64,000 nt of DNA, taken from NCBI GenBank assembly GCA_028817405.1, contig JAPPPS010000090.1, positions 22,570 through 86,569 on the forward strand, written 5' to 3'. The stretch comes from Gammaproteobacteria bacterium (GTDB lineage: Bacteria > Pseudomonadota > Gammaproteobacteria > Arenicellales > Poriferihabitantaceae). Under the pieces are notes generated by a model that was not told the DNA's origin, made no database searches, and saw only the letters and a program-made list of their open reading frames with translations. Positions 1 through 64,000 of this stretch are shown piece after piece; within the stretch, counting starts at the first letter, position 1, and each line of letters opens with the position of its first letter. Position numbers and translations under genes: made by a program.

Positions 1-433
1 CATTCAAGCCGACCTGGTCAAAGTCGGGCTGAAAGTCCGAATCGAAACATATGAATGGAACACCTTCCTCGGCAAGGTCAACCCCGGGCTGGAGGGCAAG
101 GCCGACATGGCGGAGATGGCGTGGATGACCAACGACCCCGACACGCTGCCTTATCTGGCGCTCCGCACCGACGCCTGGCCGGACAAAAAGGGCTTTAATT
201 CCGGCTACTACTCCAACCCGGAAGTGGACGCCCTGCTGGAGGCGGCGCGCACCTCGACTGACCAAGCCGAGCGCGCCAATCTCTACAAGGAAATGCAAAC
301 GCTGGTGCATGAAGACGCGCCGTGGGCGTTCATCGCCAACTGGAAACAAAACGCGGCCACCCGCGACAGCGTCCGCCACTTCAAACTCCAGCCGTCGTTC
401 TACCTCCTGCTGCACCGCGTCAGCAAACGCTGA
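1..433 (+). CDS. ABC transporter substrate-binding protein, family 5 (peptide/nickel type), C-terminal part; 5' end lies outside the window
   Basis: The frame is open from the window edge. The C-terminus (YYSNPEVDALLEAARTSTDQAERANLYKEMQTLVHEDAPWAFIANW) is typical of DppA/OppA-type binding proteins. Cognate permease and ATPase genes follow. Confidence 0.8.
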   Translation, partial: IQADLVKVGLKVRIETYEWNTFLGKVNPGLEGKADMAEMAWMTNDPDTLPYLALRTDAWPDKKGFNSGYYSNPEVDALLEAARTSTDQAERANLYKEMQTLVHEDAPWAFIANWKQNAATRDSVRHFKLQPSFYLLLHRVSKR

Positions 434-447
434 CCCCGGCGCGCGGC

Positions 448-1392
448 ATGCGCTATTGCCTGAAGCGCCTGATGGCGGTCGTCCCGGTGCTGCTGGGACT
501 GACCGTCATCGTCTTTTCCATGCTGGCGTTTTTGCCGGGCGACCCGGCGACGGCGATTTTGGGGCCGTACGCCACGCCCGACAATGTCGAGCGCCTGAAC
601 CGGCAACTCGGCCTCGACAAACCGCCGGCGCAGCAGTACCTCATCTGGCTCGGCAACATTCTGCAGGGCGATTTCGGCCGCTCTTATTCGCTGAACCGCC
701 CGGTGCTGGACGAGGTGCTCGAGCGTTTTTCCGCCACCCTGGTGCTGGCCGGCGCGGCGCTGTTGCTGTGTACACTGTGGGGCATCCTCATCGGCGTCAG
801 ATGCGCGGTGGCGCAATACGGCTGGTCCGACCGGCTGCTCACATTAGCGGCGGTGGCCGGCATCTCGGTACCGTCGTTCTGGCTGGGGCTGCTTGCCATC
901 CTCGCGTTTTCGGTGCACCTGCGCTGGCTGCCGGCCAGCGGCATGTTCGCGGTGTACGGCGGCGGCGGGGCGGCCGATTTGGTCCGCCACCTGATTCTGC
1001 CGGCCCTCACCTTGTCGGTGGTCGCCACCGGCGTCATCGCCCGCCTGACGCGCTCGGCGATGCTCGAAGTGCTGCGCCAGGACTTCGTGTGCGCGGCGCG
1101 GGCCAGGGGCATCGGCGAGCGCCGGGTGATTTACCGGCACGCGTTCAAAGCCGCTTTGGTCACCATCATTCCGGTCATCGGCGTGCAAGCCGGGTTCGTG
1201 CTTGGCGGCGCGGTGTATGTCGAAACCGTGTTCCAGTGGCCCGGCGTCGGGCGCATGTTGGTGCAGGCGATTTCCACCCGCGACATTCAACTGGTGCAGG
1301 GCGGCGTGGTGGTGGTGGCCGCCAGTTATGTGCTGTTCAACCTGCTTGCCGACCTGGCACAGCACGCTCTCGACCCCAAAATCAAAACATGA
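448..1392 (+). CDS. Peptide/nickel ABC transporter permease (DppB/OppB-like)
   Basis: Start ATG at 448 (MRYCLKRLMAVVPVLLGLTVIVFSMLAFLPGDP), a canonical DppB N-terminus. The protein is multi-TM and ends ...ADLAQHALDPKIKT. The 5' extension in the ORF track back to 322 is not supported. Confidence 0.85.
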   Translation: MRYCLKRLMAVVPVLLGLTVIVFSMLAFLPGDPATAILGPYATPDNVERLNRQLGLDKPPAQQYLIWLGNILQGDFGRSYSLNRPVLDEVLERFSATLVLAGAALLLCTLWGILIGVRCAVAQYGWSDRLLTLAAVAGISVPSFWLGLLAILAFSVHLRWLPASGMFAVYGGGGAADLVRHLILPALTLSVVATGVIARLTRSAMLEVLRQDFVCAARARGIGERRVIYRHAFKAALVTIIPVIGVQAGFVLGGAVYVETVFQWPGVGRMLVQAISTRDIQLVQGGVVVVAASYVLFNLLADLAQHALDPKIKT

Positions 1393-3290
1393 GCGGCGCG
1401 CGCTTTGCGGCATCTTTTGCGGCGTTGGGCGCGCTGTTGCTGCGCCACCGCCTGGCCGGCCTTGGCGCGCTGGTACTGTTGGTCGTCGCCGCGCTGGCCG
1501 CGGCCGCGCCGCTGCTGCCGCTGCCCAACCCGGACCTGACCGACCTCGCCAACCGCCTGCAACGGCCCGGCGCGCCGGGGCATCCGTTAGGCACCGACCA
1601 CCTCGGGCGCGACCTGCTGGCGCGCTTGGTTTGGGGCACGCGCTTGTCGCTGGCGGTGGGCGTGTTCGCCTCGCTCATCGCCGCGCTGGCCGGCTCGTGC
1701 ATCGGCATCGCGGCCGGTTTCTTCGGCGGGCGCACCGACAACCTGCTGATGCGCGGCATCGACATGCTGATGGCGTTTCCCTACATTCTGCTGGCGCTTG
1801 CCATCGTCGCGGCGCTCGGCCCCGGGCTGCTGAACGCGTTGTATGCGGTCGCCATCGTCAACATTCCGTTCTTCGCGCGCAGCGTGCGCGGCGCCACCGC
1901 GGCCATCGCGCACCGCGAATTCGTCGATGCCGCGCGCCTCGCCGGCATGCGCAACTGGCGCATCATCGGCGGCGAAATTCTGCCCAATGTCGCGCCGGTC
2001 ATTACCATCGCCATGTCCACCACCATCGGCTGGATGATTCTCGAGACCGCCGGCTTGTCGTTCCTCGGCCTCGGCTCGCAGCCGCCGCAAGCCGACTTGG
2101 GCTCCATGCTTGGCGAAGGGCGCAACCTGCTGATTAACGCCCCGCATGTGTCGGTGGTGCCGGGCGCGATGATTTTCGTCGTCGTGGTCAGCATCAACCT
2201 GCTCGGCGACGGTGTCCGCGACTGGCTCGACCCGCGCCTTCGCGCCGGCCAGTTGTCGCGCCCGGCCGCGGTGACCCGCATCGAGCGCGCCGACGCCGGG
2301 GCCGCGCACCGGCCGGATGGCGCGTTGCTGCAAGTGCGCGGCTTGCGCACGCGCTTCGTGAGCGCCGGCGCGCGCACCCAGTACGCGGTCAACGGCGTCG
2401 ACCTGACGGTGGACGCCGGCCAGTGCTTGGGGCTCATCGGCGAGTCGGGCTCGGGCAAATCGGTCACGGCGTTGTCGCTGCTCGGCCTCGCGCCGTCGCC
2501 GCCGGCGGTGATTGGCGGCGGTCGGGTGTATCTGGCGGGCGAAGACCTGTTGGCCGCGGATTTTGAGCGGTTGCGCGCCATTCGCGGACGGCGGGTGGCG
2601 TATATCTTTCAGAATCCGATGGCGGCGCTGCATCCGCTGATGACGGTCGGCGCGCAGTTGACCGAAGCCATTCGATGCCACCGTCGCATGCCGCGCCAAG
2701 CGGCGCTCGATGAAGCGCTCGGCTTGCTGCGGCAAGTGCGCATGCCCGGCGCGGCGGCGCGCGCGCGCCAGTACCCGCATGAATTGTCCGGCGGCATGCG
2801 CCAGCGCGTCGGCATCGCGCTGGCGCTTGCCAACGCGCCCGAACTGGTCATCGCCGATGAGCCGACCACGGCCCTGGATGTCACGGTGCAGGCGCAGATT
2901 CTGCAACTGCTGGCGCAACTGCGCCGCGAGCGCAACCTGGCGCTGATTTTTGTCACCCACGACTTCGCGGTGCTGTCGCAGTTGTGCGACCGGGTCGCGG
3001 TGATGTACGCCGGGCGCATCGTCGAGAGCGGCCCCACGCATGACATTCTGGCGCGCCCGGCGCATCCGTACACCGCCGGCTTGATTCGCTGCGCGCCGCG
3101 GCTGGGCGGCGGGCGACGCCCGGCCGCGATTCCCGGCCTGCCGCCGGCCGCCGACCGCTTGCCGCGCGGCTGCGCCTTTGCGCCGCGTTGCGCGCGTCGG
3201 CGGGAGGCGTGCGAAGCCGGCAAGGTGGCATCGACCCGGCTGTCGGCGGCGCGGCGGGTGAGATGCCTGTACCCGCTGGAGGCGGCATGA
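1389..3290 (+). CDS. Fused peptide ABC permease (DppC-like) / ATP-binding (DppD-like) protein
   Basis: ATG at 1389 overlaps the upstream stop. The permease part ends ...LLGDGVRDWLDPR and continues in frame, with no stop, into an ABC ATPase with Walker A GESGSGKS, signature LSGGMRQR and Walker B LVIADEPTTALD. Confidence 0.85.
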   Translation: MSGARFAASFAALGALLLRHRLAGLGALVLLVVAALAAAAPLLPLPNPDLTDLANRLQRPGAPGHPLGTDHLGRDLLARLVWGTRLSLAVGVFASLIAALAGSCIGIAAGFFGGRTDNLLMRGIDMLMAFPYILLALAIVAALGPGLLNALYAVAIVNIPFFARSVRGATAAIAHREFVDAARLAGMRNWRIIGGEILPNVAPVITIAMSTTIGWMILETAGLSFLGLGSQPPQADLGSMLGEGRNLLINAPHVSVVPGAMIFVVVVSINLLGDGVRDWLDPRLRAGQLSRPAAVTRIERADAGAAHRPDGALLQVRGLRTRFVSAGARTQYAVNGVDLTVDAGQCLGLIGESGSGKSVTALSLLGLAPSPPAVIGGGRVYLAGEDLLAADFERLRAIRGRRVAYIFQNPMAALHPLMTVGAQLTEAIRCHRRMPRQAALDEALGLLRQVRMPGAAARARQYPHELSGGMRQRVGIALALANAPELVIADEPTTALDVTVQAQILQLLAQLRRERNLALIFVTHDFAVLSQLCDRVAVMYAGRIVESGPTHDILARPAHPYTAGLIRCAPRLGGGRRPAAIPGLPPAADRLPRGCAFAPRCARRREACEAGKVASTRLSAARRVRCLYPLEAA

Positions 3291-4237
3291 CCGCGGCCAT
3301 CGAAGCGCGGAATCTGTCGAAGACTTTCGGCGGCGAGCGGCGGTGGTTCGGGCGCGCCCGGCCGCCGGTCTGCGCGGTGCGCGAGGTCAGTTTCCGCGTG
3401 GCGGCCGGCGAGACCCTCGGCATCGTCGGCGAATCCGGCTGCGGCAAAACCACGCTGGCGCGCATGTTGGCCGGCCTGCTGCCGCCGAGCGGCGGGCGCA
3501 TCAGCGTCGACGGTAAAGAGCCGCGCGCCGGCGCCGGCCCGTGGGGCGGTCTGGTGCAGTATGTTTTTCAGGACCCGTTGGGCGCGCTCAATCCGCGCAA
3601 GACCATCCGCCAAATCATGCACGCGCCGTTGCGCCACCTACTCGGCATGGACGCGCCGGCGCGCGAGGCGCGGGTCGCGGAATTGTTCGATGCGGTCAAC
3701 CTGCATCTCGCGTTTCTCGACCGTTACCCGCATGAATTCTCCGGCGGGCAGGCGCAGCGCATCGGCATCGCCCGCGCGCTGGCCGCCAATCCGCGCATCG
3801 TGGTGCTGGACGAGCCGGTGTCGGCGCTGGATGTGTCGGTGCAAGCGCAAGTGCTGAACCTCCTCGCGGATTTGCGGCGCGCCTATCATCTGACCTATCT
3901 GCTCATCAGCCACGACCTGGCCGTGGTGGAAGCGGTCAGCGACCGCGTCGCGGTGCTGTACTGCGGCGCCATCGTCGAACTGGCCGACGCCGCCGAGGTG
4001 TTTGCGCGCGCGCGCCATCCGTATACCCGGCTACTCGCCGACAGCGCGCCGGTGCCCGGGCGTCCGCCGGCCGCGGCCGCGCCCGGCGAGTTGCCGGATG
4101 CGCCAACGCGCGGCTGCGCTTTCGCGGCGCGCTGTTCGCGCGCCGATGCCGCCTGCCGCCAACGCGCGCCCGAACCCGTTTACACCCGCAAAGAGAATTA
4201 TGTCCGCTGCTTCCGCCCGCTCGAAACCCCGCGCTAA
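3287..4237 (+). CDS. Peptide ABC transporter ATP-binding protein (DppF/OppF-like)
   Basis: ATGA start/stop overlap at 3287. Walker A GESGCGKTT, signature FSGGQAQR, Walker B VVLDEPVSALD, and a C-terminal oligopeptide-type extension. Confidence 0.85.
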   Translation: MTAAIEARNLSKTFGGERRWFGRARPPVCAVREVSFRVAAGETLGIVGESGCGKTTLARMLAGLLPPSGGRISVDGKEPRAGAGPWGGLVQYVFQDPLGALNPRKTIRQIMHAPLRHLLGMDAPAREARVAELFDAVNLHLAFLDRYPHEFSGGQAQRIGIARALAANPRIVVLDEPVSALDVSVQAQVLNLLADLRRAYHLTYLLISHDLAVVEAVSDRVAVLYCGAIVELADAAEVFARARHPYTRLLADSAPVPGRPPAAAAPGELPDAPTRGCAFAARCSRADAACRQRAPEPVYTRKENYVRCFRPLETPR

Positions 4238-5048
4238 AACGCCCACCGGCCGGCGCGCGCCGAACCGCCCAAGCGCGGTGTCCGAGGCGATTAAGTCGAT
4301 GATTCGCGACCACGCCATGCAGCCCGGCGAGCGCCTGCCGCAGGAGCCCGACCTCATCGGCGCGTTCGGCGTGAGCAAAGGCACCATCCGCGAGGCGCTG
4401 AAAATGCTGGAGACGCAGGGGCTGATTCAAATGCGCACCGGGCCCGGCGGCGGCGCGTTCATTACCGACATCCCGGCCGCGCGCGCCCGCGCGTTGGTCG
4501 CCAATTATTTCTTTTTCAAGGGCCTCTCCATCTCGGACATCTACGACATGCGCCAGGCGCTTGAGCCGGAACTCGCGGCCGAACTGGCCACCCATCTCGG
4601 CGACGACGCGCTCGCGGTACTGAACGACGCGATGGTCGAATACGACCACCCGCCGGCGACCATCGAAGAAGAGCAGCGCCAGCGCATCGCGGAACTGGAA
4701 TTTCACGAGCGGCTGGCCGAGTTCTCGAACAATCCGCTGCTCGGTTTTACCTGCGGTTTTCTCGCCGCGCTGCTGAAAGATTTGGCGGTCTGCCGGCGCA
4801 TCTACCGCTACCCGAATCCGCAACTCAGGGAGCGCGGTTTTTCTTACCAGACCCAACTGCTCGAAGCGCTGCGCGCCGGCGACCCGGAAACCGCGCGCTC
4901 CATCATGAAGGCGCACATGCGCGCCGCCCGGCGCATGATGACGGCGCAGGAGGCGGTCGTTAACCGCGACTTTTTGCAGTTGGCGCCGGAGCGGAAGGCG
5001 GCGCCGCGGCCGGCCGGGCCGGGTCGGCGGCGCGGACATCGGGGATGA
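4200..5048 (+). CDS. GntR/FadR-family transcriptional regulator
   Basis: The winged-HTH segment (LPQEPDLIGAFGVSKGTIREALKMLETQGLIQMRTGPGGGAFI) is followed by an FCD-like helical C-terminal domain. The start is taken at ATG 4200. Confidence 0.8.
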   Translation: MSAASARSKPRAKTPTGRRAPNRPSAVSEAIKSMIRDHAMQPGERLPQEPDLIGAFGVSKGTIREALKMLETQGLIQMRTGPGGGAFITDIPAARARALVANYFFFKGLSISDIYDMRQALEPELAAELATHLGDDALAVLNDAMVEYDHPPATIEEEQRQRIAELEFHERLAEFSNNPLLGFTCGFLAALLKDLAVCRRIYRYPNPQLRERGFSYQTQLLEALRAGDPETARSIMKAHMRAARRMMTAQEAVVNRDFLQLAPERKAAPRPAGPGRRRGHRG

Positions 5049-5122
5049 CATCCATGCCGGAGCATCTCGGGTTTTCCGGGTGTCAGCGCAAGTAAGTCCA
5101 AAATAGTTTGCGCGCGCCGCGT

Positions 5123-5722
5123 TCAGTCCATAACCGCCGGGATAAACGCGCCGACCATCAGCGCCGCCATTACGCAGTTGAACACGCGCAGGCGGCGGCG
5201 CGAGGCGCGCAGGAAGTCGCCGATGGCGGCGCCGAAAACTCCCCACAACAACTGGCACGGCAGACTGATGAACAAAAACACCAGCGCGATGAGAACCGCT
5301 TCGATAACCGCGTTGCCGCCGGTGGTGAACGCCACCGCGGCCACGCCGCTCATCGCCCACGCTTTGGGGTTGACCCACTGGAACAGCGCCATCTGCGCGA
5401 AGGTCGGCGGCGCGCCGGTGACTCTCTGGTCGTCGATGTCGGCGGCGGCGATTTTCCACGCCAGATAAAGCATGAACGCGAAGCCGAGCATGCGCAGGAC
5501 GGTCTGCGCCGGCGGATAGCGAATGAAAACGCCGGCCAAACCGAAGGTGACGAACAACACCATGGCCGCGAAGCCGAAACTCACGCCGAAGATGACCGGC
5601 AGCGAGCGGCGAAACCCGAAGTTGGCGCCGGAGGCGGCGATGATGATGTTGTTCGGGCCCGGCGTAATCAAACTGGAAAACGCGAACACCGCCAACGGCG
5701 CGAAGAATTCCATGCCGGGCAT
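5123..5722 (-). CDS. LysE/RhtB-family amino-acid exporter
   Basis: The N-terminal motif FSSLITPGPNNIIIAASGANFGFRRS and about six TM helices are typical of the LysE family. Confidence 0.85.
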   Translation of the reverse strand: MPGMEFFAPLAVFAFSSLITPGPNNIIIAASGANFGFRRSLPVIFGVSFGFAAMVLFVTFGLAGVFIRYPPAQTVLRMLGFAFMLYLAWKIAAADIDDQRVTGAPPTFAQMALFQWVNPKAWAMSGVAAVAFTTGGNAVIEAVLIALVFLFISLPCQLLWGVFGAAIGDFLRASRRRLRVFNCVMAALMVGAFIPAVMD

Positions 5723-5750
5723 GTTGTTGTCGAGTCTATGAAGTTAAACG

Positions 5751-6213
5751 ATGCGCGGCGCGGATTTTACCAATCATCGATATCGTACGCGGATTTCGAA
5801 GCGTCAATTTCGCCGCATCTTGCGCTTGTTTGCGCCGGATTTGAAAGCCGTGCAAATCGCCGCCCTGACCCGCTTGAGCCGCGTTTCCATCAACCGCCAC
5901 TTGACCGCGCTGCGCCAGCGCATGGCCCGGCTTTGCGAGCAAGCCGCGCCGATGAGCGGCGAGATTGAGGTGGACGAATCCTACTTCGGCGCGCGCCGCG
6001 CAAAGGGCAAGCATGGGCGCGGCGAGGCGCACATCAACGGCATCGAGGGTTTCTGGGGCTACACCAAGAGCCGCTTGTCAAAGTTCCGCGGCATGAGCAA
6101 ACGCATTTTATCTGCACCTGAAAGAGTGCGAGTTCCGGTTCAATCACCGGCATGATGAGATGTATAAAATCGTGCTGGAATTCTGCCGGGAAGCGCCGAT
6201 TAAGTTATCTTGA
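5751..6213 (+). mobile_element. Decayed IS1595-family (IS1016/ISXO2-like) transposase gene, with an internal deletion and a frameshift
   Basis: GEIEVDESYFGARRAKGKHGRGE joins directly to AHINGIEGFWGYTKSRLSKFRG, so roughly 100 aa of the catalytic core are missing. The conserved tail FYLHLKECEFRFNHRHDEMYKIVLEFCREAPIKLS* is readable only in another frame (6106-6213). Confidence 0.7.
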
Positions 6214-6352
6214 CCCAAAAATAAAATCGCGTTTGCCGTTACCGAGATTTTGCGGGGAATTGACGCCCCGGAAAAGGGTTGACGAAAACGGTTCCGCTCT
6301 GTTAATCTGTCACATCGTAATCCCACGACCACCTGACGGTCCAGAGGCAATA

Positions 6353-7705
6353 ATGGCAACTCTCAACATCCAGCCCAACGCGTTGTTCACCGCCGACAAC
6401 CTGTATGTGTTGAACGGCATGAACAGCGAGTGCATCGACTTGATTTATCTGGACCCGCCGTTTAACTCCAAGCGGTTGTATAAGGCGCCGGTGGGCAGCA
6501 AGGCGGCCGGGGCGGCGTTTGAGGATATGTGGTCTTGGAAGGATGTCGACTCGGCGTTGATGGTGCGGTTGTCGGAGACGCATCCTTTTCTCGTCGATTA
6601 CATCACGGCGATTGAGCGCATTCACAGCAAGGCGATGATGGCGTATATCGCGTATATGGCGCAGCGGTTGTTTGAGATGTATCGGGTGTTGAAGACGACC
6701 GGCAGCATTTATTTGCATTGCGACCCGACGGCGTCTCATTATCTCAAAGTCGTGCTTGACCGCATCTTCGGCAAGAACAATTTCAGGAACGAATTGGTTT
6801 GGCACTACAAAGGGGCATCCATGACAGCGGCCGCAAAGATATATCCGAGGAAGCACGATGTAATCTTGTTCTATACAAAGAGCGAGACCTATACGTTCAA
6901 TCCGCCCCGGCAAAGTGAATTGTCTGACGTGATGAAGCAGCGTTGGGGAAAATACCTCGAATCGGATGGCAAGAGCATTCTGTGGAAAAGCATTAAAAAC
7001 GAGCCGGGGCAAGTGCGCAAGTTTCTGGGGAAACTTACCAAGCAGCTTGGCAGACCGCCTCGTGATGATGATGTGGCATGGGTGGCAAACCCATCCCTTG
7101 TTCGCTCGGTATGGGTTGATTTGCCGGAAGTGAGGAACAACCCAAAGTATTTGGAGTCGACCGGCTATCCCACGCAAAAACCGCTGAAATTGCTCCAGCG
7201 TATCATCAGCGCCAGTTCCAACGAAGGCGATGTGGTGTTGGACCCGTTCTGCGGTTGCGCGACCACTTGCGTGGCCGCCCAGCACTTGCACCGCCGCTGG
7301 ATTGGCATCGACATCTCGGAGACCACCGGGGATTTAATTCGCGACCGGCTCAAGGACGATGTCGGCGCGTTGTTCGATGACTTCGGCCATTTCACCGACT
7401 TGCCGGACCGCAAAGATGTCAAACCCATGTCAAAGCGGCAGGCGAAGCCGCTGTTATACGGCGACCAAGCCGGCGACTGCAACGGATGCAAACGGCATTT
7501 TGAAATCCATGATTTTCATGTCGACCACATCATCCCAAGTTCCAAAGGCGGCGGCGACTTCTACGCCAACTATCAATTGCTGTGCGGCAACTGCAACCGC
7601 ATCAAAGGCAACCGACCGATGGAGTATCTTGTCAAGGCGATTGAAGCCCGCAAGGCAAAACGCGCGGTGTTCGGCGCAACGCCTTCCTCTTTGAGAGAAG
7701 GTTGA
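6353..7705 (+). CDS. Beta-class DNA (probably N6-adenine or N4-cytosine) methyltransferase fused to a C-terminal HNH endonuclease domain
   Basis: Motif IV (LIYLDPPFNS) precedes motif I (VVLDPFCGCATT), which is the beta-class order. The C-terminal ~90 aa read CNGCKRHFEIHDFHVDHIIPSSKGG...YQLLCGNCNRIKGN, an HNH signature. G+C is lower than the flanks. ATG at 6353. Confidence 0.85.
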   Translation: MATLNIQPNALFTADNLYVLNGMNSECIDLIYLDPPFNSKRLYKAPVGSKAAGAAFEDMWSWKDVDSALMVRLSETHPFLVDYITAIERIHSKAMMAYIAYMAQRLFEMYRVLKTTGSIYLHCDPTASHYLKVVLDRIFGKNNFRNELVWHYKGASMTAAAKIYPRKHDVILFYTKSETYTFNPPRQSELSDVMKQRWGKYLESDGKSILWKSIKNEPGQVRKFLGKLTKQLGRPPRDDDVAWVANPSLVRSVWVDLPEVRNNPKYLESTGYPTQKPLKLLQRIISASSNEGDVVLDPFCGCATTCVAAQHLHRRWIGIDISETTGDLIRDRLKDDVGALFDDFGHFTDLPDRKDVKPMSKRQAKPLLYGDQAGDCNGCKRHFEIHDFHVDHIIPSSKGGGDFYANYQLLCGNCNRIKGNRPMEYLVKAIEARKAKRAVFGATPSSLREG

Positions 7706-7756
7706 CTCGGTATTCTGCGCAATACCGGTTTAACCGTCTTCCGCCAAGTTTCGAAG

Positions 7757-8740
7757 CACACCGCGCGCAACGCCGGCGGCTCCTCGGGCGGCGCGGCGGC
7801 GTCGCTGGCGACCGGCCAGGTGTGGCTGTCGCACGGCTCGGATTTGGCCGGCTCGCTGCGCACGCCGGCCGCGTACTGCGGCGTGGTCGGCTTGCGCCCG
7901 TCGCCGGGCCGGGCCGGCGGCGGGCCGGCCGACCTGCTATTCAACATCGACGGCGTGCAGGGGCCGATGGCGCGCAGCGTGACCGATTGCGCGCTGTTCC
8001 TCGACGCCATGGCCGGCTTCGACCGTCGCGCGCCGATTTCTCTGCCGCGCCCGCGCGAGTCGTTTCAAGAGGCGGTGGCGCGCGCGACGCCGAAGTTGCG
8101 CATCGCATACTCGCCGACGCTCGACGGTTTCGCGCCGGTGGAGGCGTCGATTGAGCGCGTGATTCGCGCCGCGCTGACGCAACTGGAACGCGAGGGCGCG
8201 CGCGTCGAGGAAGCATGCCCGAAGTTGCCCGACCTCGACCAAACCTACCGTGTACTGCGCGCGATGTTATGGGCCGCGGGGCCGGGCAAAGCGCCGGCAT
8301 CGGTGCAGCGTCACTACAAATCCACATTGCGCGACAACATCGAATTCGGCCGCGCCCTCGACATCGACGAGGTATACCGCATGCAGCGCGCGCGCAGCCG
8401 GCTCTACGAGCACGCGCAAACTTTTCTGCGCGACTACGATATCTTGGCCTGCCCGACGGTCGGCCTGCCGCCCGGCCCGGTGGAGGAAGAATTCCCGACC
8501 GTCATCAACGGCCGGCCGCTGAGCGACTACATCGAGTGGCTGCGCTTCTCCTTTCTCGCCACCGCGGCCGGTTTGCCGGCGCTGTCGCTGCCCGCGGGCT
8601 TCGACGATGACGGCATGCCGGTCGGCTTGCAGTTAATCGGCCAGCCGCGCGGCGAGGCCGGCCTGTTGGCCGCGGCGCGCGCGGTGGAAATCACGCTCGG
8701 CGGACCGCTGCCGCCGATTGACCCATGGATGCCGGCATGA
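7757..8740 (+). pseudogene. Amidase-signature family amidase, 5'-truncated (about the N-terminal 150 aa are missing)
   Basis: The amidase signature NAGGSSGGAAASLATGQVWLSHGSDLAGSLRTPAAYCGVVGLRPS begins about 50 nt after the methyltransferase stop, in the same frame. There is no N-terminal region, and the only available start is an internal GTG at 7820. Confidence 0.6.
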
Positions 8741-8767
8741 CACCGGCATGACGCCGCGCGCATGTTG

Positions 8768-9259
8768 TTACGCCAAACTCTTGCGCATATAAACGCGGTG
8801 GTATCCGTGTTCGGTGCGGCGGGCGGTTTCGACATAGCCGGCGCGGCGGTAGAAGTCGATGCTCTCGGTCATCAGTTCGTGGCTGTATAACTCCAGATGC
8901 GCGCGGCCGAGCGCGCGCGTTTCGGATTCCGCCAAGCGCAGCAAGCGGCGACCGAGGCCGCGGCGTTGATGTTTGGGATGCACCGCGAGGTTGTCGAGCA
9001 GCACGCCGTTCGCCGTTTGCATCAACACCAACACGCCGGCCAACATGCCGCTCGAGTCGCGGTCCACTTCGGCGACAAACACATGGTGACGGCGCACCAC
9101 TTGCGCGTAGTCGTCGAGCATCGGGCCGGGCGGTTTGCCGATGCGTTGGATGTAATGCCGGTACGCGGCATCGACGCAACGCGCGATGCACTCGGCGTCA
9201 GCGGCGGTCGCCGGGCGCAGGTTAATGTTCGCGGCGCGCGTTTTATGTTTCGCTTCCAT
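8768..9259 (-). CDS. GNAT-family N-acetyltransferase
   Basis: Acetyl-CoA-binding motif LAVHPKHQRRGLGRRLL, with a size of 163 aa. Confidence 0.8.
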   Translation of the reverse strand: MEAKHKTRAANINLRPATAADAECIARCVDAAYRHYIQRIGKPPGPMLDDYAQVVRRHHVFVAEVDRDSSGMLAGVLVLMQTANGVLLDNLAVHPKHQRRGLGRRLLRLAESETRALGRAHLELYSHELMTESIDFYRRAGYVETARRTEHGYHRVYMRKSLA

Positions 9260-9274
9260 GCGCTACGGTTCGAT

Positions 9275-11215
9275 TCATTCGGCGCGGTGAGCGGCGGCCG
9301 CGCCGGCGTCTTGATTGGCATTCGTGGAATCCGCGGCATCCGCAACATCCGCAACATCCGGATGGTCCGCCGCTTCCTTTTGCAACTTCCACATCTGCGC
9401 GTATAAACCGTCGCGCGCCAACAATGCATCGTGCGCGCCTTGTTCGACGATGCGTCCTTGGTCGAGAACGATGATTTCATCCGCGCCGACGATGGTGGAC
9501 AATCTGTGCGCGATAACCACGGTGGTGCTGTTTTGCGCCACGCGTTCCAGCGCCAACTGAATGGCTTTTTCGGCGCGGCTGTCGAGCGATGAAGTGGCTT
9601 CGTCGAAGATAAGAATCGGCGCGCCCTTGAGCGCGGCGCGGGCGATGGCCACGCGCTGCTTCTCGCCGCCGGAAAGTTTCAAACCGCGCTCGCCGACTAA
9701 GATGTCGTAGCCTTGTGGATGTTGCGCGATGAACTCATCGAGGCGCGCGATGCGGGCCGCTTCGGCAATTTCTTCGCGCGCCGCTTGCGGACGGCCGTAG
9801 GCGATGTTGTAGCCGATGCTCGCGTTGAACAGCACCGTGTCCTGCGGCACCACGCCCATGGCGGCGCGCAAACTGGATAAGGTGACCGCGCGCAAGTCTT
9901 GGCCGTCGATGAGAATTCGCCCGGCGGCCGGGTCGTAGAAGCGCAGCAGCAGCCGCGACAGCGTTGACTTGCCGGCCCCGGACGGGCCGACCACCGCCAC
10001 CATGCGCCCGCCCGGCACCTGGAAGTCGATGTCGCGCAACGCCATGCGTACGGTGTTGTCATTGGCGTCGCCGATTTTGTAAGCAAACGACACTTTATCG
10101 AATCGAATCGCGCCGTTGTCGACGCGCAATGCTTTGGCGTTCGGCGACTCCACCACTTCGGGTTTGATGTCCAGCAAGCCGAACATGTCATGCATATCGA
10201 CCAGCGAATGATTGATGTCGCGGTAAATCGAGCCCATAAAATTTAGCGGGATATACAACTGAATCAAGAACGCGTTAATCATCACAAAGTCGCCGAGCGT
10301 GAGCGCGCCGCTCGCCACGCCTTGCGCCGCCAACCACAACAGCGCGGTCAAACCGCCGGCTACAATCGCCGCTTGGCCGATGTTGAGCCACGCCAAAGTG
10401 CTGTTGCTTTTCAGCGACGCGCGCACCCAACCCATGAGCGAGTCGCCGTAGCGCGTCGCTTCCATGTTCTCGTTGCCGAACAGTTTCACCGTCTCGTAGT
10501 TCAGCAGCGAATCCAACGCCAAGCCATGCGCTTCCGACTCGGCGCGGTTCATCTGCACGCGAAACTGCACTCGCCACCGCGTCATCTTCACGGTGAATAT
10601 GCTGTATAAAACGACAACGCCCACCGTAATCGCCGCAAACTGAATCTCAAACTGCACCAACAAAACCGTCACTACCGCAAGCAACTCAAACGCCACCGGA
10701 ATAATGTTGAACACGAACATGCGCAGGAAGCCGGAGACCGCGCCGGTGCCGCGTTCTAAACCGCGCGACAACACGCCGCTTTTGCGGTCGAGATGAAACC
10801 CGAGCGACAAGTCATGCAGATGGCGCAGCACCTCGGTCGAGATGCGGTGAATGATTTGCACGCTGGCGCGCGAGAACACCACATTGCGCAACTCGTTAAA
10901 CAACACCGACGCGAACCGCAGCGCGCCATAACCGACCACCAACGCCAGCGCCACGCCGACCGCAACGCCGGCGGAATCGGAAGCAAAACCGGAAACGGAA
11001 TCGGAGACCGAATTCGCGCCCGCGGACATCCCCTCCAACGCATCGACGATGAACTTCAACACAATCGGCACCGACACATTGGCGCTGCGCGCCAGCACCA
11101 ACAACGCCAACCCCGCGCCCACGCGCCAGCGATACTCCCACAGATACGGCAGCAACCGCTTGACCGTCGTCAAGTTGCCCCTCTTGTCATCTCGAATGTT
11201 GAAGCGAACCGCCAT
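9275..11215 (-). CDS. ABC transporter, fused permease/ATPase, ATM1/HMT1-type (ABCB) exporter
   Basis: A six-TM N-terminal domain is followed by Walker A GPSGAGKST, signature LSGGEKQR and Walker B LIFDEATSSLD. The C-terminal tail carries a short repeat (DVADVADAAD). Confidence 0.85.
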   Translation of the reverse strand: MAVRFNIRDDKRGNLTTVKRLLPYLWEYRWRVGAGLALLVLARSANVSVPIVLKFIVDALEGMSAGANSVSDSVSGFASDSAGVAVGVALALVVGYGALRFASVLFNELRNVVFSRASVQIIHRISTEVLRHLHDLSLGFHLDRKSGVLSRGLERGTGAVSGFLRMFVFNIIPVAFELLAVVTVLLVQFEIQFAAITVGVVVLYSIFTVKMTRWRVQFRVQMNRAESEAHGLALDSLLNYETVKLFGNENMEATRYGDSLMGWVRASLKSNSTLAWLNIGQAAIVAGGLTALLWLAAQGVASGALTLGDFVMINAFLIQLYIPLNFMGSIYRDINHSLVDMHDMFGLLDIKPEVVESPNAKALRVDNGAIRFDKVSFAYKIGDANDNTVRMALRDIDFQVPGGRMVAVVGPSGAGKSTLSRLLLRFYDPAAGRILIDGQDLRAVTLSSLRAAMGVVPQDTVLFNASIGYNIAYGRPQAAREEIAEAARIARLDEFIAQHPQGYDILVGERGLKLSGGEKQRVAIARAALKGAPILIFDEATSSLDSRAEKAIQLALERVAQNSTTVVIAHRLSTIVGADEIIVLDQGRIVEQGAHDALLARDGLYAQMWKLQKEAADHPDVADVADAADSTNANQDAGAAAAHRAE

Positions 11216-11336
11216 GTGTCGGATGGCTTGAGATGAATCGAGACGGTCGCGCCGCCGGCGATGCCGGCGATGGTGGTGCCGACGGTTTGCGGTCGCGATG
11301 TTTTTGCGACCCCGCGGTCGAGACGCGTTTGCGCCG

Positions 11337-12722
11337 CTAATGCCTCGACCCGAGGAAATTCAGGAGGTCGATGTCGGTGATGATGCCGAGCAGGTTGTCG
11401 CCGTCGTCGGGGTCGGTGACCAGCGGCACTTTGCCTTCGGTGACCAGTTTGGAGACGCGCTCGATGGAATCGCCGGCGGTGACATATTCGACCGAGGTGT
11501 CGACCAGGCTCTCGACCGGGTCATCGACGCCGGATTGCTGGGCGTAGAGCGATTTGAGAATCACGCTCTCGCGCACGATGCCCTTAATCCAGCCGTTCTC
11601 GTCCAGCACCGGCATCTGGCTGACCCCGGCTTCGCTGAGTTGGGCGATGACCGCGGAGATTTTGTCGCTTTGATTCGCCTTGATGAGGTCGCCGGGTTTT
11701 TTGTCGAGCGCGCGCAGCAAGTCGCCGACATTGCCGGTCTTCGATTCGAGGAATCCGACTTCGCGCATCCAGTCGTCGTCATACACTTTGGAACTGTACC
11801 GGTTGCCGCTGTCGGGGAAGATGATGAGAACATTCTTGCCGTCCATGCGCGCGCCCTGGCTGCGCACCCACTTCATCGCGCCGACAAACGCGCTGCCGGA
11901 TGACACCCCGGCGTAGATGCCTTCGCTGGTCAGCAACTCGCGCGTCTTCAAGAACGATTCTTTGTCGCCGACTTGCACCATGTCGTCGATTTGCTCGAAG
12001 TCGTAGTTGCCGGGGATGAAGTCCTCGCCGATGCCTTCGATGAGATAGCCTTCGGCCGGGGTTTTGTTCTCGCCGGTTTTGAAAGTTTCAAACACGATGG
12101 AGCCGACCGGGTCCACGGCCACGACCTCCACGCCCGGTTTGTTTTCCTTCAAGTATTTGCCGACGCCGGTGACGGTGCCGCCGGTGCCGATGCCGGCCAC
12201 GAACACATCGATGTCCGGCATCTGCGCGAGAATTTCCGGGCCGGTGTGCTGGTAGTGGTAGTCGCGGTTGGAGAGGTTGTTGTATTGGTCGATGTACAGC
12301 GAGTTGGGAATCTCCTGCGCCATGCGCCTTGACACCGAATAATAACTGCGCGGGTCGTCCGGCTCGACCGCGGTCGGCGTGACCACCACTTTGGCGCCGA
12401 ACGAGCGCAAGTTTTTGATTTTCTCCTGCGACATTTTGTCCGGCAGAATGAACACGCACTGGTAGCCCTTAATCGCCGCGGCCATCGCCAGGCCGACGCC
12501 GGTGTTGCCGCTGGTGCCTTCGATAATCGTGCCGCCGGGCTGCAGCGCGCCGCGCCGCTCGGCGTCCTCAATCATCCAGTAGCCGATGCGGTCCTTAATC
12601 GACCCGCCGGGATTGGTGAACTCCAGTTTGGCGTACAGATTGGCGCGCGCGCCACGCGCCACGCGGTTCAACCGCACCACCGGCGTATTGCCGATGGCTT
12701 CGATGATGGAATCGTAGAGCAT
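11337..12722 (-). CDS. Cystathionine beta-synthase (PLP domain plus tandem CBS domains)
   Basis: PLP-enzyme N-terminus (NTPVVRLNR...KLEFTNPGGSIKDRIG...GTSGNTGVGLA) with a C-terminal CBS pair (VSQMPVLDENGWIKGIV...VPLVTDPDDGDNLLGIITDIDLL). Confidence 0.85.
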   Translation of the reverse strand: MLYDSIIEAIGNTPVVRLNRVARGARANLYAKLEFTNPGGSIKDRIGYWMIEDAERRGALQPGGTIIEGTSGNTGVGLAMAAAIKGYQCVFILPDKMSQEKIKNLRSFGAKVVVTPTAVEPDDPRSYYSVSRRMAQEIPNSLYIDQYNNLSNRDYHYQHTGPEILAQMPDIDVFVAGIGTGGTVTGVGKYLKENKPGVEVVAVDPVGSIVFETFKTGENKTPAEGYLIEGIGEDFIPGNYDFEQIDDMVQVGDKESFLKTRELLTSEGIYAGVSSGSAFVGAMKWVRSQGARMDGKNVLIIFPDSGNRYSSKVYDDDWMREVGFLESKTGNVGDLLRALDKKPGDLIKANQSDKISAVIAQLSEAGVSQMPVLDENGWIKGIVRESVILKSLYAQQSGVDDPVESLVDTSVEYVTAGDSIERVSKLVTEGKVPLVTDPDDGDNLLGIITDIDLLNFLGSRH

Positions 12723-12909
12723 GATGTTTCCCCGTTGGTGTTGGCAAGGCTGGCGTTGGCAGCGCCGGCAAGACGGCGACCGCGCGCGGATGCGCGGATG
12801 AACGGTCGCCGAGCGGCGCGAATAAACGCGACTTTACACGATAGCCACGCGGATTCCATCATGCGCACGGTGGTTTGTGCGGCGGTGACGGCGGGGCTTT
12901 AATTCGCAA

Positions 12910-12975
12910 TTCCTGATGGTAGAGAAACAAGGAGCGAATGCGCCACTATTTCTCACCAATCAGGAAGCCAGAGTC
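12910..12975. repeat. Structured REP/MITE-like hairpin element, diverged third copy of the 31065/31666 hairpin
   Basis: TTCCTGA-TGGT-a-GAGAAA ... TTTCTC-ACCA-a-TCAGGAA followed by GCCAGAGTC. It has the same three-helix layout as the copies at 31065-31121 and 31666-31722, with compensatory changes. Confidence 0.7.
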
Positions 12976-13032
12976 CCCCGCTCGTGGGCGAGGGCAGGAT
13001 TTAATTGACCTGACGAGGAATCGACGGAAATG

Positions 13033-13063
13033 CTCTGGACTCCGGCTTTCGCCGGAGTGGCAG
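13033..13063. repeat. REP palindrome (CTCTGGACTCCGGC-N4-GCCGGAGTGGCAG)
   Basis: A perfect 7-bp stem CTCCGGC/GCCGGAG. The same unit recurs at 30980, 31213, 31360, 34842 and 52911. Confidence 0.85.
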
Positions 13064-13275
13064 AAATGACACCCGCAGCGCGCGCGGCCGGGTTTGCGCG
13101 GCGGGCGAACGCGGTTATACTTAACCATCGCAAACATCTGCCGCAACCATCGCCGTCCGCCGCAAACGCCACCGTCGCCGCGTCTGTCGGACCCACACGC
13201 CGCATCCTCCGCAAACACCGTCCGACACATCCACCGCATCCGCAACCGTTGCACCCGTAACCACCCGCCAACGCC

Positions 13276-14352
13276 ATGTTTTACCGCGAAGCCGGTAATT
13301 TTCATACCAACTACCGCGCTGACCAGCAGACTTTTCCGCTGGCGGTGGACCGGTGGACGGTGCGCGCGGTGGTGGCGTTCGCGTTTTTGGCGGTGCCGTT
13401 CATCATCAACGACTACTGGGAGAAGTCGGTGCTGGTGCCGTTTTTGGTGTGGTCGATGGCGGCGCTGGGTTTGAATATCTTAACCGGCTACTGTGGCCAG
13501 GTGAGCCTCGGCACCGGCGGTTTCATGGCGGTCGGCGCGTACGCCTGCTACAAACTCATGACCGCGTTCCCCGAACTCAACATGTTCGCGGTGGTGATTT
13601 TGTCCGGCGGGGTGACGGCCGCGGTCGGCATGGTGTTCGGCTTGCCGAGTTTAAAAATCAAGGGTTTTTATTTGGCGGTGGCGACGCTCGCGGCGCAGTT
13701 CTTTTTGGTGTGGCTGTTCAACAAAGTGCCGTGGTTTTACAACTACTCCGCGTCCGGGCAAATCTCGGCCCCGGCGCGCGAGATGTTCGGCGTGCCGGTC
13801 ACCGGGCCGGCCACGCCGCCGTGGGCCTCGTATTTGTTTTGCTTGACGCTGGTCGCGCTGTTTGCGGTGATTGCGCGCAACCTGACGCGCGGGCGCATCG
13901 GGCGTTCATGGATGGCGATTCGCGACATGGACATCGCCGCGGAAATCATCGGCGTGCCGCCGCTGTCGGCGAAGTTGTCGGCGTTCGCGGTCAGTTCGTT
14001 TTATATCGGCGTGGCCGGCGCGCTGTTCTTCGCGGTTTATCTCGGCGCCGCCGAGCCGACCGAAGCGTTCGGCATCGACAAATCGTTTCTGGTGCTGTTT
14101 ATGATTATCATCGGCGGCTTGGGCTCCATCTTCGGCTCGTTCATCGGCGCGGCGTTCTTGACCCTGCTGCCGGTGTTGATGAAGAATATCCTGGTCGGCG
14201 GCTTGGGCTGGCCGACTGATTTGGCGGCGCACCTCATCTTGATGATGGTCGGCGCGCTGATACTCCTGTTTCTCATCGCCGAACCGCACGGCCTGGCGCA
14301 GTTATGGCGCATCGCAAAAGAGAAACTGCGACTGTGGCCGTTCCCGCACTAA
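13276..14352 (+). CDS. livM: Branched-chain amino-acid-type ABC transporter permease (LivM-like)
   Basis: LNILTGYCGQVSLGTGGFMAVGAYACYKL and a multi-TM profile are typical of LivM. Confidence 0.85.
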   Translation: MFYREAGNFHTNYRADQQTFPLAVDRWTVRAVVAFAFLAVPFIINDYWEKSVLVPFLVWSMAALGLNILTGYCGQVSLGTGGFMAVGAYACYKLMTAFPELNMFAVVILSGGVTAAVGMVFGLPSLKIKGFYLAVATLAAQFFLVWLFNKVPWFYNYSASGQISAPAREMFGVPVTGPATPPWASYLFCLTLVALFAVIARNLTRGRIGRSWMAIRDMDIAAEIIGVPPLSAKLSAFAVSSFYIGVAGALFFAVYLGAAEPTEAFGIDKSFLVLFMIIIGGLGSIFGSFIGAAFLTLLPVLMKNILVGGLGWPTDLAAHLILMMVGALILLFLIAEPHGLAQLWRIAKEKLRLWPFPH

Positions 14353-14446
14353 AATGACGGCGGCCGCGGCGGCGATGCATCACGACGCATCAACCGCGCG
14401 CCGCTGAACTTCCACCTGCATTCCATCCGACATCGAGGAGGACAAC

Positions 14447-15742
14447 ATGAAACTCACTAAACCTGTCACCACCGTGCTGGCCGCGGTCGCCATGGCCGCC
14501 GGCGCCGGTACCGCCGCCGCGGACTTGGTCTTTCCGTCGCTCAGTTACCGCACCGGCGCGTACGCCGCCAACGGCATTCCGTATTTTGACGGTTACGCCG
14601 ATTACATGACGCTACTGAACGAGCGCGACGGCGGCATCGGCGGCGTGCGCGCGCGCGTCATCGAATGCGAGACCGCCTACAACACCGAAAAGGGCGTGGA
14701 GTGCTACGAGTCGACCAAAGGCGAAGGCGCGCTGGTGTATCAGCCGATGTCCACCGGCATCACCTACCAGTTGATTCCCAAGGCCACCGCCGACGACATT
14801 CCGATTCACTCCATGGGCTACGGCCGCACCTCGGCCGCCAACGGCCGCGTGTTCAGCCATGTGTTCAACTATCCGGGCACTTACTGGGACGCGGCGTCGA
14901 TTATCGTCAAGCACATCGACGACGAAGAAGGCGGCGACTTGCGCGGCAAAAACATCGCGCTGGTCTACCACAACTCGGCGTACGGCAAAGAGCCGATTCG
15001 CACGCTGCGCGAGTTGGCGGGCAAGCACGGTTACCGGCTGACCGAGATTCCGGTTGACCATCCGGGCCAGGAGCAGAAGTCGCAGTGGCTGCAAGTGCGG
15101 CGCGAGCGGCCGGACTATGTGATTATGTGGGGCTGGGGCGTGATGAACCAGGTGGCGATTAAGGAGGCCGCGAACATCCGCTTCCCCATGGACAAGTTCA
15201 TCGGCGTGTGGTGGTCCGGCTCGGAGAACGATGTGCTGCCGGTCGGCGCCGGCGCGCACGGCTACAAAGCGGTGTCGTTCCATGGCGTCGGCGAGGACTA
15301 TCCGATTTACCGCGACATCAAACGCTATGTCATCGACCGCGGCAAAGCCTCCGGCGACGGCAACCAACTCGGCACGGTGCTGTACAACCGCGGCATGTAC
15401 GCGGCGCTGTTGGCCGCCGAAGCGGCGCGCACCGCGCAACGCATGCACGGTGTCGCCGACATCACCTCGGGGCAGATGCGCGACGGCATGGAAGCGCTGA
15501 AGATGACGCGCGCGCGCATGACCGAACTCGGCGTGCCGAACTTCGGGCCGGAAATCAACGTCTCCTGCGCCAACCACGGTAACCCGGGCCTGGGCGCGAT
15601 TCAACAGTGGGACGCGAACGCCAAAGCATGGTCGCTGATTACCGACTTCACCGAAGCCGACCGCGCGGTGGTCGACCCCCTCATCGCCGAAGACTCCGCC
15701 GCCTACGCCGCGGAAAACAACATCACACCGCGGGATTGCTGA
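14447..15742 (+). CDS. Liv-type ABC transporter periplasmic substrate-binding protein
   Basis: Signal peptide MKLTKPVTTVLAAVAMAAGAGTAAA. The protein is 431 aa of type-I periplasmic binding-protein character and sits between livM and livF. Confidence 0.85.
   Translation: MKLTKPVTTVLAAVAMAAGAGTAAADLVFPSLSYRTGAYAANGIPYFDGYADYMTLLNERDGGIGGVRARVIECETAYNTEKGVECYESTKGEGALVYQPMSTGITYQLIPKATADDIPIHSMGYGRTSAANGRVFSHVFNYPGTYWDAASIIVKHIDDEEGGDLRGKNIALVYHNSAYGKEPIRTLRELAGKHGYRLTEIPVDHPGQEQKSQWLQVRRERPDYVIMWGWGVMNQVAIKEAANIRFPMDKFIGVWWSGSENDVLPVGAGAHGYKAVSFHGVGEDYPIYRDIKRYVIDRGKASGDGNQLGTVLYNRGMYAALLAAEAARTAQRMHGVADITSGQMRDGMEALKMTRARMTELGVPNFGPEINVSCANHGNPGLGAIQQWDANAKAWSLITDFTEADRAVVDPLIAEDSAAYAAENNITPRDC
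15703..15732. repeat. Left copy of a 30-nt direct repeat (att-like), covering the last codons of the SBP gene
   Basis: CTACGCCGCGGAAAACAACATCACACCGCG matches 21952-21981 at 29 of 30 positions. Confidence 0.85.
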
Positions 15743-15850
15743 GTATGTTCCGTGGGCGGTCGCCGGCAACGGCGGCCGCTCGCGGAATTACGGAGACGGA
15801 CGGTGTGTAAAACCGAAATCGAGCGCCGCGCATCAGGGCGGCTTTAGGTC

Positions 15851-17671
15851 GTGGCGGAGTCGACGACAAAGCCGCGTTATGTGCGGGTTAAATCGCGCGC
15901 CTTAAAGGGTGAAGACACCGTCTTGCGGCTGGCCGGTGGCAAGACCCGGAATTGTCGTCGATTCATTCCGGTGACGAAAGGCGACCGCATTCGTTTTGAC
16001 GGCAAAAAGACATGGGTCAAATTGCCCAACAAGCGGGGTGAAGTCCAAATCGAACCGGGGTGGCGGTCGTGGGGGTATCTTTGCCTCAACGGCAAGCGCA
16101 TTCGGGTAACGTTCAAAGAAATTATAACGCAAGCCGAACTGGATGCCTATCACATGCTCACAAGGTTTCATTACCGAGGCAACGGTGGCGCATGCCGACG
16201 TGTGCCGCTGATTGCCAAAGTGAATGTTTGGAACCTGCCGAAGGTGGTCGGGTTTGTCGAACTCTCGTCAAGTTTGCTCGTCAACGCCGAGCGCAAACGA
16301 AACGTTCTTGACCACCCTTATCAAGACACCACTCATCATGGTGTTGGTTGGAAAATGTGGGACTGGAAAAGCGCAAAAAAATACACCAACGCCATCGTGC
16401 GTATTTCGCGCTGCGTGGTGTACCCCGAATTGCGCGGGGCGGGGCTGTCGCCCATGCTCGCGGATGCGGCGGTTAACTATGCCCGAGAGCGCTGGCACAT
16501 CGGCGGCTTGCGGCCGTGTTTCATTGAAATCATCGCCGAGATGTTGCGCTATTGGCCGTTCGTGGAAAAAACCGGCTTTGTCAAAGTCGGCGAAACCGAA
16601 GGCAACCTGAAGCGCGCGCGCACCGCCATGGAGTATTTGTTGCGGCGCAAAGAAAACGGACGCGGCTACCCGAAAGGCGGCGGCGGCATTATGTCCATGC
16701 ATCGCATGCACGCTGAACAACTCGCCGAGATTCAACAAACCCGTGGCGTTTCGGTGGCCGAAATTCTCCGTTTGCTGGAGCAATCCCCGGACAAACTCGA
16801 CGCCCGCGACTGGGTTTCGTTGCACGACATACTGCGGCGCAAAAAACCCACTTACATGCTCGGCTTAACGCCGTCCGCGAGCGAACATTTGCAAAAATGT
16901 CTCGGTGCATCCGCTTCCGGTCGCCCGGATTCTCATGCGCCCGGTCACCGTTGCGAAACGCATGGCGAAATCGCCGGCATGAAAATTTCCGCGACCGCCA
17001 TGCCGCAAAATTCCGCGCGGTGTCGCCGCGTCCAAGAAGCCTTCGGCATCGTCAGCACCGAATTTAATTCGGTCATCGCGGACCGGCTGGATGTCAAATT
17101 CGAACCGGGCAAAATCGTCTTGGTGAGCGGCTCGAGCGGCGTCGGCAAATCGGCGTTTTTGCGCGCAGTGCGCCATCTGCTTACGGGCAACACCAAGTTG
17201 CCCGACGGCATGCGCGTTGAGTCCGACAACGCGGTTAAGGCGAAGCGCGTCGCGCAACTGCAAAAACCGCCGCGCAACAAAGCGCCGATTGATTTGTTGA
17301 GTCGTTACGACCTTGACGATTCAATGCGCATCCTGGCCCAAGCCGGGCTGGCCGAAGCGCATTTGTTTGTGCGCCCGTCGTTCACGCTCAGCGTGGGGCA
17401 ATCTTACCGTCTCGCGCTGGCGTTGGCGTTGGCAAAAAAGCCGGATGTGCTTTTGATTGACGAATTCTGCGAGCCGCTCGATGAATACACGAGCGCGGTG
17501 ATTTGCCGTAAAATCCGCAAAGCCGCCACGAAAGACGGCATTAGCGTGGTTGTGGCGACCGCCGATGCGCGCAAGGTGTTGCAGGAGTTGCAACCCGACC
17601 GCGTATTGTTGCTGTTGTCCAGCGGCCGGCACGAGTGGCGCGACGGCAAGAAAATCGATTTAGCGCGATGA
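15851..17671 (+). CDS. GNAT-like acetyltransferase domain fused to a C-terminal ABC-type ATPase domain (island gene 1)
   Basis: The GNAT-like core lies around aa 95-250 (ISRCVVYPELRGAGLSPMLADAAVNYA). The C-terminal ABC module has Walker A GSSGVGKS, signature LSVGQSYR and Walker B LLIDEFCEPLD. GTG start; low G+C. Confidence 0.7.
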   Translation: MAESTTKPRYVRVKSRALKGEDTVLRLAGGKTRNCRRFIPVTKGDRIRFDGKKTWVKLPNKRGEVQIEPGWRSWGYLCLNGKRIRVTFKEIITQAELDAYHMLTRFHYRGNGGACRRVPLIAKVNVWNLPKVVGFVELSSSLLVNAERKRNVLDHPYQDTTHHGVGWKMWDWKSAKKYTNAIVRISRCVVYPELRGAGLSPMLADAAVNYARERWHIGGLRPCFIEIIAEMLRYWPFVEKTGFVKVGETEGNLKRARTAMEYLLRRKENGRGYPKGGGGIMSMHRMHAEQLAEIQQTRGVSVAEILRLLEQSPDKLDARDWVSLHDILRRKKPTYMLGLTPSASEHLQKCLGASASGRPDSHAPGHRCETHGEIAGMKISATAMPQNSARCRRVQEAFGIVSTEFNSVIADRLDVKFEPGKIVLVSGSSGVGKSAFLRAVRHLLTGNTKLPDGMRVESDNAVKAKRVAQLQKPPRNKAPIDLLSRYDLDDSMRILAQAGLAEAHLFVRPSFTLSVGQSYRLALALALAKKPDVLLIDEFCEPLDEYTSAVICRKIRKAATKDGISVVVATADARKVLQELQPDRVLLLLSSGRHEWRDGKKIDLAR

Positions 17672-19014
17672 AATCGACCAAGAAAATTTTCACCAAAGCG
17701 CGGTTCAGCACCGACGCAACCTCGACCAACCTCAACTTTGACCAAGGCGCGCGGGCGGTGACCATCGGGCGGGACCGCGGCATCCGCCACGGCTATGTCG
17801 GCCGCGTTTGCGAGTCATCAAAAGGCAAGAGCATTTTTGACGCCTCGGTGTGGATGAACACCAGTTTCCCCAGCGTCATCGGGGTGTTTGGCATGCGCGG
17901 CACCGGCAAGAGTTTTAACTTGGGCGTTTTTACCGAATGCCTGGCCGGCGACCGGCAAGTATGCACGGGCAATGACAAGTCGCCGGCGGTGGTGATTTTT
18001 GATGTGCAGAATCAATTTTGGACGTCGGCGATGCAACCGACCGCCGAGCATGACTCCGCCCAACTGAAAATGCTCGCCCAATGGCATCTCAAACCAAGCG
18101 TGGTGCCGAATGTATGTTGCTGGACGCCGACCGGCAAAAAGTCGCCGCTTCCGGGCGCGCGGGAATACCAAATTCACCCCGACCAACTCGACAATTCCGA
18201 TTGGCTTGCACTGTTGGAGCAAGAACGGTATTCGCCGATGGGGCAGGCGTTAATCGAGTTGTTGCGCAAGGCGAAAGATTGCGTTCCGCGCGCCTTGGCG
18301 AAAACGCTTCACAATGCCGGCGCGTTGCCGTCGGCTCACCCGACTACGGTCGATGGGTTGCGCTGGCGTTTGGAGTCACTCGCCGAGTCCGACTTAATCG
18401 GCGCGCCGGGCGTGGACATCAAAGAACTGTTGGTGCCGGGCCGGGTGTCGGTCATGCTGTTGCGTGATTTGCCGGAGTCGTTGCGCGCACTGACCGCGGC
18501 CACGGTCGTGCGCCAACTCGCGGCGCGGATGACGCAGTTTCATCAAACGCGCCGCCTCGCCGAACGCGGCAAGGGCGCTGCGCCAAAGGTCGACCTCCCG
18601 CATCATTTATGGTGCATAATGGACGAAGCGCATGTGATTGCGCCGCGCGAAGGCAAAACGCCCGCAAACGCGCCGCTGGTGGACTATGTCAAACGCGGCC
18701 GCGATTCCGGGCTATCGTTGATTTTCGCCACGCAACAACCGTCCGCGGTCGACAACAAACTGATGAGCCAAGTTGACATCACATTCACCCATGCGCTCGG
18801 TTTTGAAACCGACGTGCAGGCCGCCATCGACCGCATGCCCACACGCAAGCCAGCCGTTTACCGTTGTGGCGGCGAAAAACTGTCAACTCCCGGCGACTTG
18901 ATTCGCTCGCTGAAACCGGGCGAAGCGATCATCGCCGATTCCGCAAGCCAACGACCGTTCATCGCGCAAATGCGCCCGCGGCTGTCGTTGCATGGCGGGG
19001 ATACGCCGACCTGA
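17668..19014 (+). CDS. HerA/FtsK-superfamily (DUF87-like) ATPase (island gene 2)
   Basis: ATGA overlap with gene 1. Walker A GMRGTGKS, Walker B LWCIMDEAHVIAP, and GRDSGLSLIFATQQPSAVDNKLMSQVDITFTHAL typical of HerA-like translocases. The N-terminus resembles a HAS barrel (HGYVGRV). Confidence 0.75.
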   Translation: MKSTKKIFTKARFSTDATSTNLNFDQGARAVTIGRDRGIRHGYVGRVCESSKGKSIFDASVWMNTSFPSVIGVFGMRGTGKSFNLGVFTECLAGDRQVCTGNDKSPAVVIFDVQNQFWTSAMQPTAEHDSAQLKMLAQWHLKPSVVPNVCCWTPTGKKSPLPGAREYQIHPDQLDNSDWLALLEQERYSPMGQALIELLRKAKDCVPRALAKTLHNAGALPSAHPTTVDGLRWRLESLAESDLIGAPGVDIKELLVPGRVSVMLLRDLPESLRALTAATVVRQLAARMTQFHQTRRLAERGKGAAPKVDLPHHLWCIMDEAHVIAPREGKTPANAPLVDYVKRGRDSGLSLIFATQQPSAVDNKLMSQVDITFTHALGFETDVQAAIDRMPTRKPAVYRCGGEKLSTPGDLIRSLKPGEAIIADSASQRPFIAQMRPRLSLHGGDTPT

Positions 19015-19017
19015 CCC

Positions 19018-20259
19018 GTGGCTTACGATCCGCACACGTGCTACCGCGAGTTAGGGCGCGCATTGTCGCGCTACAATGGATACACGAATTACCCAAAATT
19101 GGAACGCATCGCGGACATCATCGCCGGCGATGATGAGGGTGATTTATTCGCAGGCAAGCCATACCGTTATGCGCATGAAGTGATTGAAAAATTCATGAGT
19201 AGAGGCAAAAAAGACAAGCAGCGCAGTGCGGAAGTGTATTTACAACACGCGATTGCGTTTGGTTTCCTTTATCGCGCCGTTCCGGGCAGTGCTCGTTTGC
19301 GCGCGCAATCCAAGAAGCGCGTGGAATCGAATTCACACATTGCTTTGTCGTCCTTGGGGCGCGCCTATCGTTCTGCCGCCGCTTTGCCGGTTGAGGAAGG
19401 CGTTGCTTTCCGACGGTGGCTTTGGGAATACGTCCTGCTCGATGCGGATTTCGACATGTATGGATTGCTGTTGAAACTGAGTTTGGCGAATAACGCGAAA
19501 TTCATCGAGCGCAAACCGTTCGAGGATGCATACAAAAGTATGGAAGCCAAAAGGAATGAGTGGTTAAAAGACCGCATTCCCTCGCCGGCGGTGCGCGAAC
19601 GCGTGGAAAAATACATTCAGTGGAAAATTCCTGAACGCAGTCGACGAACATCAAATTCATCCGACTCCAATATCGATGCTTCGGTGCGGGTGTTGAGTTC
19701 CACCACCTACGGGTATCACCACAGTCAGCGCAAAGGCTGGGCGTGTGGGAGCATCTTGCAACACGCGAATGGCGCCGGCAACCTGACGGAAGCGGGGGAG
19801 CATTTCGCGCGTTTGTTGCCATCGCTGGATGCACAACCTCTGTTTTGGATTGGCCCACATTTTGAGTGCACAAACTCTCTTTTTCTTAAGGCCGCCGGCA
19901 TCCCCCGCGAACAGTGTTCACCGGTGTGGGATTGGCTGACGCATGCTTCGCGCGACGGCAATGAAAACCGAAACGAATATGACACAGCGTTCGTGGATGC
20001 TGTTGCGAAACACATGGAAAGCGGTTATCCGTATCTCAGGCTTGCCACATTCGACCAAGCCGCTTTGGATACGGCCGTGCCGTATATCCATTTTCTGGCG
20101 CACCGGCGCAAAATTGACTTGAACGGCGATGCAGTGCATGGCATATTCGCCGATGTGTTTAAGACGCATCGCGCCACTTTCGTTTGCACCCTGGGGCGCA
20201 ACTATTCAAAAACCCATTTTTGGCTTCGCACGCACTCCAATGGTGAATCAAAAAAATAA
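19018..20259 (+). CDS. Hypothetical protein, no recognisable domain (island gene 3)
   Basis: A 413-aa ORF starting at GTG 19018, 3 nt after the gene 2 stop. Its composition matches the island genes and I recognised no motif. Confidence 0.55.
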   Translation: MAYDPHTCYRELGRALSRYNGYTNYPKLERIADIIAGDDEGDLFAGKPYRYAHEVIEKFMSRGKKDKQRSAEVYLQHAIAFGFLYRAVPGSARLRAQSKKRVESNSHIALSSLGRAYRSAAALPVEEGVAFRRWLWEYVLLDADFDMYGLLLKLSLANNAKFIERKPFEDAYKSMEAKRNEWLKDRIPSPAVRERVEKYIQWKIPERSRRTSNSSDSNIDASVRVLSSTTYGYHHSQRKGWACGSILQHANGAGNLTEAGEHFARLLPSLDAQPLFWIGPHFECTNSLFLKAAGIPREQCSPVWDWLTHASRDGNENRNEYDTAFVDAVAKHMESGYPYLRLATFDQAALDTAVPYIHFLAHRRKIDLNGDAVHGIFADVFKTHRATFVCTLGRNYSKTHFWLRTHSNGESKK

Positions 20260-20788
20260 AACGTTCCCCGAGCCATTGCCGGAGATTTTGCATACGCGTC
20301 GGTTTTTCAACGCGTTTACCAAGTGCATCAGCGACCGACCGTCGGTGGTCGATATTGTGGTGCCGTATATCGGCGAGAATCGATGGGGTGGTATTGTGAG
20401 GTTTGCCGAGATTCTTCTTAAGAGGGAATGTCAGTTCAACCTCACCACCGCGCGACCGTCCACCGCCCCCAATCGCATTTCCGCGGCGGAAGCGCAACGG
20501 TTGGTTCGGCTGGGAGTAGAATTGCGAATCCATGGCAACCGCCCAATGTTGCACTCCAAAATCTACCAATTCACATATCCCGTGAAGTACCCCGCCCTGG
20601 ACGATGTGGTGCGGGTGGCGTTTGTTGGCTCGGCCAACTTTTCCCGCGGCGGGCTTGAAACCAATGTCGAAACTATGGCATGTTTCCGTGGACCGAAAAG
20701 CAACGGCAGAGTTGCCGCGGCAATCGCCAGCATTGCGGGCGGCAGCTACCCATACAACCTACATCAGCATGAGGAGACCGATGACTGA
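20240..20788 (+). CDS. Small PLD-superfamily (single HKD-like, Nuc/DrmC-type) putative nuclease (island gene 4)
   Basis: LHSKIYQF...VAFVGSANFSRGGL is a degenerate HxK...GSxN motif. ATG at 20240 overlaps the end of gene 3 by 20 nt. Confidence 0.6.
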   Translation: MVNQKNKTFPEPLPEILHTRRFFNAFTKCISDRPSVVDIVVPYIGENRWGGIVRFAEILLKRECQFNLTTARPSTAPNRISAAEAQRLVRLGVELRIHGNRPMLHSKIYQFTYPVKYPALDDVVRVAFVGSANFSRGGLETNVETMACFRGPKSNGRVAAAIASIAGGSYPYNLHQHEETDD

Positions 20789-21917
20789 ATCGACCAAAAT
20801 CAATCCGCAAGAATTCGGGTTTGAGCGTAGCCCGTTCACCAATGTGGCGACCGCCGAGTCCGCCAAAATATGGGCGGGAATGGAGGACACGAAAGAGTTT
20901 CTCCAAGACGTTATTGACAGTGTTCGCCCCGATGATATCGGCGAGCGAGAATTTGTCATTATCCACGGCTCTTACGGTGGCGGCAAAACGCATGCTTTCC
21001 AATACTTTAAGAACCAGGTCGAAAAAAGCGGCCGAGGATTCGCTTTTTTTGCGAGTCGCGTCCGCATTGACGACAAGGCGAGTTTCTCCGAACTCGCCAA
21101 GACCATCGTGTCCGAGCATCGTGCGATGTTGCCGGATTTGGTCAGCCATGTACAACGAGCGGTTGAGCGCGCGGTGTACGAGACAAGGGAAGAGTCCGGC
21201 GACACCGCTGACCAGGCAACGCGCCAGAAACGCGCAATTAATAAATTAGTCGACAATGACTGTCGGCAATTGGTGGAAGATTTCGTCTTCCGCGGTTCCG
21301 CTGATGCCGACAAACTGGTCGAATTGGTCATTGGCGGAAAGCAGAGCGATCACACAGCGGTTTCTCGATTTTCGGCATTGCTCGGCGCGATGACGATGCC
21401 CATCGGCGACTGCCCCGCAAAATTCGATGCGGTTTACTTGTTTCTCGACGAAGTCGAGAGCATTCTCGACATCGGGTATAAATGGGTCTTTTCTTTTTTT
21501 AGCGCGTTGCGCGGACTGATTGACAGCACCGCTGGCTATCATTGTGCCATCGTGATGGCGTTCAGCACCGATGCCGCGCGCCTCGAAGCGGAACTTTCAG
21601 ATTTCTTGCGCCAACGGCTTACGCGTGCGCTCTTTGAGATGCGCGAACTGGAAGATGATGAAGGCAAGAATTTCATCAAAGAATTCCTTGATGCGCATCG
21701 GGCTTCTCCGGCTGATGCGGGCGAAGAGTTTGCGCCTTTCTCGGAAGGTGTGATCGATGAAATTCTGGAACGGCATAACGAAGTCGTGCCGCGAAAATTG
21801 ATTCTGGACATGACGCGCGTTTTTGAACGGGCGGTACGTCGGGGCGGCATACAGCCGGGCGAGGAAATCCCGACGCAAATGGCGAAGGATATTTTGGCAA
21901 AAATGCCGCCCTTGTGA
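20781..21917 (+). CDS. P-loop NTPase, AAA+/ORC-like (island gene 5)
   Basis: Ribosome-binding site GAGGAG, then ATG at 20781 overlapping the gene 4 stop (ATGACTGA). Walker A GSYGGGKTH and Walker B VYLFLDEVESI. Confidence 0.7.
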   Translation: MTESTKINPQEFGFERSPFTNVATAESAKIWAGMEDTKEFLQDVIDSVRPDDIGEREFVIIHGSYGGGKTHAFQYFKNQVEKSGRGFAFFASRVRIDDKASFSELAKTIVSEHRAMLPDLVSHVQRAVERAVYETREESGDTADQATRQKRAINKLVDNDCRQLVEDFVFRGSADADKLVELVIGGKQSDHTAVSRFSALLGAMTMPIGDCPAKFDAVYLFLDEVESILDIGYKWVFSFFSALRGLIDSTAGYHCAIVMAFSTDAARLEAELSDFLRQRLTRALFEMRELEDDEGKNFIKEFLDAHRASPADAGEEFAPFSEGVIDEILERHNEVVPRKLILDMTRVFERAVRRGGIQPGEEIPTQMAKDILAKMPPL

Positions 21918-21951
21918 CCCCGCTTTGGGATTGATATGATCGCCGCCATGT

Positions 21952-21981
21952 CTACGCCGCGAAAAACAACATCACACCGCG
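21952..21981. repeat. Right copy of the 30-nt direct repeat bounding the island
   Basis: CTACGCCGCGAAAAACAACATCACACCGCG has one mismatch to 15703-15732. Weaker similarity extends on both sides (CGCCGCC upstream, TGAGT downstream). Confidence 0.85.
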
Positions 21982-22141
21982 CGACCATTGAGTGCGCGGC
22001 TCGTGTACAGTGGCCGCGCAGTCACGGTGACTGTGACTTGCGCTGTCACCGCGCGCGTTTTTCGAAAGCATTTCGTTTACGGAAACGCTTAACTCGCCGG
22101 CCGCTTTTTATTTAGCCGGCGGACAGCAATCAGCGAGTCCC

Positions 22142-22738
22142 ATGAAACAGAAAAACTCTGTTGCGTTGTTTTGGCGCATACTGTTTCTCATTGCCGTTGT
22201 TGCCTTAATTCAGTTTGGCAACAAGGATGGGCTTAATTTTTCACCGGCGGCCGGTAGCTCTTGGTACCAGCTTGGGTGGTCGGTTGGGCAATTTGCTTTC
22301 TGGCTTGTGGTAGTGGCCTTGCTGTTTGCGGGCAAGAAAGTTCAACTGGCGTTGCTTGACTATAAGCGGAGCAAAATGGTTTTCAAAGTGTTCGGCTATT
22401 TGGCACTTTTCGGCGCTGGAATTGCACTCGTTATTCTCTGGGAAATCGCCTGGTTCCTGTTATTGTTCATGTTAATTGGTTCACTGGCATTTCTCGTTCC
22501 TGTTGCCTTTGTTCACTTTGTTGTTTCCAGAAAACGCATCGAAGTGACGCAAGTTATATTTGGAACATCCATGCTTTGCTGGATAATTTCGGTGGTATCA
22601 CTCCATCAGTCGATGGGGGCTTTTCTCGCGCATGCTGTATTGATTGGTGTTTTTTGTGCAGCGGCCATCTGTATCACCAATTTGCTTGCGGCGAAATTTT
22701 CGCGCACGAGTGATGAAGGTGAACTGCGCGATGAGTAA
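22142..22738 (+). CDS. Hypothetical polytopic membrane protein (about 6 TM), low G+C
   Basis: A 198-aa hydrophobic ORF. Its stop overlaps the livF start codon, and it lies outside the direct repeat. Confidence 0.6.
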   Translation: MKQKNSVALFWRILFLIAVVALIQFGNKDGLNFSPAAGSSWYQLGWSVGQFAFWLVVVALLFAGKKVQLALLDYKRSKMVFKVFGYLALFGAGIALVILWEIAWFLLLFMLIGSLAFLVPVAFVHFVVSRKRIEVTQVIFGTSMLCWIISVVSLHQSMGAFLAHAVLIGVFCAAAICITNLLAAKFSRTSDEGELRDE

Positions 22739-23540
22739 TTCCACTGTCGTCCTCAGCGTCAAAAACATCGAAGTCATTTATGACCATGTGATTTTGGTGT
22801 TGAAGGGCGTGTCGTTGGATGTGCCGGCCGGCGGGATTGTCGCGCTGGTCGGCGCCAACGGCGCGGGCAAGACCACCACCATCAAGTCGATTTCCAACCT
22901 GTTAGGCACCGAGCGCGGCGAGGTGACCAAGGGCTCCATCGAGTTCCGCGGCCGCCGCATCGACCGCTTGACCCCGGCCGAACTGGTGCGGCGCGGCGTG
23001 GTGCAAGTGATGGAGGGGCGGCATTGTTTCGAGCATCTGACGGTGGAGGAAAATCTCCTGACCGGCGCTTACACCCGCCGCGGCCGCGCCGCCATCGCGC
23101 GCGACTTGGAGCGCGTTTACGCCTACTTCCCGCGCCTGAAAGAACGCCGCCGCAGCCAGGCCGGCTACACCTCCGGCGGCGAGCAGCAGATGATGGCGGT
23201 CGGGCGCGCGCTGATGGCGAAGCCGAGCGTGATTCTGCTCGACGAGCCGTCGATGGGTTTGGCGCCGCAGTTGGTGCAGGAAATCTTCGACATCGTGGCG
23301 CAATTGAACCGCCGCGAAGGCGTCACCTTTTTACTCGCCGAACAAAACACCACCATGGCGTTGCGCTACGCGACCTACGGTTACATTTTGGAAAACGGCC
23401 GCGTGGTCATGGACGGCGACGCCAAGGCGCTTGCCGAGAATGAAGATGTCAAGGAATTTTACTTGGGCGTCAGCGGCGACAACCGCCGCAGTTTCCGCGA
23501 AGTCAAACAATACCGCCGGCGCAAACGGTGGCTGGCGTGA
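22731..23540 (+). CDS. livF: Branched-chain amino-acid-type ABC transporter ATP-binding protein (LivF-like)
   Basis: MSNSTVVLSVKNIEVIYDHVILVLKGVSL..., Walker A GANGAGKTT, signature TSGGEQQM, Walker B ILLDEPSMGLAP. Confidence 0.9.
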   Translation: MSNSTVVLSVKNIEVIYDHVILVLKGVSLDVPAGGIVALVGANGAGKTTTIKSISNLLGTERGEVTKGSIEFRGRRIDRLTPAELVRRGVVQVMEGRHCFEHLTVEENLLTGAYTRRGRAAIARDLERVYAYFPRLKERRRSQAGYTSGGEQQMMAVGRALMAKPSVILLDEPSMGLAPQLVQEIFDIVAQLNRREGVTFLLAEQNTTMALRYATYGYILENGRVVMDGDAKALAENEDVKEFYLGVSGDNRRSFREVKQYRRRKRWLA

Positions 23541-23615
23541 GTTCGATGTTGCGCGCGCCGCTTGTTCTCAACCGCGCCGCGCGCATCGCCGCGCTCTTGA
23601 TGCCTTAACGATTCG

Positions 23616-24947
23616 ATGACCGCGTTCTACGACAAGTTGGAAACCCGCGACCCGGCCGCGCGCGCGGCCGCGGTGGTTGCCGCGGTCGCGGCGCAAGCGC
23701 GTCACGCGCAAACGCACGCGCCGGGCTACGCGAAAATTTTGGCCGGCATCGATGCGCGCGACATCACCTCCGCGGACGCCATCGCGCAGTTGCCGGTGAC
23801 GCGCAAATCCGAACTGGCGGAATTGCAGCGCGCCTCCCCGCCATTCGGCGGCCTGGCGGCGACCGTCGACGGTGATGCAACCGGCGACAATGGCGACAAC
23901 GGCGAGAACGCCGGCGCCGGCGCCGGCGATGCAAACCGCAACGCCGCCCAACTGAAATACTTGTTCGCCTCACCGGGCCCGATTTACGAACCGGCCACCG
24001 CGCGCCGCGACTACTGGCGTTTCGCGCGCGCGCTGTTTGCGGCCGGATTTCGCGCCGGTGATGTTGCGCACAACGCGTTTTCCTACCACCTCACGCCGGC
24101 CGGCGCGATGGGCGATTCCGGCTGTCACGCGCTCGGCTGCGCGGTGATTCCCGCGGGCACCGGCCAGACCGAATTGCAGGTGCAGACCATCGCCGACTTG
24201 CGCCCGGACGGCTATCTCGGCACACCGTCGTTCCTGAAAATTATCCTGGAAAAGGCCGCCGAGCGCGCCGCCGATGTGTCCAGCATCAACAAGGCGTTGG
24301 TGTCCGGCGAGGCGCTGCCGCCCGCGACCCGCGGTGATTTCGCGGCGCGCGGAATCGCCGCGCTGCAGGCGTACGCCACCGCCGACTTGGGGTTGGTCGC
24401 GTACGAGAGCGTCGCCGACGCGGGCCTCATCGTCGACGAAGGCGTTTATTTGGAAATCGTGCGGCCCGGCGGCGGCGCGCCGGTCGCGGACGGTGAAGTC
24501 GGCGAAGTCGTGGTCACCACGCTGAACCCCGACTACCCGCTGCTGCGCTTCGCCACCGGCGATTTGTCGGCGTTCATGCCGGGGCCAAGCGCGTGCGGGC
24601 GCACCAACCGCCGCATCAAAGGCTGGCTCGGCCGCGCCGACCAAACCGCCAAAGTGCGCGGCATGTTCGTGCATCCATCGCAAATCGAGCAGGTATTGCA
24701 ACGCCACCCGGCCATCGCCCGCGCGCGGCTGGTTATCGACTGGCACGGCGAGCGCGACCGCATGATTTTGCGCTGCGAGACCGTCGCCGGGGCCGGCGGC
24801 GCGGAAAACATCGACCCGTCGCTGCCGGCCGCCATCGCCGCCACCATCCGCGAGGTATGCAAACTGCGCGCCGAAGTGGAATTCCTGGCGCCGGGCGAAT
24901 TGCCGAAAGACGGCACCGTCATCGAAGACGCCCGCCGCTACGAATAA
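23616..24947 (+). CDS. Phenylacetate-CoA ligase-family (PaaK / coenzyme F390 synthetase-like) adenylate-forming enzyme
   Basis: N-terminus ...YDKLETRDPAA...LPVTRKSELAELQ and C-terminal VKVRGMFVHPSQIEQVL. This family commonly follows liv-type operons. It contains a GDNGDNGENAGAGAGD insertion. Confidence 0.75.
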   Translation: MTAFYDKLETRDPAARAAAVVAAVAAQARHAQTHAPGYAKILAGIDARDITSADAIAQLPVTRKSELAELQRASPPFGGLAATVDGDATGDNGDNGENAGAGAGDANRNAAQLKYLFASPGPIYEPATARRDYWRFARALFAAGFRAGDVAHNAFSYHLTPAGAMGDSGCHALGCAVIPAGTGQTELQVQTIADLRPDGYLGTPSFLKIILEKAAERAADVSSINKALVSGEALPPATRGDFAARGIAALQAYATADLGLVAYESVADAGLIVDEGVYLEIVRPGGGAPVADGEVGEVVVTTLNPDYPLLRFATGDLSAFMPGPSACGRTNRRIKGWLGRADQTAKVRGMFVHPSQIEQVLQRHPAIARARLVIDWHGERDRMILRCETVAGAGGAENIDPSLPAAIAATIREVCKLRAEVEFLAPGELPKDGTVIEDARRYE

Positions 24948-25024
24948 CGGAAAGCGGCACGGTGTAAAATCCGCTCAACCCGCAACCGCCAACACCCAAC
25001 CGCAACCCAACAACGGACATCGAC

Positions 25025-25909
25025 ATGACCGAACACGCCATCGCATTCATCGGCCTCGGCGTCATGGGCTACCCCATGGCCGGGCATTTAGCCGCCGCCG
25101 GCCACCGCGCGCGCGTCTACAACCGCACCGTCGCCAAAGCGCAGCGGTGGGTCGAACAGCACGGCGGCGCAGCGGCGGCCACGCCGGCCGAAGTCGCGGC
25201 CGGCGCGGACTTCGTATTCGCCTGCGTCGGCAACGACGACGACTTGCGCAGCGTCACCACCGGCGCGGACGGCGCGTTCGCCGGCATGAAACAAGGCGCT
25301 GTTTTTGTCGACCACACCACCGCCTCGGCGCAAGTCGCGCGCGAGTTGGCGACGGCCGCGGCCGATGGCGGGTTCGCGTTTCTCGACGCGCCGGTGTCCG
25401 GCGGCCAGGCGGGGGCCGAGAACGGCATCCTCACCGTGATGGCCGGCGGCGACGCCGAAGTGTTCGCGCGCGCGCGCCCGCTCATGGAGGGCTACGCGCG
25501 CAAAGTCGAGCGCATGGGCGGCGTCGGGGCCGGGCAGTTAACCAAGATGGTGAATCAAATCTGCATCGCCGGGCTGGTGCAGGGCTTGTCCGAGGGGGTC
25601 GCGTTTGCGGTCAACGCCGGCCTCGACGCGCGCCAGGTGTTCGAGGTCATCGCCGGCGGCGCGGCGCAGTCGTGGCAGATGGAAAACCGCGCCGCCACCA
25701 TGCTCGACAACCAATTCGACTTCGGCTTCGCGGTTGACTGGATGCGCAAGGACTTGAAGTTGTGCTTCGAGGAAGCCGCGCGCAACCACTCGGAACTGCC
25801 GGTCAGCCAAATCGTCGACGAATACTACGCGCAAGTGCAGGCAAACGGCGGCGGACGATTCGACACTTCCAGTTTGGTCACGCGCCTGCACCGCAAAGAT
25901 TTGGCATAA
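25025..25909 (+). CDS. NAD(P)-dependent beta-hydroxyacid dehydrogenase (3-hydroxyisobutyrate dehydrogenase family)
   Basis: Rossmann N-terminus IAFIGLGVMGYPMAGHL and the central motif FLDAPVSGGQAGAENGILTVMAGG. Confidence 0.8.
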   Translation: MTEHAIAFIGLGVMGYPMAGHLAAAGHRARVYNRTVAKAQRWVEQHGGAAAATPAEVAAGADFVFACVGNDDDLRSVTTGADGAFAGMKQGAVFVDHTTASAQVARELATAAADGGFAFLDAPVSGGQAGAENGILTVMAGGDAEVFARARPLMEGYARKVERMGGVGAGQLTKMVNQICIAGLVQGLSEGVAFAVNAGLDARQVFEVIAGGAAQSWQMENRAATMLDNQFDFGFAVDWMRKDLKLCFEEAARNHSELPVSQIVDEYYAQVQANGGGRFDTSSLVTRLHRKDLA

Positions 25910-25930
25910 GCGACGCGGGTGTCACCACCG

Positions 25931-26686
25931 TCACCACCCCTTCCGCTTCAACTCCGCTCTCAGCCGCCGCATGCGGTCGGCCGACGACGGGTGGCTGCCG
26001 AGGAAATGCCCGGCGCTTTTGACTTTGGCGTGGAAACTCAGCGCGCCGCGCGGGTCGAAGCCGGCCGCCTGCGCGTAATGCATGCCGTCGAGGTCGGCCT
26101 CGTGCTCCTCTTCGCGGCTGTAACTCGAGGTGATGGCGCGCCCGCCGATGCTTAGACTCTCCGCGACCAAAGCGCCGCCGGCGTTCGCCAGCAGCGCGCC
26201 GCCGAGCAACTGCCCCAGCGCGCTCACGGCCTCGCGCTGTTGCCGCTTGTTGCCGTGCCGCCGCGCCAAGTGCGCGTTCTCATGACCGAGAATCGCGGCG
26301 TACGCATGCCAGTCGTCGCCGAGCAGGCGGTACATGCCCAAAGTCAGCGCGACAACAGGCGCGCCGTCGCTGCGCCAGGCGAACGCATTCGGCTCGGTCG
26401 AACTGCACAAAAGAAATTGCGCATCGACCCCGGAAGCGGCGTTGATGCGTTTGTTGATATGACTGACTGCGATGAACCACCGCGTCGGAATGGTGGCCGC
26501 GGCGCGGCGGTTGTCGCGCAACTCCACCTGCGCCGATTCCGCCTGCGCCAGCAAGCGCGGCTGCCAGAACGCCTCACACTGCGCCGCCGCCGGCACCGGC
26601 GCGGCCGCCAACGCGCTGAATAATACCGCCGCCCGAACCGTACGCGGCCGGCGCGGCCGGCGGTTCATTTTCCGCGGCCGCGCCAT
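25931..26686 (-). CDS. M48-family zinc metallopeptidase (secreted or lipoprotein-like)
   Basis: HExxH motif (ILGHENAHLARRH) and a signal-like N-terminus (AAVLFSALAAAPVPAAAQC). The start is uncertain (26686 or 26668). The longer ORF to 26761 overlaps the small ORF upstream. Confidence 0.7.
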   Translation of the reverse strand: MARPRKMNRRPRRPRTVRAAVLFSALAAAPVPAAAQCEAFWQPRLLAQAESAQVELRDNRRAAATIPTRWFIAVSHINKRINAASGVDAQFLLCSSTEPNAFAWRSDGAPVVALTLGMYRLLGDDWHAYAAILGHENAHLARRHGNKRQQREAVSALGQLLGGALLANAGGALVAESLSIGGRAITSSYSREEEHEADLDGMHYAQAAGFDPRGALSFHAKVKSAGHFLGSHPSSADRMRRLRAELKRKGW

Positions 26687-26706
26687 GGCGCGAGTCGCAC
26701 CGCCGG

Positions 26707-26838
26707 TCAGGCGTGTTTCCTTTTCCACCGCGCAATCAGGCGGTCGAGCAGCGGCAAGCACGCCACCAGAAGGCCGATACCGCAGATGGATGCGGCGCCG
26801 AATATCAGGACCGCCAGGCCGAAAGTTTCTTCAGACAT
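26707..26838 (-). CDS. Small (43 aa) single-TM protein, absent from the ORF track
   Basis: GGAGG ribosome-binding site, then ATG at 26838. It translates as MSEETFGLAVLIFGAASICGIGLLVACLPLLDRLIARWKRKHA*. The start overlaps the upstream stop (ATGTCTGA). Confidence 0.4.
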   Translation of the reverse strand: MSEETFGLAVLIFGAASICGIGLLVACLPLLDRLIARWKRKHA

Positions 26839-27076
26839 TTTTGTGTTCCTCCAGTCGTTTGATGAGCAGATACGCGGCAACGGTCAGGATACCGATGGCG
26901 ATAACGGTGACCACAAAACATGCTGCGCCGAGTTCGAACACTATACCAAATTGCCCGGCCTCGTAGCGCATGGCCAGCCAACTGATGAGCACGACGGCGA
27001 CGGTAAACAGCGCCAGCGCCCAGCGTCCTAAAAAGTCGATGCGTTTTTGCACGCCGAGGATTGCGATTTCGTCCAT
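26831..27076 (-). CDS. Small (81 aa) two-TM membrane protein
   Basis: GGAGGAAACCC then ATG at 27076 (MDEIAILGVQKRIDFLGRWALALFTVAVVLISWL...). Confidence 0.5.
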   Translation of the reverse strand: MDEIAILGVQKRIDFLGRWALALFTVAVVLISWLAMRYEAGQFGIVFELGAACFVVTVIAIGILTVAAYLLIKRLEEHKNV

Positions 27077-27187
27077 GGGTTTCCTCCATGAGTTAAGCGG
27101 GTTGATTGCCGACGCCACCATGGCCACCGACGCGACCGAGTGTAGCACATCCCGGCGGGGATGAATCGCCGCCGCGGCAAGCAGTCA

Positions 27188-27216
27188 CAAAAAAGCCCCG
27201 CGCGGGGCGGGGCTTT
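27188..27216 (-). terminator. Rho-independent terminator downstream of groEL
   Basis: On the minus-strand RNA, AGCCCCGC-cccgc-GCGGGGCT is followed by TTTTT. That is an 8-bp GC stem with a 5-nt loop. Confidence 0.7.
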
Positions 27217-27240
27217 GGTGAAGCGTGGGCGTAGGCGGGG

Positions 27241-28911
<1,671 letters not shown>

Positions 28912-28930
28912 TTACGGTTGGATTGGCGGT

Positions 28931-29221
28931 TCAGCCTTCGATGACGCCCATGATGTCGTCTTCGCGCATCACCAGCACTTCCTCGCCTTCGACTTTGACT
29001 TCGGTGCCGGAGTATTTCCCGAACAGCACCTTGTCGCCGACCTTGACATCAAGGCCGCGCTGCTCGCCGTTGTCGAGAATTTTGCCGTTGCCCACGGCCA
29101 GGACTTCGCCTTGCATGGGTTTCTCGGTCGCGGTGTCGGGGATGACGATGCCCCCCGGGCTGGTGCGCTCGTCTTCGACTCGCCTGACGACGACTCGGTC
29201 ATGAAGCGGACGGATTTTCAT
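28931..29221 (-). CDS. groES: Co-chaperonin GroES
   Basis: [46 protein letters not shown]..., with ATG at 29221. Confidence 0.95.
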
Positions 29222-29296
29222 CTCACTTTCCTCGTTGCGGTTGAAGGTCAAATCCCGCGCGCCGGCCGGTGGGCGGGCCAATCTGGCGCGCCGGAA

Positions 29297-29323
29297 TTAG
29301 CACTCGTCGCGGGGGAGTGCCAA
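29297..29323. promoter_or_regulatory. CIRCE operator (HrcA-binding inverted repeat) upstream of groES
   Basis: TTAGCACTC-GTCGCGGGG-GAGTGCCAA against the consensus TTAGCACTC-N9-GAGTGCTAA (17 of 18 positions). Confidence 0.8.
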
Positions 29324-29350
29324 TATAGGGCGGGACGTAAAAAATTCAAG
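29323..29350 (-). promoter_or_regulatory. Putative groESL promoter (sigma32-like CTTGAA-N14-CCCTATAT, also readable as sigma70 TTGAAT-N16-TATATT)
   Basis: The minus strand reads CTTGAATTTTTTACGTCCCGCCCTATATTGGCACTC, immediately upstream of and overlapping CIRCE. Confidence 0.45.
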
Positions 29351-29502
29351 CGTTTGGCGGAAATTTCTGCGCCGATTTGCGGAAAATCTGCTGGAAATCG
29401 CCAAAACCGTCGCGGAATCGGGAATTTTGCCCGGAATTTGGCTCGGCGACGGTGGGCTTGCGGGGGAAATTTGTGGCGTTCGGCGACCGGCGCCGTCGCG
29501 AT

Positions 29503-30000
29503 TCAGTCGAGTTTCTCGTAGTCGGCGTCGATGACGCGGCCCGGTTTGCGGCCGGGGTCACGGTCGCGGTTGCCGGTGCCGCCGAGGTCGCCATAATCAC
29601 CGTGGTCACCGTAACCCACGCCGGGCCCGCCGCCAAAACCCACGCCGAATACGCGGCCGCCGCCCAACACCCGCCCGATGAGTCCCCGACGCAACGGCGG
29701 CAGTAGCAGCGCGAAGCCCACCGCGTCGGTGAAAAACCCCGGGGTCAGCAGCAGCGCGCCGGCCGCGAACAGCAGCAGGCCCTCCAGCATTTCCAGCGCC
29801 GGCGGCTGGCCGCGCGCCAGTTGCGCGCGCGCCCGCGCCAGCGTGGCGAAGCCCTGCGCGCGCACCAGCGCCGCCCCGGCCAGCGCCGTGAACACCACCA
29901 AGGCGATGGTCCAGCCCGCGCCGATGGCCCCGCCGACCGAAATCAGGAGATAAATCTCGGCCAGCGGCACCAGCAAAAACGCCAGAAAGAAAATTCGCAT
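29503..30000 (-). CDS. fxsA: FxsA-family inner-membrane protein
   Basis: [47 protein letters not shown]... is the canonical FxsA N-terminus. It has a Gly/Asp-rich C-terminal tail. ATG at 30000. Confidence 0.8.
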
Positions 30001-30050
30001 TGCGCGTGTCCGCATGCCGCGGCGCAGTGGCATTCCGCCGCCGGCGCGGC

Positions 30051-30848
30051 TCAGCCGGCCTGGCGCTGCGCCGCTTCGAAGGCCGCAAACTGGCGGTCGA
30101 CTTCCGCGGCGAACAGCGGCAACTGCGCGCTCAAGGTGTGGTCGCCGCCGGCCACGGTGTGCAATTTGATGTCGGAATTCGGCGAGGCCGCGAGGAATTG
30201 CTCGCACACGCCAATCGGCACGATTTCGTCCTGGTCGCCGTGGAACATGCGAATCGGGAACGGATAGGCGGCCGGGCGCTCCAGCACGCTGTGCCGGCGC
30301 GCGTCCTCCAGCGCCTCGAACTCCATCTCGTACGCGCGGTTGTTGTCGTACGGGTCGGTGAATTGGCGCGCCCCGGCGCGCTTCCACTCGCGCAATGCGT
30401 CGGCCGGCGGGCCGCGCAGCATGTTCTGGAAATACTGCGGCAAGAAGTCAAACGCCGGCGCCACCAACACCGCGGCCGCGATGCTGGACTTGGCGGCCTG
30501 GCGCTGCGCCGCCAACATCGACAGCCACGCGCCCATGCTGGAGCCGACCAACAGCAACTTGGCGCCGCGGAAGCGGTGCATCACATCCAGCAGCGCCTCC
30601 AGCGCGGTGGAGATGCGAAACGCGCGGAATCGCCCCTCGCTGCGGCCGTGGCACGGCAGGTCGAAGTGGCTCCAACTATAGCCGCGCCGCACCGCGTGGT
30701 TGAGGAAAAACCGCGCTTTGGCGTGGTCCACCGAGGAGCGGAAGCCGTGCACATACACGCCGACCAGCCGGGTGTCGCCGGGAAAAAACGCGCCGCGGCA
30801 GCGCGTGCCGTCGGACAGATAGACGCTGAAACTTCGATGCGATGTCAA
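30051..30848 (-). CDS. Alpha/beta-fold hydrolase
   Basis: VYVHGFRSS...LLLVGSSMGAWLS carries the GxSxG nucleophile elbow. The start is uncertain: a TTG at 30848 is suggested, and the ORF-track start at 30992 runs into a REP element. Confidence 0.65.
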   Translation of the reverse strand: MTSHRSFSVYLSDGTRCRGAFFPGDTRLVGVYVHGFRSSVDHAKARFFLNHAVRRGYSWSHFDLPCHGRSEGRFRAFRISTALEALLDVMHRFRGAKLLLVGSSMGAWLSMLAAQRQAAKSSIAAAVLVAPAFDFLPQYFQNMLRGPPADALREWKRAGARQFTDPYDNNRAYEMEFEALEDARRHSVLERPAAYPFPIRMFHGDQDEIVPIGVCEQFLAASPNSDIKLHTVAGGDHTLSAQLPLFAAEVDRQFAAFEAAQRQAG

Positions 30849-31039
30849 TGTGGACGCGCGCAAACCGCGCAAAAATGGGCGTTTGCAACAGATGGGGGCG
30901 GCGCACGGAAATTCCAGATGCGCGGGGAATTTTCGTCCCCGCCACGCGCCGTTCCCGCCACAACCCCCGCGCCCACATTGCCACTCCGGCAACAGCCGGA
31001 GTCCAGAGTCTTTAACTACCGGCGCACAGCACCGGCGAG

Positions 31040-31134
31040 GGCCGGAAAATGCCCGGGGCCGTCATTCCGTGCGGTAGAGGAATAAGGAAGCGTAGCGACT
31101 ATATTCCTCACCGATACGGAATCCAGAGTCTTTA
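31040..31134. repeat. 95-bp repeat, copy A (contains structured hairpin 31065-31121)
   Basis: It matches 31641-31735 at 94 of 95 positions (C/T at GCC[C/T]GGGG). Confidence 0.9.
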
Positions 31135-31640
31135 TATTGGGCCGGTCCAGTCGCCACGGATGGCAAACGGACAAGGCGGCGGGGATTTCATAAACCGCGG
31201 AGACGCTCAATCGCCACTCCGGGCTACGACCCGGAGTCCAGAGTCTTTATCTTTTGTCACTTCCTCGCGACTCAATTAAAGACTCTGGACGCCCGCTTAA
31301 CGGACTGCGGGCGTGACGGCGGGGGAGACCGTGAGCATGATGACGCTTTGCGTCGGCAGTTAAAGACTCTGGACTCCGGCTGTTGCCGGAGTGGCGGTTG
31401 GGGCGCCGGTGATTTCGCCCGCAGCCCCCTCCACCGCCACGCCGCAGTCCCCTCACCCGCCACGCCCGCAGTCTGTTAAGCGGGCGCGGTTGGCGATTTA
31501 AATGCGGCATTGTCGAGTCGGTGAATTTGCCATCCGTGGCATCTGGATTCCCGCGTCCAGCGGGAATGACGGCCCCCGGCATTTTCGCCGCCCCGACCGT
31601 CACTGCCGCACTTAATTCCGCGGCGCGAGGGGCCGGCGAT

Positions 31641-31735
31641 GGCCGGAAAATGCCTGGGGCCGTCATTCCGTGCGGTAGAGGAATAAGGAAGCGTAGCGAC
31701 TATATTCCTCACCGATACGGAATCCAGAGTCTTTA
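31641..31735. repeat. 95-bp repeat, copy B (contains structured hairpin 31666-31722)
   Basis: A direct repeat of 31040-31134, 601 bp downstream. Confidence 0.9.
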
Positions 31736-31993
31736 ATTGACCTCGCGCGGAATCGAACAAAAGACTCTGGATTCCCGCTTAAAAGCCTGCGGGAATGACG
31801 GCGCTACGCGCCGCAACGCCCGGTCCCACCAACCGCCACGCCCGGCCCCACCCCCGCCACGCCCGGCCCTCCCCCCGCCACGTCCGCAGGTTGTTAAGCG
31901 GGCGCAGAAACTTTTTTCCGTCGCCCCCTTGACTCCCCTCGATTTGTGGTATATTCCGCGCATCATCTGGAACTCGCAATCGGAGGTTATCCC

Positions 31994-34825
31994 ATGAAAT
32001 CCCTGAAAACCCGCGGCCGCATCGTCGCAAAACCCCACGCCCACGCCATGAAAACCCGCACCCGCACCCATATCGCCCCCCCCCCCCCCGCAATTCCGGG
32101 GCTTCGGGGATTAGTTAGCGTCCTCGCCCTCGCCGCGATTTTTCTGATTGCGGCGCCGCCGGCTGAGGCGCAAACCGCCGGCACCATCACCTTCTCCGCC
32201 ACCGGCTCCGGCGGCGACCGCGACCCCGCCACCGCCGGCCTGCAAGTGGACGAAGGCGACACCCTCACCGTCACCGTCACCGCCAACGGCCTCACCGCCG
32301 GCACCATCATCGGGGCATTCGGCAGTGCGCAAACCGGCGCAACGGCCGTCTATCACCAGGCCAGCCAAGGTGGAGATTTTTTCGCCAGCGGGGACTATCA
32401 ACCGTCTATCTTCAACGGGAGAGATGTTGGCATCCGCATAACGGCGCCGACCACAACCGATGTGGAAACTTTCACCATCATTGATGACGACGACCGCGAG
32501 GACGCCGAAACCATCATCTTCTCATTCGGCGCCGGCCCCAACGCTGTCAGCACCACCCCCGCGACCTTCACCTACGGCCCCGACCTCACCGTCACCATCC
32601 GCGCCAGCGACCCGTTCGTGCGCACGCTGACCGTCACCGGCCCGGCCACCGTCGCCGAAGGCGCGGCCGCCACCTACACCGTCAACCTGACCGGCACCGC
32701 CTTCACCTCGCCCACCGCCGTCACCTGGACGGTGACCCACGGCGACACCGCCGCCGCCGACTTCGCCGCCGTGACCGGGCGCATCATGTTTCCCACGGCG
32801 ACCACCTTCACCGTGACGCCGACCGACGACGACTTGGACGAAGACGCCGAGGCGTTTACCGTGCAAATCTCGGTCGCCGACCCCACCGCCGACAGCGGCA
32901 CCGGATTTGGGAATGCGGCGAGCGGGAGTATTACCGACAATGATGAGGCGGGGTTGGTGATTGCGCCTTCGCCGCCGGCTGTCTTGTCGGTGCCGGAGAA
33001 GGGGATGGCGGATTACACGGTGCGGTTGGCGACGCAGCCGGTGGATGACACGGCGACCGTCACTGTTACTGTTACAGTGAGTGGCGGTAGCACGACGGTA
33101 ACTTTGGCGCCGGCGACTCTGACTTTCCGTGCCGCTACTTGGAACACGCCGCAAACAGTTACGGTAACCGCCGCCGAAGATGCAATGGTCGGTGACGATG
33201 ATGTCACTTTGACGCATGCGGTGGCCGTGAATCCAAACAGCGGCGAATACATGGGTTTGACGGATGTGCCGTTGACGGTGAATATCGTTGCGCGACCGAC
33301 TACACAAGCAACGCATGATTTATTGTTGCCGGAAGTTACGCGCGCGGTGGTCGGTCAGCAGATGCAGGCGATTGCGGGGCGGGTTGGAACAATCAATGGT
33401 GGCGGCGTTGGCGACTCGGCGAGTTTCAGAGAACGCGGTTTTCCGGGCTTCGCCGGCGCCGCCGCCGCTCATTTGCAATCGCTTGCCGGCGACGGTGATG
33501 CCGGCGGCGCCGGTGATTTGGACGCGAAAGAATTATTGCGCGGTTTGGAATTTGTGTTGCCGTTATCGGCCGGCGCATCGCATGGCGACGCCGGCGTTGG
33601 CGACATCGCGTTCTGGGGCGGCAGTGACTACCGTGACTTCAGTGGCGAAGATGGCGATGACGATTGGGATGGTTCGGTGTTGGGTTTGCACTTCGGCGTT
33701 GATGGTCGAGTGCGCGCTCACCTGCACGCCGGACTGATGGTCTCATACAACGATGCGGAAAGCGACTACACGCGCATCAGCGACGGCACGACTGACAAAG
33801 GTGACTACGAACTCGACATGACTTCGGTGAGTCCGTTTTTGAATTGGAAGTTGGCAAACGGCGGCAGCGCATGGGCGAGTTTGACTTACGGCAGCGGCGA
33901 AGTGGAAGTGAAACCGGACGGTGATGAAGCGTCGCGCAACGATGTCAGCATGACCGGCGTAGCGGCCGGCGGTTCTCGACGGTTGTTGCAACAAAACGGC
34001 CGGGAGTTAAGTTTGCGCGCCGATGCTTTCATCGCCGAGTCGGAAGTCGAAGGCGACGGCGACAACGCAACCGCCGGCATCGATGACGACTTGGATGTCG
34101 ACGCCAATCGTTTGCGCGTCGCCTTGGCATGGAACTATCCGCAACGATTCTCCGATGGTCGACTCACGCCGGCGTTTGATTTTGGCTTGCGCCACGACGG
34201 CGGCGACGGCCGCACCGGCGCCGGTTTGGAGTTGGGCGGCGCACTGAAGTTTTATGCGCCGGCGGTCGGCTTAACTTTGGAAGGCAACGCCCGCGCGTTG
34301 CTCGGCCACACCGGCGACCACCGGGCATGGGGAATCGGCGGCTTGATGCGCGTTGTGTCGGGTGCCGATGGCCAGGGCCTGGCGGTCACCGTCGCGCCGA
34401 GTTATGGCGGGGATTTTGGCGGTGGTTCTGCCGGCGGGAATTCGCTCGCGGCCGGCGGTTATGGCGGCGACGGTTATGGTGGCGACGGTTCGGTTGTCGG
34501 CGACGGTTCGCGCGGATTATGGAACCGCAACTCGGCGACCGCGGCTGACTCCGCTGAACCAATCGCGCGCTTGAACGCCGAAGTCGGTTATGGCCTGCCG
34601 GCGGCCGGATTCATCCGCGCCTTCGGATTCGCCGACTCCGCCGGCGCATTCGGCGACGGCATGCTGACGCCGTATAGCGCATTGCGCGTAGGCGATGCGA
34701 GCCGCGACTACCGCCTCGGCGTACGCTGGTCCACCGGCCCGCGCATCGACCTCGATTTATCCGCCCGCCACACCGCCGCCACCACCGACAACGCTCTCAC
34801 TCTCGAAGGCCGCTTGCGGTTCTAA
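31994..34825 (+). CDS. Autotransporter-type outer-membrane protein with a Calx-beta-like repeat passenger domain
   Basis: GGAGG ribosome-binding site and ATG at 31994, then signal peptide ...VLALAAIFLIAAPPAEAQ. Passenger modules end in acidic motifs (FTIIDDDDREDAETIIF, VTPTDDDLDEDAEAFTV, GSITDNDEAG). The C-terminal ~300 aa are beta-barrel-like and end ...LTLEGRLRF. Confidence 0.7.
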   Translation: MKSLKTRGRIVAKPHAHAMKTRTRTHIAPPPPAIPGLRGLVSVLALAAIFLIAAPPAEAQTAGTITFSATGSGGDRDPATAGLQVDEGDTLTVTVTANGLTAGTIIGAFGSAQTGATAVYHQASQGGDFFASGDYQPSIFNGRDVGIRITAPTTTDVETFTIIDDDDREDAETIIFSFGAGPNAVSTTPATFTYGPDLTVTIRASDPFVRTLTVTGPATVAEGAAATYTVNLTGTAFTSPTAVTWTVTHGDTAAADFAAVTGRIMFPTATTFTVTPTDDDLDEDAEAFTVQISVADPTADSGTGFGNAASGSITDNDEAGLVIAPSPPAVLSVPEKGMADYTVRLATQPVDDTATVTVTVTVSGGSTTVTLAPATLTFRAATWNTPQTVTVTAAEDAMVGDDDVTLTHAVAVNPNSGEYMGLTDVPLTVNIVARPTTQATHDLLLPEVTRAVVGQQMQAIAGRVGTINGGGVGDSASFRERGFPGFAGAAAAHLQSLAGDGDAGGAGDLDAKELLRGLEFVLPLSAGASHGDAGVGDIAFWGGSDYRDFSGEDGDDDWDGSVLGLHFGVDGRVRAHLHAGLMVSYNDAESDYTRISDGTTDKGDYELDMTSVSPFLNWKLANGGSAWASLTYGSGEVEVKPDGDEASRNDVSMTGVAAGGSRRLLQQNGRELSLRADAFIAESEVEGDGDNATAGIDDDLDVDANRLRVALAWNYPQRFSDGRLTPAFDFGLRHDGGDGRTGAGLELGGALKFYAPAVGLTLEGNARALLGHTGDHRAWGIGGLMRVVSGADGQGLAVTVAPSYGGDFGGGSAGGNSLAAGGYGGDGYGGDGSVVGDGSRGLWNRNSATAADSAEPIARLNAEVGYGLPAAGFIRAFGFADSAGAFGDGMLTPYSALRVGDASRDYRLGVRWSTGPRIDLDLSARHTAATTDNALTLEGRLRF
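32076..32089 (+). repeat. Homopolymeric C14 tract inside the autotransporter 5' coding region
   Basis: GCCCCCCCCCCCCCCG encodes APPPP and lies upstream of the hydrophobic core of the signal peptide. Confidence 0.95.
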
Positions 34826-34841
34826 TTCCGCCGGGAATACG

Positions 34842-34870
34842 CTGGACTCCGGCTGTCGCCGGAGTGGCAG
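34842..34870. repeat. REP palindrome directly downstream of the autotransporter stop (possible terminator role)
   Basis: CTGGACTCCGGCTGTCGCCGGAGTGGCAG. Confidence 0.8.
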
Positions 34871-34969
34871 TGGGCGGTTGCGCGGTGACCGCAACCTTTG
34901 ACATGTATCCCGGCTTTCGGTGGCGGGGATTTGTGTTACATTTCCGCCGTCATTCAAGCGCGGAATTTT

Positions 34970-35839
34970 ATGCCTACCGACAAACAGTGTGCGGCGGTTC
35001 ACGGTCATCGCGGGGCGCGCGGGCGGCGGCCGGAGAATACTTTGGCGGCGGTGGAATTCGCGCTGGACTGCGGCGCCGACGGCGTTGAGGTGGATTTGTG
35101 CATCACCGCCGATGACGCCGTGGTCGTCCACCACGACCTGCGCTTGAACCCCGACACCACGCGCGATGCGCGCGGGCGGCGGCCGGCCGAGCGCATTCCC
35201 ATCCGCGCCTTGCAGTTGGCGCAGTTGCGCGAATACGATGTCGGGCGCGCGCGGCCCGGCGGCGCCACCGCCCTGCGTTTCGCCAAGCAAACCGCGGTCG
35301 ACGGCGCGCGCATTCCGCTGCTGGAAGAGTTGGTCGATTTAATGGCGCAGCGCGGCCGCGATGTCACGCTCAACTTGGAACTGAAAAGCGACCCGCGCGA
35401 ACCGGAATTGACTCCGCCGGCCGAGCATTACGCGACGCGCGTGGCTGATGAACTGGCGCGCTTGCGGCCGTCGGGGCCGCTGTTTCTGCAGAGTTTCGAC
35501 TGGGCGTTGATGGCGCATGTGAGGCCGGCGACGCGGGCGCGCGATGTGGCGTGCAAAATCGGCCTCACCTGCCCGCGACCGTTCGGCGCGGCCGAGTTGG
35601 ACGCGGCGCGCGCGCATGCCGGCGCCGCCGAAGTGTTCTCGTGCGACCACCGCGGCTTGACCGAAGCGCTGCTGCAACGCGCGCGCGGCATGGACTTGGA
35701 GGTGTGCGCGTGGACCGCAAACGCCGCCGCCGACATCGCCCGCCTCGCCGCATGGGGCGTGGACGCCATCACCACCGACTACCCCGACCGCGCCCGAAAA
35801 ATCCTGCGCGGGGAAAACGCCGGGGACTCATCCGACTAA
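34970..35839 (+). CDS. Glycerophosphodiester phosphodiesterase (GDPD family)
   Basis: HGHRGARGRRPENTLAAVEFALDCGADGVEVDLCITADDAVVVHHD is the canonical GDPD N-terminal motif. Confidence 0.85.
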   Translation: MPTDKQCAAVHGHRGARGRRPENTLAAVEFALDCGADGVEVDLCITADDAVVVHHDLRLNPDTTRDARGRRPAERIPIRALQLAQLREYDVGRARPGGATALRFAKQTAVDGARIPLLEELVDLMAQRGRDVTLNLELKSDPREPELTPPAEHYATRVADELARLRPSGPLFLQSFDWALMAHVRPATRARDVACKIGLTCPRPFGAAELDAARAHAGAAEVFSCDHRGLTEALLQRARGMDLEVCAWTANAAADIARLAAWGVDAITTDYPDRARKILRGENAGDSSD

Positions 35840-35898
35840 GCCGGCGACTGACCGCGGCCGGCGCGGGCGCGCAACGCAAACACCGGGGCCGCGCGTGA

Positions 35899-36888
35899 TT
35901 ATTCCTCTTCCGCGTCCGCATCGGTTGGCAACGCGATGCGGGTGGCGGGGTGGCCGGGCGGGGGGCCGATACGGAGGGGTTGGTCGCCGAGGGGCGACGG
36001 CGCGGTGGCGCTGAAAAGGTATTCGCCGCCGCGGCCGCGGCCGCCGGCATCGCCGATGCGGAGCGCGTCGACGACGGTGCCGATTTTGTTGTCCGAGTCG
36101 CCGGCGTATAGCGGGTCGCCGGGCGCGAGGGCATCGATGCCGCGGGCGCGCGCCGCCACCATGCGCTGTTTGACCCGCCCGCGGTAGCGCAACCGGGCGA
36201 CGATTTCCTGGCCCGGATAGCAGCCCTTGCTGAAACTCAAACCGCCGGCGCGGTCGAGGTTGAGGAATTGCGGGATGAATTGTTCGGCGGTTTGCGGGTA
36301 GATTTGCGCGACCCCGGACAGGATGTCGGCCAGTCGCCACGGGGCGTCGGTTAACTGCAAGGGCAAGGCGTCGATGCGCGCGAACGCGCCCATGGGCGGA
36401 AACTCGCCGAAGATGAGTCGGCGGGGAACGACACCGTCGACGGCCACGCAGGCGACGCTTTCGTTATCTTCGGCGACGCGCGTTAACACCGGCGCGTCGA
36501 TGAAACTCCACAACACCCACGGCCGCTGCTCGATGCTGACCTTGGCGCGCAGCACGAACATGCGCAAGCGTTTAATGAGAGACTCGGCAAGCGCCGCGGG
36601 CGCCAACAACAACCAACCGTTCCAGTACCGCATCACGCGAATCACCGCCAGCGCCCGGCCTTTCGGGTTGCAGTAAGCGTTGAGTTGGCAGCCGGCGGCC
36701 GGCGCGTTGCCCGCATCATCGATGGCGGCGACCGCATCGATGTCGTTGCTGAATTGCCCTTGCAGAAATTCTTGCGCATCCTCGCCGGACACTTCGATGA
36801 GCGCGAGCGAATCCAGCGCGACCACGATGCCGTCGTCGCCGCGCCAGTGCGATAACATGTTCTTTGCCAGTTTGGTTGCGTCGTTCAT
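35899..36888 (-). CDS. ygfZ: YgfZ-type folate-binding protein (Fe-S cluster repair / tRNA modification)
   Basis: The signature KGCYPGQEIVARLRYRGRVKQRM and an aminomethyltransferase-like fold size (329 aa). Confidence 0.8.
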   Translation of the reverse strand: MNDATKLAKNMLSHWRGDDGIVVALDSLALIEVSGEDAQEFLQGQFSNDIDAVAAIDDAGNAPAAGCQLNAYCNPKGRALAVIRVMRYWNGWLLLAPAALAESLIKRLRMFVLRAKVSIEQRPWVLWSFIDAPVLTRVAEDNESVACVAVDGVVPRRLIFGEFPPMGAFARIDALPLQLTDAPWRLADILSGVAQIYPQTAEQFIPQFLNLDRAGGLSFSKGCYPGQEIVARLRYRGRVKQRMVAARARGIDALAPGDPLYAGDSDNKIGTVVDALRIGDAGGRGRGGEYLFSATAPSPLGDQPLRIGPPPGHPATRIALPTDADAEEE

Positions 36889-37048
36889 TGGAATTGAACC
36901 TCGGTTAGAAATCGTTCATCGCATGCGCGCCGGCAACATCGGCGCGCTCACTGTCGCATGTGCCGCGGTCGCACACCGTCGCGCGCTTCGCATAAACCGT
37001 CGCCGCGGCCGCGCATCGGGGAAACTATAAAAAAACAAAAAACGCGCA

Positions 37049-37585
37049 TCACCGTCGCAACTTAAACAACCGTTCACGGTCGCGCTGCCATTCGCGCTGC
37101 TTAATCGCGTGGCGTTTGTCGTATTGTTTTTTGCCGCGCGCCAGCGCGATTTTGGCTTTGACCCGGCCGCGCTTCCAATACAAACTCAGCGGCACGATGG
37201 TATAACCGGCTTGCTCGCGCGCGCCGATGAGTTTGCCGATTTCCTTCTTATGCAGCAACAACTTGCGCCGCCGGGTGGGGTCGGCGTCGATGTGGCTGGA
37301 GGCCGAGCGCAGCGGCGAAAAGTGCGCGCCGATGAGAAACAACTCGCCGCGCATGATGATGACATAACTCTCTTTCAGTTGCGCGCGGCCGTCGCGCAAA
37401 CTCTTCACCTCCCAGCCCTGCAGCGCCACGCCGGCCTCGAATTCCTGCTCGATGACATAATCAAACCGCGCCTTGCGGTTGAGCGCGATGGTCGCCGGTT
37501 TGGCCGGCTTCGCGGGCTTGGCGGCGCCGGATTTTGCGGTGTTGCCGGGTTTTGCGGTGTCGCCGGTTTTGCTGTTGGTCGCCAT
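37049..37585 (-). CDS. smpB: SsrA-binding protein SmpB
   Basis: ...[40 protein letters not shown]...[29 protein letters not shown] at 37585. The N-terminus carries an AKPAKPAKP low-complexity extension. Confidence 0.92.
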
Positions 37586-37639
37586 AACGCCTGCAGTATA
37601 ATGCAACGCCAACTTGTTGTCGGTTCGCGGAGTCGTTTT

Positions 37640-38410
37640 ATGTACACCATCGCGCGCTCGGCGCTGGTCGCGCACCGCGCCGAGGACATGTATTCGCTGG
37701 TCAACGACATCGAGTCGTACTCGAAGTTTCTGCCGTGGTGCGATGCATCCACGGTGCTGTCGCGCGCCGACCATGAGATGGTGGCGCGGGTGCACATCGC
37801 GTACCGCGGCGTGCGCCGGTCGTTCACCACGCGCAACCGGTTGACGCCGTTTGAGCGCATCGACTTGGCGTTGGTCGACGGCCCGTTCAGCGCGTTGTCC
37901 GGCGCTTGGGCGTTCAAAGAATTGCGTACCGACGCCTGCCGCATCTCGCTGGACTTGAGATTTGATTTCGCGGCCGCCGCGGCCGCCCGGCTCATCGGGC
38001 CGGTGTTCAAGCGCATCGCCGACTCGTTGGTGGATTCGTTCGTGGCGCGCGCGGCGGAAGTGTACGGTGGCGGCGCGGGCGATGGCGACAACAAAATTCG
38101 CGCCGAGGTGGTGTACGCGTTGCCTGAGCGGCAGGTGGTCGAGTGTTTGGAATTCGATGCGCCGGTTACCATCGAGATGGCGATTCGCGCATCGAACATG
38201 CTGCAACAGTTTCCGCATATCGACTTGGCCGCCGCGGCGGTCGGCGTGTTCGGCGTCGCGCGGCCGCTGGACTGGATTCTCGAAGACCGCGACCGAGTGG
38301 AGATTTACCGCCCGCTGCTGATGAGCCCGACGGAAGCGCGGCGCGAGCGCGCAAACCAATCGCGCGGCGGCAAGCGCGGCTGCGGTGGCCGTGGCGACCG
38401 TGGCGATTAG
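37640..38410 (+). CDS. ratA: RatA (SRPBCC/CoQ-binding, YfjG-like) fused in frame to RnfH (UPF0125/YfjF-like)
   Basis: The N-terminal half ([34 protein letters not shown]...) is RatA. After a GGAGDGD linker comes [13 protein letters not shown]...[38 protein letters not shown], which is RnfH. No stop codon lies between them. Confidence 0.8.
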
Positions 38411-38451
38411 CGCGGTCGCGGTGGCCGTGGCGACTATGGCGATTAGCGCGG
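38384..38451. repeat. Tandem 32-nt direct repeat (period 36) spanning the ratA-rnfH stop codon
   Basis: GGTGGCCGTGGCGACCGTGGCGATTAGCGCGG (38384-38415) and GGTGGCCGTGGCGACTATGGCGATTAGCGCGG (38420-38451). Confidence 0.85.
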
Positions 38452-38521
38452 CCGGCCGGTTGCCAACCCCCCGGCCGCGGCTATAATCGCGGCCGATATC
38501 TCGCGCCGCCGAAGCCAACCG

Positions 38522-38878
38522 ATGACCGTCATCTACCACAATCCCCGCTGCTCGAAATCCCGCGCCACGCTGGCGCTGCTGCGGGAACGCGGCGTCGAAC
38601 CGCAAGTCGTGCGCTACTTGGATACGCCGCCGGACGCGGCCGCGCTGCGCGCCATCACCGTGAAACTCAACTGCTCGATTCGCGACCTGATACGCAGCGG
38701 CGAAGATGTTTACCGCGCGCTCGGCCTCGGCGGCAAAATCAAAACCTTGTCGGAATCCGCGCTCATCGACATCGTGGCAGCCCACCCGAAACTGCTGCAA
38801 CGCCCCATCGTCATCCACGGCAAACGCGCCGCGATCGGCCGGCCGCCGGAAAATGTATTGTCGATTCTGCAACCATAA
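38522..38878 (+). CDS. arsC: ArsC-family (glutaredoxin-type arsenate reductase-like) protein
   Basis: [27 protein letters not shown]...LLQRPIV, 118 aa. Confidence 0.8.
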
Positions 38879-38890
38879 AACCGTGACACC

Positions 38891-39475
38891 ATGAACGCGC
38901 AAACCGAACCCAAGCAAACCGTCAACTTCACCCGCATGGCCGACGGCACGGCCGAGGAATACGCGTTTTTGCACCGTCATGAGGAAGCGTATATCCGCGG
39001 TTTGCCGGGCCGGTTGGTCGCGGCGTTAAAGCAACTCGACGATTCGTTTTCCGGCTACCGCGTCTCGCGCCTCGAACATTCATTGCAGTCGGCGACTCGC
39101 GCCGAAGCGGCCGGCGAATCCGAAGAGATGGTGGTGGCGGCGTTGCTGCATGACTTGGGCGACACCCTCGCGCCGCTGTCGCACGGCGAATTGGCGGCGG
39201 CCATTTTGCGCCCGTTCGTGTCCGAGCGTACGCACTGGATTGTCGCCCACCACGGCCTGTTTCAAATGGTCTACTACGCCCACCACTTCGGCGGCGACCG
39301 TCACGCCCGCGACCGTCACCGCGACCATCCATGGTACCAAGCCTGCGTCGACTTCTGCGAAAACTACGACCAAAACTGCTTCGACCCCGACTACCCATCC
39401 AAACCGTTGACGCACTTCATCCCAATGTTAAAGCGCGTCTTCGCCAAACCCCGGGAGGGTTTCGGCGCGGGGTGA
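38891..39475 (+). CDS. HD-domain metal-dependent phosphohydrolase/oxygenase-like protein
   Basis: The HD motif AALLHDLGD and downstream histidines ([10 protein letters not shown]). Confidence 0.65.
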
Positions 39476-39580
39476 ATTTATTGCCTGAACAACCGTCCGC
39501 GCAAACGCACATACATGAAAACCCAAACTCAGTGTTTCGGTAACCGGCAAGCGTTGCACCTGCGCGCCATCGCAGCCCGG

Positions 39581-40816
39581 TCATGCGCATCGGGTTCGCG
39601 CTTTGTCTTTGATTAGCGCGGTTATGCGGTAGAAGCCGTGCGCCATTTTGGAGTAGGGGGTGAGCAGGAAGAGGGTCAGCACCGTGGCGAGGTGGATGGG
39701 CAGGAGGTACGTCACGGCCGCGGCCGCGGCAGTCGAAGTCGCGACGGTGCCGGTCGAGGTCGCGCCGGCGCCAACGGTGGTGACGGTGCCGGCGGCGGTG
39801 ACGGTGGCGGCGGCTGCGGTGACGGTGTCGATGGCGCCGGCGCCGACGGTGGTGGTGACGGTGTCGATGGCGGTGGTGACGGTGGCGGCATACAGCGCGA
39901 GGCCGGTGGCGGCGGCGCTGAATAGGAGGACGATGAACGCCATTTCGCCGCGCCAGATTTTTGCGGCGCGGACGCCCAAGGCCGGGTCGGCGCGGGTTTT
40001 CAGCCACGCCAGGCCGGCGCTGCCGATGCACAGCAAGATGCCGCCCGGCACGCCCAATAATTTCGGCGCGGAGAACAAACCGTACGGCGCGGGCAGGTCG
40101 AGCGCGTAGTGCATCACGGTGCCGGCGCAAGTCGCGCCGAAGCAGAGCATGAATCCGGCGACGGTGAATTGGTGCAGCACGCGTCGCGCGTGGGAAAACT
40201 TATCGGCGTCTTCGAAGTTGCAGCCGTCGCCGTGGCCGCCGCGTAAGTTGCGCATGGATGCGGCGTCTTGAATCGCTTGCCGCAAGTCGCTCAACCGTAC
40301 AGCGTCGCCACCGTCGCCGCTAACGAAACGCCAATAGCGTCTCAACGAGACGCCGATGGCGAGCAGCGGCAGCACGAACGCCGGGGTAAAAACCGCGACC
40401 ATAAATCCATGCGACAACACCGCGTAAAACCCCGCGCCGCCGGCCGGTCGCAGCGCGGCCGCGGCCCATAACAACAGCGCGAAAGCGCAGACCAACAGTG
40501 CGGCTATGGCGACGCCGGCGCGGTCGAACAACTGCGCAAATGGTTTCGGCCAGGCGAATTCTTTCCAACTCTCATGCTGCGCCTCGGCCAGCGCCGCGGG
40601 CAAGTTGAGCGCAAACACATGCGGCGCGGTGTATTGGCAGGCGTAAAAACAGCCGCGGCAGTTGTGGCACAAGTTCGCCAGTTGCACGAGGTCGGCGTCG
40701 GCGAATGCGCGCTTGGCAAACATCGCCGGGAACACCGCGCAATAGCCCTCGCAATATCTGCAGGCATTGCAAATTTCCGCTTGACGGCGCGCCTCGGCAA
40801 TCGCGTCACTTAACAT
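39581..40816 (-). CDS. tcuB: Tricarballylate utilisation protein TcuB (4Fe-4S membrane protein)
   Basis: EICNACRYCEGYCAVFP...LCHNCRGCFYACQY Cys clusters plus TM helices. It contains a ~60-aa Thr/Val/Ala/Gly repeat insertion. Confidence 0.8.
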   Translation of the reverse strand: MLSDAIAEARRQAEICNACRYCEGYCAVFPAMFAKRAFADADLVQLANLCHNCRGCFYACQYTAPHVFALNLPAALAEAQHESWKEFAWPKPFAQLFDRAGVAIAALLVCAFALLLWAAAALRPAGGAGFYAVLSHGFMVAVFTPAFVLPLLAIGVSLRRYWRFVSGDGGDAVRLSDLRQAIQDAASMRNLRGGHGDGCNFEDADKFSHARRVLHQFTVAGFMLCFGATCAGTVMHYALDLPAPYGLFSAPKLLGVPGGILLCIGSAGLAWLKTRADPALGVRAAKIWRGEMAFIVLLFSAAATGLALYAATVTTAIDTVTTTVGAGAIDTVTAAAATVTAAGTVTTVGAGATSTGTVATSTAAAAAVTYLLPIHLATVLTLFLLTPYSKMAHGFYRITALIKDKARTRCA

Positions 40817-42215
40817 GCGCCGCCGCTCCTTGCCCCGCGAGTCGGCCGAACACCGTGCCGATGGTCATGCCGAAACCGGCCAGGTAACCCTGGCCCAGCA
40901 GCGAGCCGGCCATGATTTCGCCCGCGGCCCATAAATTTTCCACCGGCCCCTGCGCGGCTTGAACTTGCGCGCTTTCGTCGACTTTCAAGCCGAGGTAGGT
41001 GAAGGTGACGCCGGGGCGCAATTCGTAACCGTAAAACGGCGGCGTGTCGATGGCGCGCGCCCAGTTGGACTTGCGCGGGTTAAGGCCGGCGGTGGCCAGG
41101 CCGTCGAGTGCGTCGGGTTTGAATTCGCCGGGACGACAGGCGGCGTTGAATGCTTTTATTGTTTGCGCGACATTCTGCACCGGCAGTTTCATTTTTTCGG
41201 CCAGGCATTGCACGGTGTCGGCCTGCACCGGCGGAAAAACCGATGGCATGAACAAGTCCAATGCTTTGGAATCGATGACGGCATACGCCACTTGCGCCGG
41301 CTGCGCGGCCACCAGTCGGCCCCAGATTGCATAACGTTTCGGCCACACATCCTCGCCTTCGTCGTAAAACCGCGCGCCGTCTTTGTTGACCACCACCGCA
41401 AACGGCACGCAGTCGAGTCGCGTGACGATGCCGCCGTCGAACTTGGGCGCGCGCCCGTCGATGGCGACCGCATGACATTGCGCCGGGTCGCCGACGCTTT
41501 TGATTCCTTGTTGCAATAAATCTTTCAGCACCACGCCGCGATTATACGGTGTGCCGCGAATCAAAAAGTTGCGCGCGGCCCCGCCCCAGGCGCGCGCCAG
41601 CCAGTCAAGGTCGGCTTGAAACCCGCCAGAGGCCGCGACCACCGCGCGCGGTTTTAACGCCATGCGTTCACCGTTGATTTCCGCGGTCACTGATGCGATG
41701 CGCGCGCCATCGACTTCCAGATGCGTCACCGTCGCGTCATAAATAACTTCCACGCCCAACGCTTCGGCGCGACGGTAATACGCGTTTAGTAGCGCCTTGC
41801 CGCCGCCCAGGAAAAACGCGTTGGTCCGCCCCAGCGACAACGCGCCGGACAGCGGCGGCTGAAATCGCGCGCCATGCGATTCCATCCAGCGGCAAACCCC
41901 GGCCGATTCGCGGATGCACATGCGCGCCAGTTGACGGTCGGTTTGGCCGGCCGTGACCTTCAACAAATCGTCGAAGTATTCGTCTTCGCCGTAGCAGTCG
42001 TTCATCGCGCCGACCGGCCGCGCGTGCATGCAGCGCAAGTTGCGCGTGTGCCGGCTGTTGCCGCCGCGGTATGGCCTCGGCGCGCTTTCCAATAGTTGCA
42101 CTGAGGCGCCGGCCGCGGCCGCGGTCAGCGCCGCGCACAAACCCGCGTTGCCGCCGCCGATGACCAATACTTCCGGGCCGGTGGTTTGCGGTTTGGAACG
42201 CGCGCTCAAATTCAT
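40806..42215 (-). CDS. tcuA: FAD-dependent tricarballylate dehydrogenase TcuA
   Basis: EVLVIGGGNAGLCAALTAAAAGASVQLLESAPRPYRGGNSRHTRNLRCMH. The start is taken at ATG 42215. The stop overlaps the tcuB start. Confidence 0.85.
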   Translation of the reverse strand: MNLSARSKPQTTGPEVLVIGGGNAGLCAALTAAAAGASVQLLESAPRPYRGGNSRHTRNLRCMHARPVGAMNDCYGEDEYFDDLLKVTAGQTDRQLARMCIRESAGVCRWMESHGARFQPPLSGALSLGRTNAFFLGGGKALLNAYYRRAEALGVEVIYDATVTHLEVDGARIASVTAEINGERMALKPRAVVAASGGFQADLDWLARAWGGAARNFLIRGTPYNRGVVLKDLLQQGIKSVGDPAQCHAVAIDGRAPKFDGGIVTRLDCVPFAVVVNKDGARFYDEGEDVWPKRYAIWGRLVAAQPAQVAYAVIDSKALDLFMPSVFPPVQADTVQCLAEKMKLPVQNVAQTIKAFNAACRPGEFKPDALDGLATAGLNPRKSNWARAIDTPPFYGYELRPGVTFTYLGLKVDESAQVQAAQGPVENLWAAGEIMAGSLLGQGYLAGFGMTIGTVFGRLAGQGAAAHVK

Positions 42216-42423
42216 GCCGCCCGCTGCGGCGGAAATTCGGTGGCGTGCTTCATGACGGTGCGGCGGCGACGATGCGACGGTGGCGCGGCGAGGGCGTGAC
42301 GGTGGCGCGGCGATGCGACAGTGGCGCGATTTTACCCTGCGCGCGGAAGGCGGGGGCGGGCGGGGGCGGGCGCGGGCCGCGGCGCAAACCGCGGGGAAAG
42401 AAAGTTGCATTTTTTCTTCCAAA

Positions 42424-42457
42424 TGCTATTGACAATCATTCCTATTCGCGTTAAAAC
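42424..42457 (+). promoter_or_regulatory. Putative sigma70 promoter overlapped by a Fur-box-like sequence
   Basis: TTGACA (42429-42434), 17 nt, then TAAAAC (42452-42457). TGACAATCATT matches the TGATAATCATT core of the Fur box at 10 of 11 positions. It lies upstream of the Fe(3+)-type ABC operon. Confidence 0.45.
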
Positions 42458-42497
42458 CGCGGCCGTGGTGTTTGGAGTGCAAACCATTCCATTCGCA

Positions 42498-43598
42498 ATG
42501 AGCGTTTTCCCCCTATCATTCCGAGCCAAACCGATGAAACCGAAACCAACCCTGCGCGCGATTTTTTCCGCCGCGGTGCTGACCGCGACCGTCGCGACCG
42601 CCACCACCGTCACCGTCACCACCGTCACCGTCACCACCGCCGCCGCGGCCGAGCGCGAGGTCAATGTCTACTCATACCGCCAGCCGTTTTTGATTGAGCC
42701 GATGTTCGACGCATTCACCGCCGCCACCGGCATCCAAGTCAACGCCGTATACGCCAAGACCGGCATGTTGGAACGCCTGCAAAACGAAGGACGCAACAGT
42801 CCGGCCGACTTGGTATTCACGGTCGACATCGGCCGCTTGTCGGACCTCCAAAACGCCGGTCTCACGCAGCCGGTCGTATCCGCCGCCATCAACCGCAGCG
42901 TCCCCGCCAACATGCGCGACCCGGCCGGGCACTGGTTCGGCTTGACCGCGCGCGCGCGCATCCTCGTCACCTCCAAAGCGCGGGTGCGGCGCGGCGAAAT
43001 CACAAGTTACGAAGACCTGGCGGACCCCAAATGGCGCGGCCGGGTATGCACCCGCTCCGGCAAACATCCGTACAACATCGCGCTCATCGCCTCGCTCATG
43101 CACCGCCACGGCGACGCGCAAGCGCAAGCCTGGTTGGCCGGCGTGAAAGCCAATCTCGCGCGCAAACCGCAGGGCAACGACCGCGCGCAAGCCCGCGCCA
43201 TCGCCGAGGGCGTGTGCGATGTCGGCGTAATCAACCACTACTATCTGCACAAAATGGCGGCCGACGACAAACAAAAAGCGTGGTTCGAAGCGGTCGATGT
43301 GGTGTTCCCCAACCAAGCCGGCCGCGGCACGCACATGAACATCAGCGGCATGGCCATGACCCGCCACGCGCCGCACCGCGACGCAGCGCTGGCGTTGATG
43401 GAGTTCCTGGCCGGCGACCGCGCGCAGCGGATGTACGCCGAGGTCAACGGCGAATATCCGGTCAACCCGCGCATCCGCGTCGGCGGTTATTTGCAATCGC
43501 TCGGCGACTTCAAGCGCGACGGCCTTGACTTATCCGCGGTCGCCGCCAACCGCGGCGCGGCGTCGAAGATGGCCGACCGCGTTGGTTATAACGACTGA
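42498..43598 (+). CDS. Fe(3+)-type ABC transporter periplasmic binding protein (solute-binding family 1)
   Basis: EVNVYSYRQPFLIEPMFDAFTAATGIQVNAVYAKTGMLERL... The start is 42498 or 42534. The signal region carries a VTVTTVTVTT repeat. Confidence 0.8.
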   Translation: MSVFPLSFRAKPMKPKPTLRAIFSAAVLTATVATATTVTVTTVTVTTAAAAEREVNVYSYRQPFLIEPMFDAFTAATGIQVNAVYAKTGMLERLQNEGRNSPADLVFTVDIGRLSDLQNAGLTQPVVSAAINRSVPANMRDPAGHWFGLTARARILVTSKARVRRGEITSYEDLADPKWRGRVCTRSGKHPYNIALIASLMHRHGDAQAQAWLAGVKANLARKPQGNDRAQARAIAEGVCDVGVINHYYLHKMAADDKQKAWFEAVDVVFPNQAGRGTHMNISGMAMTRHAPHRDAALALMEFLAGDRAQRMYAEVNGEYPVNPRIRVGGYLQSLGDFKRDGLDLSAVAANRGAASKMADRVGYND

Positions 43599-43619
43599 GC
43601 GGCGGGGGCGACGGCGGGC

Positions 43620-45395
43620 GTGACGGTTAAGGCGATGCGCCGCTTGATGACCGGCCGGCCCGGCGCCGGCGCGTGGCCCCTCGGCGCGGTGGCGGTGGCC
43701 GCGTTGTGTTTGCTGCCGGTGGCCGCGGTGCTGTGGTTGGCGTTGTTCCCGGCCGAGAATATCTGGCCGCATCTCATCGCCACCACGCTGCCGGGTTATG
43801 TCGGCAACACGCTGATTCTGTTGGCCGGGGTCGGCGTCTCGACGCTGCTGACCGGCGTCACCGCGGCCCGCTTGGTCACCGCCTTCGACTTCCCGCTGCG
43901 CAAGTTGTTGGAATGGCTGCTCCTCCTGCCGCTGGCGATGCCCGGCTATGTCATCGCCTATTTATACACCGACTTGCTGGAGTTCGCCGGCCCGGTGCAG
44001 CACGCCTTGCGCGCGGTGTTCGGTTGGCGCTTGGCCGGCGATTACTGGTTCCCGGAAGTGCGCAGCATGGGCGGCGCCATCATGCTGCTGGGCGTGGTGC
44101 TGTATCCGTATGTGTATCTTCTCGCGCGCGCGTCGTTCTTGGAGCAGTCGAGTTATCTGCCCGATGTTAGTCGCTTGTTGGGGCGCGGGCCGGTGGCGAC
44201 ATTTTTCTATGTCGAGTTGCCCATCGCGCGCCCGGCGATTGCGGTCGGCGTGGCGCTGGCGTTGATGGAAACGCTGAATGATTTCGGCACCGTGGATTTC
44301 TTCTCGGTGCAGACGCTGACCGCCGGCCTGTACGATGTGTGGCTGAACATGGGCAACCTCGGCGGCGGCGCGCAAATCGGCGCGGTGATGCTGACCTTCG
44401 CGGCGTTGCTGATTTCGCTGGAATACATCGGGCGGCGCCGGCGACGCTTCTACCAGAGCGCGACCCGCTTCGGCGGCCGGCCGCGGCAGCGACTGCGCGG
44501 GCGCAACGGCTGGGCCGCGACCGCGGTGTGCGCGGCCCCGGTGCTGTTCGGCTTCGGCATCCCGGCGCTGCTGTTGGTCAGCCACGCGCTCGATCACTTG
44601 CCCGCCGCATGGACGCCGAGGTTCCGCGGTTATGCGCTGAATAGTTTGTGGGTGTCCGGCACGGCATCGGTGAGCGCGGTGGCGCTGGCGGTGGTGGTCG
44701 CTTACGCGCGCCGCTTGCGCCGCACCACCGTGATGGCGGCCATCGCGCGCGCCGCCTCGCTCGGCTACGCGGTGCCGGGCGCGGTGCTGGCGGTCGGCGT
44801 CATCGTGCCGCTGGCGGCGTTCGACAACGCGGTCGATGCGTTCCTGCGCGCGCGCTTCGGCGTTGGCAGCGGCTTAATTTTGAGCGGCACTTCGTTCGCG
44901 GTTATCGCCGCCTGCACCATTCGGTTTTTGGCCGTGTCCATCGGCGCGGTCGAATCCAGTTTCAGCAAAGTGTCGGACTCGCTCGACATGGCGGCGCGCA
45001 CCCTCGGCCACGGCGCGGGCCGGACGCTGCGCCGTTTTCACCTGCCGCTGATTCGCGGCGGCCTGCTCACCGCCGCGCTCATCGTGTTCGTCGACTGCAT
45101 GAAAGAACTGCCAGCGACGCTGATTCTGCGCCCGTTTAATTTCGAGACGCTGGCGACCCATGTCTATCATTTTGCGTCCGATGAGTTAATCGAGCGGAGC
45201 GCGCCGGGGGCGTTGTTCATCGTCGCGGCCGGGTTGATTCCGGTGATTATTTTGAGTCGCACCATCGACACCGCGGCGCGCCTCGATTCGCCGGCCGCGC
45301 CGGGGCCGGGGCCGGTCGCTCCGGGGCCGCGGCCGGTCGCTCCGCCGGGGACGGTTACCTCCACCGCGGCCCCGCCGGCCGCCCCCGCCCCATGA
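43620..45395 (+). CDS. Fe(3+)-type ABC transporter permease (duplicated two-domain type)
   Basis: 591 aa with two tandem MalFG-type permease halves and a Pro/Gly/Ala-rich repeat tail. Confidence 0.85.
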   Translation: MTVKAMRRLMTGRPGAGAWPLGAVAVAALCLLPVAAVLWLALFPAENIWPHLIATTLPGYVGNTLILLAGVGVSTLLTGVTAARLVTAFDFPLRKLLEWLLLLPLAMPGYVIAYLYTDLLEFAGPVQHALRAVFGWRLAGDYWFPEVRSMGGAIMLLGVVLYPYVYLLARASFLEQSSYLPDVSRLLGRGPVATFFYVELPIARPAIAVGVALALMETLNDFGTVDFFSVQTLTAGLYDVWLNMGNLGGGAQIGAVMLTFAALLISLEYIGRRRRRFYQSATRFGGRPRQRLRGRNGWAATAVCAAPVLFGFGIPALLLVSHALDHLPAAWTPRFRGYALNSLWVSGTASVSAVALAVVVAYARRLRRTTVMAAIARAASLGYAVPGAVLAVGVIVPLAAFDNAVDAFLRARFGVGSGLILSGTSFAVIAACTIRFLAVSIGAVESSFSKVSDSLDMAARTLGHGAGRTLRRFHLPLIRGGLLTAALIVFVDCMKELPATLILRPFNFETLATHVYHFASDELIERSAPGALFIVAAGLIPVIILSRTIDTAARLDSPAAPGPGPVAPGPRPVAPPGTVTSTAAPPAAPAP

Positions 45396-46429
45396 CCGCC
45401 CTGCTGGAAGTGCGCGGCATCGCCTGCCGCTACGCGCAGCGCGCGGCGGTGTCTGATGCCTCGTTCGAGTTGCAGCAAGGCATGCTGGCTTCGCTGCTCG
45501 GCCCCAGCGGCTGCGGCAAAACCACGGTGCTGCGCGCCATCGCCGGCTTCCAGCCGCTCACCGCCGGCGGCATCCACCTGAACGGCCGCCGCATCGCCGG
45601 CGTGGACCGCGGCTTGGCCCCGGAGCATCGGCGTTTGAGCATGGTGTTCCAAGACCACGCGCTGTTCCCGCATCTCACGGTGGAAAAAAATGTCGCGGCC
45701 GGCCTGCACCGGAAGCCCGCGGCCGAGCAACGCCGCCTGGCGCATGCGCTGCTGGAAAAGGTCGGCCTGACCGGCCTGCACCGTCGTTACCCTCATGAAC
45801 TGTCCGGCGGCCAGCAGCAGCGCGTGGCCTTGGCGCGGGCGCTGGCGCCGAACCCGCAACTGTTGCTGATGGACGAACCGTTCTCCAGCCTCGACCCCGA
45901 CCTGCGCGACAAACTCCGCCAAGAAGTGCGCGCGCTGCTGAAAGACATCGGCGCGACTTGCTTACTCGTGACGCACGACCAGCAGGACGCGTTCGCGTTC
46001 GGCGAGCGCGTGGGCGTGATGCGCGACGGGCGCATCGAGCAGTGGGACACCGCGTACCGCATCTACCACGAGCCGGCCACCCGTTTCGTCGCCGACTTCA
46101 TCGGCGAGGGCGTTTTCATCGACGGCGTAGTCGCGGCGGCCGACCGTATCGACACCGAACTGGCGGTGCTGCGCGGCCCCGTCGGCCACCCGCCCGGGGC
46201 GCGCGTCAAAGTGCTGATTCGCCCGGACGACATCATCCACGACGACCACAGCGCGCGCACCGCCCGCATCGTCAAACGCGCATTTCGCGGCGAGAACTAC
46301 CTCTACACCCTGACCCTCCCAAGCGGCGCCGAAATCCTGTCCCTGGTCCCGTCGCACCACAACCACGCCGTAGGCGAAAACCTCGGCATCGTCCCGGCCA
46401 TCGACCACCTGGTAATCTTCGCGGCGTAA
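45392..46429 (+). CDS. Fe(3+)/polyamine-type ABC transporter ATP-binding protein
   Basis: ATGA overlap with the upstream gene. Walker A GPSGCGKTT, signature LSGGQQQRVALAR, Walker B LLMDEPFSSLD, and a C-terminal TOBE-like domain. Confidence 0.9.
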   Translation: MTALLEVRGIACRYAQRAAVSDASFELQQGMLASLLGPSGCGKTTVLRAIAGFQPLTAGGIHLNGRRIAGVDRGLAPEHRRLSMVFQDHALFPHLTVEKNVAAGLHRKPAAEQRRLAHALLEKVGLTGLHRRYPHELSGGQQQRVALARALAPNPQLLLMDEPFSSLDPDLRDKLRQEVRALLKDIGATCLLVTHDQQDAFAFGERVGVMRDGRIEQWDTAYRIYHEPATRFVADFIGEGVFIDGVVAAADRIDTELAVLRGPVGHPPGARVKVLIRPDDIIHDDHSARTARIVKRAFRGENYLYTLTLPSGAEILSLVPSHHNHAVGENLGIVPAIDHLVIFAA

Positions 46430-46457
46430 TTCCCCGTCGTGGGCGTATAATCCGCGC

Positions 46458-47432
46458 ATGTGCAAGTCCGTGTCGTTGCCGGCGGGTGGGGTGGTTCGCG
46501 AGTTGGTCGCGGGGGCGTTGCGTGAGGATGTCGGCGGCGGGGATTTGAGCGCGGGGTTGGTTGATGCGCGGGCGCGCGCGGTTGCGACGCTGTTTTGCCG
46601 TGAGGGCCGGGCGGTGTTGTGCGGCCGGGCGTGGTTTGAGGAGGCGTTTCGCCAGGTTGACGCCGCGGTGGAAGTGCGGTGGCTGCGCCAGGACGGCGAC
46701 ACGCTCGCCGCCGGTGACGCGGTCTGCCGCATCGCCGGCCGCGCCCGCGCCCTGCTCACCGCCGAGCGCGTCGCCATCAACCTGCTGCAGACGCTGTCCG
46801 CCACCGCCACCGTCGCGCGCCGCTATGTCGAGGCCGCGGCCGGCGCCGGCGCGCGCATCACCGACACGCGCAAGACCGTGCCGGGCTTGCGCGTGGCGCA
46901 AAAATACGCGGCCGCGGTCGGCGGCGCGCGCAACCACCGCATCGGTTTGTTCGACCAAGTGTTAATTAAGGAAAACCACATCGCCGCGGTCGGTGGAATT
47001 GCCGAAGCGTTGCGTCGCGCGCGCGAAGTGGCGAACGAGTCGCGCATCGAAATCGAGGTCGAAAACTTGACGCAACTGCGCGAAGCATTAACCGCCGGCG
47101 CGACGCGAATCATGCTCGACAACTTCGGCGTGGACGCGCTGCGCGAGGCGGTCGCCGTCACCGCGGGCCGCGCCGAACTGGAAGCGTCCGGCAACATCAC
47201 GCTCGACGATGTGCGCGAAATCGCGCAAACCGGCGTCGATTTAATTTCCATCGGCGCGCTGACCAAACACATTCAAGCGGTGGATTTCTCGCTGCGTTTT
47301 GATGTCGGCGATGTTGATGCCGGCGGCGATGCTGATGTCACCGGCGATGGCGACACCGCCAACGCCAACGCCGCGGATGTCACCGACGACGAAGATGTCC
47401 CCGCCACCGCCACCACCACCGCCGCGCCATAA
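46458..47432 (+). CDS. nadC: Nicotinate-nucleotide (quinolinate) phosphoribosyltransferase NadC
   Basis: ITDTRKTVPGLRVAQKYAAAVGGARNHRIGLFDQVLIKENH. It carries an unusual acidic ~45-aa repeat tail (DVGDVDAGGDADVTGDGD...). Confidence 0.85.
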   Translation: MCKSVSLPAGGVVRELVAGALREDVGGGDLSAGLVDARARAVATLFCREGRAVLCGRAWFEEAFRQVDAAVEVRWLRQDGDTLAAGDAVCRIAGRARALLTAERVAINLLQTLSATATVARRYVEAAAGAGARITDTRKTVPGLRVAQKYAAAVGGARNHRIGLFDQVLIKENHIAAVGGIAEALRRAREVANESRIEIEVENLTQLREALTAGATRIMLDNFGVDALREAVAVTAGRAELEASGNITLDDVREIAQTGVDLISIGALTKHIQAVDFSLRFDVGDVDAGGDADVTGDGDTANANAADVTDDEDVPATATTTAAP

Positions 47433-47504
47433 CCCAAACACCCCAGCGCGCGCCGCCGCGCTGTGGGATAATCCCGCCACCTGATTGCCGGTTTCCCCGC
47501 GGAC

Positions 47505-50162
47505 ATGCTCTGGATTGTCGTTGCGTTGTTGCTGTTGGTTGCCGCGTTCGCGTGGTTTCGAATGGCGTTGCAAGCGTGGCTCGGCGCGGCCGCCGCGGTG
47601 TTCGCGCTGGGCTTGTTGGTCGGCGGCGGCGGCGCGTGGCTGTCGCTGTTCTTGCTCGTGGTCATGGCCGGCGGGTGGTTTGTGTTGTTCGGGCCCGGCG
47701 CGCGCGGGTTGCGCCGCCGGTATTTAAGCGCGCCGCTGCTGGCGCAACTGAAACAAACCCTGCCGCCCATCTCGCAAACCGAGCGCGCCGCCATCGACGC
47801 CGGCAGCGTGTGGTGGGACGCGGAATTATTCTCGGGCCGCCCGGACTGGAGCAAACTCTTCGACGCGCCGGCCGCGGTTTTGAGCGAGCGCGAGCGGGCG
47901 TTTCTCGACGGCCCGGTGGAGGAACTCTGCGCGATGGTCGACGACTGGGAAGTGACCGCGCGCTTGGGCGACTTGCCGGCGCCGGTGTGGGATTTCATCA
48001 AGCGCAGTCGCATGTTCGGCTTGAACATTCCGGCCGAATACGGCGGCTTGGGTTTCTCGGCGCATGCGCAGTCGTGCATCGTGCAAAAAATTTCCACCCG
48101 CAGCGCCACGGCCGCGGTGACGGTGATGGTGCCGAATTCCTTGGGCCCCGCCGAACTCATTCTGCACTACGGCAGCGACGCGCAAAAGCAATACTACCTG
48201 CCGCGCCTGGCCGCGGGCGAGGAGACGCCGTGCTTTAGTTTGACCAACCCCTGGGCCGGCTCGGACGCGGCCGGCATGCCGGACGCCGGCGTGCTCTGCC
48301 GCGCCGAACACGACGGTGAGTCGACGCTCGGTTTTCGTCTCAACTGGGAAAAAAGATACATCACCCTCGGTCCGGTGGCGACGCTGATTGGGCTGGCGTT
48401 CAAGGCGTATGACCCGGATGGGTTGCTTGGCGACGGTGACAGTAACAGTGACGGTAACGTCGTCCGCCGCGACGGTGAAACCCCCGGCGCCGGTAACGGT
48501 GACGGTGACGACAGCGACCCCGCGGCCCTCGGCATCACCTGCGCGCTCATCCCCGCCGACACCCCCGGCATCACCATCGGCAACCGTCACCTGCCGTGCG
48601 GCGCGGCGTTCCAGAACGGCCCCAACCGCGGCGAACAGGTTTTCATTCCGTTGCACTGGGTGATTGGCGGGCGCGCCGGCGTCGGCCGCGGCTGGCGCAT
48701 GCTGATGGAATCGCTGGCGGCCGGGCGCGGCGTGTCGTTGCCGGCGGCCGCGGCCGGCGCGGCCAAAGTGGCGGCGCGCAGCGGCGGCGCGTACGCCCGA
48801 GTGCGCGAGCAATTCGGCGTGGACATCGGCCGATTCGAAGGCGTGCAGGAGGCGCTGGCGCGCATCGGCGGGCTGACTTATTTGCTCGACGCCGGGCGCG
48901 AACTGATGAGCGTCGCGCTGGGTTTGGGCGAGCGGCCCGCGGTGCTGTCGGCCATCGTCAAGCAGCAGTGCACCGACTTGTCGCGGCGCGTGGTGAACGA
49001 CGCGCTCGACATTCACGGCGGCAAGGGCATCTGCCTCGGCCCGCGCAACTACCTGGCGCGCCTGTACCAACAAATCCCCATCGGCATCACCGTCGAAGGC
49101 GCGAACATTCTCACCCGCTCGCTGATTATCTTCGGGCAAGGCGCGCTGCGCTGCCATCCGCATCTGCTGGATGAAATCGCCGCGGTGGAGTTGCACGCGC
49201 GCGACCCGGACGCGGCCTTGGACGCTTTCGACCGCGCGTTGAGTCAACACCTCGCGCACATCGCCGCCAACAAACTGCGCGCGTTCGGTTATGGCATCAG
49301 CCGCGGCTGGTTGGCGCGCGGCGTCGCGACCGGCGATGCGGGGGCCCAAGTCGCGGGCAAAGGCGCGGGCAAAGTCGCGAGCCAAGGCGCGAGTTTGATT
49401 CGCCGCCATAGTCGCGCGGTCGAACACTTGAGCGCGGCGTTCGCGTTCATCGCCGATGTCACGCTGCTGCTGCTCGGCGGCGATTTGAAACGCCGCGAGA
49501 TGCTGTCCGGACGGTTCGCCGATGCGCTCGGCAACTTGTATCTCGCCACCGCCGCTTTGAAACGATTTTATGATGCCGCGGCCGCCGGTGGGGCCGGCGC
49601 CACCGGCACCACCGTCGCCACCGTCGCCACCGTCGCCACCGAGGATGCGCTTGCCGATGAAGCGGCGCTTGCCGACTGGGCTTGCGCGCATGCGTTGTTC
49701 GAAGCGCAGGAGGCGTTGGACGGTATCTTGCGCAATTATCCGAAGCGGTATCTCGGCAAGTTGTTGCGCGCCACGGTGTTCGCCGGCGGAAGGTACTTGC
49801 GGCGGCCATCCGATGCGTTGGCGCGGCGCGCGGCCGCGGCGGTGCAGACCGCCGGCGCGGCCCGCGACCGGTTGACTTCGGACATGTATTTGCCGCGCGA
49901 TGAAACCGAACCGCTGGCGCAACTGGAGACGGCGTTGGCGTTGATGGACCAGAGCCGGGCGCTGCGGCGGCGGTTGAAGCGCGACGGCCGGGCGTTGCCG
50001 GCGGGCCGGGAGTTCGGCGCGTGGCTGGACGAGTTGCGCATTGGCGGCGCGGTGAATGACGGGGAGGCGGCGTTGTTGGCGCGCGCGCGCGCCGCGGCCG
50101 CGGCCGCGATTGCGGTCGACGATTTCCCGCCCAAGTCGGCGCGGGCCGCGGCGCAGGCATGA
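47505..50162 (+). CDS. fadE: Large acyl-CoA dehydrogenase (FadE-type)
   Basis: 885 aa with N-terminal TM segments, an ACAD core (...FSLTNPWAGSDAAGM...) and a C-terminal FadE-specific domain. It carries two low-complexity insertions. Confidence 0.85.
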   Translation: MLWIVVALLLLVAAFAWFRMALQAWLGAAAAVFALGLLVGGGGAWLSLFLLVVMAGGWFVLFGPGARGLRRRYLSAPLLAQLKQTLPPISQTERAAIDAGSVWWDAELFSGRPDWSKLFDAPAAVLSERERAFLDGPVEELCAMVDDWEVTARLGDLPAPVWDFIKRSRMFGLNIPAEYGGLGFSAHAQSCIVQKISTRSATAAVTVMVPNSLGPAELILHYGSDAQKQYYLPRLAAGEETPCFSLTNPWAGSDAAGMPDAGVLCRAEHDGESTLGFRLNWEKRYITLGPVATLIGLAFKAYDPDGLLGDGDSNSDGNVVRRDGETPGAGNGDGDDSDPAALGITCALIPADTPGITIGNRHLPCGAAFQNGPNRGEQVFIPLHWVIGGRAGVGRGWRMLMESLAAGRGVSLPAAAAGAAKVAARSGGAYARVREQFGVDIGRFEGVQEALARIGGLTYLLDAGRELMSVALGLGERPAVLSAIVKQQCTDLSRRVVNDALDIHGGKGICLGPRNYLARLYQQIPIGITVEGANILTRSLIIFGQGALRCHPHLLDEIAAVELHARDPDAALDAFDRALSQHLAHIAANKLRAFGYGISRGWLARGVATGDAGAQVAGKGAGKVASQGASLIRRHSRAVEHLSAAFAFIADVTLLLLGGDLKRREMLSGRFADALGNLYLATAALKRFYDAAAAGGAGATGTTVATVATVATEDALADEAALADWACAHALFEAQEALDGILRNYPKRYLGKLLRATVFAGGRYLRRPSDALARRAAAAVQTAGAARDRLTSDMYLPRDETEPLAQLETALALMDQSRALRRRLKRDGRALPAGREFGAWLDELRIGGAVNDGEAALLARARAAAAAAIAVDDFPPKSARAAAQA

Positions 50163-52195
50163 ACGCCGGGGACGGCGGTGACGGTGTTGGTGACGGTGTT
50201 GGCGTTGGCACCGGCGGTGCCGGCGACTCCAACCGCATCGCGCGCGTTTATCCGCCGGATGCGAGTACGCAACCGGGCTTGGACATCATCGAGCCGACTG
50301 AGGCGGTCACTCTGCACGGTTTGTTGCGCGCGCGCGCGGCACGGTCGCCGCAGCATCTCGCGTATATTCAATTCGAGCCATCAGCCGGCCGGCCCGGCGG
50401 CGACGGTGCCGGCGATGGTGACGGTGACGGTGCCGGCGATGGTGACGATGCCGGCGATGGTGACGCCGCTGGCCGTTGGACCGAAACCACTTGGTCGCAG
50501 TTCGCCGCGCAAGTCGAGCGGTGGCGACGCGCCGTGGCCGCGGAACGATTCGCGCGTGGCGCGCGCGCCGCGGTGTGCATGCGCAACCGTCGCGAATGGG
50601 CGGTGTTCGACCAAGCCTGTCTCGCGGCCGGGTTGGTGGTGGTGCCGCTATACGCCGAAGACCGCGCCGACAACATCGCCTACATTTTGGCCGACACCGA
50701 AGCGCAACTGTTGTTGGTCGAGAACTTTGGCGTGTGGCGGCAGTTGGAGTCGGCGGTGGCCGCGGTGGATTCGTTGACGCGGGTGGTGGTTGTCGATGGC
50801 GAAAACAAAAACGAAACCGAAAACAAAAACACTGAAAACAAAACCGACTCGCGACTGTTGCCGTTGCAACAATGGTTGGCAAGCGGCGCGCGCGTCGACT
50901 CGGCCGCGGATGCAACGCCCGATGCAGCGCAACCCGATGACCTCGCCACCATCGTCTACACCTCCGGCACCACCGGCAAACCCAAAGGCGTGATGCTCTC
51001 GCACGCCAACATCTTAAGCAACGCGCGCGCCGGCCTGCGCAGCGTGGCGGTGTTCCCGGCCGACAAGTTCCTGTCGTTCCTGCCGCTGTCGCACATGTTC
51101 GAGCGCACGGTCGGTTATTACTTGCCGCTCATGGCCGGCGCGACGGTGGCGTTCAACCGCGCCATCGCCGACTTGCCGGCCGACTTGGCGATTCAAAAAC
51201 CGACCATCATGATTAGCGTGCCGCGCATCTTCGAGCGCGCGCATGCGGCAATCGCCGAGCGGTTGGCGCGCGGCCCCGCGCCGGCGAGATGGCTGTTCAA
51301 CCTGGCGGTCGATGTCGGTTGGCGGCGCTTCGAGCGCGCGCAGGGCCGCGCCGGCTGGCATCCGAAACTGTTGCTGTGGCGCGCGCTGGACGCGTTGGTC
51401 GCGCGCAAAGTTCGGCGGCGATTCGGCGGCGACTTAAAGTGCGTCATCAGCGGCGGCGCGCCGTTGGCGGCGCACATCGCGCGCGTTTTTATCGCGCTCG
51501 GCGTCGACATTTTGCAGGGCTACGGCTTGACCGAAACCAGCCCGACGCTCAGCGTCAACACCCGCGCGCGCAACAAACCGGCAAGCATCGGCCTGCCGTT
51601 CATCGGAACGGAAATTCGGTTATCAAAGAGCGGCGAACTGCAATCGCGCGGCCCCGGCATCATGCGCGGCTACTGGCGCAACGAAGCGGCGACGCGCGCC
51701 TGCATCGACGCCGAGGGTTGGTTTTCCAGCGGCGACTTGGCGCGCATCGACGCGGACGGATTCTTGTTCATCACCGGGCGCAGCAAAGACATCATCGTCA
51801 CCGCCACCGGCGAGAAGGTGCCGCCGGCCGACATGGAAGTCGCGATTTGCGAAGACGCGTTGTTCGAGCAAGCGATGGTGGTCGGCGAAGGGCGCGCGTT
51901 TTTATCCGCGGTGGTGGTTTTGAACGCGCAACAATGGCGCGACTGCGCGGCGAAGTTGGGCGTCGATGCGGAGGACGATGCCGCGTTGGCGAGCACGGCG
52001 GCGGAGACTTTTATGCGCGCGCGCATCGCCGCCCGCCTGCGCGACTTCCCCGGTTATGCGACGGTGCATCGAGTGTGCGCGACGCTTGCACCGTGGACCA
52101 CCGAGGACGGTACGCTCACGCCGACATTAAAAATCAAACGCGCGGTGTTGCGCGAACGTTTCGCCGCGCAACTCGACGCGTTCTACCGCGACTAA
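50159..52195 (+). CDS. Long-chain-fatty-acid-CoA ligase (AMP-forming)
   Basis: ATGA overlap with fadE. AMP-binding motif YTSGTTGKPKGVMLSH and later GYGLTETSP. It contains GDG-repeat and ENKN-repeat insertions. Confidence 0.85.
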   Translation: MNAGDGGDGVGDGVGVGTGGAGDSNRIARVYPPDASTQPGLDIIEPTEAVTLHGLLRARAARSPQHLAYIQFEPSAGRPGGDGAGDGDGDGAGDGDDAGDGDAAGRWTETTWSQFAAQVERWRRAVAAERFARGARAAVCMRNRREWAVFDQACLAAGLVVVPLYAEDRADNIAYILADTEAQLLLVENFGVWRQLESAVAAVDSLTRVVVVDGENKNETENKNTENKTDSRLLPLQQWLASGARVDSAADATPDAAQPDDLATIVYTSGTTGKPKGVMLSHANILSNARAGLRSVAVFPADKFLSFLPLSHMFERTVGYYLPLMAGATVAFNRAIADLPADLAIQKPTIMISVPRIFERAHAAIAERLARGPAPARWLFNLAVDVGWRRFERAQGRAGWHPKLLLWRALDALVARKVRRRFGGDLKCVISGGAPLAAHIARVFIALGVDILQGYGLTETSPTLSVNTRARNKPASIGLPFIGTEIRLSKSGELQSRGPGIMRGYWRNEAATRACIDAEGWFSSGDLARIDADGFLFITGRSKDIIVTATGEKVPPADMEVAICEDALFEQAMVVGEGRAFLSAVVVLNAQQWRDCAAKLGVDAEDDAALASTAAETFMRARIAARLRDFPGYATVHRVCATLAPWTTEDGTLTPTLKIKRAVLRERFAAQLDAFYRD

Positions 52196-52197
52196 CC

Positions 52198-52893
52198 ATG
52201 ACCACGCTGGCGTTTGATGTCTACGGCACGCTCATCGACACCGCGGGGGTTACCACGGTGTTGGAAAAACATTTGGGCGACGCCGCGGCGGCCGCGGAGT
52301 TTTCCACGCAATGGCGGCAAAAACAATTGGAATACACTTTCCGTTACGGTTTGATGGGCGTGTACCGCGACTTCCGCGTCTGCACCCGGCAAGCGTTGGA
52401 TTTTTGTTGCGATGCGTTGCGCGCCGATATGCCGGCCGCGGCGCGCGCCGAGTTGATGGACTGTTATCTCGCGTTGCCGGCGTTTGATGATGTGCGCGGC
52501 GGTTTGGAATTGTTATCCGCGGCGCGGGCGAAAGCGCGACTGAAACTGTACGCGTTTTCCAACGGCCGCCCGGACGACCTCGAAGCGTTGCTTGCCCGCG
52601 CCGGCATCGACGCGCACTTGGACGGCGTGGTCAGCGTCCATGAAACGCAAACCTTCAAGCCGGCCGCCGCGGTGTATCGGCATTTCCTGGCCCGCGCCGG
52701 CGCGGCCGCCGACGACACCTGGCTCATCTCCGGCAACCCGTTCGACATCTGCGGCGCGCGCGCGGCCGGTCTGCATGCGCTGTGGCTGCGCCGCGCGCCG
52801 GCCGCGGTGTTCGACCCATGGGAATTCGCGCCGGATGCAATCGCCGCCGACTTGATTGAAGTGGCGCGGCGGTTTAGCGACGCAAAACCATAA
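52198..52893 (+). CDS. Haloacid dehalogenase type II (HAD superfamily)
   Basis: LAFDVYGTLID carries the DxYGT nucleophile motif, and QWRQKQLEYTF is typical of type II HADs. Confidence 0.8.
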   Translation: MTTLAFDVYGTLIDTAGVTTVLEKHLGDAAAAAEFSTQWRQKQLEYTFRYGLMGVYRDFRVCTRQALDFCCDALRADMPAAARAELMDCYLALPAFDDVRGGLELLSAARAKARLKLYAFSNGRPDDLEALLARAGIDAHLDGVVSVHETQTFKPAAAVYRHFLARAGAAADDTWLISGNPFDICGARAAGLHALWLRRAPAAVFDPWEFAPDAIAADLIEVARRFSDAKP

Positions 52894-52910
52894 CCGTCCC
52901 ATCCGTCATT

Positions 52911-52938
52911 CCGGACTCCGGCGGTCGCCGGAGTGGCA
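52911..52938. repeat. REP palindrome
   Basis: CCGGACTCCGGCGGTCGCCGGAGTGGCA. Confidence 0.8.
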
Positions 52939-52966
52939 AGCCGGCGGCCGAACGACACTAAACAGC

Positions 52967-54076
52967 ATGTCCGAAATCCACACGCCAACCCCGTCGCAAC
53001 CGTCGCTCACTTGGGCGTTGATTGGCCAGGCGTACGCGCCGGTGTCGATTCCGCCGAAAGGTTACGGCGCGGTGGAAAGCATCATCTGGGATTACAAAAC
53101 TTATCTGCAACAACTCGGCCACAAAGTGGTCGTCATCAACACCGGCGATAAACGCGAAATCATCACCGCGGTTAACCGTTGCCGGCCGGATGTCGTGCAT
53201 CTGCATCAGTACCCGCTGTCCGGCGTGCTGAATAAAATCCGCGCGCCGGTGAAAATCTTCACCAGCCATTCGGGTCACGAAATCAGCCGGCTGGCATCTT
53301 ACCGTCTCATCGCCAAACATTTCATGCCGTACTTAAAGGACGGTTTGTTTATTTTTGTGTTGTCGCCGGTTTGGCGGCGGTGCTTTATCGACTGCGGATA
53401 TCACCCCGCGGAAGTGTTTGTAACATTGAACGGCGCCGACCACCGCCGATTTCAATTCCGCAACCCGCCGCTGCATGCAAACCGCGGCATTTATCTCGGC
53501 AACATCACCGGCAACAAAAGACAGCATCTTTATCAAACCATCGATTCCATTGATTTCGCGGGCCCGCATGGCGACGCAAGATTCGAGCAAACGCGCGCCA
53601 ACTATCTCGGCGAATGGTCGCGCGAATATTTATACGCGCATTTATCCGACTACGCCAACTTGGTTATTTTAAGTCGAGTCGAGGCCGCGGCGCCGCTGGT
53701 TGTTTTGGAAGCGTTGGTGTGCGGCTTGGGCGTGGTGGTCAGCGAAGCCGCGTCGGTGAACTTGGATACCAAGTTGCCGTGGGTCACCGTCATTCCGGAA
53801 CAGAAAATCACCGACATCGATTTCGTGGCCGGCGAAATCGCGCGCAACCGTGCCATCGCGTTGCGCCACCGGGAAGCCATCCGCCAATACGGCATCGACA
53901 ATTTTTCATGGGAAAATTTGATTCCGCGCTACGCCGGTTTGTGCGCGAAATTGCGCGCCGAATCACCCCATAATCGCCCCCCCCCCCCCCGCAAAAACTG
54001 CGCAATACGCTGCGCCGGCTGCGTTATCTCCTGCCGGCGTTGCCGGGCGGTTTCGCGCTGGTCGCCGGTTATCTGA
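52967..54076 (+). CDS. GT-B fold (family 1/4-like) glycosyltransferase; the C-terminus is ambiguous because of a poly-C tract
   Basis: EAAAPLVVLEAL is an E-x7-E-type motif. The N-terminal Rossmann-like half reads KGYGAVESIIWDY...GHKVVVI. G+C is intermediate. ATG at 52967. Confidence 0.65.
   Translation: MSEIHTPTPSQPSLTWALIGQAYAPVSIPPKGYGAVESIIWDYKTYLQQLGHKVVVINTGDKREIITAVNRCRPDVVHLHQYPLSGVLNKIRAPVKIFTSHSGHEISRLASYRLIAKHFMPYLKDGLFIFVLSPVWRRCFIDCGYHPAEVFVTLNGADHRRFQFRNPPLHANRGIYLGNITGNKRQHLYQTIDSIDFAGPHGDARFEQTRANYLGEWSREYLYAHLSDYANLVILSRVEAAAPLVVLEALVCGLGVVVSEAASVNLDTKLPWVTVIPEQKITDIDFVAGEIARNRAIALRHREAIRQYGIDNFSWENLIPRYAGLCAKLRAESPHNRPPPPRKNCAIRCAGCVISCRRCRAVSRWSPVI
53977..53990 (+). repeat. 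Homopolymeric C14 tract near the 3' end of the glycosyltransferase gene
   Basis: CGCCCCCCCCCCCCCCGC, and the downstream reading frame depends on tract length. Confidence 0.95.
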
Positions 54077-54244
54077 TTTTCAAATGGCTACCGCGCCGCC
54101 TGCGCCGTTGGTTTTCATAACGCAGCGCCGCATTTTCTCGCGCAACTTGGCGGCGATTTATGGCAAAATGGCGCGGTTAAATTTTCGCGGCCGGCTCCCC
54201 CGGATTCGCCCGCGATTCCCCACCAACCTTAACCGGGATTCATC

Positions 54245-54586
54245 ATGGAAACGCTTCTCAACTTCTTCATCGCGCCGGCCTGGGCGCAAGACGGCGGCGG
54301 CGGCGGGCTGTTCACGCTGCTGCCGATGGTGCTGATTTTCGTCATCTTCTATTTACTGTTGATTCGCCCGCAGCAGAAGCGCGCCAAGCAGCACAAAACC
54401 ATGGTCGCCGGTTTGTCGAAAGGCGACGAAGTCGTCACCAACGGCGGCGCGCTCGGCAAAATCACCGGCGTCGACGACAACTTCGTCACCGTCGAAATCG
54501 CCGACGGCGTGCGCATCAAAGTCCAGCGCATGTCCATCGCGCAGATGATGCCGAAAGGCACGGTGAAGCCGGACAAATCGTCGTAG
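54245..54586 (+). CDS. yajC: Preprotein translocase subunit YajC
   Basis: LLPMVLIFVIFYLLLIRPQQKRAKQHKTMVAGLSKGDEVVTNGGALGKITGVDDNFVTVEIADGVRIKVQR. Confidence 0.92.
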   Translation: METLLNFFIAPAWAQDGGGGGLFTLLPMVLIFVIFYLLLIRPQQKRAKQHKTMVAGLSKGDEVVTNGGALGKITGVDDNFVTVEIADGVRIKVQRMSIAQMMPKGTVKPDKSS

Positions 54587-54590
54587 GCGG

Positions 54591-57500
54591 ATGACCATTC
54601 TCGATAACCACAGTCGGGTAAGCAGCGTTGGCGCACATTTGCGCGGGCTGCTCGGTGACGGTGCGCATACTTTGCGCATCGTCTCCGCCTACTTCACAAT
54701 ACATGCATATGAGGGGTTAATGCGCGAATTAGAAAATGTCGACACGGTGCGATTTTTGTACGGTGACCCCGGGTCTGTTGGGGAAGTCGACCCGGGCGAG
54801 AAGAAAAACAAAGGATTTGATTTAAGTGAACAAGGCTTATTGCCGCAACAATTGCTTCGACAAAAGCGTTTGGCAAAAGATTGCGAAAAATGGATAAAAG
54901 AACGAGTCAAAATTCGCACCATCAAGCAAGTAAATTTTTTGCACGGCAAAATGTATCACATCGAACGGTCCGCTTATCCGGATGCGGCGGTAATCGGGAG
55001 TTCAAACTTCACGCGCCGCGGACTGGGTTTTGACGACAGTGCAAATTTGGAACTCAACTTGTCCGTTGACGATGCTTCGACTTGTGATTCGTTGAAGCAG
55101 TGGTTTGATGCCATTTGGAGCAACAAGCATCTTAGTAGAGACGCCAAGGATGAGGTGCTGGCCGCGCTTCGTCGAATCGGCGAAAACCGCTCTCCGGAAC
55201 TTGTTTATTTCAAGACCTTGATGGAAATTTTTCGCGACCGAATAGAAGCGCGCGAACAAACAAGAGAGTGGCTTGGGGTGACGGACCTCAGAGATACACA
55301 GGTATGGCGAACGCTGTTTCCATTTCAGCGCGACGGTGTGATTGGAATCATCAATCGCTTGGAGCAACACAACGGATGCATTCTTGCCGATAGTGTCGGG
55401 CTTGGTAAAACCTACACGGCGTTGGCGGTCATTCGTTACTATGAAGCGAAAAATCAGCGGGTGTTGGTGCTCTGCCCAAAGAAACTCAGCGAAAACTGGA
55501 AACTCTACCCGACGCAATTCGGACAGCAAGGCAACCCTTTCAAGGAAGATAATTTCCATTATACCGTGTTGCATCACACCGACCTGTCACGACAATCAGG
55601 TCAATCAAACGGCATTGATTTGGCCGGATTTGATTGGAGCGGCTACGGTTTGGTGGTGATAGACGAATCTCACAACTTTCGCAACGAATCCAGCAGTACA
55701 CGCGACGAAAACGGTGTGATTATTCGCCACAGTCTTTATGAACGGTTGTTGCAGGATGTGATTCAACAGAGCGGCAAAACCAGCGTGTTGATGCTGTCAG
55801 CGACTCCAGTCAATACTTCGTTGGATGACCTGCGCAATCAAATCTATTTTATGACCGGGAAACGGGAAGATGCCTTCAAAGAAACCCTCGGCATAACGAG
55901 TGTTCGTTCCATGCTTGGTCGCGCGCAAAAACAGTTCAAGGAATGGGAGCGGCGAGGCGGGAACAAAGACAAACAAAAATTGTTCGATGCCCTGGGGGGC
56001 GACTTTTTTGCGCTGTTAGACGCCGTTTCCATCGCCAGGTCGCGCCGCCATGTAAAGATATTTTACCCGGAAGTCGTCAAGGAAATCGGCGGCTTTCCAA
56101 CGCAGACCAAACCCGAAAACGAATCCCCGCCAACGGATGCTCTGGGGAAACTCTCCTACGAAGAACTGAATCACGAGATTCAGAAATTTCGACTTTCGAT
56201 TTACACTCCGGCGAAATATGTCATCGGAGAACAGGCGCGACACGATCTGGAAGAGGAGAAAAAGAAATTCAACTTCAACCAAGTTGACCGTGAACGTTGG
56301 TTGATTGGCATGATCCGCGTAAATTTCCTCAAGCGCTTGGAAAGCGCCGCGCCGTCTTTGGAAAAAACATTAGGCCGGACCATTCAAAAAATTGAGGAGC
56401 AAGTGGATAAAATAGGGAGATATAAGTCGAAAATCGACGATGAAGGCGACGCCAACGCATCTTTGGAAGATGATTGGGATGACGAGGATTTTGTCGCCAG
56501 CAAGGCTCGACACACCTTTCACTTTAAAGATTTGGATCTGTCGAAGTGGGCGGATGATTTACGCAAAGATATGGATGTGCTGGAGGTGGTGCGCGTGAAA
56601 GTTGGCGCCATTACCCCGCAACGAGATAAAAAATTGGCCACGCTGAAACATAGAATTTTCGACAAACTGGCCAACCCGACCACTAACAAGGACGGACGCA
56701 AGAATCGCAAAATTCTGGTGTTCACTGCGTTTAAGGACACGGCCGTTTACTTGTACGATTATCTGATGCCCCTGATTCAGGATGCGTTTAATGTCGAGTG
56801 CGCGATGGTTGCCGGAGACGAGACAAAAACCACTTATGGCAACAACAATTTTAATGATATTTTGACCAACTTTGCCCCCATCGGACGCGGTCGATTTAAT
56901 CGTGATGAAGTTGGGCAGCCCATCCCAGATGAAAAGCCGGAGATAGATGTTCTTATCGCTACGGATTGCATCTCGGAGGGGCAGAATCTGCAAGACTGCG
57001 ACCGGGTGGTTAATTATGACATTCACTGGAATCCGGTTCGTTTGGTTCAACGTTTTGGCCGGATCGACCGCATCGGGAGTCGCAACTCAGCGGTGGGCAT
57101 GATTAATTTCTGGCCGACGAAGGAACTTAACTACTACCTGGACCTGAAAAACCGCGTAGAAGCACGGCTGGCTTTGATGGACGCTACCGCTACAGGAGAT
57201 GAACCCGCCGTTACCGAGAATGAGATGCGCGAGAGCGCCGAAACGGAGATGGGTTTTCGAGATGCACAAATTCGTCGATTGCATGAAAGTGCATTTGGTC
57301 TCGATGATCTGGACGACAGTGTAACCATGAGCGATTTTTCGTTGGACGATTTTATCGCGCAATTAATGAATTATTTGGAGAGAAACCGTGCAGAATTAGA
57401 ATGCGTTCCCTTGGGAGTATTCGCGGTTGCTGATTGCGCGAAAATGCAACCGAGCGTTCTTTCCAATATCGCTTCTCCGGGAGTGATTTTTTGTCTGCGA

Positions 57501-57920
57501 CAGAAAAATTCTCCACAAGGGAAAAGTGTACGCAATCCCTTGAAAGAATATTATTTGGTGTATGTTCGCGATGATGGCGAGGTGCGGTACAATTATACGC
57601 ATGCCAAACAAATTCTGGAAATTTTCGGAGAATTGGCGCAAAAACAGGATGCCCCGTTATTGCCATTGTGCGATATTTTCGATATCGAAACACAGAATGG
57701 GCGTGACATGGGCAAATATGATACCCTGTTAGACAGGGTCATCACCGCCATTAGTCGGAAATTTGACCGACAAGTTGCCGGCACTCTGGCTTACCGAAAT
57801 GCCGTTGTGCCGACAAAGGCCGAGCAACCTCAGACCGCGGAAAATTTTGAGCTCGTAACCTGGTTAGTCATCAAAGATGGCGAAAAATTGCCCGCGGACT
57901 CCGAACACAAATTATCCTGA
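54591..57920 (+). CDS. PLD-superfamily nuclease domain fused to an SNF2-family helicase (1109 aa)
   Basis: The N-terminal HKD-like motif is LHGKMYHIE...[13 protein letters not shown]. SNF2 motifs are [11 protein letters not shown] (I), [11 protein letters not shown] (II), [15 protein letters not shown] (III) and [44 protein letters not shown] (V-VI). G+C is low. The gene starts 4 nt after the yajC stop. Confidence 0.85.
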   Translation: [1109 protein letters not shown]

Positions 57921-57932
57921 TGGTATAGCGCA

Positions 57933-59435
57933 ATGAACGATAATGGCATCTGGGTGGCGCTGAAAGATTTTGAGTGCACGCCCTTGCGTGATGGGGCAAC
58001 CAAGTTGCTGAGCAAGTTTGGGTTGACCAGCGACCGCGTGATGGGGGCGGATAGCGGGTCATTGGATGATTTTCTGAACGAGTTTAATGTCAATCAAAAA
58101 TTGACCGACTTGGAGCGCAAAAATATTCGTCGACTTGTGCGAAAAATTGTCTTCCTTTTTCAAGTTACGCAAGACGAAATTTCCTTGTTACCGTCGAGCG
58201 GAGAGGATGGTGGCTTGCTCGCAAATTCCATCATTTTTATCGTTGCCGATGTAACTTGCTCACCTCATTTAACTCAAGATGAGTTACAGGGTATTATTAG
58301 GCCATTGCGCAAGGGATTTTCAGCCCCAGTGGTCGGTTTGTTCCGATATGGCGGGCGGGTGGCATTCACGGCGGTGGCGCATAGGCAGCATCAAATTCGA
58401 CCGGAAATAGATGTGCTTTTCGGCGCTGGCGTGACCGAAAACGTAAACCTCTCCAACCCAGACTGGCGACACAAGGATTTTTTGCTGAAATGGCAAAGAA
58501 TCATAGCGTCCGGCTCTGCGGCAACCTTCGGTGATGTGGCGCAACATCTCATTAATGTTCCAAACAAATATCGCGCAGACAAACTGTGTCAAAATAGCGA
58601 TTCTCCCGATATTTTCCGTATGTATATCTGGGATGTTAGTCGCTGGCCGCTTCTTACCAAAGCGGATGAAAAAGAATTGGCCCGGCGAATGGATCATGAT
58701 GCGGATGCAAAAGAACGGTTCTACTGTTCAAATTTAAGACTGGTCATCTGGCAAGCCAAAAGATATGCCGATGTTTCTAACATCGATATCCTGGATTTGA
58801 TTCAGGAAGGCAATATCGGCTTGATGAAAGCAGTCAACAAGTTTGAGTATTGGCGCGGCAATAAATTCTCGACCTACGCGACCTGGTGGATCCGCCAAGC
58901 GATTACGCGGTATATTGCCGACCATGGCAGACTCATTCGGGTTCCCGTCCATGCATTCGAAGATATTCGACGCTTGGATCGCGTATGCTATACAATTTTT
59001 AGAAGAACGGGGCGGGATGCAACGCCTGATGAAATATCGGAAAAGTTGCAATGGTCCAAGGAAAAAGTGACCAGAGTTCTGAATATTGTCGAAGATCCGG
59101 TTTCCATGGAAGCGTCGACCGGGGACGACGTGGATATTAGTCGCTTGAAAGGTTCTATCGAAGACGAGAATATTGTTTCGCTGGTCGATGTCGTCACCAG
59201 TTCATGTCTCAAACAAGCAATTCGGACGCTTCTGAACTCGCTCACCAAGCGCGAGGCCGAGGTGTTGCGGATGCGTTTCGGCATCGGCATGAGTACCGGC
59301 CACACTCTGGAAGAAATTGGCAATCGCTTCGGTGTCACACGCGAACGCATACGCCAAATTGAGTCCAAGACTCTCAAGAAACTGCGTCGGTCGAGCCGCT
59401 CCAGACCCCTGCGCGTTTTTCTCGAAACCCCTTGA
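57933..59435 (+). CDS. Sigma-70-family (RpoD/RpoS-like, regions 1.2-4) factor with a novel ~220-aa N-terminal domain
   Basis: Region 2 reads [53 protein letters not shown]. Region 4 reads [49 protein letters not shown]. Region 1.2 starts near aa 225 ([17 protein letters not shown]). I did not recognise aa 1-220. Confidence 0.85.
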
Positions 59436-59537
59436 CGAACGAGAGAATTAATATCAATATCTGCGTATATGGCGAGAGAATTGGTGAATGCACTTTATCG
59501 CCCATCACGCAAGCAACTCAATCATCCGGAGTTCATC

Positions 59538-60479
59538 ATGGCCATCACAAGCGTTTATTTCGGCGACGAGTTGGGGCGGTACGGTTTCGGCGACGGGCAT
59601 CCGTTCGGGCCGGACCGTTTGCATGCGTTCTGGGCCGAGACGGTCCGCCAAGGGCTGGACAAGAAAGTCGACATCATGGCGCCGGTGGCATGCGATGAAT
59701 CGGAGTTGCTGCGTTTTCATACGCCGGAATATGTCGGCCTGGTCAAACGCGCTTCCGAGACCGGCGCCGGTTATCTCGACGCCGGCGACACCCCGGCGTT
59801 CAAGGGCGTGTTCGAGGCCGGCTGCTATGTGGTCGGCTCGGACTTGGACGCGCTACAACGCATCGTCTCCGGCGAGACGCCGCGGGTGTTCATCCCCATC
59901 GCCGGCTTGCACCACGCGCGCCGCGACGGCGCGGCCGGCTTCTGCGCCTTCAACGACTGCGGCGTCATCATCGAAACACTGCGCCGCGAATACGGCATCC
60001 AGCGCGTGGCGTATGTCGACATCGACGCGCATCACGGCGACGGCGTGTTCTACGCTTTCGAGGACGACCCGGATGTGGGCTTCGCCGACTTGCACGAGGA
60101 CGGCCGGTTTTTATATCCCGGCACCGGCTTCGCCTCCGAGACCGGCAAGGGCGCGGCCGCCGGCGGCAAGTTAAACATCCCGCTCGACCCCGGCAGCGAC
60201 GACGATGCGTTCCACCGCGCGTGGCCGCGCGTCGAAGAATACTTGCGCGCGTTCAAACCGGAAATCATTCTGCTGCAGGCCGGCGCCGACAGCATCGCCG
60301 GCGACCCAATCACCCACATGCGGTTCTCGCCGGCCGCGCACGGCCACGCGGCCGCGGGCCTGGCGCGCATCGCCGACGAATTCTGCGACGGCCGCCTCAT
60401 CGCCATGGGCGGCGGCGGATACAACCGCAACAACCTGGCGCTGGGCTGGAACGAAGTGCTGAAAGCGTTGTCGGTTTAG
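59538..60479 (+). CDS. Histone deacetylase-family protein (AcuC / acetylpolyamine amidohydrolase-like)
   Basis: GDGHPFGPDRL...AGLHHARRDGAAGFCAFND...VDIDAHHGDGV... are the canonical HDAC catalytic motifs. ATG at 59538. Confidence 0.85.
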   Translation: MAITSVYFGDELGRYGFGDGHPFGPDRLHAFWAETVRQGLDKKVDIMAPVACDESELLRFHTPEYVGLVKRASETGAGYLDAGDTPAFKGVFEAGCYVVGSDLDALQRIVSGETPRVFIPIAGLHHARRDGAAGFCAFNDCGVIIETLRREYGIQRVAYVDIDAHHGDGVFYAFEDDPDVGFADLHEDGRFLYPGTGFASETGKGAAAGGKLNIPLDPGSDDDAFHRAWPRVEEYLRAFKPEIILLQAGADSIAGDPITHMRFSPAAHGHAAAGLARIADEFCDGRLIAMGGGGYNRNNLALGWNEVLKALSV

Positions 60480-60489
60480 CGCCGCCTCG

Positions 60490-60690
60490 TCACCCCCGTA
60501 CGCGGCCGCGGTCGATGCGTTAGGCGGCATACCTCATCACCCCCGTACGCACCCGCTTCGTCACCCCCGTACGTACCCACCCCGTCACCCCCGCGGGCCC
60601 ATCACCGTCACCCCCGCGGGACGCCCCATCACCGTCACCCCCGCGAGCCCCATCACCGTCACCCCCGCAGTCTTTTTAGCGGGGGGCGGA
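60490..60690. repeat. Degenerate tandem array of ~24-bp units (core GTCACCCCCG) ending in a REP-type hairpin
   Basis: The TCACCCCCG core occurs at 60490, 60537, 60561, 60585, 60608, 60635 and 60659 (spacing 23-27 nt for the last six). The terminal hairpin is CCCCCGC-agtcttttta-GCGGGGG. Confidence 0.8.
60662..60685. terminator. Stem-loop between the convergent HDAC-family gene and hisD (possible bidirectional terminator)
   Basis: A 7-bp GC stem CCCCCGC/GCGGGGG with a 10-nt U-rich loop. It sits 12 nt from the hisD stop. Confidence 0.4.
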
Positions 60691-60696
60691 ACCCAA

Positions 60697-62094
60697 TCAA
60701 TCGTCCGAGTCCAACGCAAACTTCTCGCCGGGGAAGTATTTCGCCAAGCGGTCGTCGCCGGTCAGCGCGTGGCCGTGCATGCCTTCGGCGCGGGAGATGC
60801 GCGCCGCGGCCGCGCCGACTTCGCGGTTGGCGTCCGCGGTCATGCGCTGCCAGGTCAGCGTCTTGATGAACTTGCCGACGCTCAATCCGCCGGTGTATCG
60901 CGCCGCGCCGCGGGTCGGCAGGATGTGGTTGGGGCCGGCGCATTTGTCGCCGTAAGCGACCGTGGTTTGCTCGCCGAGGAACAGCGAGCCGTAGTTGCGC
61001 AGGCGGCCAAGCCACCAGTCGAGGTTTTCGCAATGCACTTCCAGATGCTCCGGCGCGTAGTCGTCGCTCACGCGCGCCGCTTCTTCGTCGCTGCCCGCGA
61101 CGATGATTTCGCCGTAGTCGCGCCACGCGGTTTGCGCCGCGTCGCGATTCGGTTGCGGCAAGCGCGCGATGCAGTCGGGGATGGCGGCCATGACTTTTTG
61201 CGCGAGTGGTTTGGAGGTCGTTACCAGCCACGCCGGCGAGTCGGGGCCGTGTTCGGCTTGCCCGATTAAGTCGGCGGCGACTAGGCCTGAGTCGGCGTTA
61301 TGGTCGGCGATGATTAAGATTTCGGTCGGGCCCGCAAACAAGTCGATGCCGACGCGGCCATACAGCAACCTTTTGGCCTCGGCGACGAAGCGGTTGCCGG
61401 GGCCGACTAAGATGTCGGCCGCGTGGCCGGTGAAATGCCCGAACGCCAGCGCCGCGATGCCCTGCACGCCGCCGAGCGCGAGAATGGCGTCGGCGCCGGC
61501 CAGATTCGCCGCATACAAAATCGCCGGATGCACGCCGCGGTGTTTGTCGCCGGCGCCGTCGACGGTGCCGGCGTTGCGTTGTTTGCCGTCGGCGGGGTCA
61601 TCGTCGCCGGCGGGGTCATCATCGCTGGCGCGGCCCGTGGCCGGCGAGCAAGCGATGACATGCGGCACGCCCGCGACTTTCGCCGTGGTGATGCTCATCA
61701 GCGCCGAGGCGATGTGCGCGTAGCGACCGCCCGGCACATAACAGCCGGCGGTGTTGACCGGCACGAGTTTTTGGCCCGCGACGAGGCCCGGCGACAACTC
61801 GGTCTCGAATTCATGCAGCGACGCCAACTGCGCTTGCGCGAACCGCTTCACCCGCGCATGCGCGAACGCGATGTCGTCGCGCATCCGCGCCGGCAACGCC
61901 GCCCCCGCCGCCTCAATCTCGGCCCGCGCCACCACGATGTCGCCGTCCCATCCGTCCAACTCCCGCGCGTATTCCCTGACCCGCGCCTCCCCGCCACTCT
62001 CGCACTCAGCCAACATCCGCCGCACCACCGCCCGCGTGTCATCCTCCCCGGCGGATGGGGATTTGAGGGCGGGTTTGAGAATTTCGACGGTCAT
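60697..62094 (-). CDS. hisD: Histidinol dehydrogenase-family protein
   Basis: ...VPGGRYAHIASALMSITTAKVAGV...LVGPGNRFVAEAKR...IGQAEHGPDS...GDKCAGPNHILPT... It contains a ~30-aa acidic insertion. There are no other his genes nearby, so it could be a paralogue. Confidence 0.75.
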   Translation of the reverse strand: MTVEILKPALKSPSAGEDDTRAVVRRMLAECESGGEARVREYARELDGWDGDIVVARAEIEAAGAALPARMRDDIAFAHARVKRFAQAQLASLHEFETELSPGLVAGQKLVPVNTAGCYVPGGRYAHIASALMSITTAKVAGVPHVIACSPATGRASDDDPAGDDDPADGKQRNAGTVDGAGDKHRGVHPAILYAANLAGADAILALGGVQGIAALAFGHFTGHAADILVGPGNRFVAEAKRLLYGRVGIDLFAGPTEILIIADHNADSGLVAADLIGQAEHGPDSPAWLVTTSKPLAQKVMAAIPDCIARLPQPNRDAAQTAWRDYGEIIVAGSDEEAARVSDDYAPEHLEVHCENLDWWLGRLRNYGSLFLGEQTTVAYGDKCAGPNHILPTRGAARYTGGLSVGKFIKTLTWQRMTADANREVGAAAARISRAEGMHGHALTGDDRLAKYFPGEKFALDSDD

Positions 62095-62765
62095 GCGTGA
62101 ACCGGCTGCGCTTGCTCGAACGCATGATGGACTTTTTCCGCAATTACGGAATCGCCCAATACCGTGATGTCTTTGCCGGTGGTTTGCGCCGACAGACGCT
62201 TAAGTATGTCGCGCAAAACGTCTTTGGACGGGTATTCATCCATTCGTTCAATTTCTTTGTGCATGAATCGCAAAACTCTCTTGTCTCGCCACATGCTTTC
62301 TCTGTAATAAATGTAAGTCCAGTCGACCCAGCGTTTTAACCACTGCACATCCTTCCAAGCATGCTTGGAAATCGCGTAGCACTCGGGCAAATGTCCGCGG
62401 CTGCCGTCGTAGTCGTCGTTGGCATGACGCGCCACGCCGGCGCCTTTTATGCCGAAAGATTCCGGCAAATGCTGTTTAATGGCTTCCCATATCAAGCCAT
62501 TTTGGACATCGGTGCGCAACACCAGTTCGTTGTCATCCACGATTTTGCGCAATTCTTTGCCGAATTGGTACCATTTTTTAAGCGGCTTAATTTTCGACAT
62601 CTGCATGATGCGGTCGGCAATTAACGGCATCTCGTCGGACAAAAATTCGTCCAACGCCTCGGCTTGTTCCCGATGTTCGCGCGACAATGCGCCGGACGGA
62701 CGGAAAACCTTGATTTCCGTCTCGACGCCCCGGATGTCGACTTTTTCACGCAGCAAAACAGCCAT
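62091..62765 (-). CDS. Hypothetical protein (224 aa), low G+C; its stop overlaps the hisD start (ATGA)
   Basis: The ORF has coherent non-repetitive composition and I recognised no motif. Confidence 0.55.
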   Translation of the reverse strand: MAVLLREKVDIRGVETEIKVFRPSGALSREHREQAEALDEFLSDEMPLIADRIMQMSKIKPLKKWYQFGKELRKIVDDNELVLRTDVQNGLIWEAIKQHLPESFGIKGAGVARHANDDYDGSRGHLPECYAISKHAWKDVQWLKRWVDWTYIYYRESMWRDKRVLRFMHKEIERMDEYPSKDVLRDILKRLSAQTTGKDITVLGDSVIAEKVHHAFEQAQPVHA

Positions 62766-62768
62766 GAG

Positions 62769-64000
62769 TTAGCCTCCTTCGTGGATGCGCCACCGGACTT
62801 TAGCCTTGTAATGGCTAATCTCTTCATAAACCTTTTCCGGCGCCAATTCGCGGTCGGCGCCGGCAATCGATTCCGTATTCAACGGATGATAATCGGGTTT
62901 GCCGGAATCATCCACTGGCCGGGTGAGTATGAAGTGCAGCGCCCCATCCAGACAGATGTTCAGCAGATAATCCGTCTGGTCTTGTTCGTCGTCCTGAATT
63001 TGTTTGAATTCAGGGTGTAGCGTGTTGTAATAAATGGTGGGGTTTTTGATGTCCCCGCTCGGTTGCCACGCATGCTTAGTGGGCAACTCGGCCGGTTGCA
63101 GATCAAAAGGAAAGCGCCGCGGAGGTTCCTCTTCCAGCCAGAATTTGCGCGTAACAAAATCGACCCGCTCGCCGCTAATGCTGTCGGTCAACACGGCGCG
63201 AATCCGATACTCACCCGGTTTGGCATACCGCGTTTTGTCGAGGGCAATGGAAAACTCAGCGCCACCATTGATTTGCGCGACGCTCATGTTAGCGTCGCCG
63301 GCCGACAAATTAATCGCCTCATCGGTTAATTCTTCAACTTGCGTGTCGGCATGCAGTACGCGAATAGCGAGTTTGCCGGTGACTATGTGCGCCGTCTTGT
63401 TAAAACATTCGGCCGACACACGAATATTATCGCCCCAATCCACGCGCGGCTTTTTGGCATCGTCCGGAAACGTTACTTGCATGGTAACGCCAAGTTGCTT
63501 ATGCGGGGGCGGGGGCGGAGGAGGTATCGGCCCGTTTGGCTGTTTACCCGACAAGGATTTGCGCTTGTGGCCGAGGTCCAAATCCGAGGCATGTTTCAGC
63601 AGCAATTCCAGCGCTATGCGCTCGGCGTTGTCCCGAGTACGTTGCTGTTGTTGCTGGCGGGTTTCACCAAGATTCAGTTTTTTGCGCCCAAACTCCTGCA
63701 ACTGGCGCTGAATGAACGCCTTTATGTCGCGCGGAACTCGGCTACGCCATTTTAATTGGTAGTGGTTGGGGTGTTGGTTATTCCCCTTGCGCAGTTCTTG
63801 GTCCAGCGGCTTGTCAAACTCAACGAAACCGGTGATCTTCTCGTTGATGTCCGGCGGCGCAATATCCATGCCAAGCGCCTGGATTTTCATGCCATTTTGC
63901 AAAATGGCGATGCCCTGCATTGCTTCCGGAATAGCGGCATCCGGAAGGTAAGCGGCATGAAAATTCTTGATTTTGAAGTCGCCTTGCACGACATCTTCAT
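62769..64000 (-). CDS. Hypothetical protein, at least 410 aa, low G+C; the frame is open to the window edge, so the 5' end is probably outside
   Basis: The frame stays open upstream of the listed GTG (63989) to position 63998. It contains a poly-Pro linker (PIPPPPPPPHK) and ends 3 nt before the next gene. Confidence 0.55.
   Translation of the reverse strand, partial: EDVVQGDFKIKNFHAAYLPDAAIPEAMQGIAILQNGMKIQALGMDIAPPDINEKITGFVEFDKPLDQELRKGNNQHPNHYQLKWRSRVPRDIKAFIQRQLQEFGRKKLNLGETRQQQQQRTRDNAERIALELLLKHASDLDLGHKRKSLSGKQPNGPIPPPPPPPHKQLGVTMQVTFPDDAKKPRVDWGDNIRVSAECFNKTAHIVTGKLAIRVLHADTQVEELTDEAINLSAGDANMSVAQINGGAEFSIALDKTRYAKPGEYRIRAVLTDSISGERVDFVTRKFWLEEEPPRRFPFDLQPAELPTKHAWQPSGDIKNPTIYYNTLHPEFKQIQDDEQDQTDYLLNICLDGALHFILTRPVDDSGKPDYHPLNTESIAGADRELAPEKVYEEISHYKAKVRWRIHEGG

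Follow-up and report, generated by a model that had tools for sequence, protein, structure and literature searches.

A repeat-bounded GNAT-ABC, HerA, PLD and AAA+ gene cassette within a Liv-type operon as a candidate system against invading DNA

HerA/FtsK capture systems pair a HerA with an Orc/Cdc6 AAA+ ATPase and add a nuclease and a multi-winged-helix protein that evolves fast, and it has been proposed that they intercept invader DNA and pump it into the nuclease (Rakesh, Aravind and Krishnan, NAR 2024, PMC10853773). Their Orc/Cdc6 ATPase contains an inactive REase insert and ends in a winged helix, and their multi-winged-helix protein is DndG/FokI-like (PMC10853773). The parts of BREX-Related Capture (BRC) are HerA, a GNAT, a DUF6079 ORC/Cdc6-type ATPase, DUF4007, STAND and PglZ (PMC12839542). 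The locus described here, in a gammaproteobacterial window of 64,000 nucleotides (the whole stretch of DNA analysed), carries a cassette of five genes, g1 to g5, for which no description as a set was found in the literature searched. The explanation that we favour, with moderate confidence, is that the cassette is a horizontally acquired, self-contained candidate system against invading DNA (phage or plasmid), with a new architecture in the HerA capture/restriction theme. The preliminary description had already put it forward as a candidate undescribed defence system, and this proposal gains support from the lack of a PADLOC assignment, from synteny of the genes as a unit and from their strain-variable insertion. 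Judged by sequence relationships, the parts also appear to be of defence type: an anti-phage-like HerA, an HKD PLD, a BrxD-like ATPase and a DruA/DUF4338-related GNAT.

The features of the locus are as follows.

14447..15742, + strand: SBP gene (Liv-type substrate-binding protein, Peripla_BP_6); host gene, left flank of the insertion
15703..15744, + strand: left copy of a 42-nt direct repeat, formed by the SBP gene's own 3' end with its stop codon
15745..15850, + strand: leader 5' of g1, common from ~15794 on to the sister cassette in L041
15851..17671, + strand: g1, GNAT-ABC protein, 606 aa (Pfam, AF2 model, Foldseek)
17668..19014, + strand: g2, short HerA/FtsK-type ATPase, 448 aa; PF01935 (DUF87/HerA) 1.6e-5
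19018..20259, + strand: g3, fast-evolving helical protein, 413 aa (AF2 model)
20240..20788, + strand: g4, single-HKD phospholipase-D-family nuclease, 182 aa; PLDc_2 1.3e-8, RE_NgoFVII 3.6e-4
20781..21917, + strand: g5, AAA+ ATPase of the AAA_16 / BrxC-BrxD / ORC-Cdc6 neighbourhood, 378 aa; AAA_16 1e-5, BrxC_BrxD 0.0044
21952..21993, + strand: second (right) copy of the 42-nt repeat, a relic of the SBP 3' end
22039..22065, + strand: terminator-like hairpin with T run, 3' of the cassette (consensus match only)
22142..22738, + strand: g6, multi-pass membrane protein, 198 aa, G+C 47-50%; beyond the repeat pair
22732..23540, + strand: LivF-type ABC ATPase gene (ABC_tran); host gene, right flank, aligning directly after SBP in L042 and L043

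The cassette (15851-21917) thus comprises five same-strand overlapping genes inside the direct repeat pair, between the SBP gene and the LivF-type ATPase gene (ATG at 22732) of a Liv-type operon. The close packing noted at the outset was reproduced from coordinates (an ATGA overlap at g1/g2, a 3-nt gap at g2/g3, a 20-nt overlap at g3/g4 and an 8-nt overlap at g4/g5), and independent gene calls on six metagenome contigs gave an identical set of five products (606/448/413/182/378 aa). Pfam likewise returned the ABC, HerA, PLD and AAA+ domains read earlier from the letters (ABC_tran 1.2e-11; the other values as listed above), and the four enzymes of the cassette all retain intact catalytic motifs.

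The two repeat copies are identical at 36 of 42 positions and share an exact 19-mer core, which occurs twice in the window and not once in 100 shuffles. The insertion site is empty in two relatives, because their SBP and ATPase genes lie only ~110 nt apart in L043 (90% nt identity) and ~100 nt apart in L042 (77%). In L043, where the ATPase gene comes directly after an SBP gene with 90% nt identity to that of the window, the empty-site sequence is closer to the left repeat copy than to the right. Repeats and empty sites together uphold the original picture of a repeat-bounded block between the SBP and ATPase genes. Its low G+C content is also real, but the contrast is smaller than the by-eye estimate of ~50% against the high 60s: G+C is 0.52-0.60 in the cassette genes and 0.61-0.69 in neighbouring host genes, and GC3 is 0.58-0.72 against 0.80-0.86. 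Between the repeats there is no methyltransferase, the nearest being a separate MTase-HNH gene ~8 kb upstream. The host Liv operon is an example of an integrase-free insertion hotspot within a working operon.

Also between the SBP and ATPase genes is a sixth low-G+C gene, g6, which had been missed. It has no family match in Pfam, PADLOC or NCBIfam and no homologue in any other cassette locus, L041 included, and is a separate cargo gene, outside the five-gene system. No sigma-70-like site was found on the + strand in the leader upstream of g1, and transcription of the cassette by read-through from the host operon is therefore possible.

Conservation as a unit was borne out. The genes g1-g5 occur in identical order in 12 further genomes (L007, L008, L010, L011 from Burkholderia ubonensis, L012, L013, L015, L016 from Rhizobium, L017, L018, L026 and L028) of alpha-, beta-, gamma- and deltaproteobacteria and Gemmatimonadota, from at least two phyla, with gene overlaps of 4-8 nt at the junctions in several of them. 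Two variant loci from Acidovorax (L031 and L037) combine g1-g2-g3 with a longer PLD protein and a g5 in convergent orientation. As a translationally coupled unit the five genes are conserved in distant bacteria, and here the unit is inserted into a host operon. Cultured carriers are Burkholderia ubonensis LMG 20358, Rhizobium sp. WW22, Acidovorax kalamii and Pelagibius marinus.

In the sister strain L041 no repeats bound the cassette, which is fused into host genes, and its products have 99% (g1), 97% (g2), 41% (g3), 44% (g4) and 41% (g5) amino acid identity to those of the window: g3-g4-g5 have been swapped as a single block between the strains, while g1-g2 are near-identical. This allele swap and the empty sites in L043 and L042 bear out the view that the block is inserted and strain-variable. 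Frameshifts in g2 and g5 of L010, and fragmentation of g1 in L034 and L035, are decay typical of defence genes. Cassette copies occupy differing chromosomal sites, and here the expectation of a defence-island setting was not borne out: most copies are flanked by housekeeping genes, and some adjoin known defence genes (HerA, SoFic, CapP, PDC-S41, MkoA).

The short HerA g2 of the window scores 25.6 bits against PF01935 (threshold 23.2), and the g2 family profile matches the solved anti-phage HerAs 9c1m (8e-14), 8xau (4e-11) and 8ziq (7e-10), and also 4d2i (7e-6); Walker A (GxxGxGKS) and Walker B (DEAH) are invariant. Identity across loci is 45-63% for g2 and only 22-38% for g3, confirming the fast evolution of the latter. 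Gene 3 had been entered as a plain unknown, and as regards families this stands, with zero matches in Pfam, PADLOC and NCBIfam. Its AF2 model (pLDDT 82.9, pTM 0.85) gave no whole-chain structural match in Foldseek; among partial matches, none of them significant (E >= 0.6), the best are to the FokI DNA-binding domain, MukE/F, MarR/FabT, the ORC winged helix and Fur/BlaI, and on the model g3 may tentatively be regarded as a DNA binder made up of several winged-helix domains. The only nuclease in the cassette is the HKD/PLD protein g4. Its residues H105, K107, G130, S131, N133 and E144 are shared without exception by the cassette PLDs and by the DrmC-like proteins of DISARM-like (type B) loci; its matches to DrmC itself are 8.8e-4 in PADLOC and 20 bits to NCBIfam DISARM_DrmC_I (cutoff 133). 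In g5, Walker A (GxxGxGK) and Walker B (DE) are invariant. Its BrxD-type matches are weak (8.5e-4 in PADLOC, and 2.3e-3), its matches to solved structures are at the P-loop level only (DnaA-related proteins and DnaI/DnaC loaders), and an archaeal member of the family, in L036, matches BrxC_BrxD at 1.5e-12.

In the mechanism that we propose, g3 (tentatively multi-winged-helix) and g5 (BrxD/ORC-like AAA+) would locate or license target DNA, the g2 HerA hexamer would pump it, and a g4 PLD dimer would cleave the pumped DNA. The g1 protein would be an ATP-gated dimerising switch, whose DruA-type GNAT would move an acetyl (acyl) group to a target, its substrate being the least certain step. Such acyl transfer would mark or license self, as a methyltransferase does in DISARM.

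The g1 protein is the most conserved of the cassette, and its gene is always first and translationally coupled; the family is rare, with 204 cluster representatives among 1.84 billion. The AF2 model (pLDDT 85.9, pTM 0.84) has a beta-rich N-terminal domain (11-90), a GNAT-like domain (94-268), a helical linker (279-351) and a transporter-type ABC nucleotide-binding domain (372-606), and its best Foldseek matches are transporter nucleotide-binding domains (~1e-11). Recognition of a GNAT-like domain in g1 has held for the family more firmly than for the window protein, which matches Acetyltransf models only weakly (0.0024-0.028, below Pfam thresholds): distant homologues reach 26-32 bits with Acetyltransf_1 (cutoff 20.7) and up to 37 bits with DruA/PF14236 (cutoff 27; 3e-9 to 1e-7). 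The g1 family profile gave no GNAT match by sequence among solved structures. Residues 94-268 nevertheless have a predicted strand-helix order that fits a GNAT, and in the acetyl-CoA loop, which in GNATs reads R/Q-x-x-G-x-G/A, the motif R195-x-x-G198-x-A/S (195-200) is invariant, as are Walker A, LSxGQ and the Walker B aspartate. ATP turnover by g1 would probably be slow, since its ABC domain has kept Walker A, signature and Walker B but lacks the H-loop histidine.

DISARM class 2 reportedly consists of DrmE-DrmA-DrmB-DrmC-DrmMII (Ofir et al. 2018). In at least seven other genomes the g1 family heads a DrmE-DrmA-DrmB-DrmC core instead of the present cassette (L020-L023, L025, L027 and L029), with matches to Pfam DrmE_C (5e-46) and to DrmA (1.5e-159), DrmB (3e-50) and DrmC (2.6e-18), and remnants of this arrangement are seen in L024, L033 and L035. 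No methyltransferase appears near these loci among the flank matches listed (best 25 families). The gene content suggests that g1 fills the methyltransferase slot of DISARM there, which makes acetylation, of DNA or protein, directly testable as a self-marking or licensing step. TmcA and NAT10 are ATPase-coupled GNAT enzymes whose product is N4-acetylcytidine in RNA, and by analogy it is tempting to suggest that g1 might be an ATP-driven nucleic-acid acetyltransferase, with an acetyl (acyl) mark on host DNA replacing methylation as the self label, both for HerA-PLD and for the methylase-less DrmE-A-B-C. We consider this distinctly improbable; if true, prokaryotic immunity would have a new epigenetic way of telling self from non-self. 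A modification role for g1 rests solely on the replacement of DrmMII in DISARM-like loci, because self-marking is no requirement of a HerA capture system.

The alternative that survives best, although we judge it unlikely, is that g1 is an abortive-infection sensor-effector: the ABC domain would sense a phage product or anti-restriction protein and free the GNAT, which would acetylate a host target, for example an aminoacyl-tRNA or a protein, so that growth stops, with HerA-PLD serving as the first-line nuclease. AriA in PARIS is an analogue of such a sensor, and TacT/AtaT toxins acetylate aminoacyl-tRNA. An ABC domain lacking the H-loop histidine suits a switch, and g1 is portable between two motor/nuclease sets, like back-up effectors. 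ABC ATPases are moreover recurrent sensors of conflict systems (PMC12839542), and GNATs fused to DndF were interpreted as co-effectors by Rakesh et al. (PMC10853773). However, the most conserved gene, always first and coupled, is no optional add-on; no antitoxin-like partner is seen; and g1 occupies the methyltransferase slot in DISARM-like loci.

It is very unlikely that the cassette instead maintains or transfers a small mobile element that lacks an integrase, with a HerA/FtsK DNA pump, an ORC-like initiator, a putative winged-helix origin binder and a PLD nickase. The repeats and the differing chromosomal sites would fit such an element, and HerA/FtsK and Orc/Cdc6 proteins are frequent in mobile elements, from which some capture systems are thought to be derived; yet there is no integrase, relaxase, replicase or transposase between the repeats, a search of 72,556 plasmids and 50,697 phages gave no homologue of g1, the g1 family is otherwise linked to a DISARM core, and in L041 the cassette is joined to host genes with no repeats. 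It is scarcely credible that the cassette serves in housekeeping DNA repair or chromosome processing (HerA-NurA type), or that it is an accessory ATPase for the Liv transporter. HerA and nucleases do act in archaeal end resection, 4d2i and 7f6d are among the g2 profile matches, and the g1 ABC domain is structurally nearest transporter nucleotide-binding domains; but close relatives have an intact operon without the block, its occurrence is rare and patchy, its composition is foreign, its alleles have been swapped as a block, and other copies are not beside transporters.

If the cassette defends, it would be a compact, portable 6.2 kb system whose parts are otherwise scattered over HerA, DISARM, BREX and Druantia. 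It would also provide a first functional entry point to the DruA-type GNAT domains, for which no description of an immune role was found in the literature searched. The swap of the g3-g5 block between near-identical strains is a natural experiment on target-specificity genes.

As to named systems, PADLOC assigned none to the window proteins; its matches are weak, generic P-loop/PLD ones (mad3 6.7e-15, mad8 5e-13, HerA 1e-7, ZacB/DrmC 3e-5 to 9e-4, BrxD 8.5e-4), and NCBIfam scores of the cassette proteins are far under every cutoff. The mad3 and mad8 matches, the best in PADLOC for g1 and g2 respectively, are restricted to the ATPase domains; that of g2 amounts to only 47 bits, and ordinary transporter ATPases in the flanks beat g1 on mad3 (1.6e-22). 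MADS is said to have eight genes, among them one for a methyltransferase and one for a kinase, and these two are lacking among the five genes here. The matches of g1 to the OLD/SMC-type ABC proteins AriA, GajA, PtuA and LmuB (of PARIS, Gabija, Septu and Lamassu) cover Walker A only, over 30-40 residues, and its structure is nearest transporter nucleotide-binding domains.

Like the SIR2-HerA and DUF4297-HerA (Nezha-type) systems, whose HerAs are the best solved-structure matches of g2, the cassette has a HerA hexameric ATPase translationally coupled to an enzymatic partner. However, g2 is ~120-250 residues shorter, the partner is a GNAT-ABC protein and there are three further genes; no SIR2 or DUF4297 match was obtained, and NCBIfam scores were 14-22 bits against cutoffs of 800-970, those with the HerA_antiphage models being 14-19 bits against 800-850. 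The cassette resembles DISARM class 2 in a small PLD, perhaps DrmC-like, that has the invariant HKD residues of type B DrmC-like proteins, and in a g1 family that leads genuine DrmE-A-B-C cores elsewhere. In the window, by contrast, HerA and g3 replace the helicase module: DrmE and a methyltransferase (DrmMI or DrmMII) are absent from the locus, and the six window proteins gave no match to DrmA or DrmB (DUF1998), whose models score 1.5e-159 and 3e-50 on type B loci. The likeness to DruA of Druantia type I (DUF4338/PF14236) comes from the distant GNAT-ABC relatives, and the g1 family pairs with a YprA-type helicase (DrmA/B) as DruA does with DruE; the window g1, however, falls below the DruA model and carries an ABC ATPase, and DruB-E are absent.

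BRC resembles the cassette part for part, with HerA and GNAT in common, DUF6079 corresponding to g5, the helical DNA binder DUF4007 to g3, the extra NTPase STAND to the ABC domain and the nuclease effector PglZ to the PLD. The cassette nonetheless lacks PglZ, DUF6079, DUF4007, STAND and TGT, and the BRC GNAT is free-standing, of ~150 aa and with other motifs; the BREX protein PglX is also unmatched, and the BrxD-type match of g5 is weak. That the cassette matches no named system thus holds for PADLOC, but the HerA/FtsK capture theme (PMC10853773) is a conceptual precedent. In common with those systems it has a HerA/FtsK-clade ATPase (g2, by PF01935 and the solved HerAs at 8e-14), an endonuclease and a fast-evolving, putatively DNA-binding partner (winged-helix tentatively here), along with an AAA+ protein that may be of the Orc/Cdc6 neighbourhood, in mobile, patchily distributed neighbourhoods. 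Against the capture-type Orc/Cdc6 ATPase, the AAA_16 and BrxC_BrxD matches of g5 are weak and its PDB matches cover the P-loop only. The main text and one supplement of PMC10853773 make no mention of a GNAT-ABC protein. The cassette differs from the capture systems in having a stand-alone HKD/PLD in place of a restriction-endonuclease-fold DNase, and in that its first and most conserved gene encodes a GNAT-ABC protein.

The cassette in the window comprises five genes, all on the same strand in the ORF list and with junctions that agree exactly with those of the preliminary description; a sixth gene, g6, follows it:

15851-17671, g1, GNAT-ABC protein
17668-19014, same strand, g2, short HerA; ATGA overlap with g1
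19018-20259, same strand, g3, fast-evolving putative winged-helix protein; 3-nt gap after g2
20240-20788, same strand, g4, PLD nuclease; 20-nt overlap with g3
20781-21917, same strand, g5, AAA+ ATPase; 8-nt overlap with g4
22142-22738, g6, 198-aa multi-pass membrane protein; G+C 47-50%, the lowest of the region

Products of 606, 448, 413, 182 and 378 amino acids for g1 to g5, respectively, were also obtained when genes were called independently on six metagenome contigs with an identical g2. The cassette is bracketed, as had been proposed, by a 42-nt direct repeat (15703-15744 and 21952-21993, with 36/42 positions matching), the left copy of which is the functional 3' end of the gene for the Liv-type substrate-binding protein (SBP). 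The repeat core is an exact 19-mer with two copies in the window, whereas 100 shuffles contained none; it gave no matches in the metagenome scan. The low G+C noted by eye stands as a contrast with the host, but is smaller than was estimated: the cassette genes have G+C of 0.52-0.60 and GC3 of 0.58-0.72, against 0.61-0.69 and 0.80-0.86 for the neighbouring host genes.

The cassette is an insertion into the host operon. In L043 and L042, two related contigs reached via SBP homologues (90% and 77% nucleotide identity), the LivF-type ATPase gene lies only about 110 nt and about 100 nt, respectively, after the SBP gene, while 7 kb separates these genes in the window. The sister contig L041 bears a cassette at the same operon position, with different joints: the counterpart of window 15590-15793 is missing, with the result that the SBP coding region is fused to the leader of the cassette; the cassette passes directly into LivF at about codon 8; and both the right repeat and g6 are lacking. 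No recombinase gene was found at the insertion, nor any RNA genes or tRNA attachment sites. The g6 gene has no family match, its stop overlaps the LivF start, and it is confined to this lineage. It was ruled out as a sixth component because it lies outside the repeats, L041 does not have it, and the surroundings of other cassettes contain no homologue; it is treated here as separate cargo.

The Liv operon looks like an integrase-free insertion hotspot. A second insertion in sister contigs lies between the LivM permease and SBP genes (L040 4657-9411; L041 2-3483; window 13312-13353), with three UvrD-like genes encoding proteins of 775 aa, 118 aa (with UvrD_C_2) and 627 aa (GajB-like, 8e-20); this insertion holds a 42-nt copy (90%) of the permease gene start, and it gives the SBP a new N-terminus. 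In L042 (1729-6840) other slots are occupied even though the SBP-LivF site is empty: the one between LivG and LivH has OmpA, MotA/ExbB-like and DUF8245 genes, and the two permease genes are separated by an N6_N4 methylase-T5orf172 fusion. In L043, a Fic gene is located upstream of LivM. Elsewhere in the window the following were seen:

6152-7705, N6/N4 DNA methyltransferase-HNH nuclease fusion gene, G+C 0.53, about 8 kb upstream of the cassette and preceded by a 134-aa ORF without matches
54591-59435, second low-G+C island (0.49), with a 1109-aa HKD(PLD)+SNF2 helicase (PADLOC C3a139 5e-110, DrmD-like 1e-31) followed by a 500-aa sigma-70-type protein
62091-63989, minus strand, at the window edge, ORFs of 224 and 406 aa, G+C 0.51-0.53, without Pfam or PADLOC match

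The AF2 model of the g1 protein (pLDDT 85.9, pTM 0.84) resolves into four parts, and one further site, in the ABC domain, deserves mention:

residues 11-90, eight-strand N-terminal domain
residues 94-268, GNAT-like alpha/beta domain
between the GNAT-like and ABC domains, helical linker bearing an invariant GGGG loop
residues 372-606, ABC nucleotide-binding domain
residues 569-572 (window 17555-17566), H-loop site

Foldseek, run on the whole chain and dominated by the ABC domain, groups that domain with the transporter-type nucleotide-binding domains of OppD, Wzt, HrtA and LptB (about 1e-11), and gave no placement with SMC or OLD types. A role for g1 as part of the Liv transporter is ruled out by the empty sites in relatives and by its unrelated contexts elsewhere. 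The Walker A motif, the LSxGQ signature and the Walker B aspartate show no variation across the family, and the catalytic glutamate is present in 19/21 sequences; the H-loop histidine is absent throughout, its place being taken by 'ATxx' ('VATAD' and variants). Since these motifs are intact but the H-loop histidine is missing, g1 may be an ATP-dependent dimerisation switch with slow turnover.

The Pfam GNAT matches of the window g1 are sub-threshold (Acetyltransf_CG 0.0024, Acetyltransf_1 0.028), and in profile searches against PDB sequences the GNAT region of the family found no solved GNAT and nothing significant, and the N-terminal beta domain likewise nothing significant. The GNAT assignment is supported by the acetyl-CoA loop R195-x-x-G198-x-A/S, invariant in the family; by JGI annotation of relatives as 'ABC-type ATPase with predicted acetyltransferase domain'; and by distant GNAT-ABC relatives of 780-900 aa, retrieved with only the N-terminal 400 residues of g1, that score above Pfam threshold both for Acetyltransf_1 and for DruA of Druantia type I (PF14236, previously named DUF4338).

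The product of g2 is a short HerA: it matches PF01935 above threshold, has invariant Walker A and Walker B (DEAH) motifs, and through its family profile matches HerAs of known structure from anti-phage systems (8e-14 to 7e-6). For g3, no family matches were obtained in Pfam, PADLOC or NCBIfam; its model is confident (pTM 0.85), and the structure search returned no whole-chain neighbour. Winged-helix DNA binders gave the best partial matches, namely the FokI recognition domain, MukE/F, MarR/FabT, the ORC winged helix and Fur/BlaI; as all of these are non-significant (E >= 0.6), g3 is only tentatively modelled as a multi-winged-helix protein. The g4 product is a single-HKD PLD protein with invariant H, K, GSxN and E, and g5 encodes an AAA+ ATPase of the AAA_16 / BrxC-BrxD neighbourhood, an archaeal member of its family matching BrxC_BrxD at 1.5e-12.

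A scan for homologues with the g1 profile, using one genome per species, yielded 33 loci, which were sorted by BLASTP, clustering and family HMMs into two architectures. In type A, found in 12 genomes, the five genes are conserved as a unit in the order g1-g2-g3-g4-g5, as the proposal of a single cassette would have it, and several loci show overlaps of 4-8 nt at the junctions. The hosts are Gammaproteobacteria (including Halieaceae and Pseudohongiellaceae), Burkholderia ubonensis, Rhizobium, Actibacterium, Erythrobacter, Pelagibius, one deltaproteobacterium and one Gemmatimonadota MAG. In two Acidovorax genomes g1-g2-g3 are accompanied by a convergent g5 and by a PLD protein of 512 aa, and in L009 (Arenicellales) and L032 g1-g2 are visible up to the contig end. 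Identity to the window proteins is highest for g2 (45-63%) and g1 (36-56%), and lowest for g3 (22-38%), g4 (26-39%) and g5 (29-32%). The family of g1 is rare, with 204 cluster representatives among 1.84 billion in a search with the N-terminal 400 residues.

As to the suggested check for enrichment in defence islands, the neighbourhoods of type A are mostly of housekeeping character (GAPDH, transketolase, PGK, cytochrome bd, glutamine synthetase), with a small number of genes of resolvase or integrase type and with scattered defence genes (canonical HerA, SoFic, CapP, PDC-S41, MkoA). In the Actibacterium locus L017 the cassette is followed, after about 600 nt, by a 482-aa HerA-like gene (16601-18049, minus strand), which probably corresponds to the type A flank member scoring 7e-206 on a PADLOC anti-phage HerA model, in which case two HerA-based systems stand side by side.

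Comparison of the window with L041 shows protein identities of 99% for g1 and 97% for g2, against 41%, 44% and 41% for g3, g4 and g5, and DNA similarity stops about 110 nt inside g3. The following block has therefore been exchanged as one piece:

L041 7959-10879 versus window 19018-21917, g3-g4-g5, replaced at the g2/g3 boundary

This exchange, with g1-g2 retained, argues that g3-g4-g5 may form one co-adapted recognition-and-cleavage module and g1-g2 a second, conserved one. Frameshifted or fragmented copies (L010, L033, L034 and L035) fit the behaviour of defence genes, which are typically gained and lost rapidly.

The analysis establishes a conserved coupled operon, intact catalytic motifs, the two sub-modules g1-g2 and g3-g4-g5, and the alternative partnering of g1 with a DISARM core. 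In the proposed mechanism g3 and g5 would bind or license target DNA, the g2 HerA ring would translocate it, and a g4 PLD dimer would cleave the translocated DNA, while g1, as an ATP-gated acetyltransferase, would provide marking or licensing. The feature is real and its first reading as a candidate defence cassette is supported; the function itself, and the role of each protein, we infer. In the main rival, g1 would act as a sensor of the PARIS kind to which a GNAT toxin is coupled. A mobile-element maintenance module is a weaker alternative, and no member of the g1 family was found in plasmid and phage collections; a housekeeping repair or transport function is likewise weaker.

The partnering of g1 with a DISARM core is seen in type B, which is carried by members of the Planctomycetota, Acidobacteriota, Gemmatimonadota, Latescibacterota and Thermodesulfobacteriota. 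In this architecture g1 precedes an 850-aa protein with a DrmE C-terminal domain (5e-46), DrmA (1.5e-159), DrmB (3e-50) and a DrmC-type PLD protein (2.6e-18), and so heads a DISARM class-2-like core. Such loci are L020-L025, L027, L029, and the decayed L033 and L035, the last with a g1/DrmB fusion; their flanks hold integrases, resolvases, HipA, PIN and ArdC. Ofir et al. 2018 are said to have described the fifth gene of class 2 DISARM as a methyltransferase, DrmMII. No methyltransferase was found among the best 25 families listed for proteins flanking type B, or between the repeats that delimit the system in the window. That the GNAT-ABC protein would occupy the methyltransferase slot of DISARM-like loci is the most interesting lead. 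In the archaeal locus L036 (Thermoplasmata, 4486-9641) a g1-family gene is divergent from a three-gene operon encoding a Csa1/Cas4-like nuclease (5.8e-25), a 333-aa protein and a BrxD-like ATPase (BrxC_BrxD 1.5e-12).

Scans with PADLOC, Pfam and NCBIfam assigned the cassette to no named system, in agreement with the initial view. The full-text literature searches yielded no account of a GNAT-ABC protein as part of a defence system, the Krishnan et al. 2020 ABC-ATPase classification and the MADS paper lying outside that coverage, and the words GNAT, ABC, acetyltransferase and HerA are all absent from the YprA/ARMADA preprint. The cassette lacks defining components of DISARM, SIR2/DUF4297-HerA and BREX/BREX-Related Capture (BRC), and likewise of MADS, Druantia and the OLD/SMC-type ABC systems. 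The BRC GNAT was ruled out, on its alignment, as a member of the same family as the g1 GNAT. The nearest concept is that of the HerA/FtsK capture systems of Rakesh, Aravind and Krishnan, and BRC is a part-for-part analogue of the cassette, but one built from different protein families.

Follow-up and report, generated by a model that had tools for sequence, protein, structure and literature searches.

A predicted docking domain of Eco57I-type methylases is fused to a host-like sigma-70 module behind a PLD-SNF2 gene

Eco57I-type methylases (PF07669) associated with HKD-SNF2 proteins possess an N-terminus of about 180 residues that is homologous to the domain described here, and their genes lie right behind PLD-SNF2 genes. 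PADLOC labels this HKD-SNF2/Eco57I pair 'C3a139 HKD+Snf2' with 'REase_MTase_IIG'. Free-standing DUF4391 proteins (PF14335), with a length of about 230-270 aa, are likewise encoded right behind PLD-SNF2. A sigma-70 module has been found in a defence-type operon as well: MzaA of MZA, the mzaABCDE anti-phage system, carries sigma-70 regions 2-4 after a long non-sigma N-terminus. RapA (HepA) provides the precedent of an SNF2 ATPase that acts on bacterial RNA polymerase. The HKD-SNF2/Eco57I system is restriction-like, known but uncharacterised; no experimental study of the pair was found, and literature searches on DUF4391, on sigma with SNF2, PLD and anti-phage, and on SNF2 with HKD and Eco57I gave no account of the function of the domain or of its fusion to sigma.

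We analysed a 64,000-nucleotide stretch of a gammaproteobacterial contig (the window), in which a PLD-SNF2 gene is followed by an ORF joining such an N-terminal domain (N-domain) to a sigma-70 module (Table 1). Both ORFs showed a GC content of 0.48-0.53 against about 0.67 in the flanks. The PLD-SNF2 gene starts 4 nt downstream of the yajC stop, and a spacer of 12 nt separates it from the sigma fusion on the same strand. At a syntenic locus (L002; acyl-CoA dehydrogenase, AMP-ligase, HAD, yajC) the island lies between yajC and secDF. The two-gene unit (54591-59435) sits in a low-GC island of the defence type, and a link to defence is suggested.

Table 1. Features of the two-gene unit and its upstream edge in the window.
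Feature	Position	Strand	Length	Basis
yajC, native gene marking the upstream edge of the low-GC insertion	54245..54586	+		ORF list, GC profile
HKD(PLD)-SNF2 gene, putative motor nuclease	54591..57920	+	1109 aa	Pfam PLDc_2, SNF2-rel_dom, Helicase_C
Sigma-fusion ORF, intact	57933-59435	+	500 aa	ORF list
N-domain of the sigma fusion, aa 1-205	57933..58547	+		phmmer, hhalign, AlphaFold2
Linker between N-domain and sigma region 1.2, aa 206-225	58548..58607	+		Low pLDDT past aa ~210; outside the methylase-shared stretch
RpoD-like sigma-70 module, aa 226-500 + stop codon	58608..59435	+		Pfam regions 1.2, 2, 3, 4

The PLD-SNF2 protein of the window matched PADLOC PDLC01075 ('C3a139 HKD+Snf2') with an E value of 5e-110. 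It has intact HGKMYH...GSSN (aa 118), GLGKT (aa 270) and DESH (aa 358) motifs, which the PLD-SNF2 partners in all sigma-linked loci keep too. These motifs make it probable that motor and nuclease are both active. An identity as DrmD of DISARM was rejected, the score being 133.9 bits against an equivalog cut-off of 610, and no DrmA or DrmB homologues were present among the sigma-linked loci examined.

When aa 1-231 of the sigma fusion were searched alone, Pfam, NCBIfam and PADLOC gave no match even at E<=10, and a profile search of PDB sequences with the N-domain gave none either. The initial annotation had proposed a resemblance between this part and the N-termini of large N6-methyltransferases, and the protein searches bear this out. 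With aa 1-225 as the query, phmmer returned 166 matches at E<=1e-3 from a library of 1.84 billion representative proteins, 11 of which scored below 1e-30. As many as 68 of 90 sampled matches were Eco57I/N6_Mtase/TaqI_C methylases, mostly of 1000-1350 aa, with the matched part at residues ~10-200 (phmmer E 1e-13 to 1e-4). Ten of the sampled matches, the query counted in, were sigma fusions; the rest were short fragments or short proteins, with one fusion to a beta-class N6_N4 methylase (P0047). The sigma-fusion architecture is common to ten close homologues.

Profile comparison gave the same picture. The profile of the window's clade (A2) and that of 23 methylase-type N-domains (A4) were aligned by hhalign with 99.8% probability and an E value of 2e-30 over 179 columns, at a pairwise identity between the two types of 20-30% only. 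The core common to both reads ...LFQ.T..E...S..F.A..L...Y.R..L..I.R..N..F..PV..LF..G....A...RR/HR.H......DVL............P...H..IL. These comparisons indicate that the N-domain and the N-termini of Eco57I-type N6 methyltransferases are homologous. The motif on which the proposed resemblance was built is indeed present, with a spacer of 12 residues from DVL to NP instead of the expected 6-10; it sits in the second half of the core. The N-domain extends over aa ~4-205. As the shared stretch stops near aa 205, the end first proposed for it (58600, about aa 222) lay slightly too far downstream. Of 401 genomes from the phylum, only about 1% were found to have the domain; it is not a common sigma accessory domain, the other outcome that the initial annotation had kept in view.

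The link to DUF4391 is less direct. Several methylase-type members showed sub-threshold matches to Pfam DUF4391, and matches to PF14335, sub-threshold or precomputed, are limited to some methylase-type and cyanobacterial relatives; aa 1-231 of the window protein gave no match to this model (gathering cut-off 29.9 bits) at E<=10. We therefore compared profiles, for which bona fide DUF4391 proteins were gathered from genomes and aligned. The methylase-type profile matched these DUF4391 members with 92% probability (E 6.6e-7), and the window clade's own shallow profile gave an E value of 0.067, below significance. Hence the placement of the N-domain as a divergent member of the DUF4391 superfamily rests on transitivity via the methylase N-domains. 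Its carriers comprise gamma-class Eco57I methylases, the beta-class N6_N4 methylase and sigma, and it also occurs free-standing.

The PLD-SNF2 gene is the constant neighbour of the free, methylase-fused and sigma-fused forms alike. A metagenome scan with a narrower methylase-type alignment (A5), A4 being too diverse for this use, yielded 80 loci with an N-domain methylase. In 71 of the 80, a PLD-SNF2 gene homologous to that of the window (as a rule E ~1e-290) lay directly upstream of the methylase on the same strand, so the neighbourhood that the initial annotation had proposed for such methylases is confirmed; the other nine had at most 1.35 kb of upstream DNA. Gaps between PLD-SNF2 and methylase held ORF6N/KilA-N-like, AlbA_2/Schlafen-like and DUF1016-like genes, the usual guests of restriction operons, and in one locus (L062) a free-standing copy of the N-domain. 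Free-standing DUF4391 genes were preceded by PLD-SNF2 in 12 of 15 loci, the other three being cut by contig ends. Meanwhile, the sigma fusions had PLD-SNF2 directly upstream on the same strand in all 13 loci examined. Because the N-domain accompanies the PLD-SNF2 gene whatever its fusion partner, we infer that it serves as a docking adaptor for the PLD-SNF2 motor nuclease; this constancy is the main argument for such a role.

The closest relatives of the window's fusion come from sponge-associated MAGs, e.g. Candidatus Spongiihabitans and Poriferihabitaceae. Their fullest operons (L004-L006) consist of PLD-SNF2, the N-domain-sigma fusion, a 413-aa AAA_16/nSTAND6-like ATPase and an N-domain-Eco57I methylase of about 1300 aa, and are followed by a separate TcmP+DUF5131 pair (PADLOC PDC-M30/M41). 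The same four-gene set with a split methylase was present in L001 and L007. PLD-SNF2, sigma and AAA_16 make up L002, L008 and L115, the last with a short downstream flank. Only PLD-SNF2 and sigma are found in the window and in L003; L116 shows the same pair, also with a short downstream flank. The window pair thus represents a reduced form of the four-gene operon. An exchange of the methylase module for a sigma module, as first supposed, agrees with the window, L003 and two cyanobacterial loci, where the methylase is absent; in L004-L006, however, methylase and sigma fusion coexist in one operon, and the idea of a plain replacement does not hold.

A second group of sigma fusions was found in Cyanobacteria. 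A search with the N-domain of one phmmer match (P0100) recovered about 50 cyanobacterial proteins (Microcoleus, Oscillatoriales) of 930-2450 aa, in which the N-domain is followed by sigma regions 1.2-4 and a long tail with AAA_22. At the two cyanobacterial loci examined (L112, L113) the sigma-fusion gene overlaps the PLD-SNF2 stop codon (ATGA), and there is no methylase nearby. The sigma part of these fusions scored best with the cyanobacterial RpoD model PRK07406 (E 2e-143 and 5e-158) and shares 38-40% identity with the window sigma. A tree of the N-domains was rooted on DUF4391; in it the cyanobacterial sigma fusions form a clade (100% SH-aLRT) placed among methylase N-domains, within a clade of 65 rows (97% SH-aLRT) that excludes the window's clade. 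The latter, from sponges, forms a separate long branch of 2.1 substitutions per site, and its exact placement is unsure. With this long-branch caveat, the simplest reading of these data is that the sigma fusion arose twice, in Proteobacteria and in Cyanobacteria. Separate fusions in two phyla would argue that the arrangement was selected and not accidental. A P-loop NTPase recurs beside the sigma fusions, as a separate AAA_16 gene in one clade and as a fused AAA_22 in the other. Homology of the two ATPase associations is not claimed, since phmmer found no similarity between the sponge-clade AAA_16 protein and a 2453-aa cyanobacterial fusion.

The sigma module of the window is of the housekeeping type. 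Pfam regions 1.2 (PF00140, aa 226-253, 29.2 bits), 2 (PF04542, aa 266-333, 66.5 bits), 3 (PF04539, aa 343-417, 50.7 bits) and 4 (PF04545, aa 433-485, 70.7 bits) all scored above their gathering cut-offs. Residues 1-225 carry no sigma region 1.1, in agreement with the initial annotation, and the non-conserved region is missing too. The top NCBIfam match was proteobacterial RpoD (PRK05658, E 6.6e-109), an equivalog (NF004208) for which the 365.6 bits stay below the cut-off of 555 and only model positions 391-630, the C-terminal 240, are covered. The module is 57% identical to RpoD of the same genome. The 15-residue motif of regions 2.3-2.4 is identical between the two, H and E of region 3.0 are kept, region 4.2 differs from that of the host RpoD by two substitutions and retains its TRERIRQIE and K-L-KLR pattern, and the core-binding stretch of region 2.1-2.2 is retained as well. 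From what is established for sigma-70 factors, the window sigma is predicted to bind core RNA polymerase and to recognise housekeeping promoters. Because the promoter-contact motifs match those of the host RpoD, a private or dedicated regulon appears unlikely. The sigma fusion is more in keeping with a decoy role or with coupling to RNA polymerase.

Taken together, we consider it fairly probable that a protein carrying the N-domain is docked by it onto the PLD-SNF2 motor nuclease, and that a host-type sigma as the carrier connects the motor with RNA polymerase or promoter DNA. A sequence-reading methylase would be the docked carrier in the common system. In the window it would be a copy of the host-type primary sigma with the adaptor in place of region 1.1, so that in the two-gene unit the PLD-SNF2 motor would be tethered to a housekeeping-type sigma and, by way of it, to RNA polymerase or promoter DNA. 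A role in engaging or mimicking RNA polymerase is suggested by a specificity of the housekeeping type, by a sigma that resembles the host's in each phylum and by a P-loop NTPase that recurs alongside. Some observations run against this picture. A nuclease motor placed on a housekeeping-type sigma has no obvious means to discriminate self from non-self DNA, and the window contains neither the methylase nor the AAA_16 gene, so its copy could be a decaying remnant.

A more specific and more tentative proposal is that the HKD-SNF2/DUF4391 platform captured the host primary sigma twice, independently, and thereby became a transcription-wired immune module, which we regard as possible without favouring it. 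As a decoy, the sigma copy might be bound by phage proteins that hijack sigma or act as anti-sigma factors, and the tethered nuclease motor would then be unleashed; the P-loop NTPase (the AAA_16 gene or the fused AAA_22) may serve as the switch, as in NLR-type immune receptors. As a loader, sigma would position the nuclease motor at the promoters of incoming DNA. If the capture reading is true, sigma would have stayed host-like in each phylum because it has to engage or imitate the RNA polymerase of its host.

Alternatively, PLD-SNF2 may hold sigma inactive through the N-domain in the manner of an anti-sigma factor, and foreign DNA may release it for a transcriptional response. MzaA (NCBIfam) shows that a defence system can include a protein of the sigma-70 family, the window sigma keeps every region required for holoenzyme formation, and the translational coupling (the 12-nt spacer here, the ATGA overlap in L112 and L113) suits a stoichiometric complex. 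Nevertheless, identity to the host RpoD in region 2.4 and no more than two substitutions in region 4.2 point to housekeeping promoters, and the two-gene loci carry no conserved accompanying target gene, so that we consider a sequestered regulator unlikely.

It is more doubtful still that the window pair is what survives, without function, of a four-gene operon that lost the methylase and the ATPase. The genome of the window (93% complete) has neither an orthologous N-domain methylase nor a second N-domain, and its single AAA_16 match, on another contig and with 28% identity, is a distant paralogue. Only 2 of 11 other genomes of the genus contain the N-domain, one in the sigma type and the other in the methylase type; the element is therefore sporadic, and such patchiness would suit a relic. 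Nevertheless, both ORFs are of full length with intact HxK...GSxN, Walker A, DESH and sigma regions, and L003 has the two-gene form as well, as do the two cyanobacterial loci, among which no other form was seen.

The predicted fold of the N-domain was compared with known structures. A first AlphaFold2 model, built on 9 sequences, reached only a mediocre pLDDT of 64, and its Foldseek matches were below significance. A model from a 54-sequence alignment was confident (pLDDT 82.6, pTM 0.82) and showed four N-terminal helices followed by an alpha/beta core made of strands (69-79, 95-107, 133-139, 142-152, 160-167) and helices (115-126, 178-192), in agreement with the alternating beta/alpha character read from the sequence at the outset. 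Foldseek with the confident model found no significant neighbour in the PDB (best E 0.025, TM <= 0.24) or in BFVD (best E 0.015). Residues F47, Q77, F102, R151 and L184 are invariant across the family, and E82, P132, D160, P176 and H180 are among the near-invariant ones; no nuclease signature or shared nuclease-type triad is recognisable in the aligned sequences. It is also improbable that the N-domain is a nucleic-acid-binding or nuclease-like module of the PD-(D/E)xK type instead of a protein-protein adaptor: the weak top Foldseek matches do include Holliday-junction resolvases, SPARDA DREN and Cas4 (Hjc again with the confident model), and MmeI-type relatives of the N-domain methylases carry an N-terminal nuclease, but no match was significant (E >= 0.015; on the query, TM <= 0.27). 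D106 does not vary within the sigma clade, yet its position is occupied by E, D, K or A in methylase N-domains, and the five invariant residues form no nuclease triad. The PD-(D/E)xK nuclease idea was dropped, as the resolvase matches lie below significance and D106 is unconserved in the methylase-type domains.

Compared with the described systems, the window unit is closest to the HKD-SNF2-associated Eco57I methylases. Both N-domain types share the motif P-V-x-L-F-x-G-...-RR/HR-x-H-...-DVL-...-P-x-x-x-H, although the window has NPDWRH where the methylases have PHRAH, and the C-terminus of the window protein is a sigma-70 module instead of a methylase with a target-recognition domain. DUF4391 proper differs by a C-terminal coiled-coil tail, which the window domain lacks along with a Pfam model match. 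In comparison with MzaA (NF041931 / PDLC02203), only the sigma part of the window protein was matched (model positions 475-716, 317.8 bits against a cut-off of 800) and not the MzaA N-terminus of ~430 residues, its N-domain alone matches no MzaA model, and the partner genes are different. With RpoD and the other group 1-2 sigma factors the fusion shares regions 1.2-4.2, identical -10 and conserved -35 recognition motifs, but it has a foreign N-terminal domain and is located in a low-GC island. The PLD-SNF2 protein matched RapA weakly (E 1.7e-13, 49.7 bits against a cut-off of 576), which corresponds to generic SNF2 similarity, and RapA has neither a PLD domain nor a sigma-borne adaptor.

The NCBI label 'sigma-70 family RNA polymerase sigma factor' conceals the defence-island context of these genes. 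With the adaptor reading, DUF4391 would gain a proposed role, as would the N-termini, so far without annotation, of predicted 'type IIG' methylases in their thousands: a portable plug for one family of PLD-SNF2 motor nucleases that would accept partners as unrelated as a gamma-class methylase, a beta-class methylase and sigma. If this is true, the sigma fusions would couple a restriction-type motor to the core transcription apparatus, an unexplored way of sensing or attacking invaders. Set against the known restriction-like system, what is new here is that sigma serves as a partner, that its fusion occurs together with the methylase in one operon and that this fusion apparently arose twice.

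In the syntenic relative L002, the island is inserted between yajC and secD-secF and contains PLD-SNF2, the sigma fusion, AAA_16 and a 1061-aa autotransporter, whereas in the window secDF is not the next locus and the sigma gene is followed by a high-GC deacetylase-family gene. Downstream of the operon in several relatives, a pair of genes encoding TcmP (three-Cys-motif partner) and DUF5131 was observed. This pair is probably a separate defence module within the same island as the operon.

Two relatives, L001 and L007, carry the full operon's N-domain methylase as two separate ORFs, and in L001 the start of the N-domain lies on a 64-aa ORF. The split ORFs suggest that in some lineages the methylase has undergone frameshifts or is decaying.

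Coordinates of the features in the window, in related loci and elsewhere in the same genome
Feature	Locus	Coordinates	Remark
Island	L002	6231-20202	
Deacetylase-family gene	window	59469-60479	high GC
TcmP + DUF5131 pair	L005	16600-18577	PADLOC candidates PDC-M30/PDC-M41
TcmP + DUF5131 pair	L004	18389-20395	PADLOC candidates PDC-M30/PDC-M41
Split N-domain methylase	L001	11672-11866 and 12010-15495	
Split N-domain methylase	L007	12783-16756	
Cyanobacterial sigma fusion with 1919-aa tail	L112	11603-17359	
Region with the second PLD-SNF2-like stretch	contig C80	12323-16523	PLD-SNF2-like stretch: 36% identity; open frame 526 aa

The N-domains of the two homologues P0004 and P0005 are almost the same, while their sequences diverge sharply from region 2.4 on (alignment A1, columns ~330-500). 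From this region onward, P0004 resembles host-type RpoD, e.g. ...DALPDELAILMGIPEESVREILNIAKEPISM... Gene conversion involving the resident rpoD could account for the difference between the two proteins, as could a chimera created during metagenome assembly.

In the homologue P0047 (551 aa), the N-domain is joined to a beta-class N6_N4 methylase (PF01555) rather than to an Eco57I-type one, and this class is a third partner type for the N-domain. The tail of the cyanobacterial sigma fusion is a very large uncharacterised region, which gave zero matches in NCBIfam and a faint AAA_22 match as its sole Pfam signal.

Outside the window, the same genome carries a second, weaker PLD-SNF2-like stretch on contig C80, accompanied ~3 kb downstream by a stretch that resembles an Eco57I methylase and has an open frame of 579 aa. 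These stretches may represent a fragmented related system without the N-domain.

Among the metagenome loci encoding PLD-SNF2 and the N-domain methylase, the gap separating the two genes is an insertion hot spot in L014-L017, L035, L037, L055 and L071, and is occupied by ORF6N/KilA-N-like, AlbA_2/Schlafen-like and DUF1016 (YhcG)-like genes. Type I restriction operons are known to host the same guest genes.
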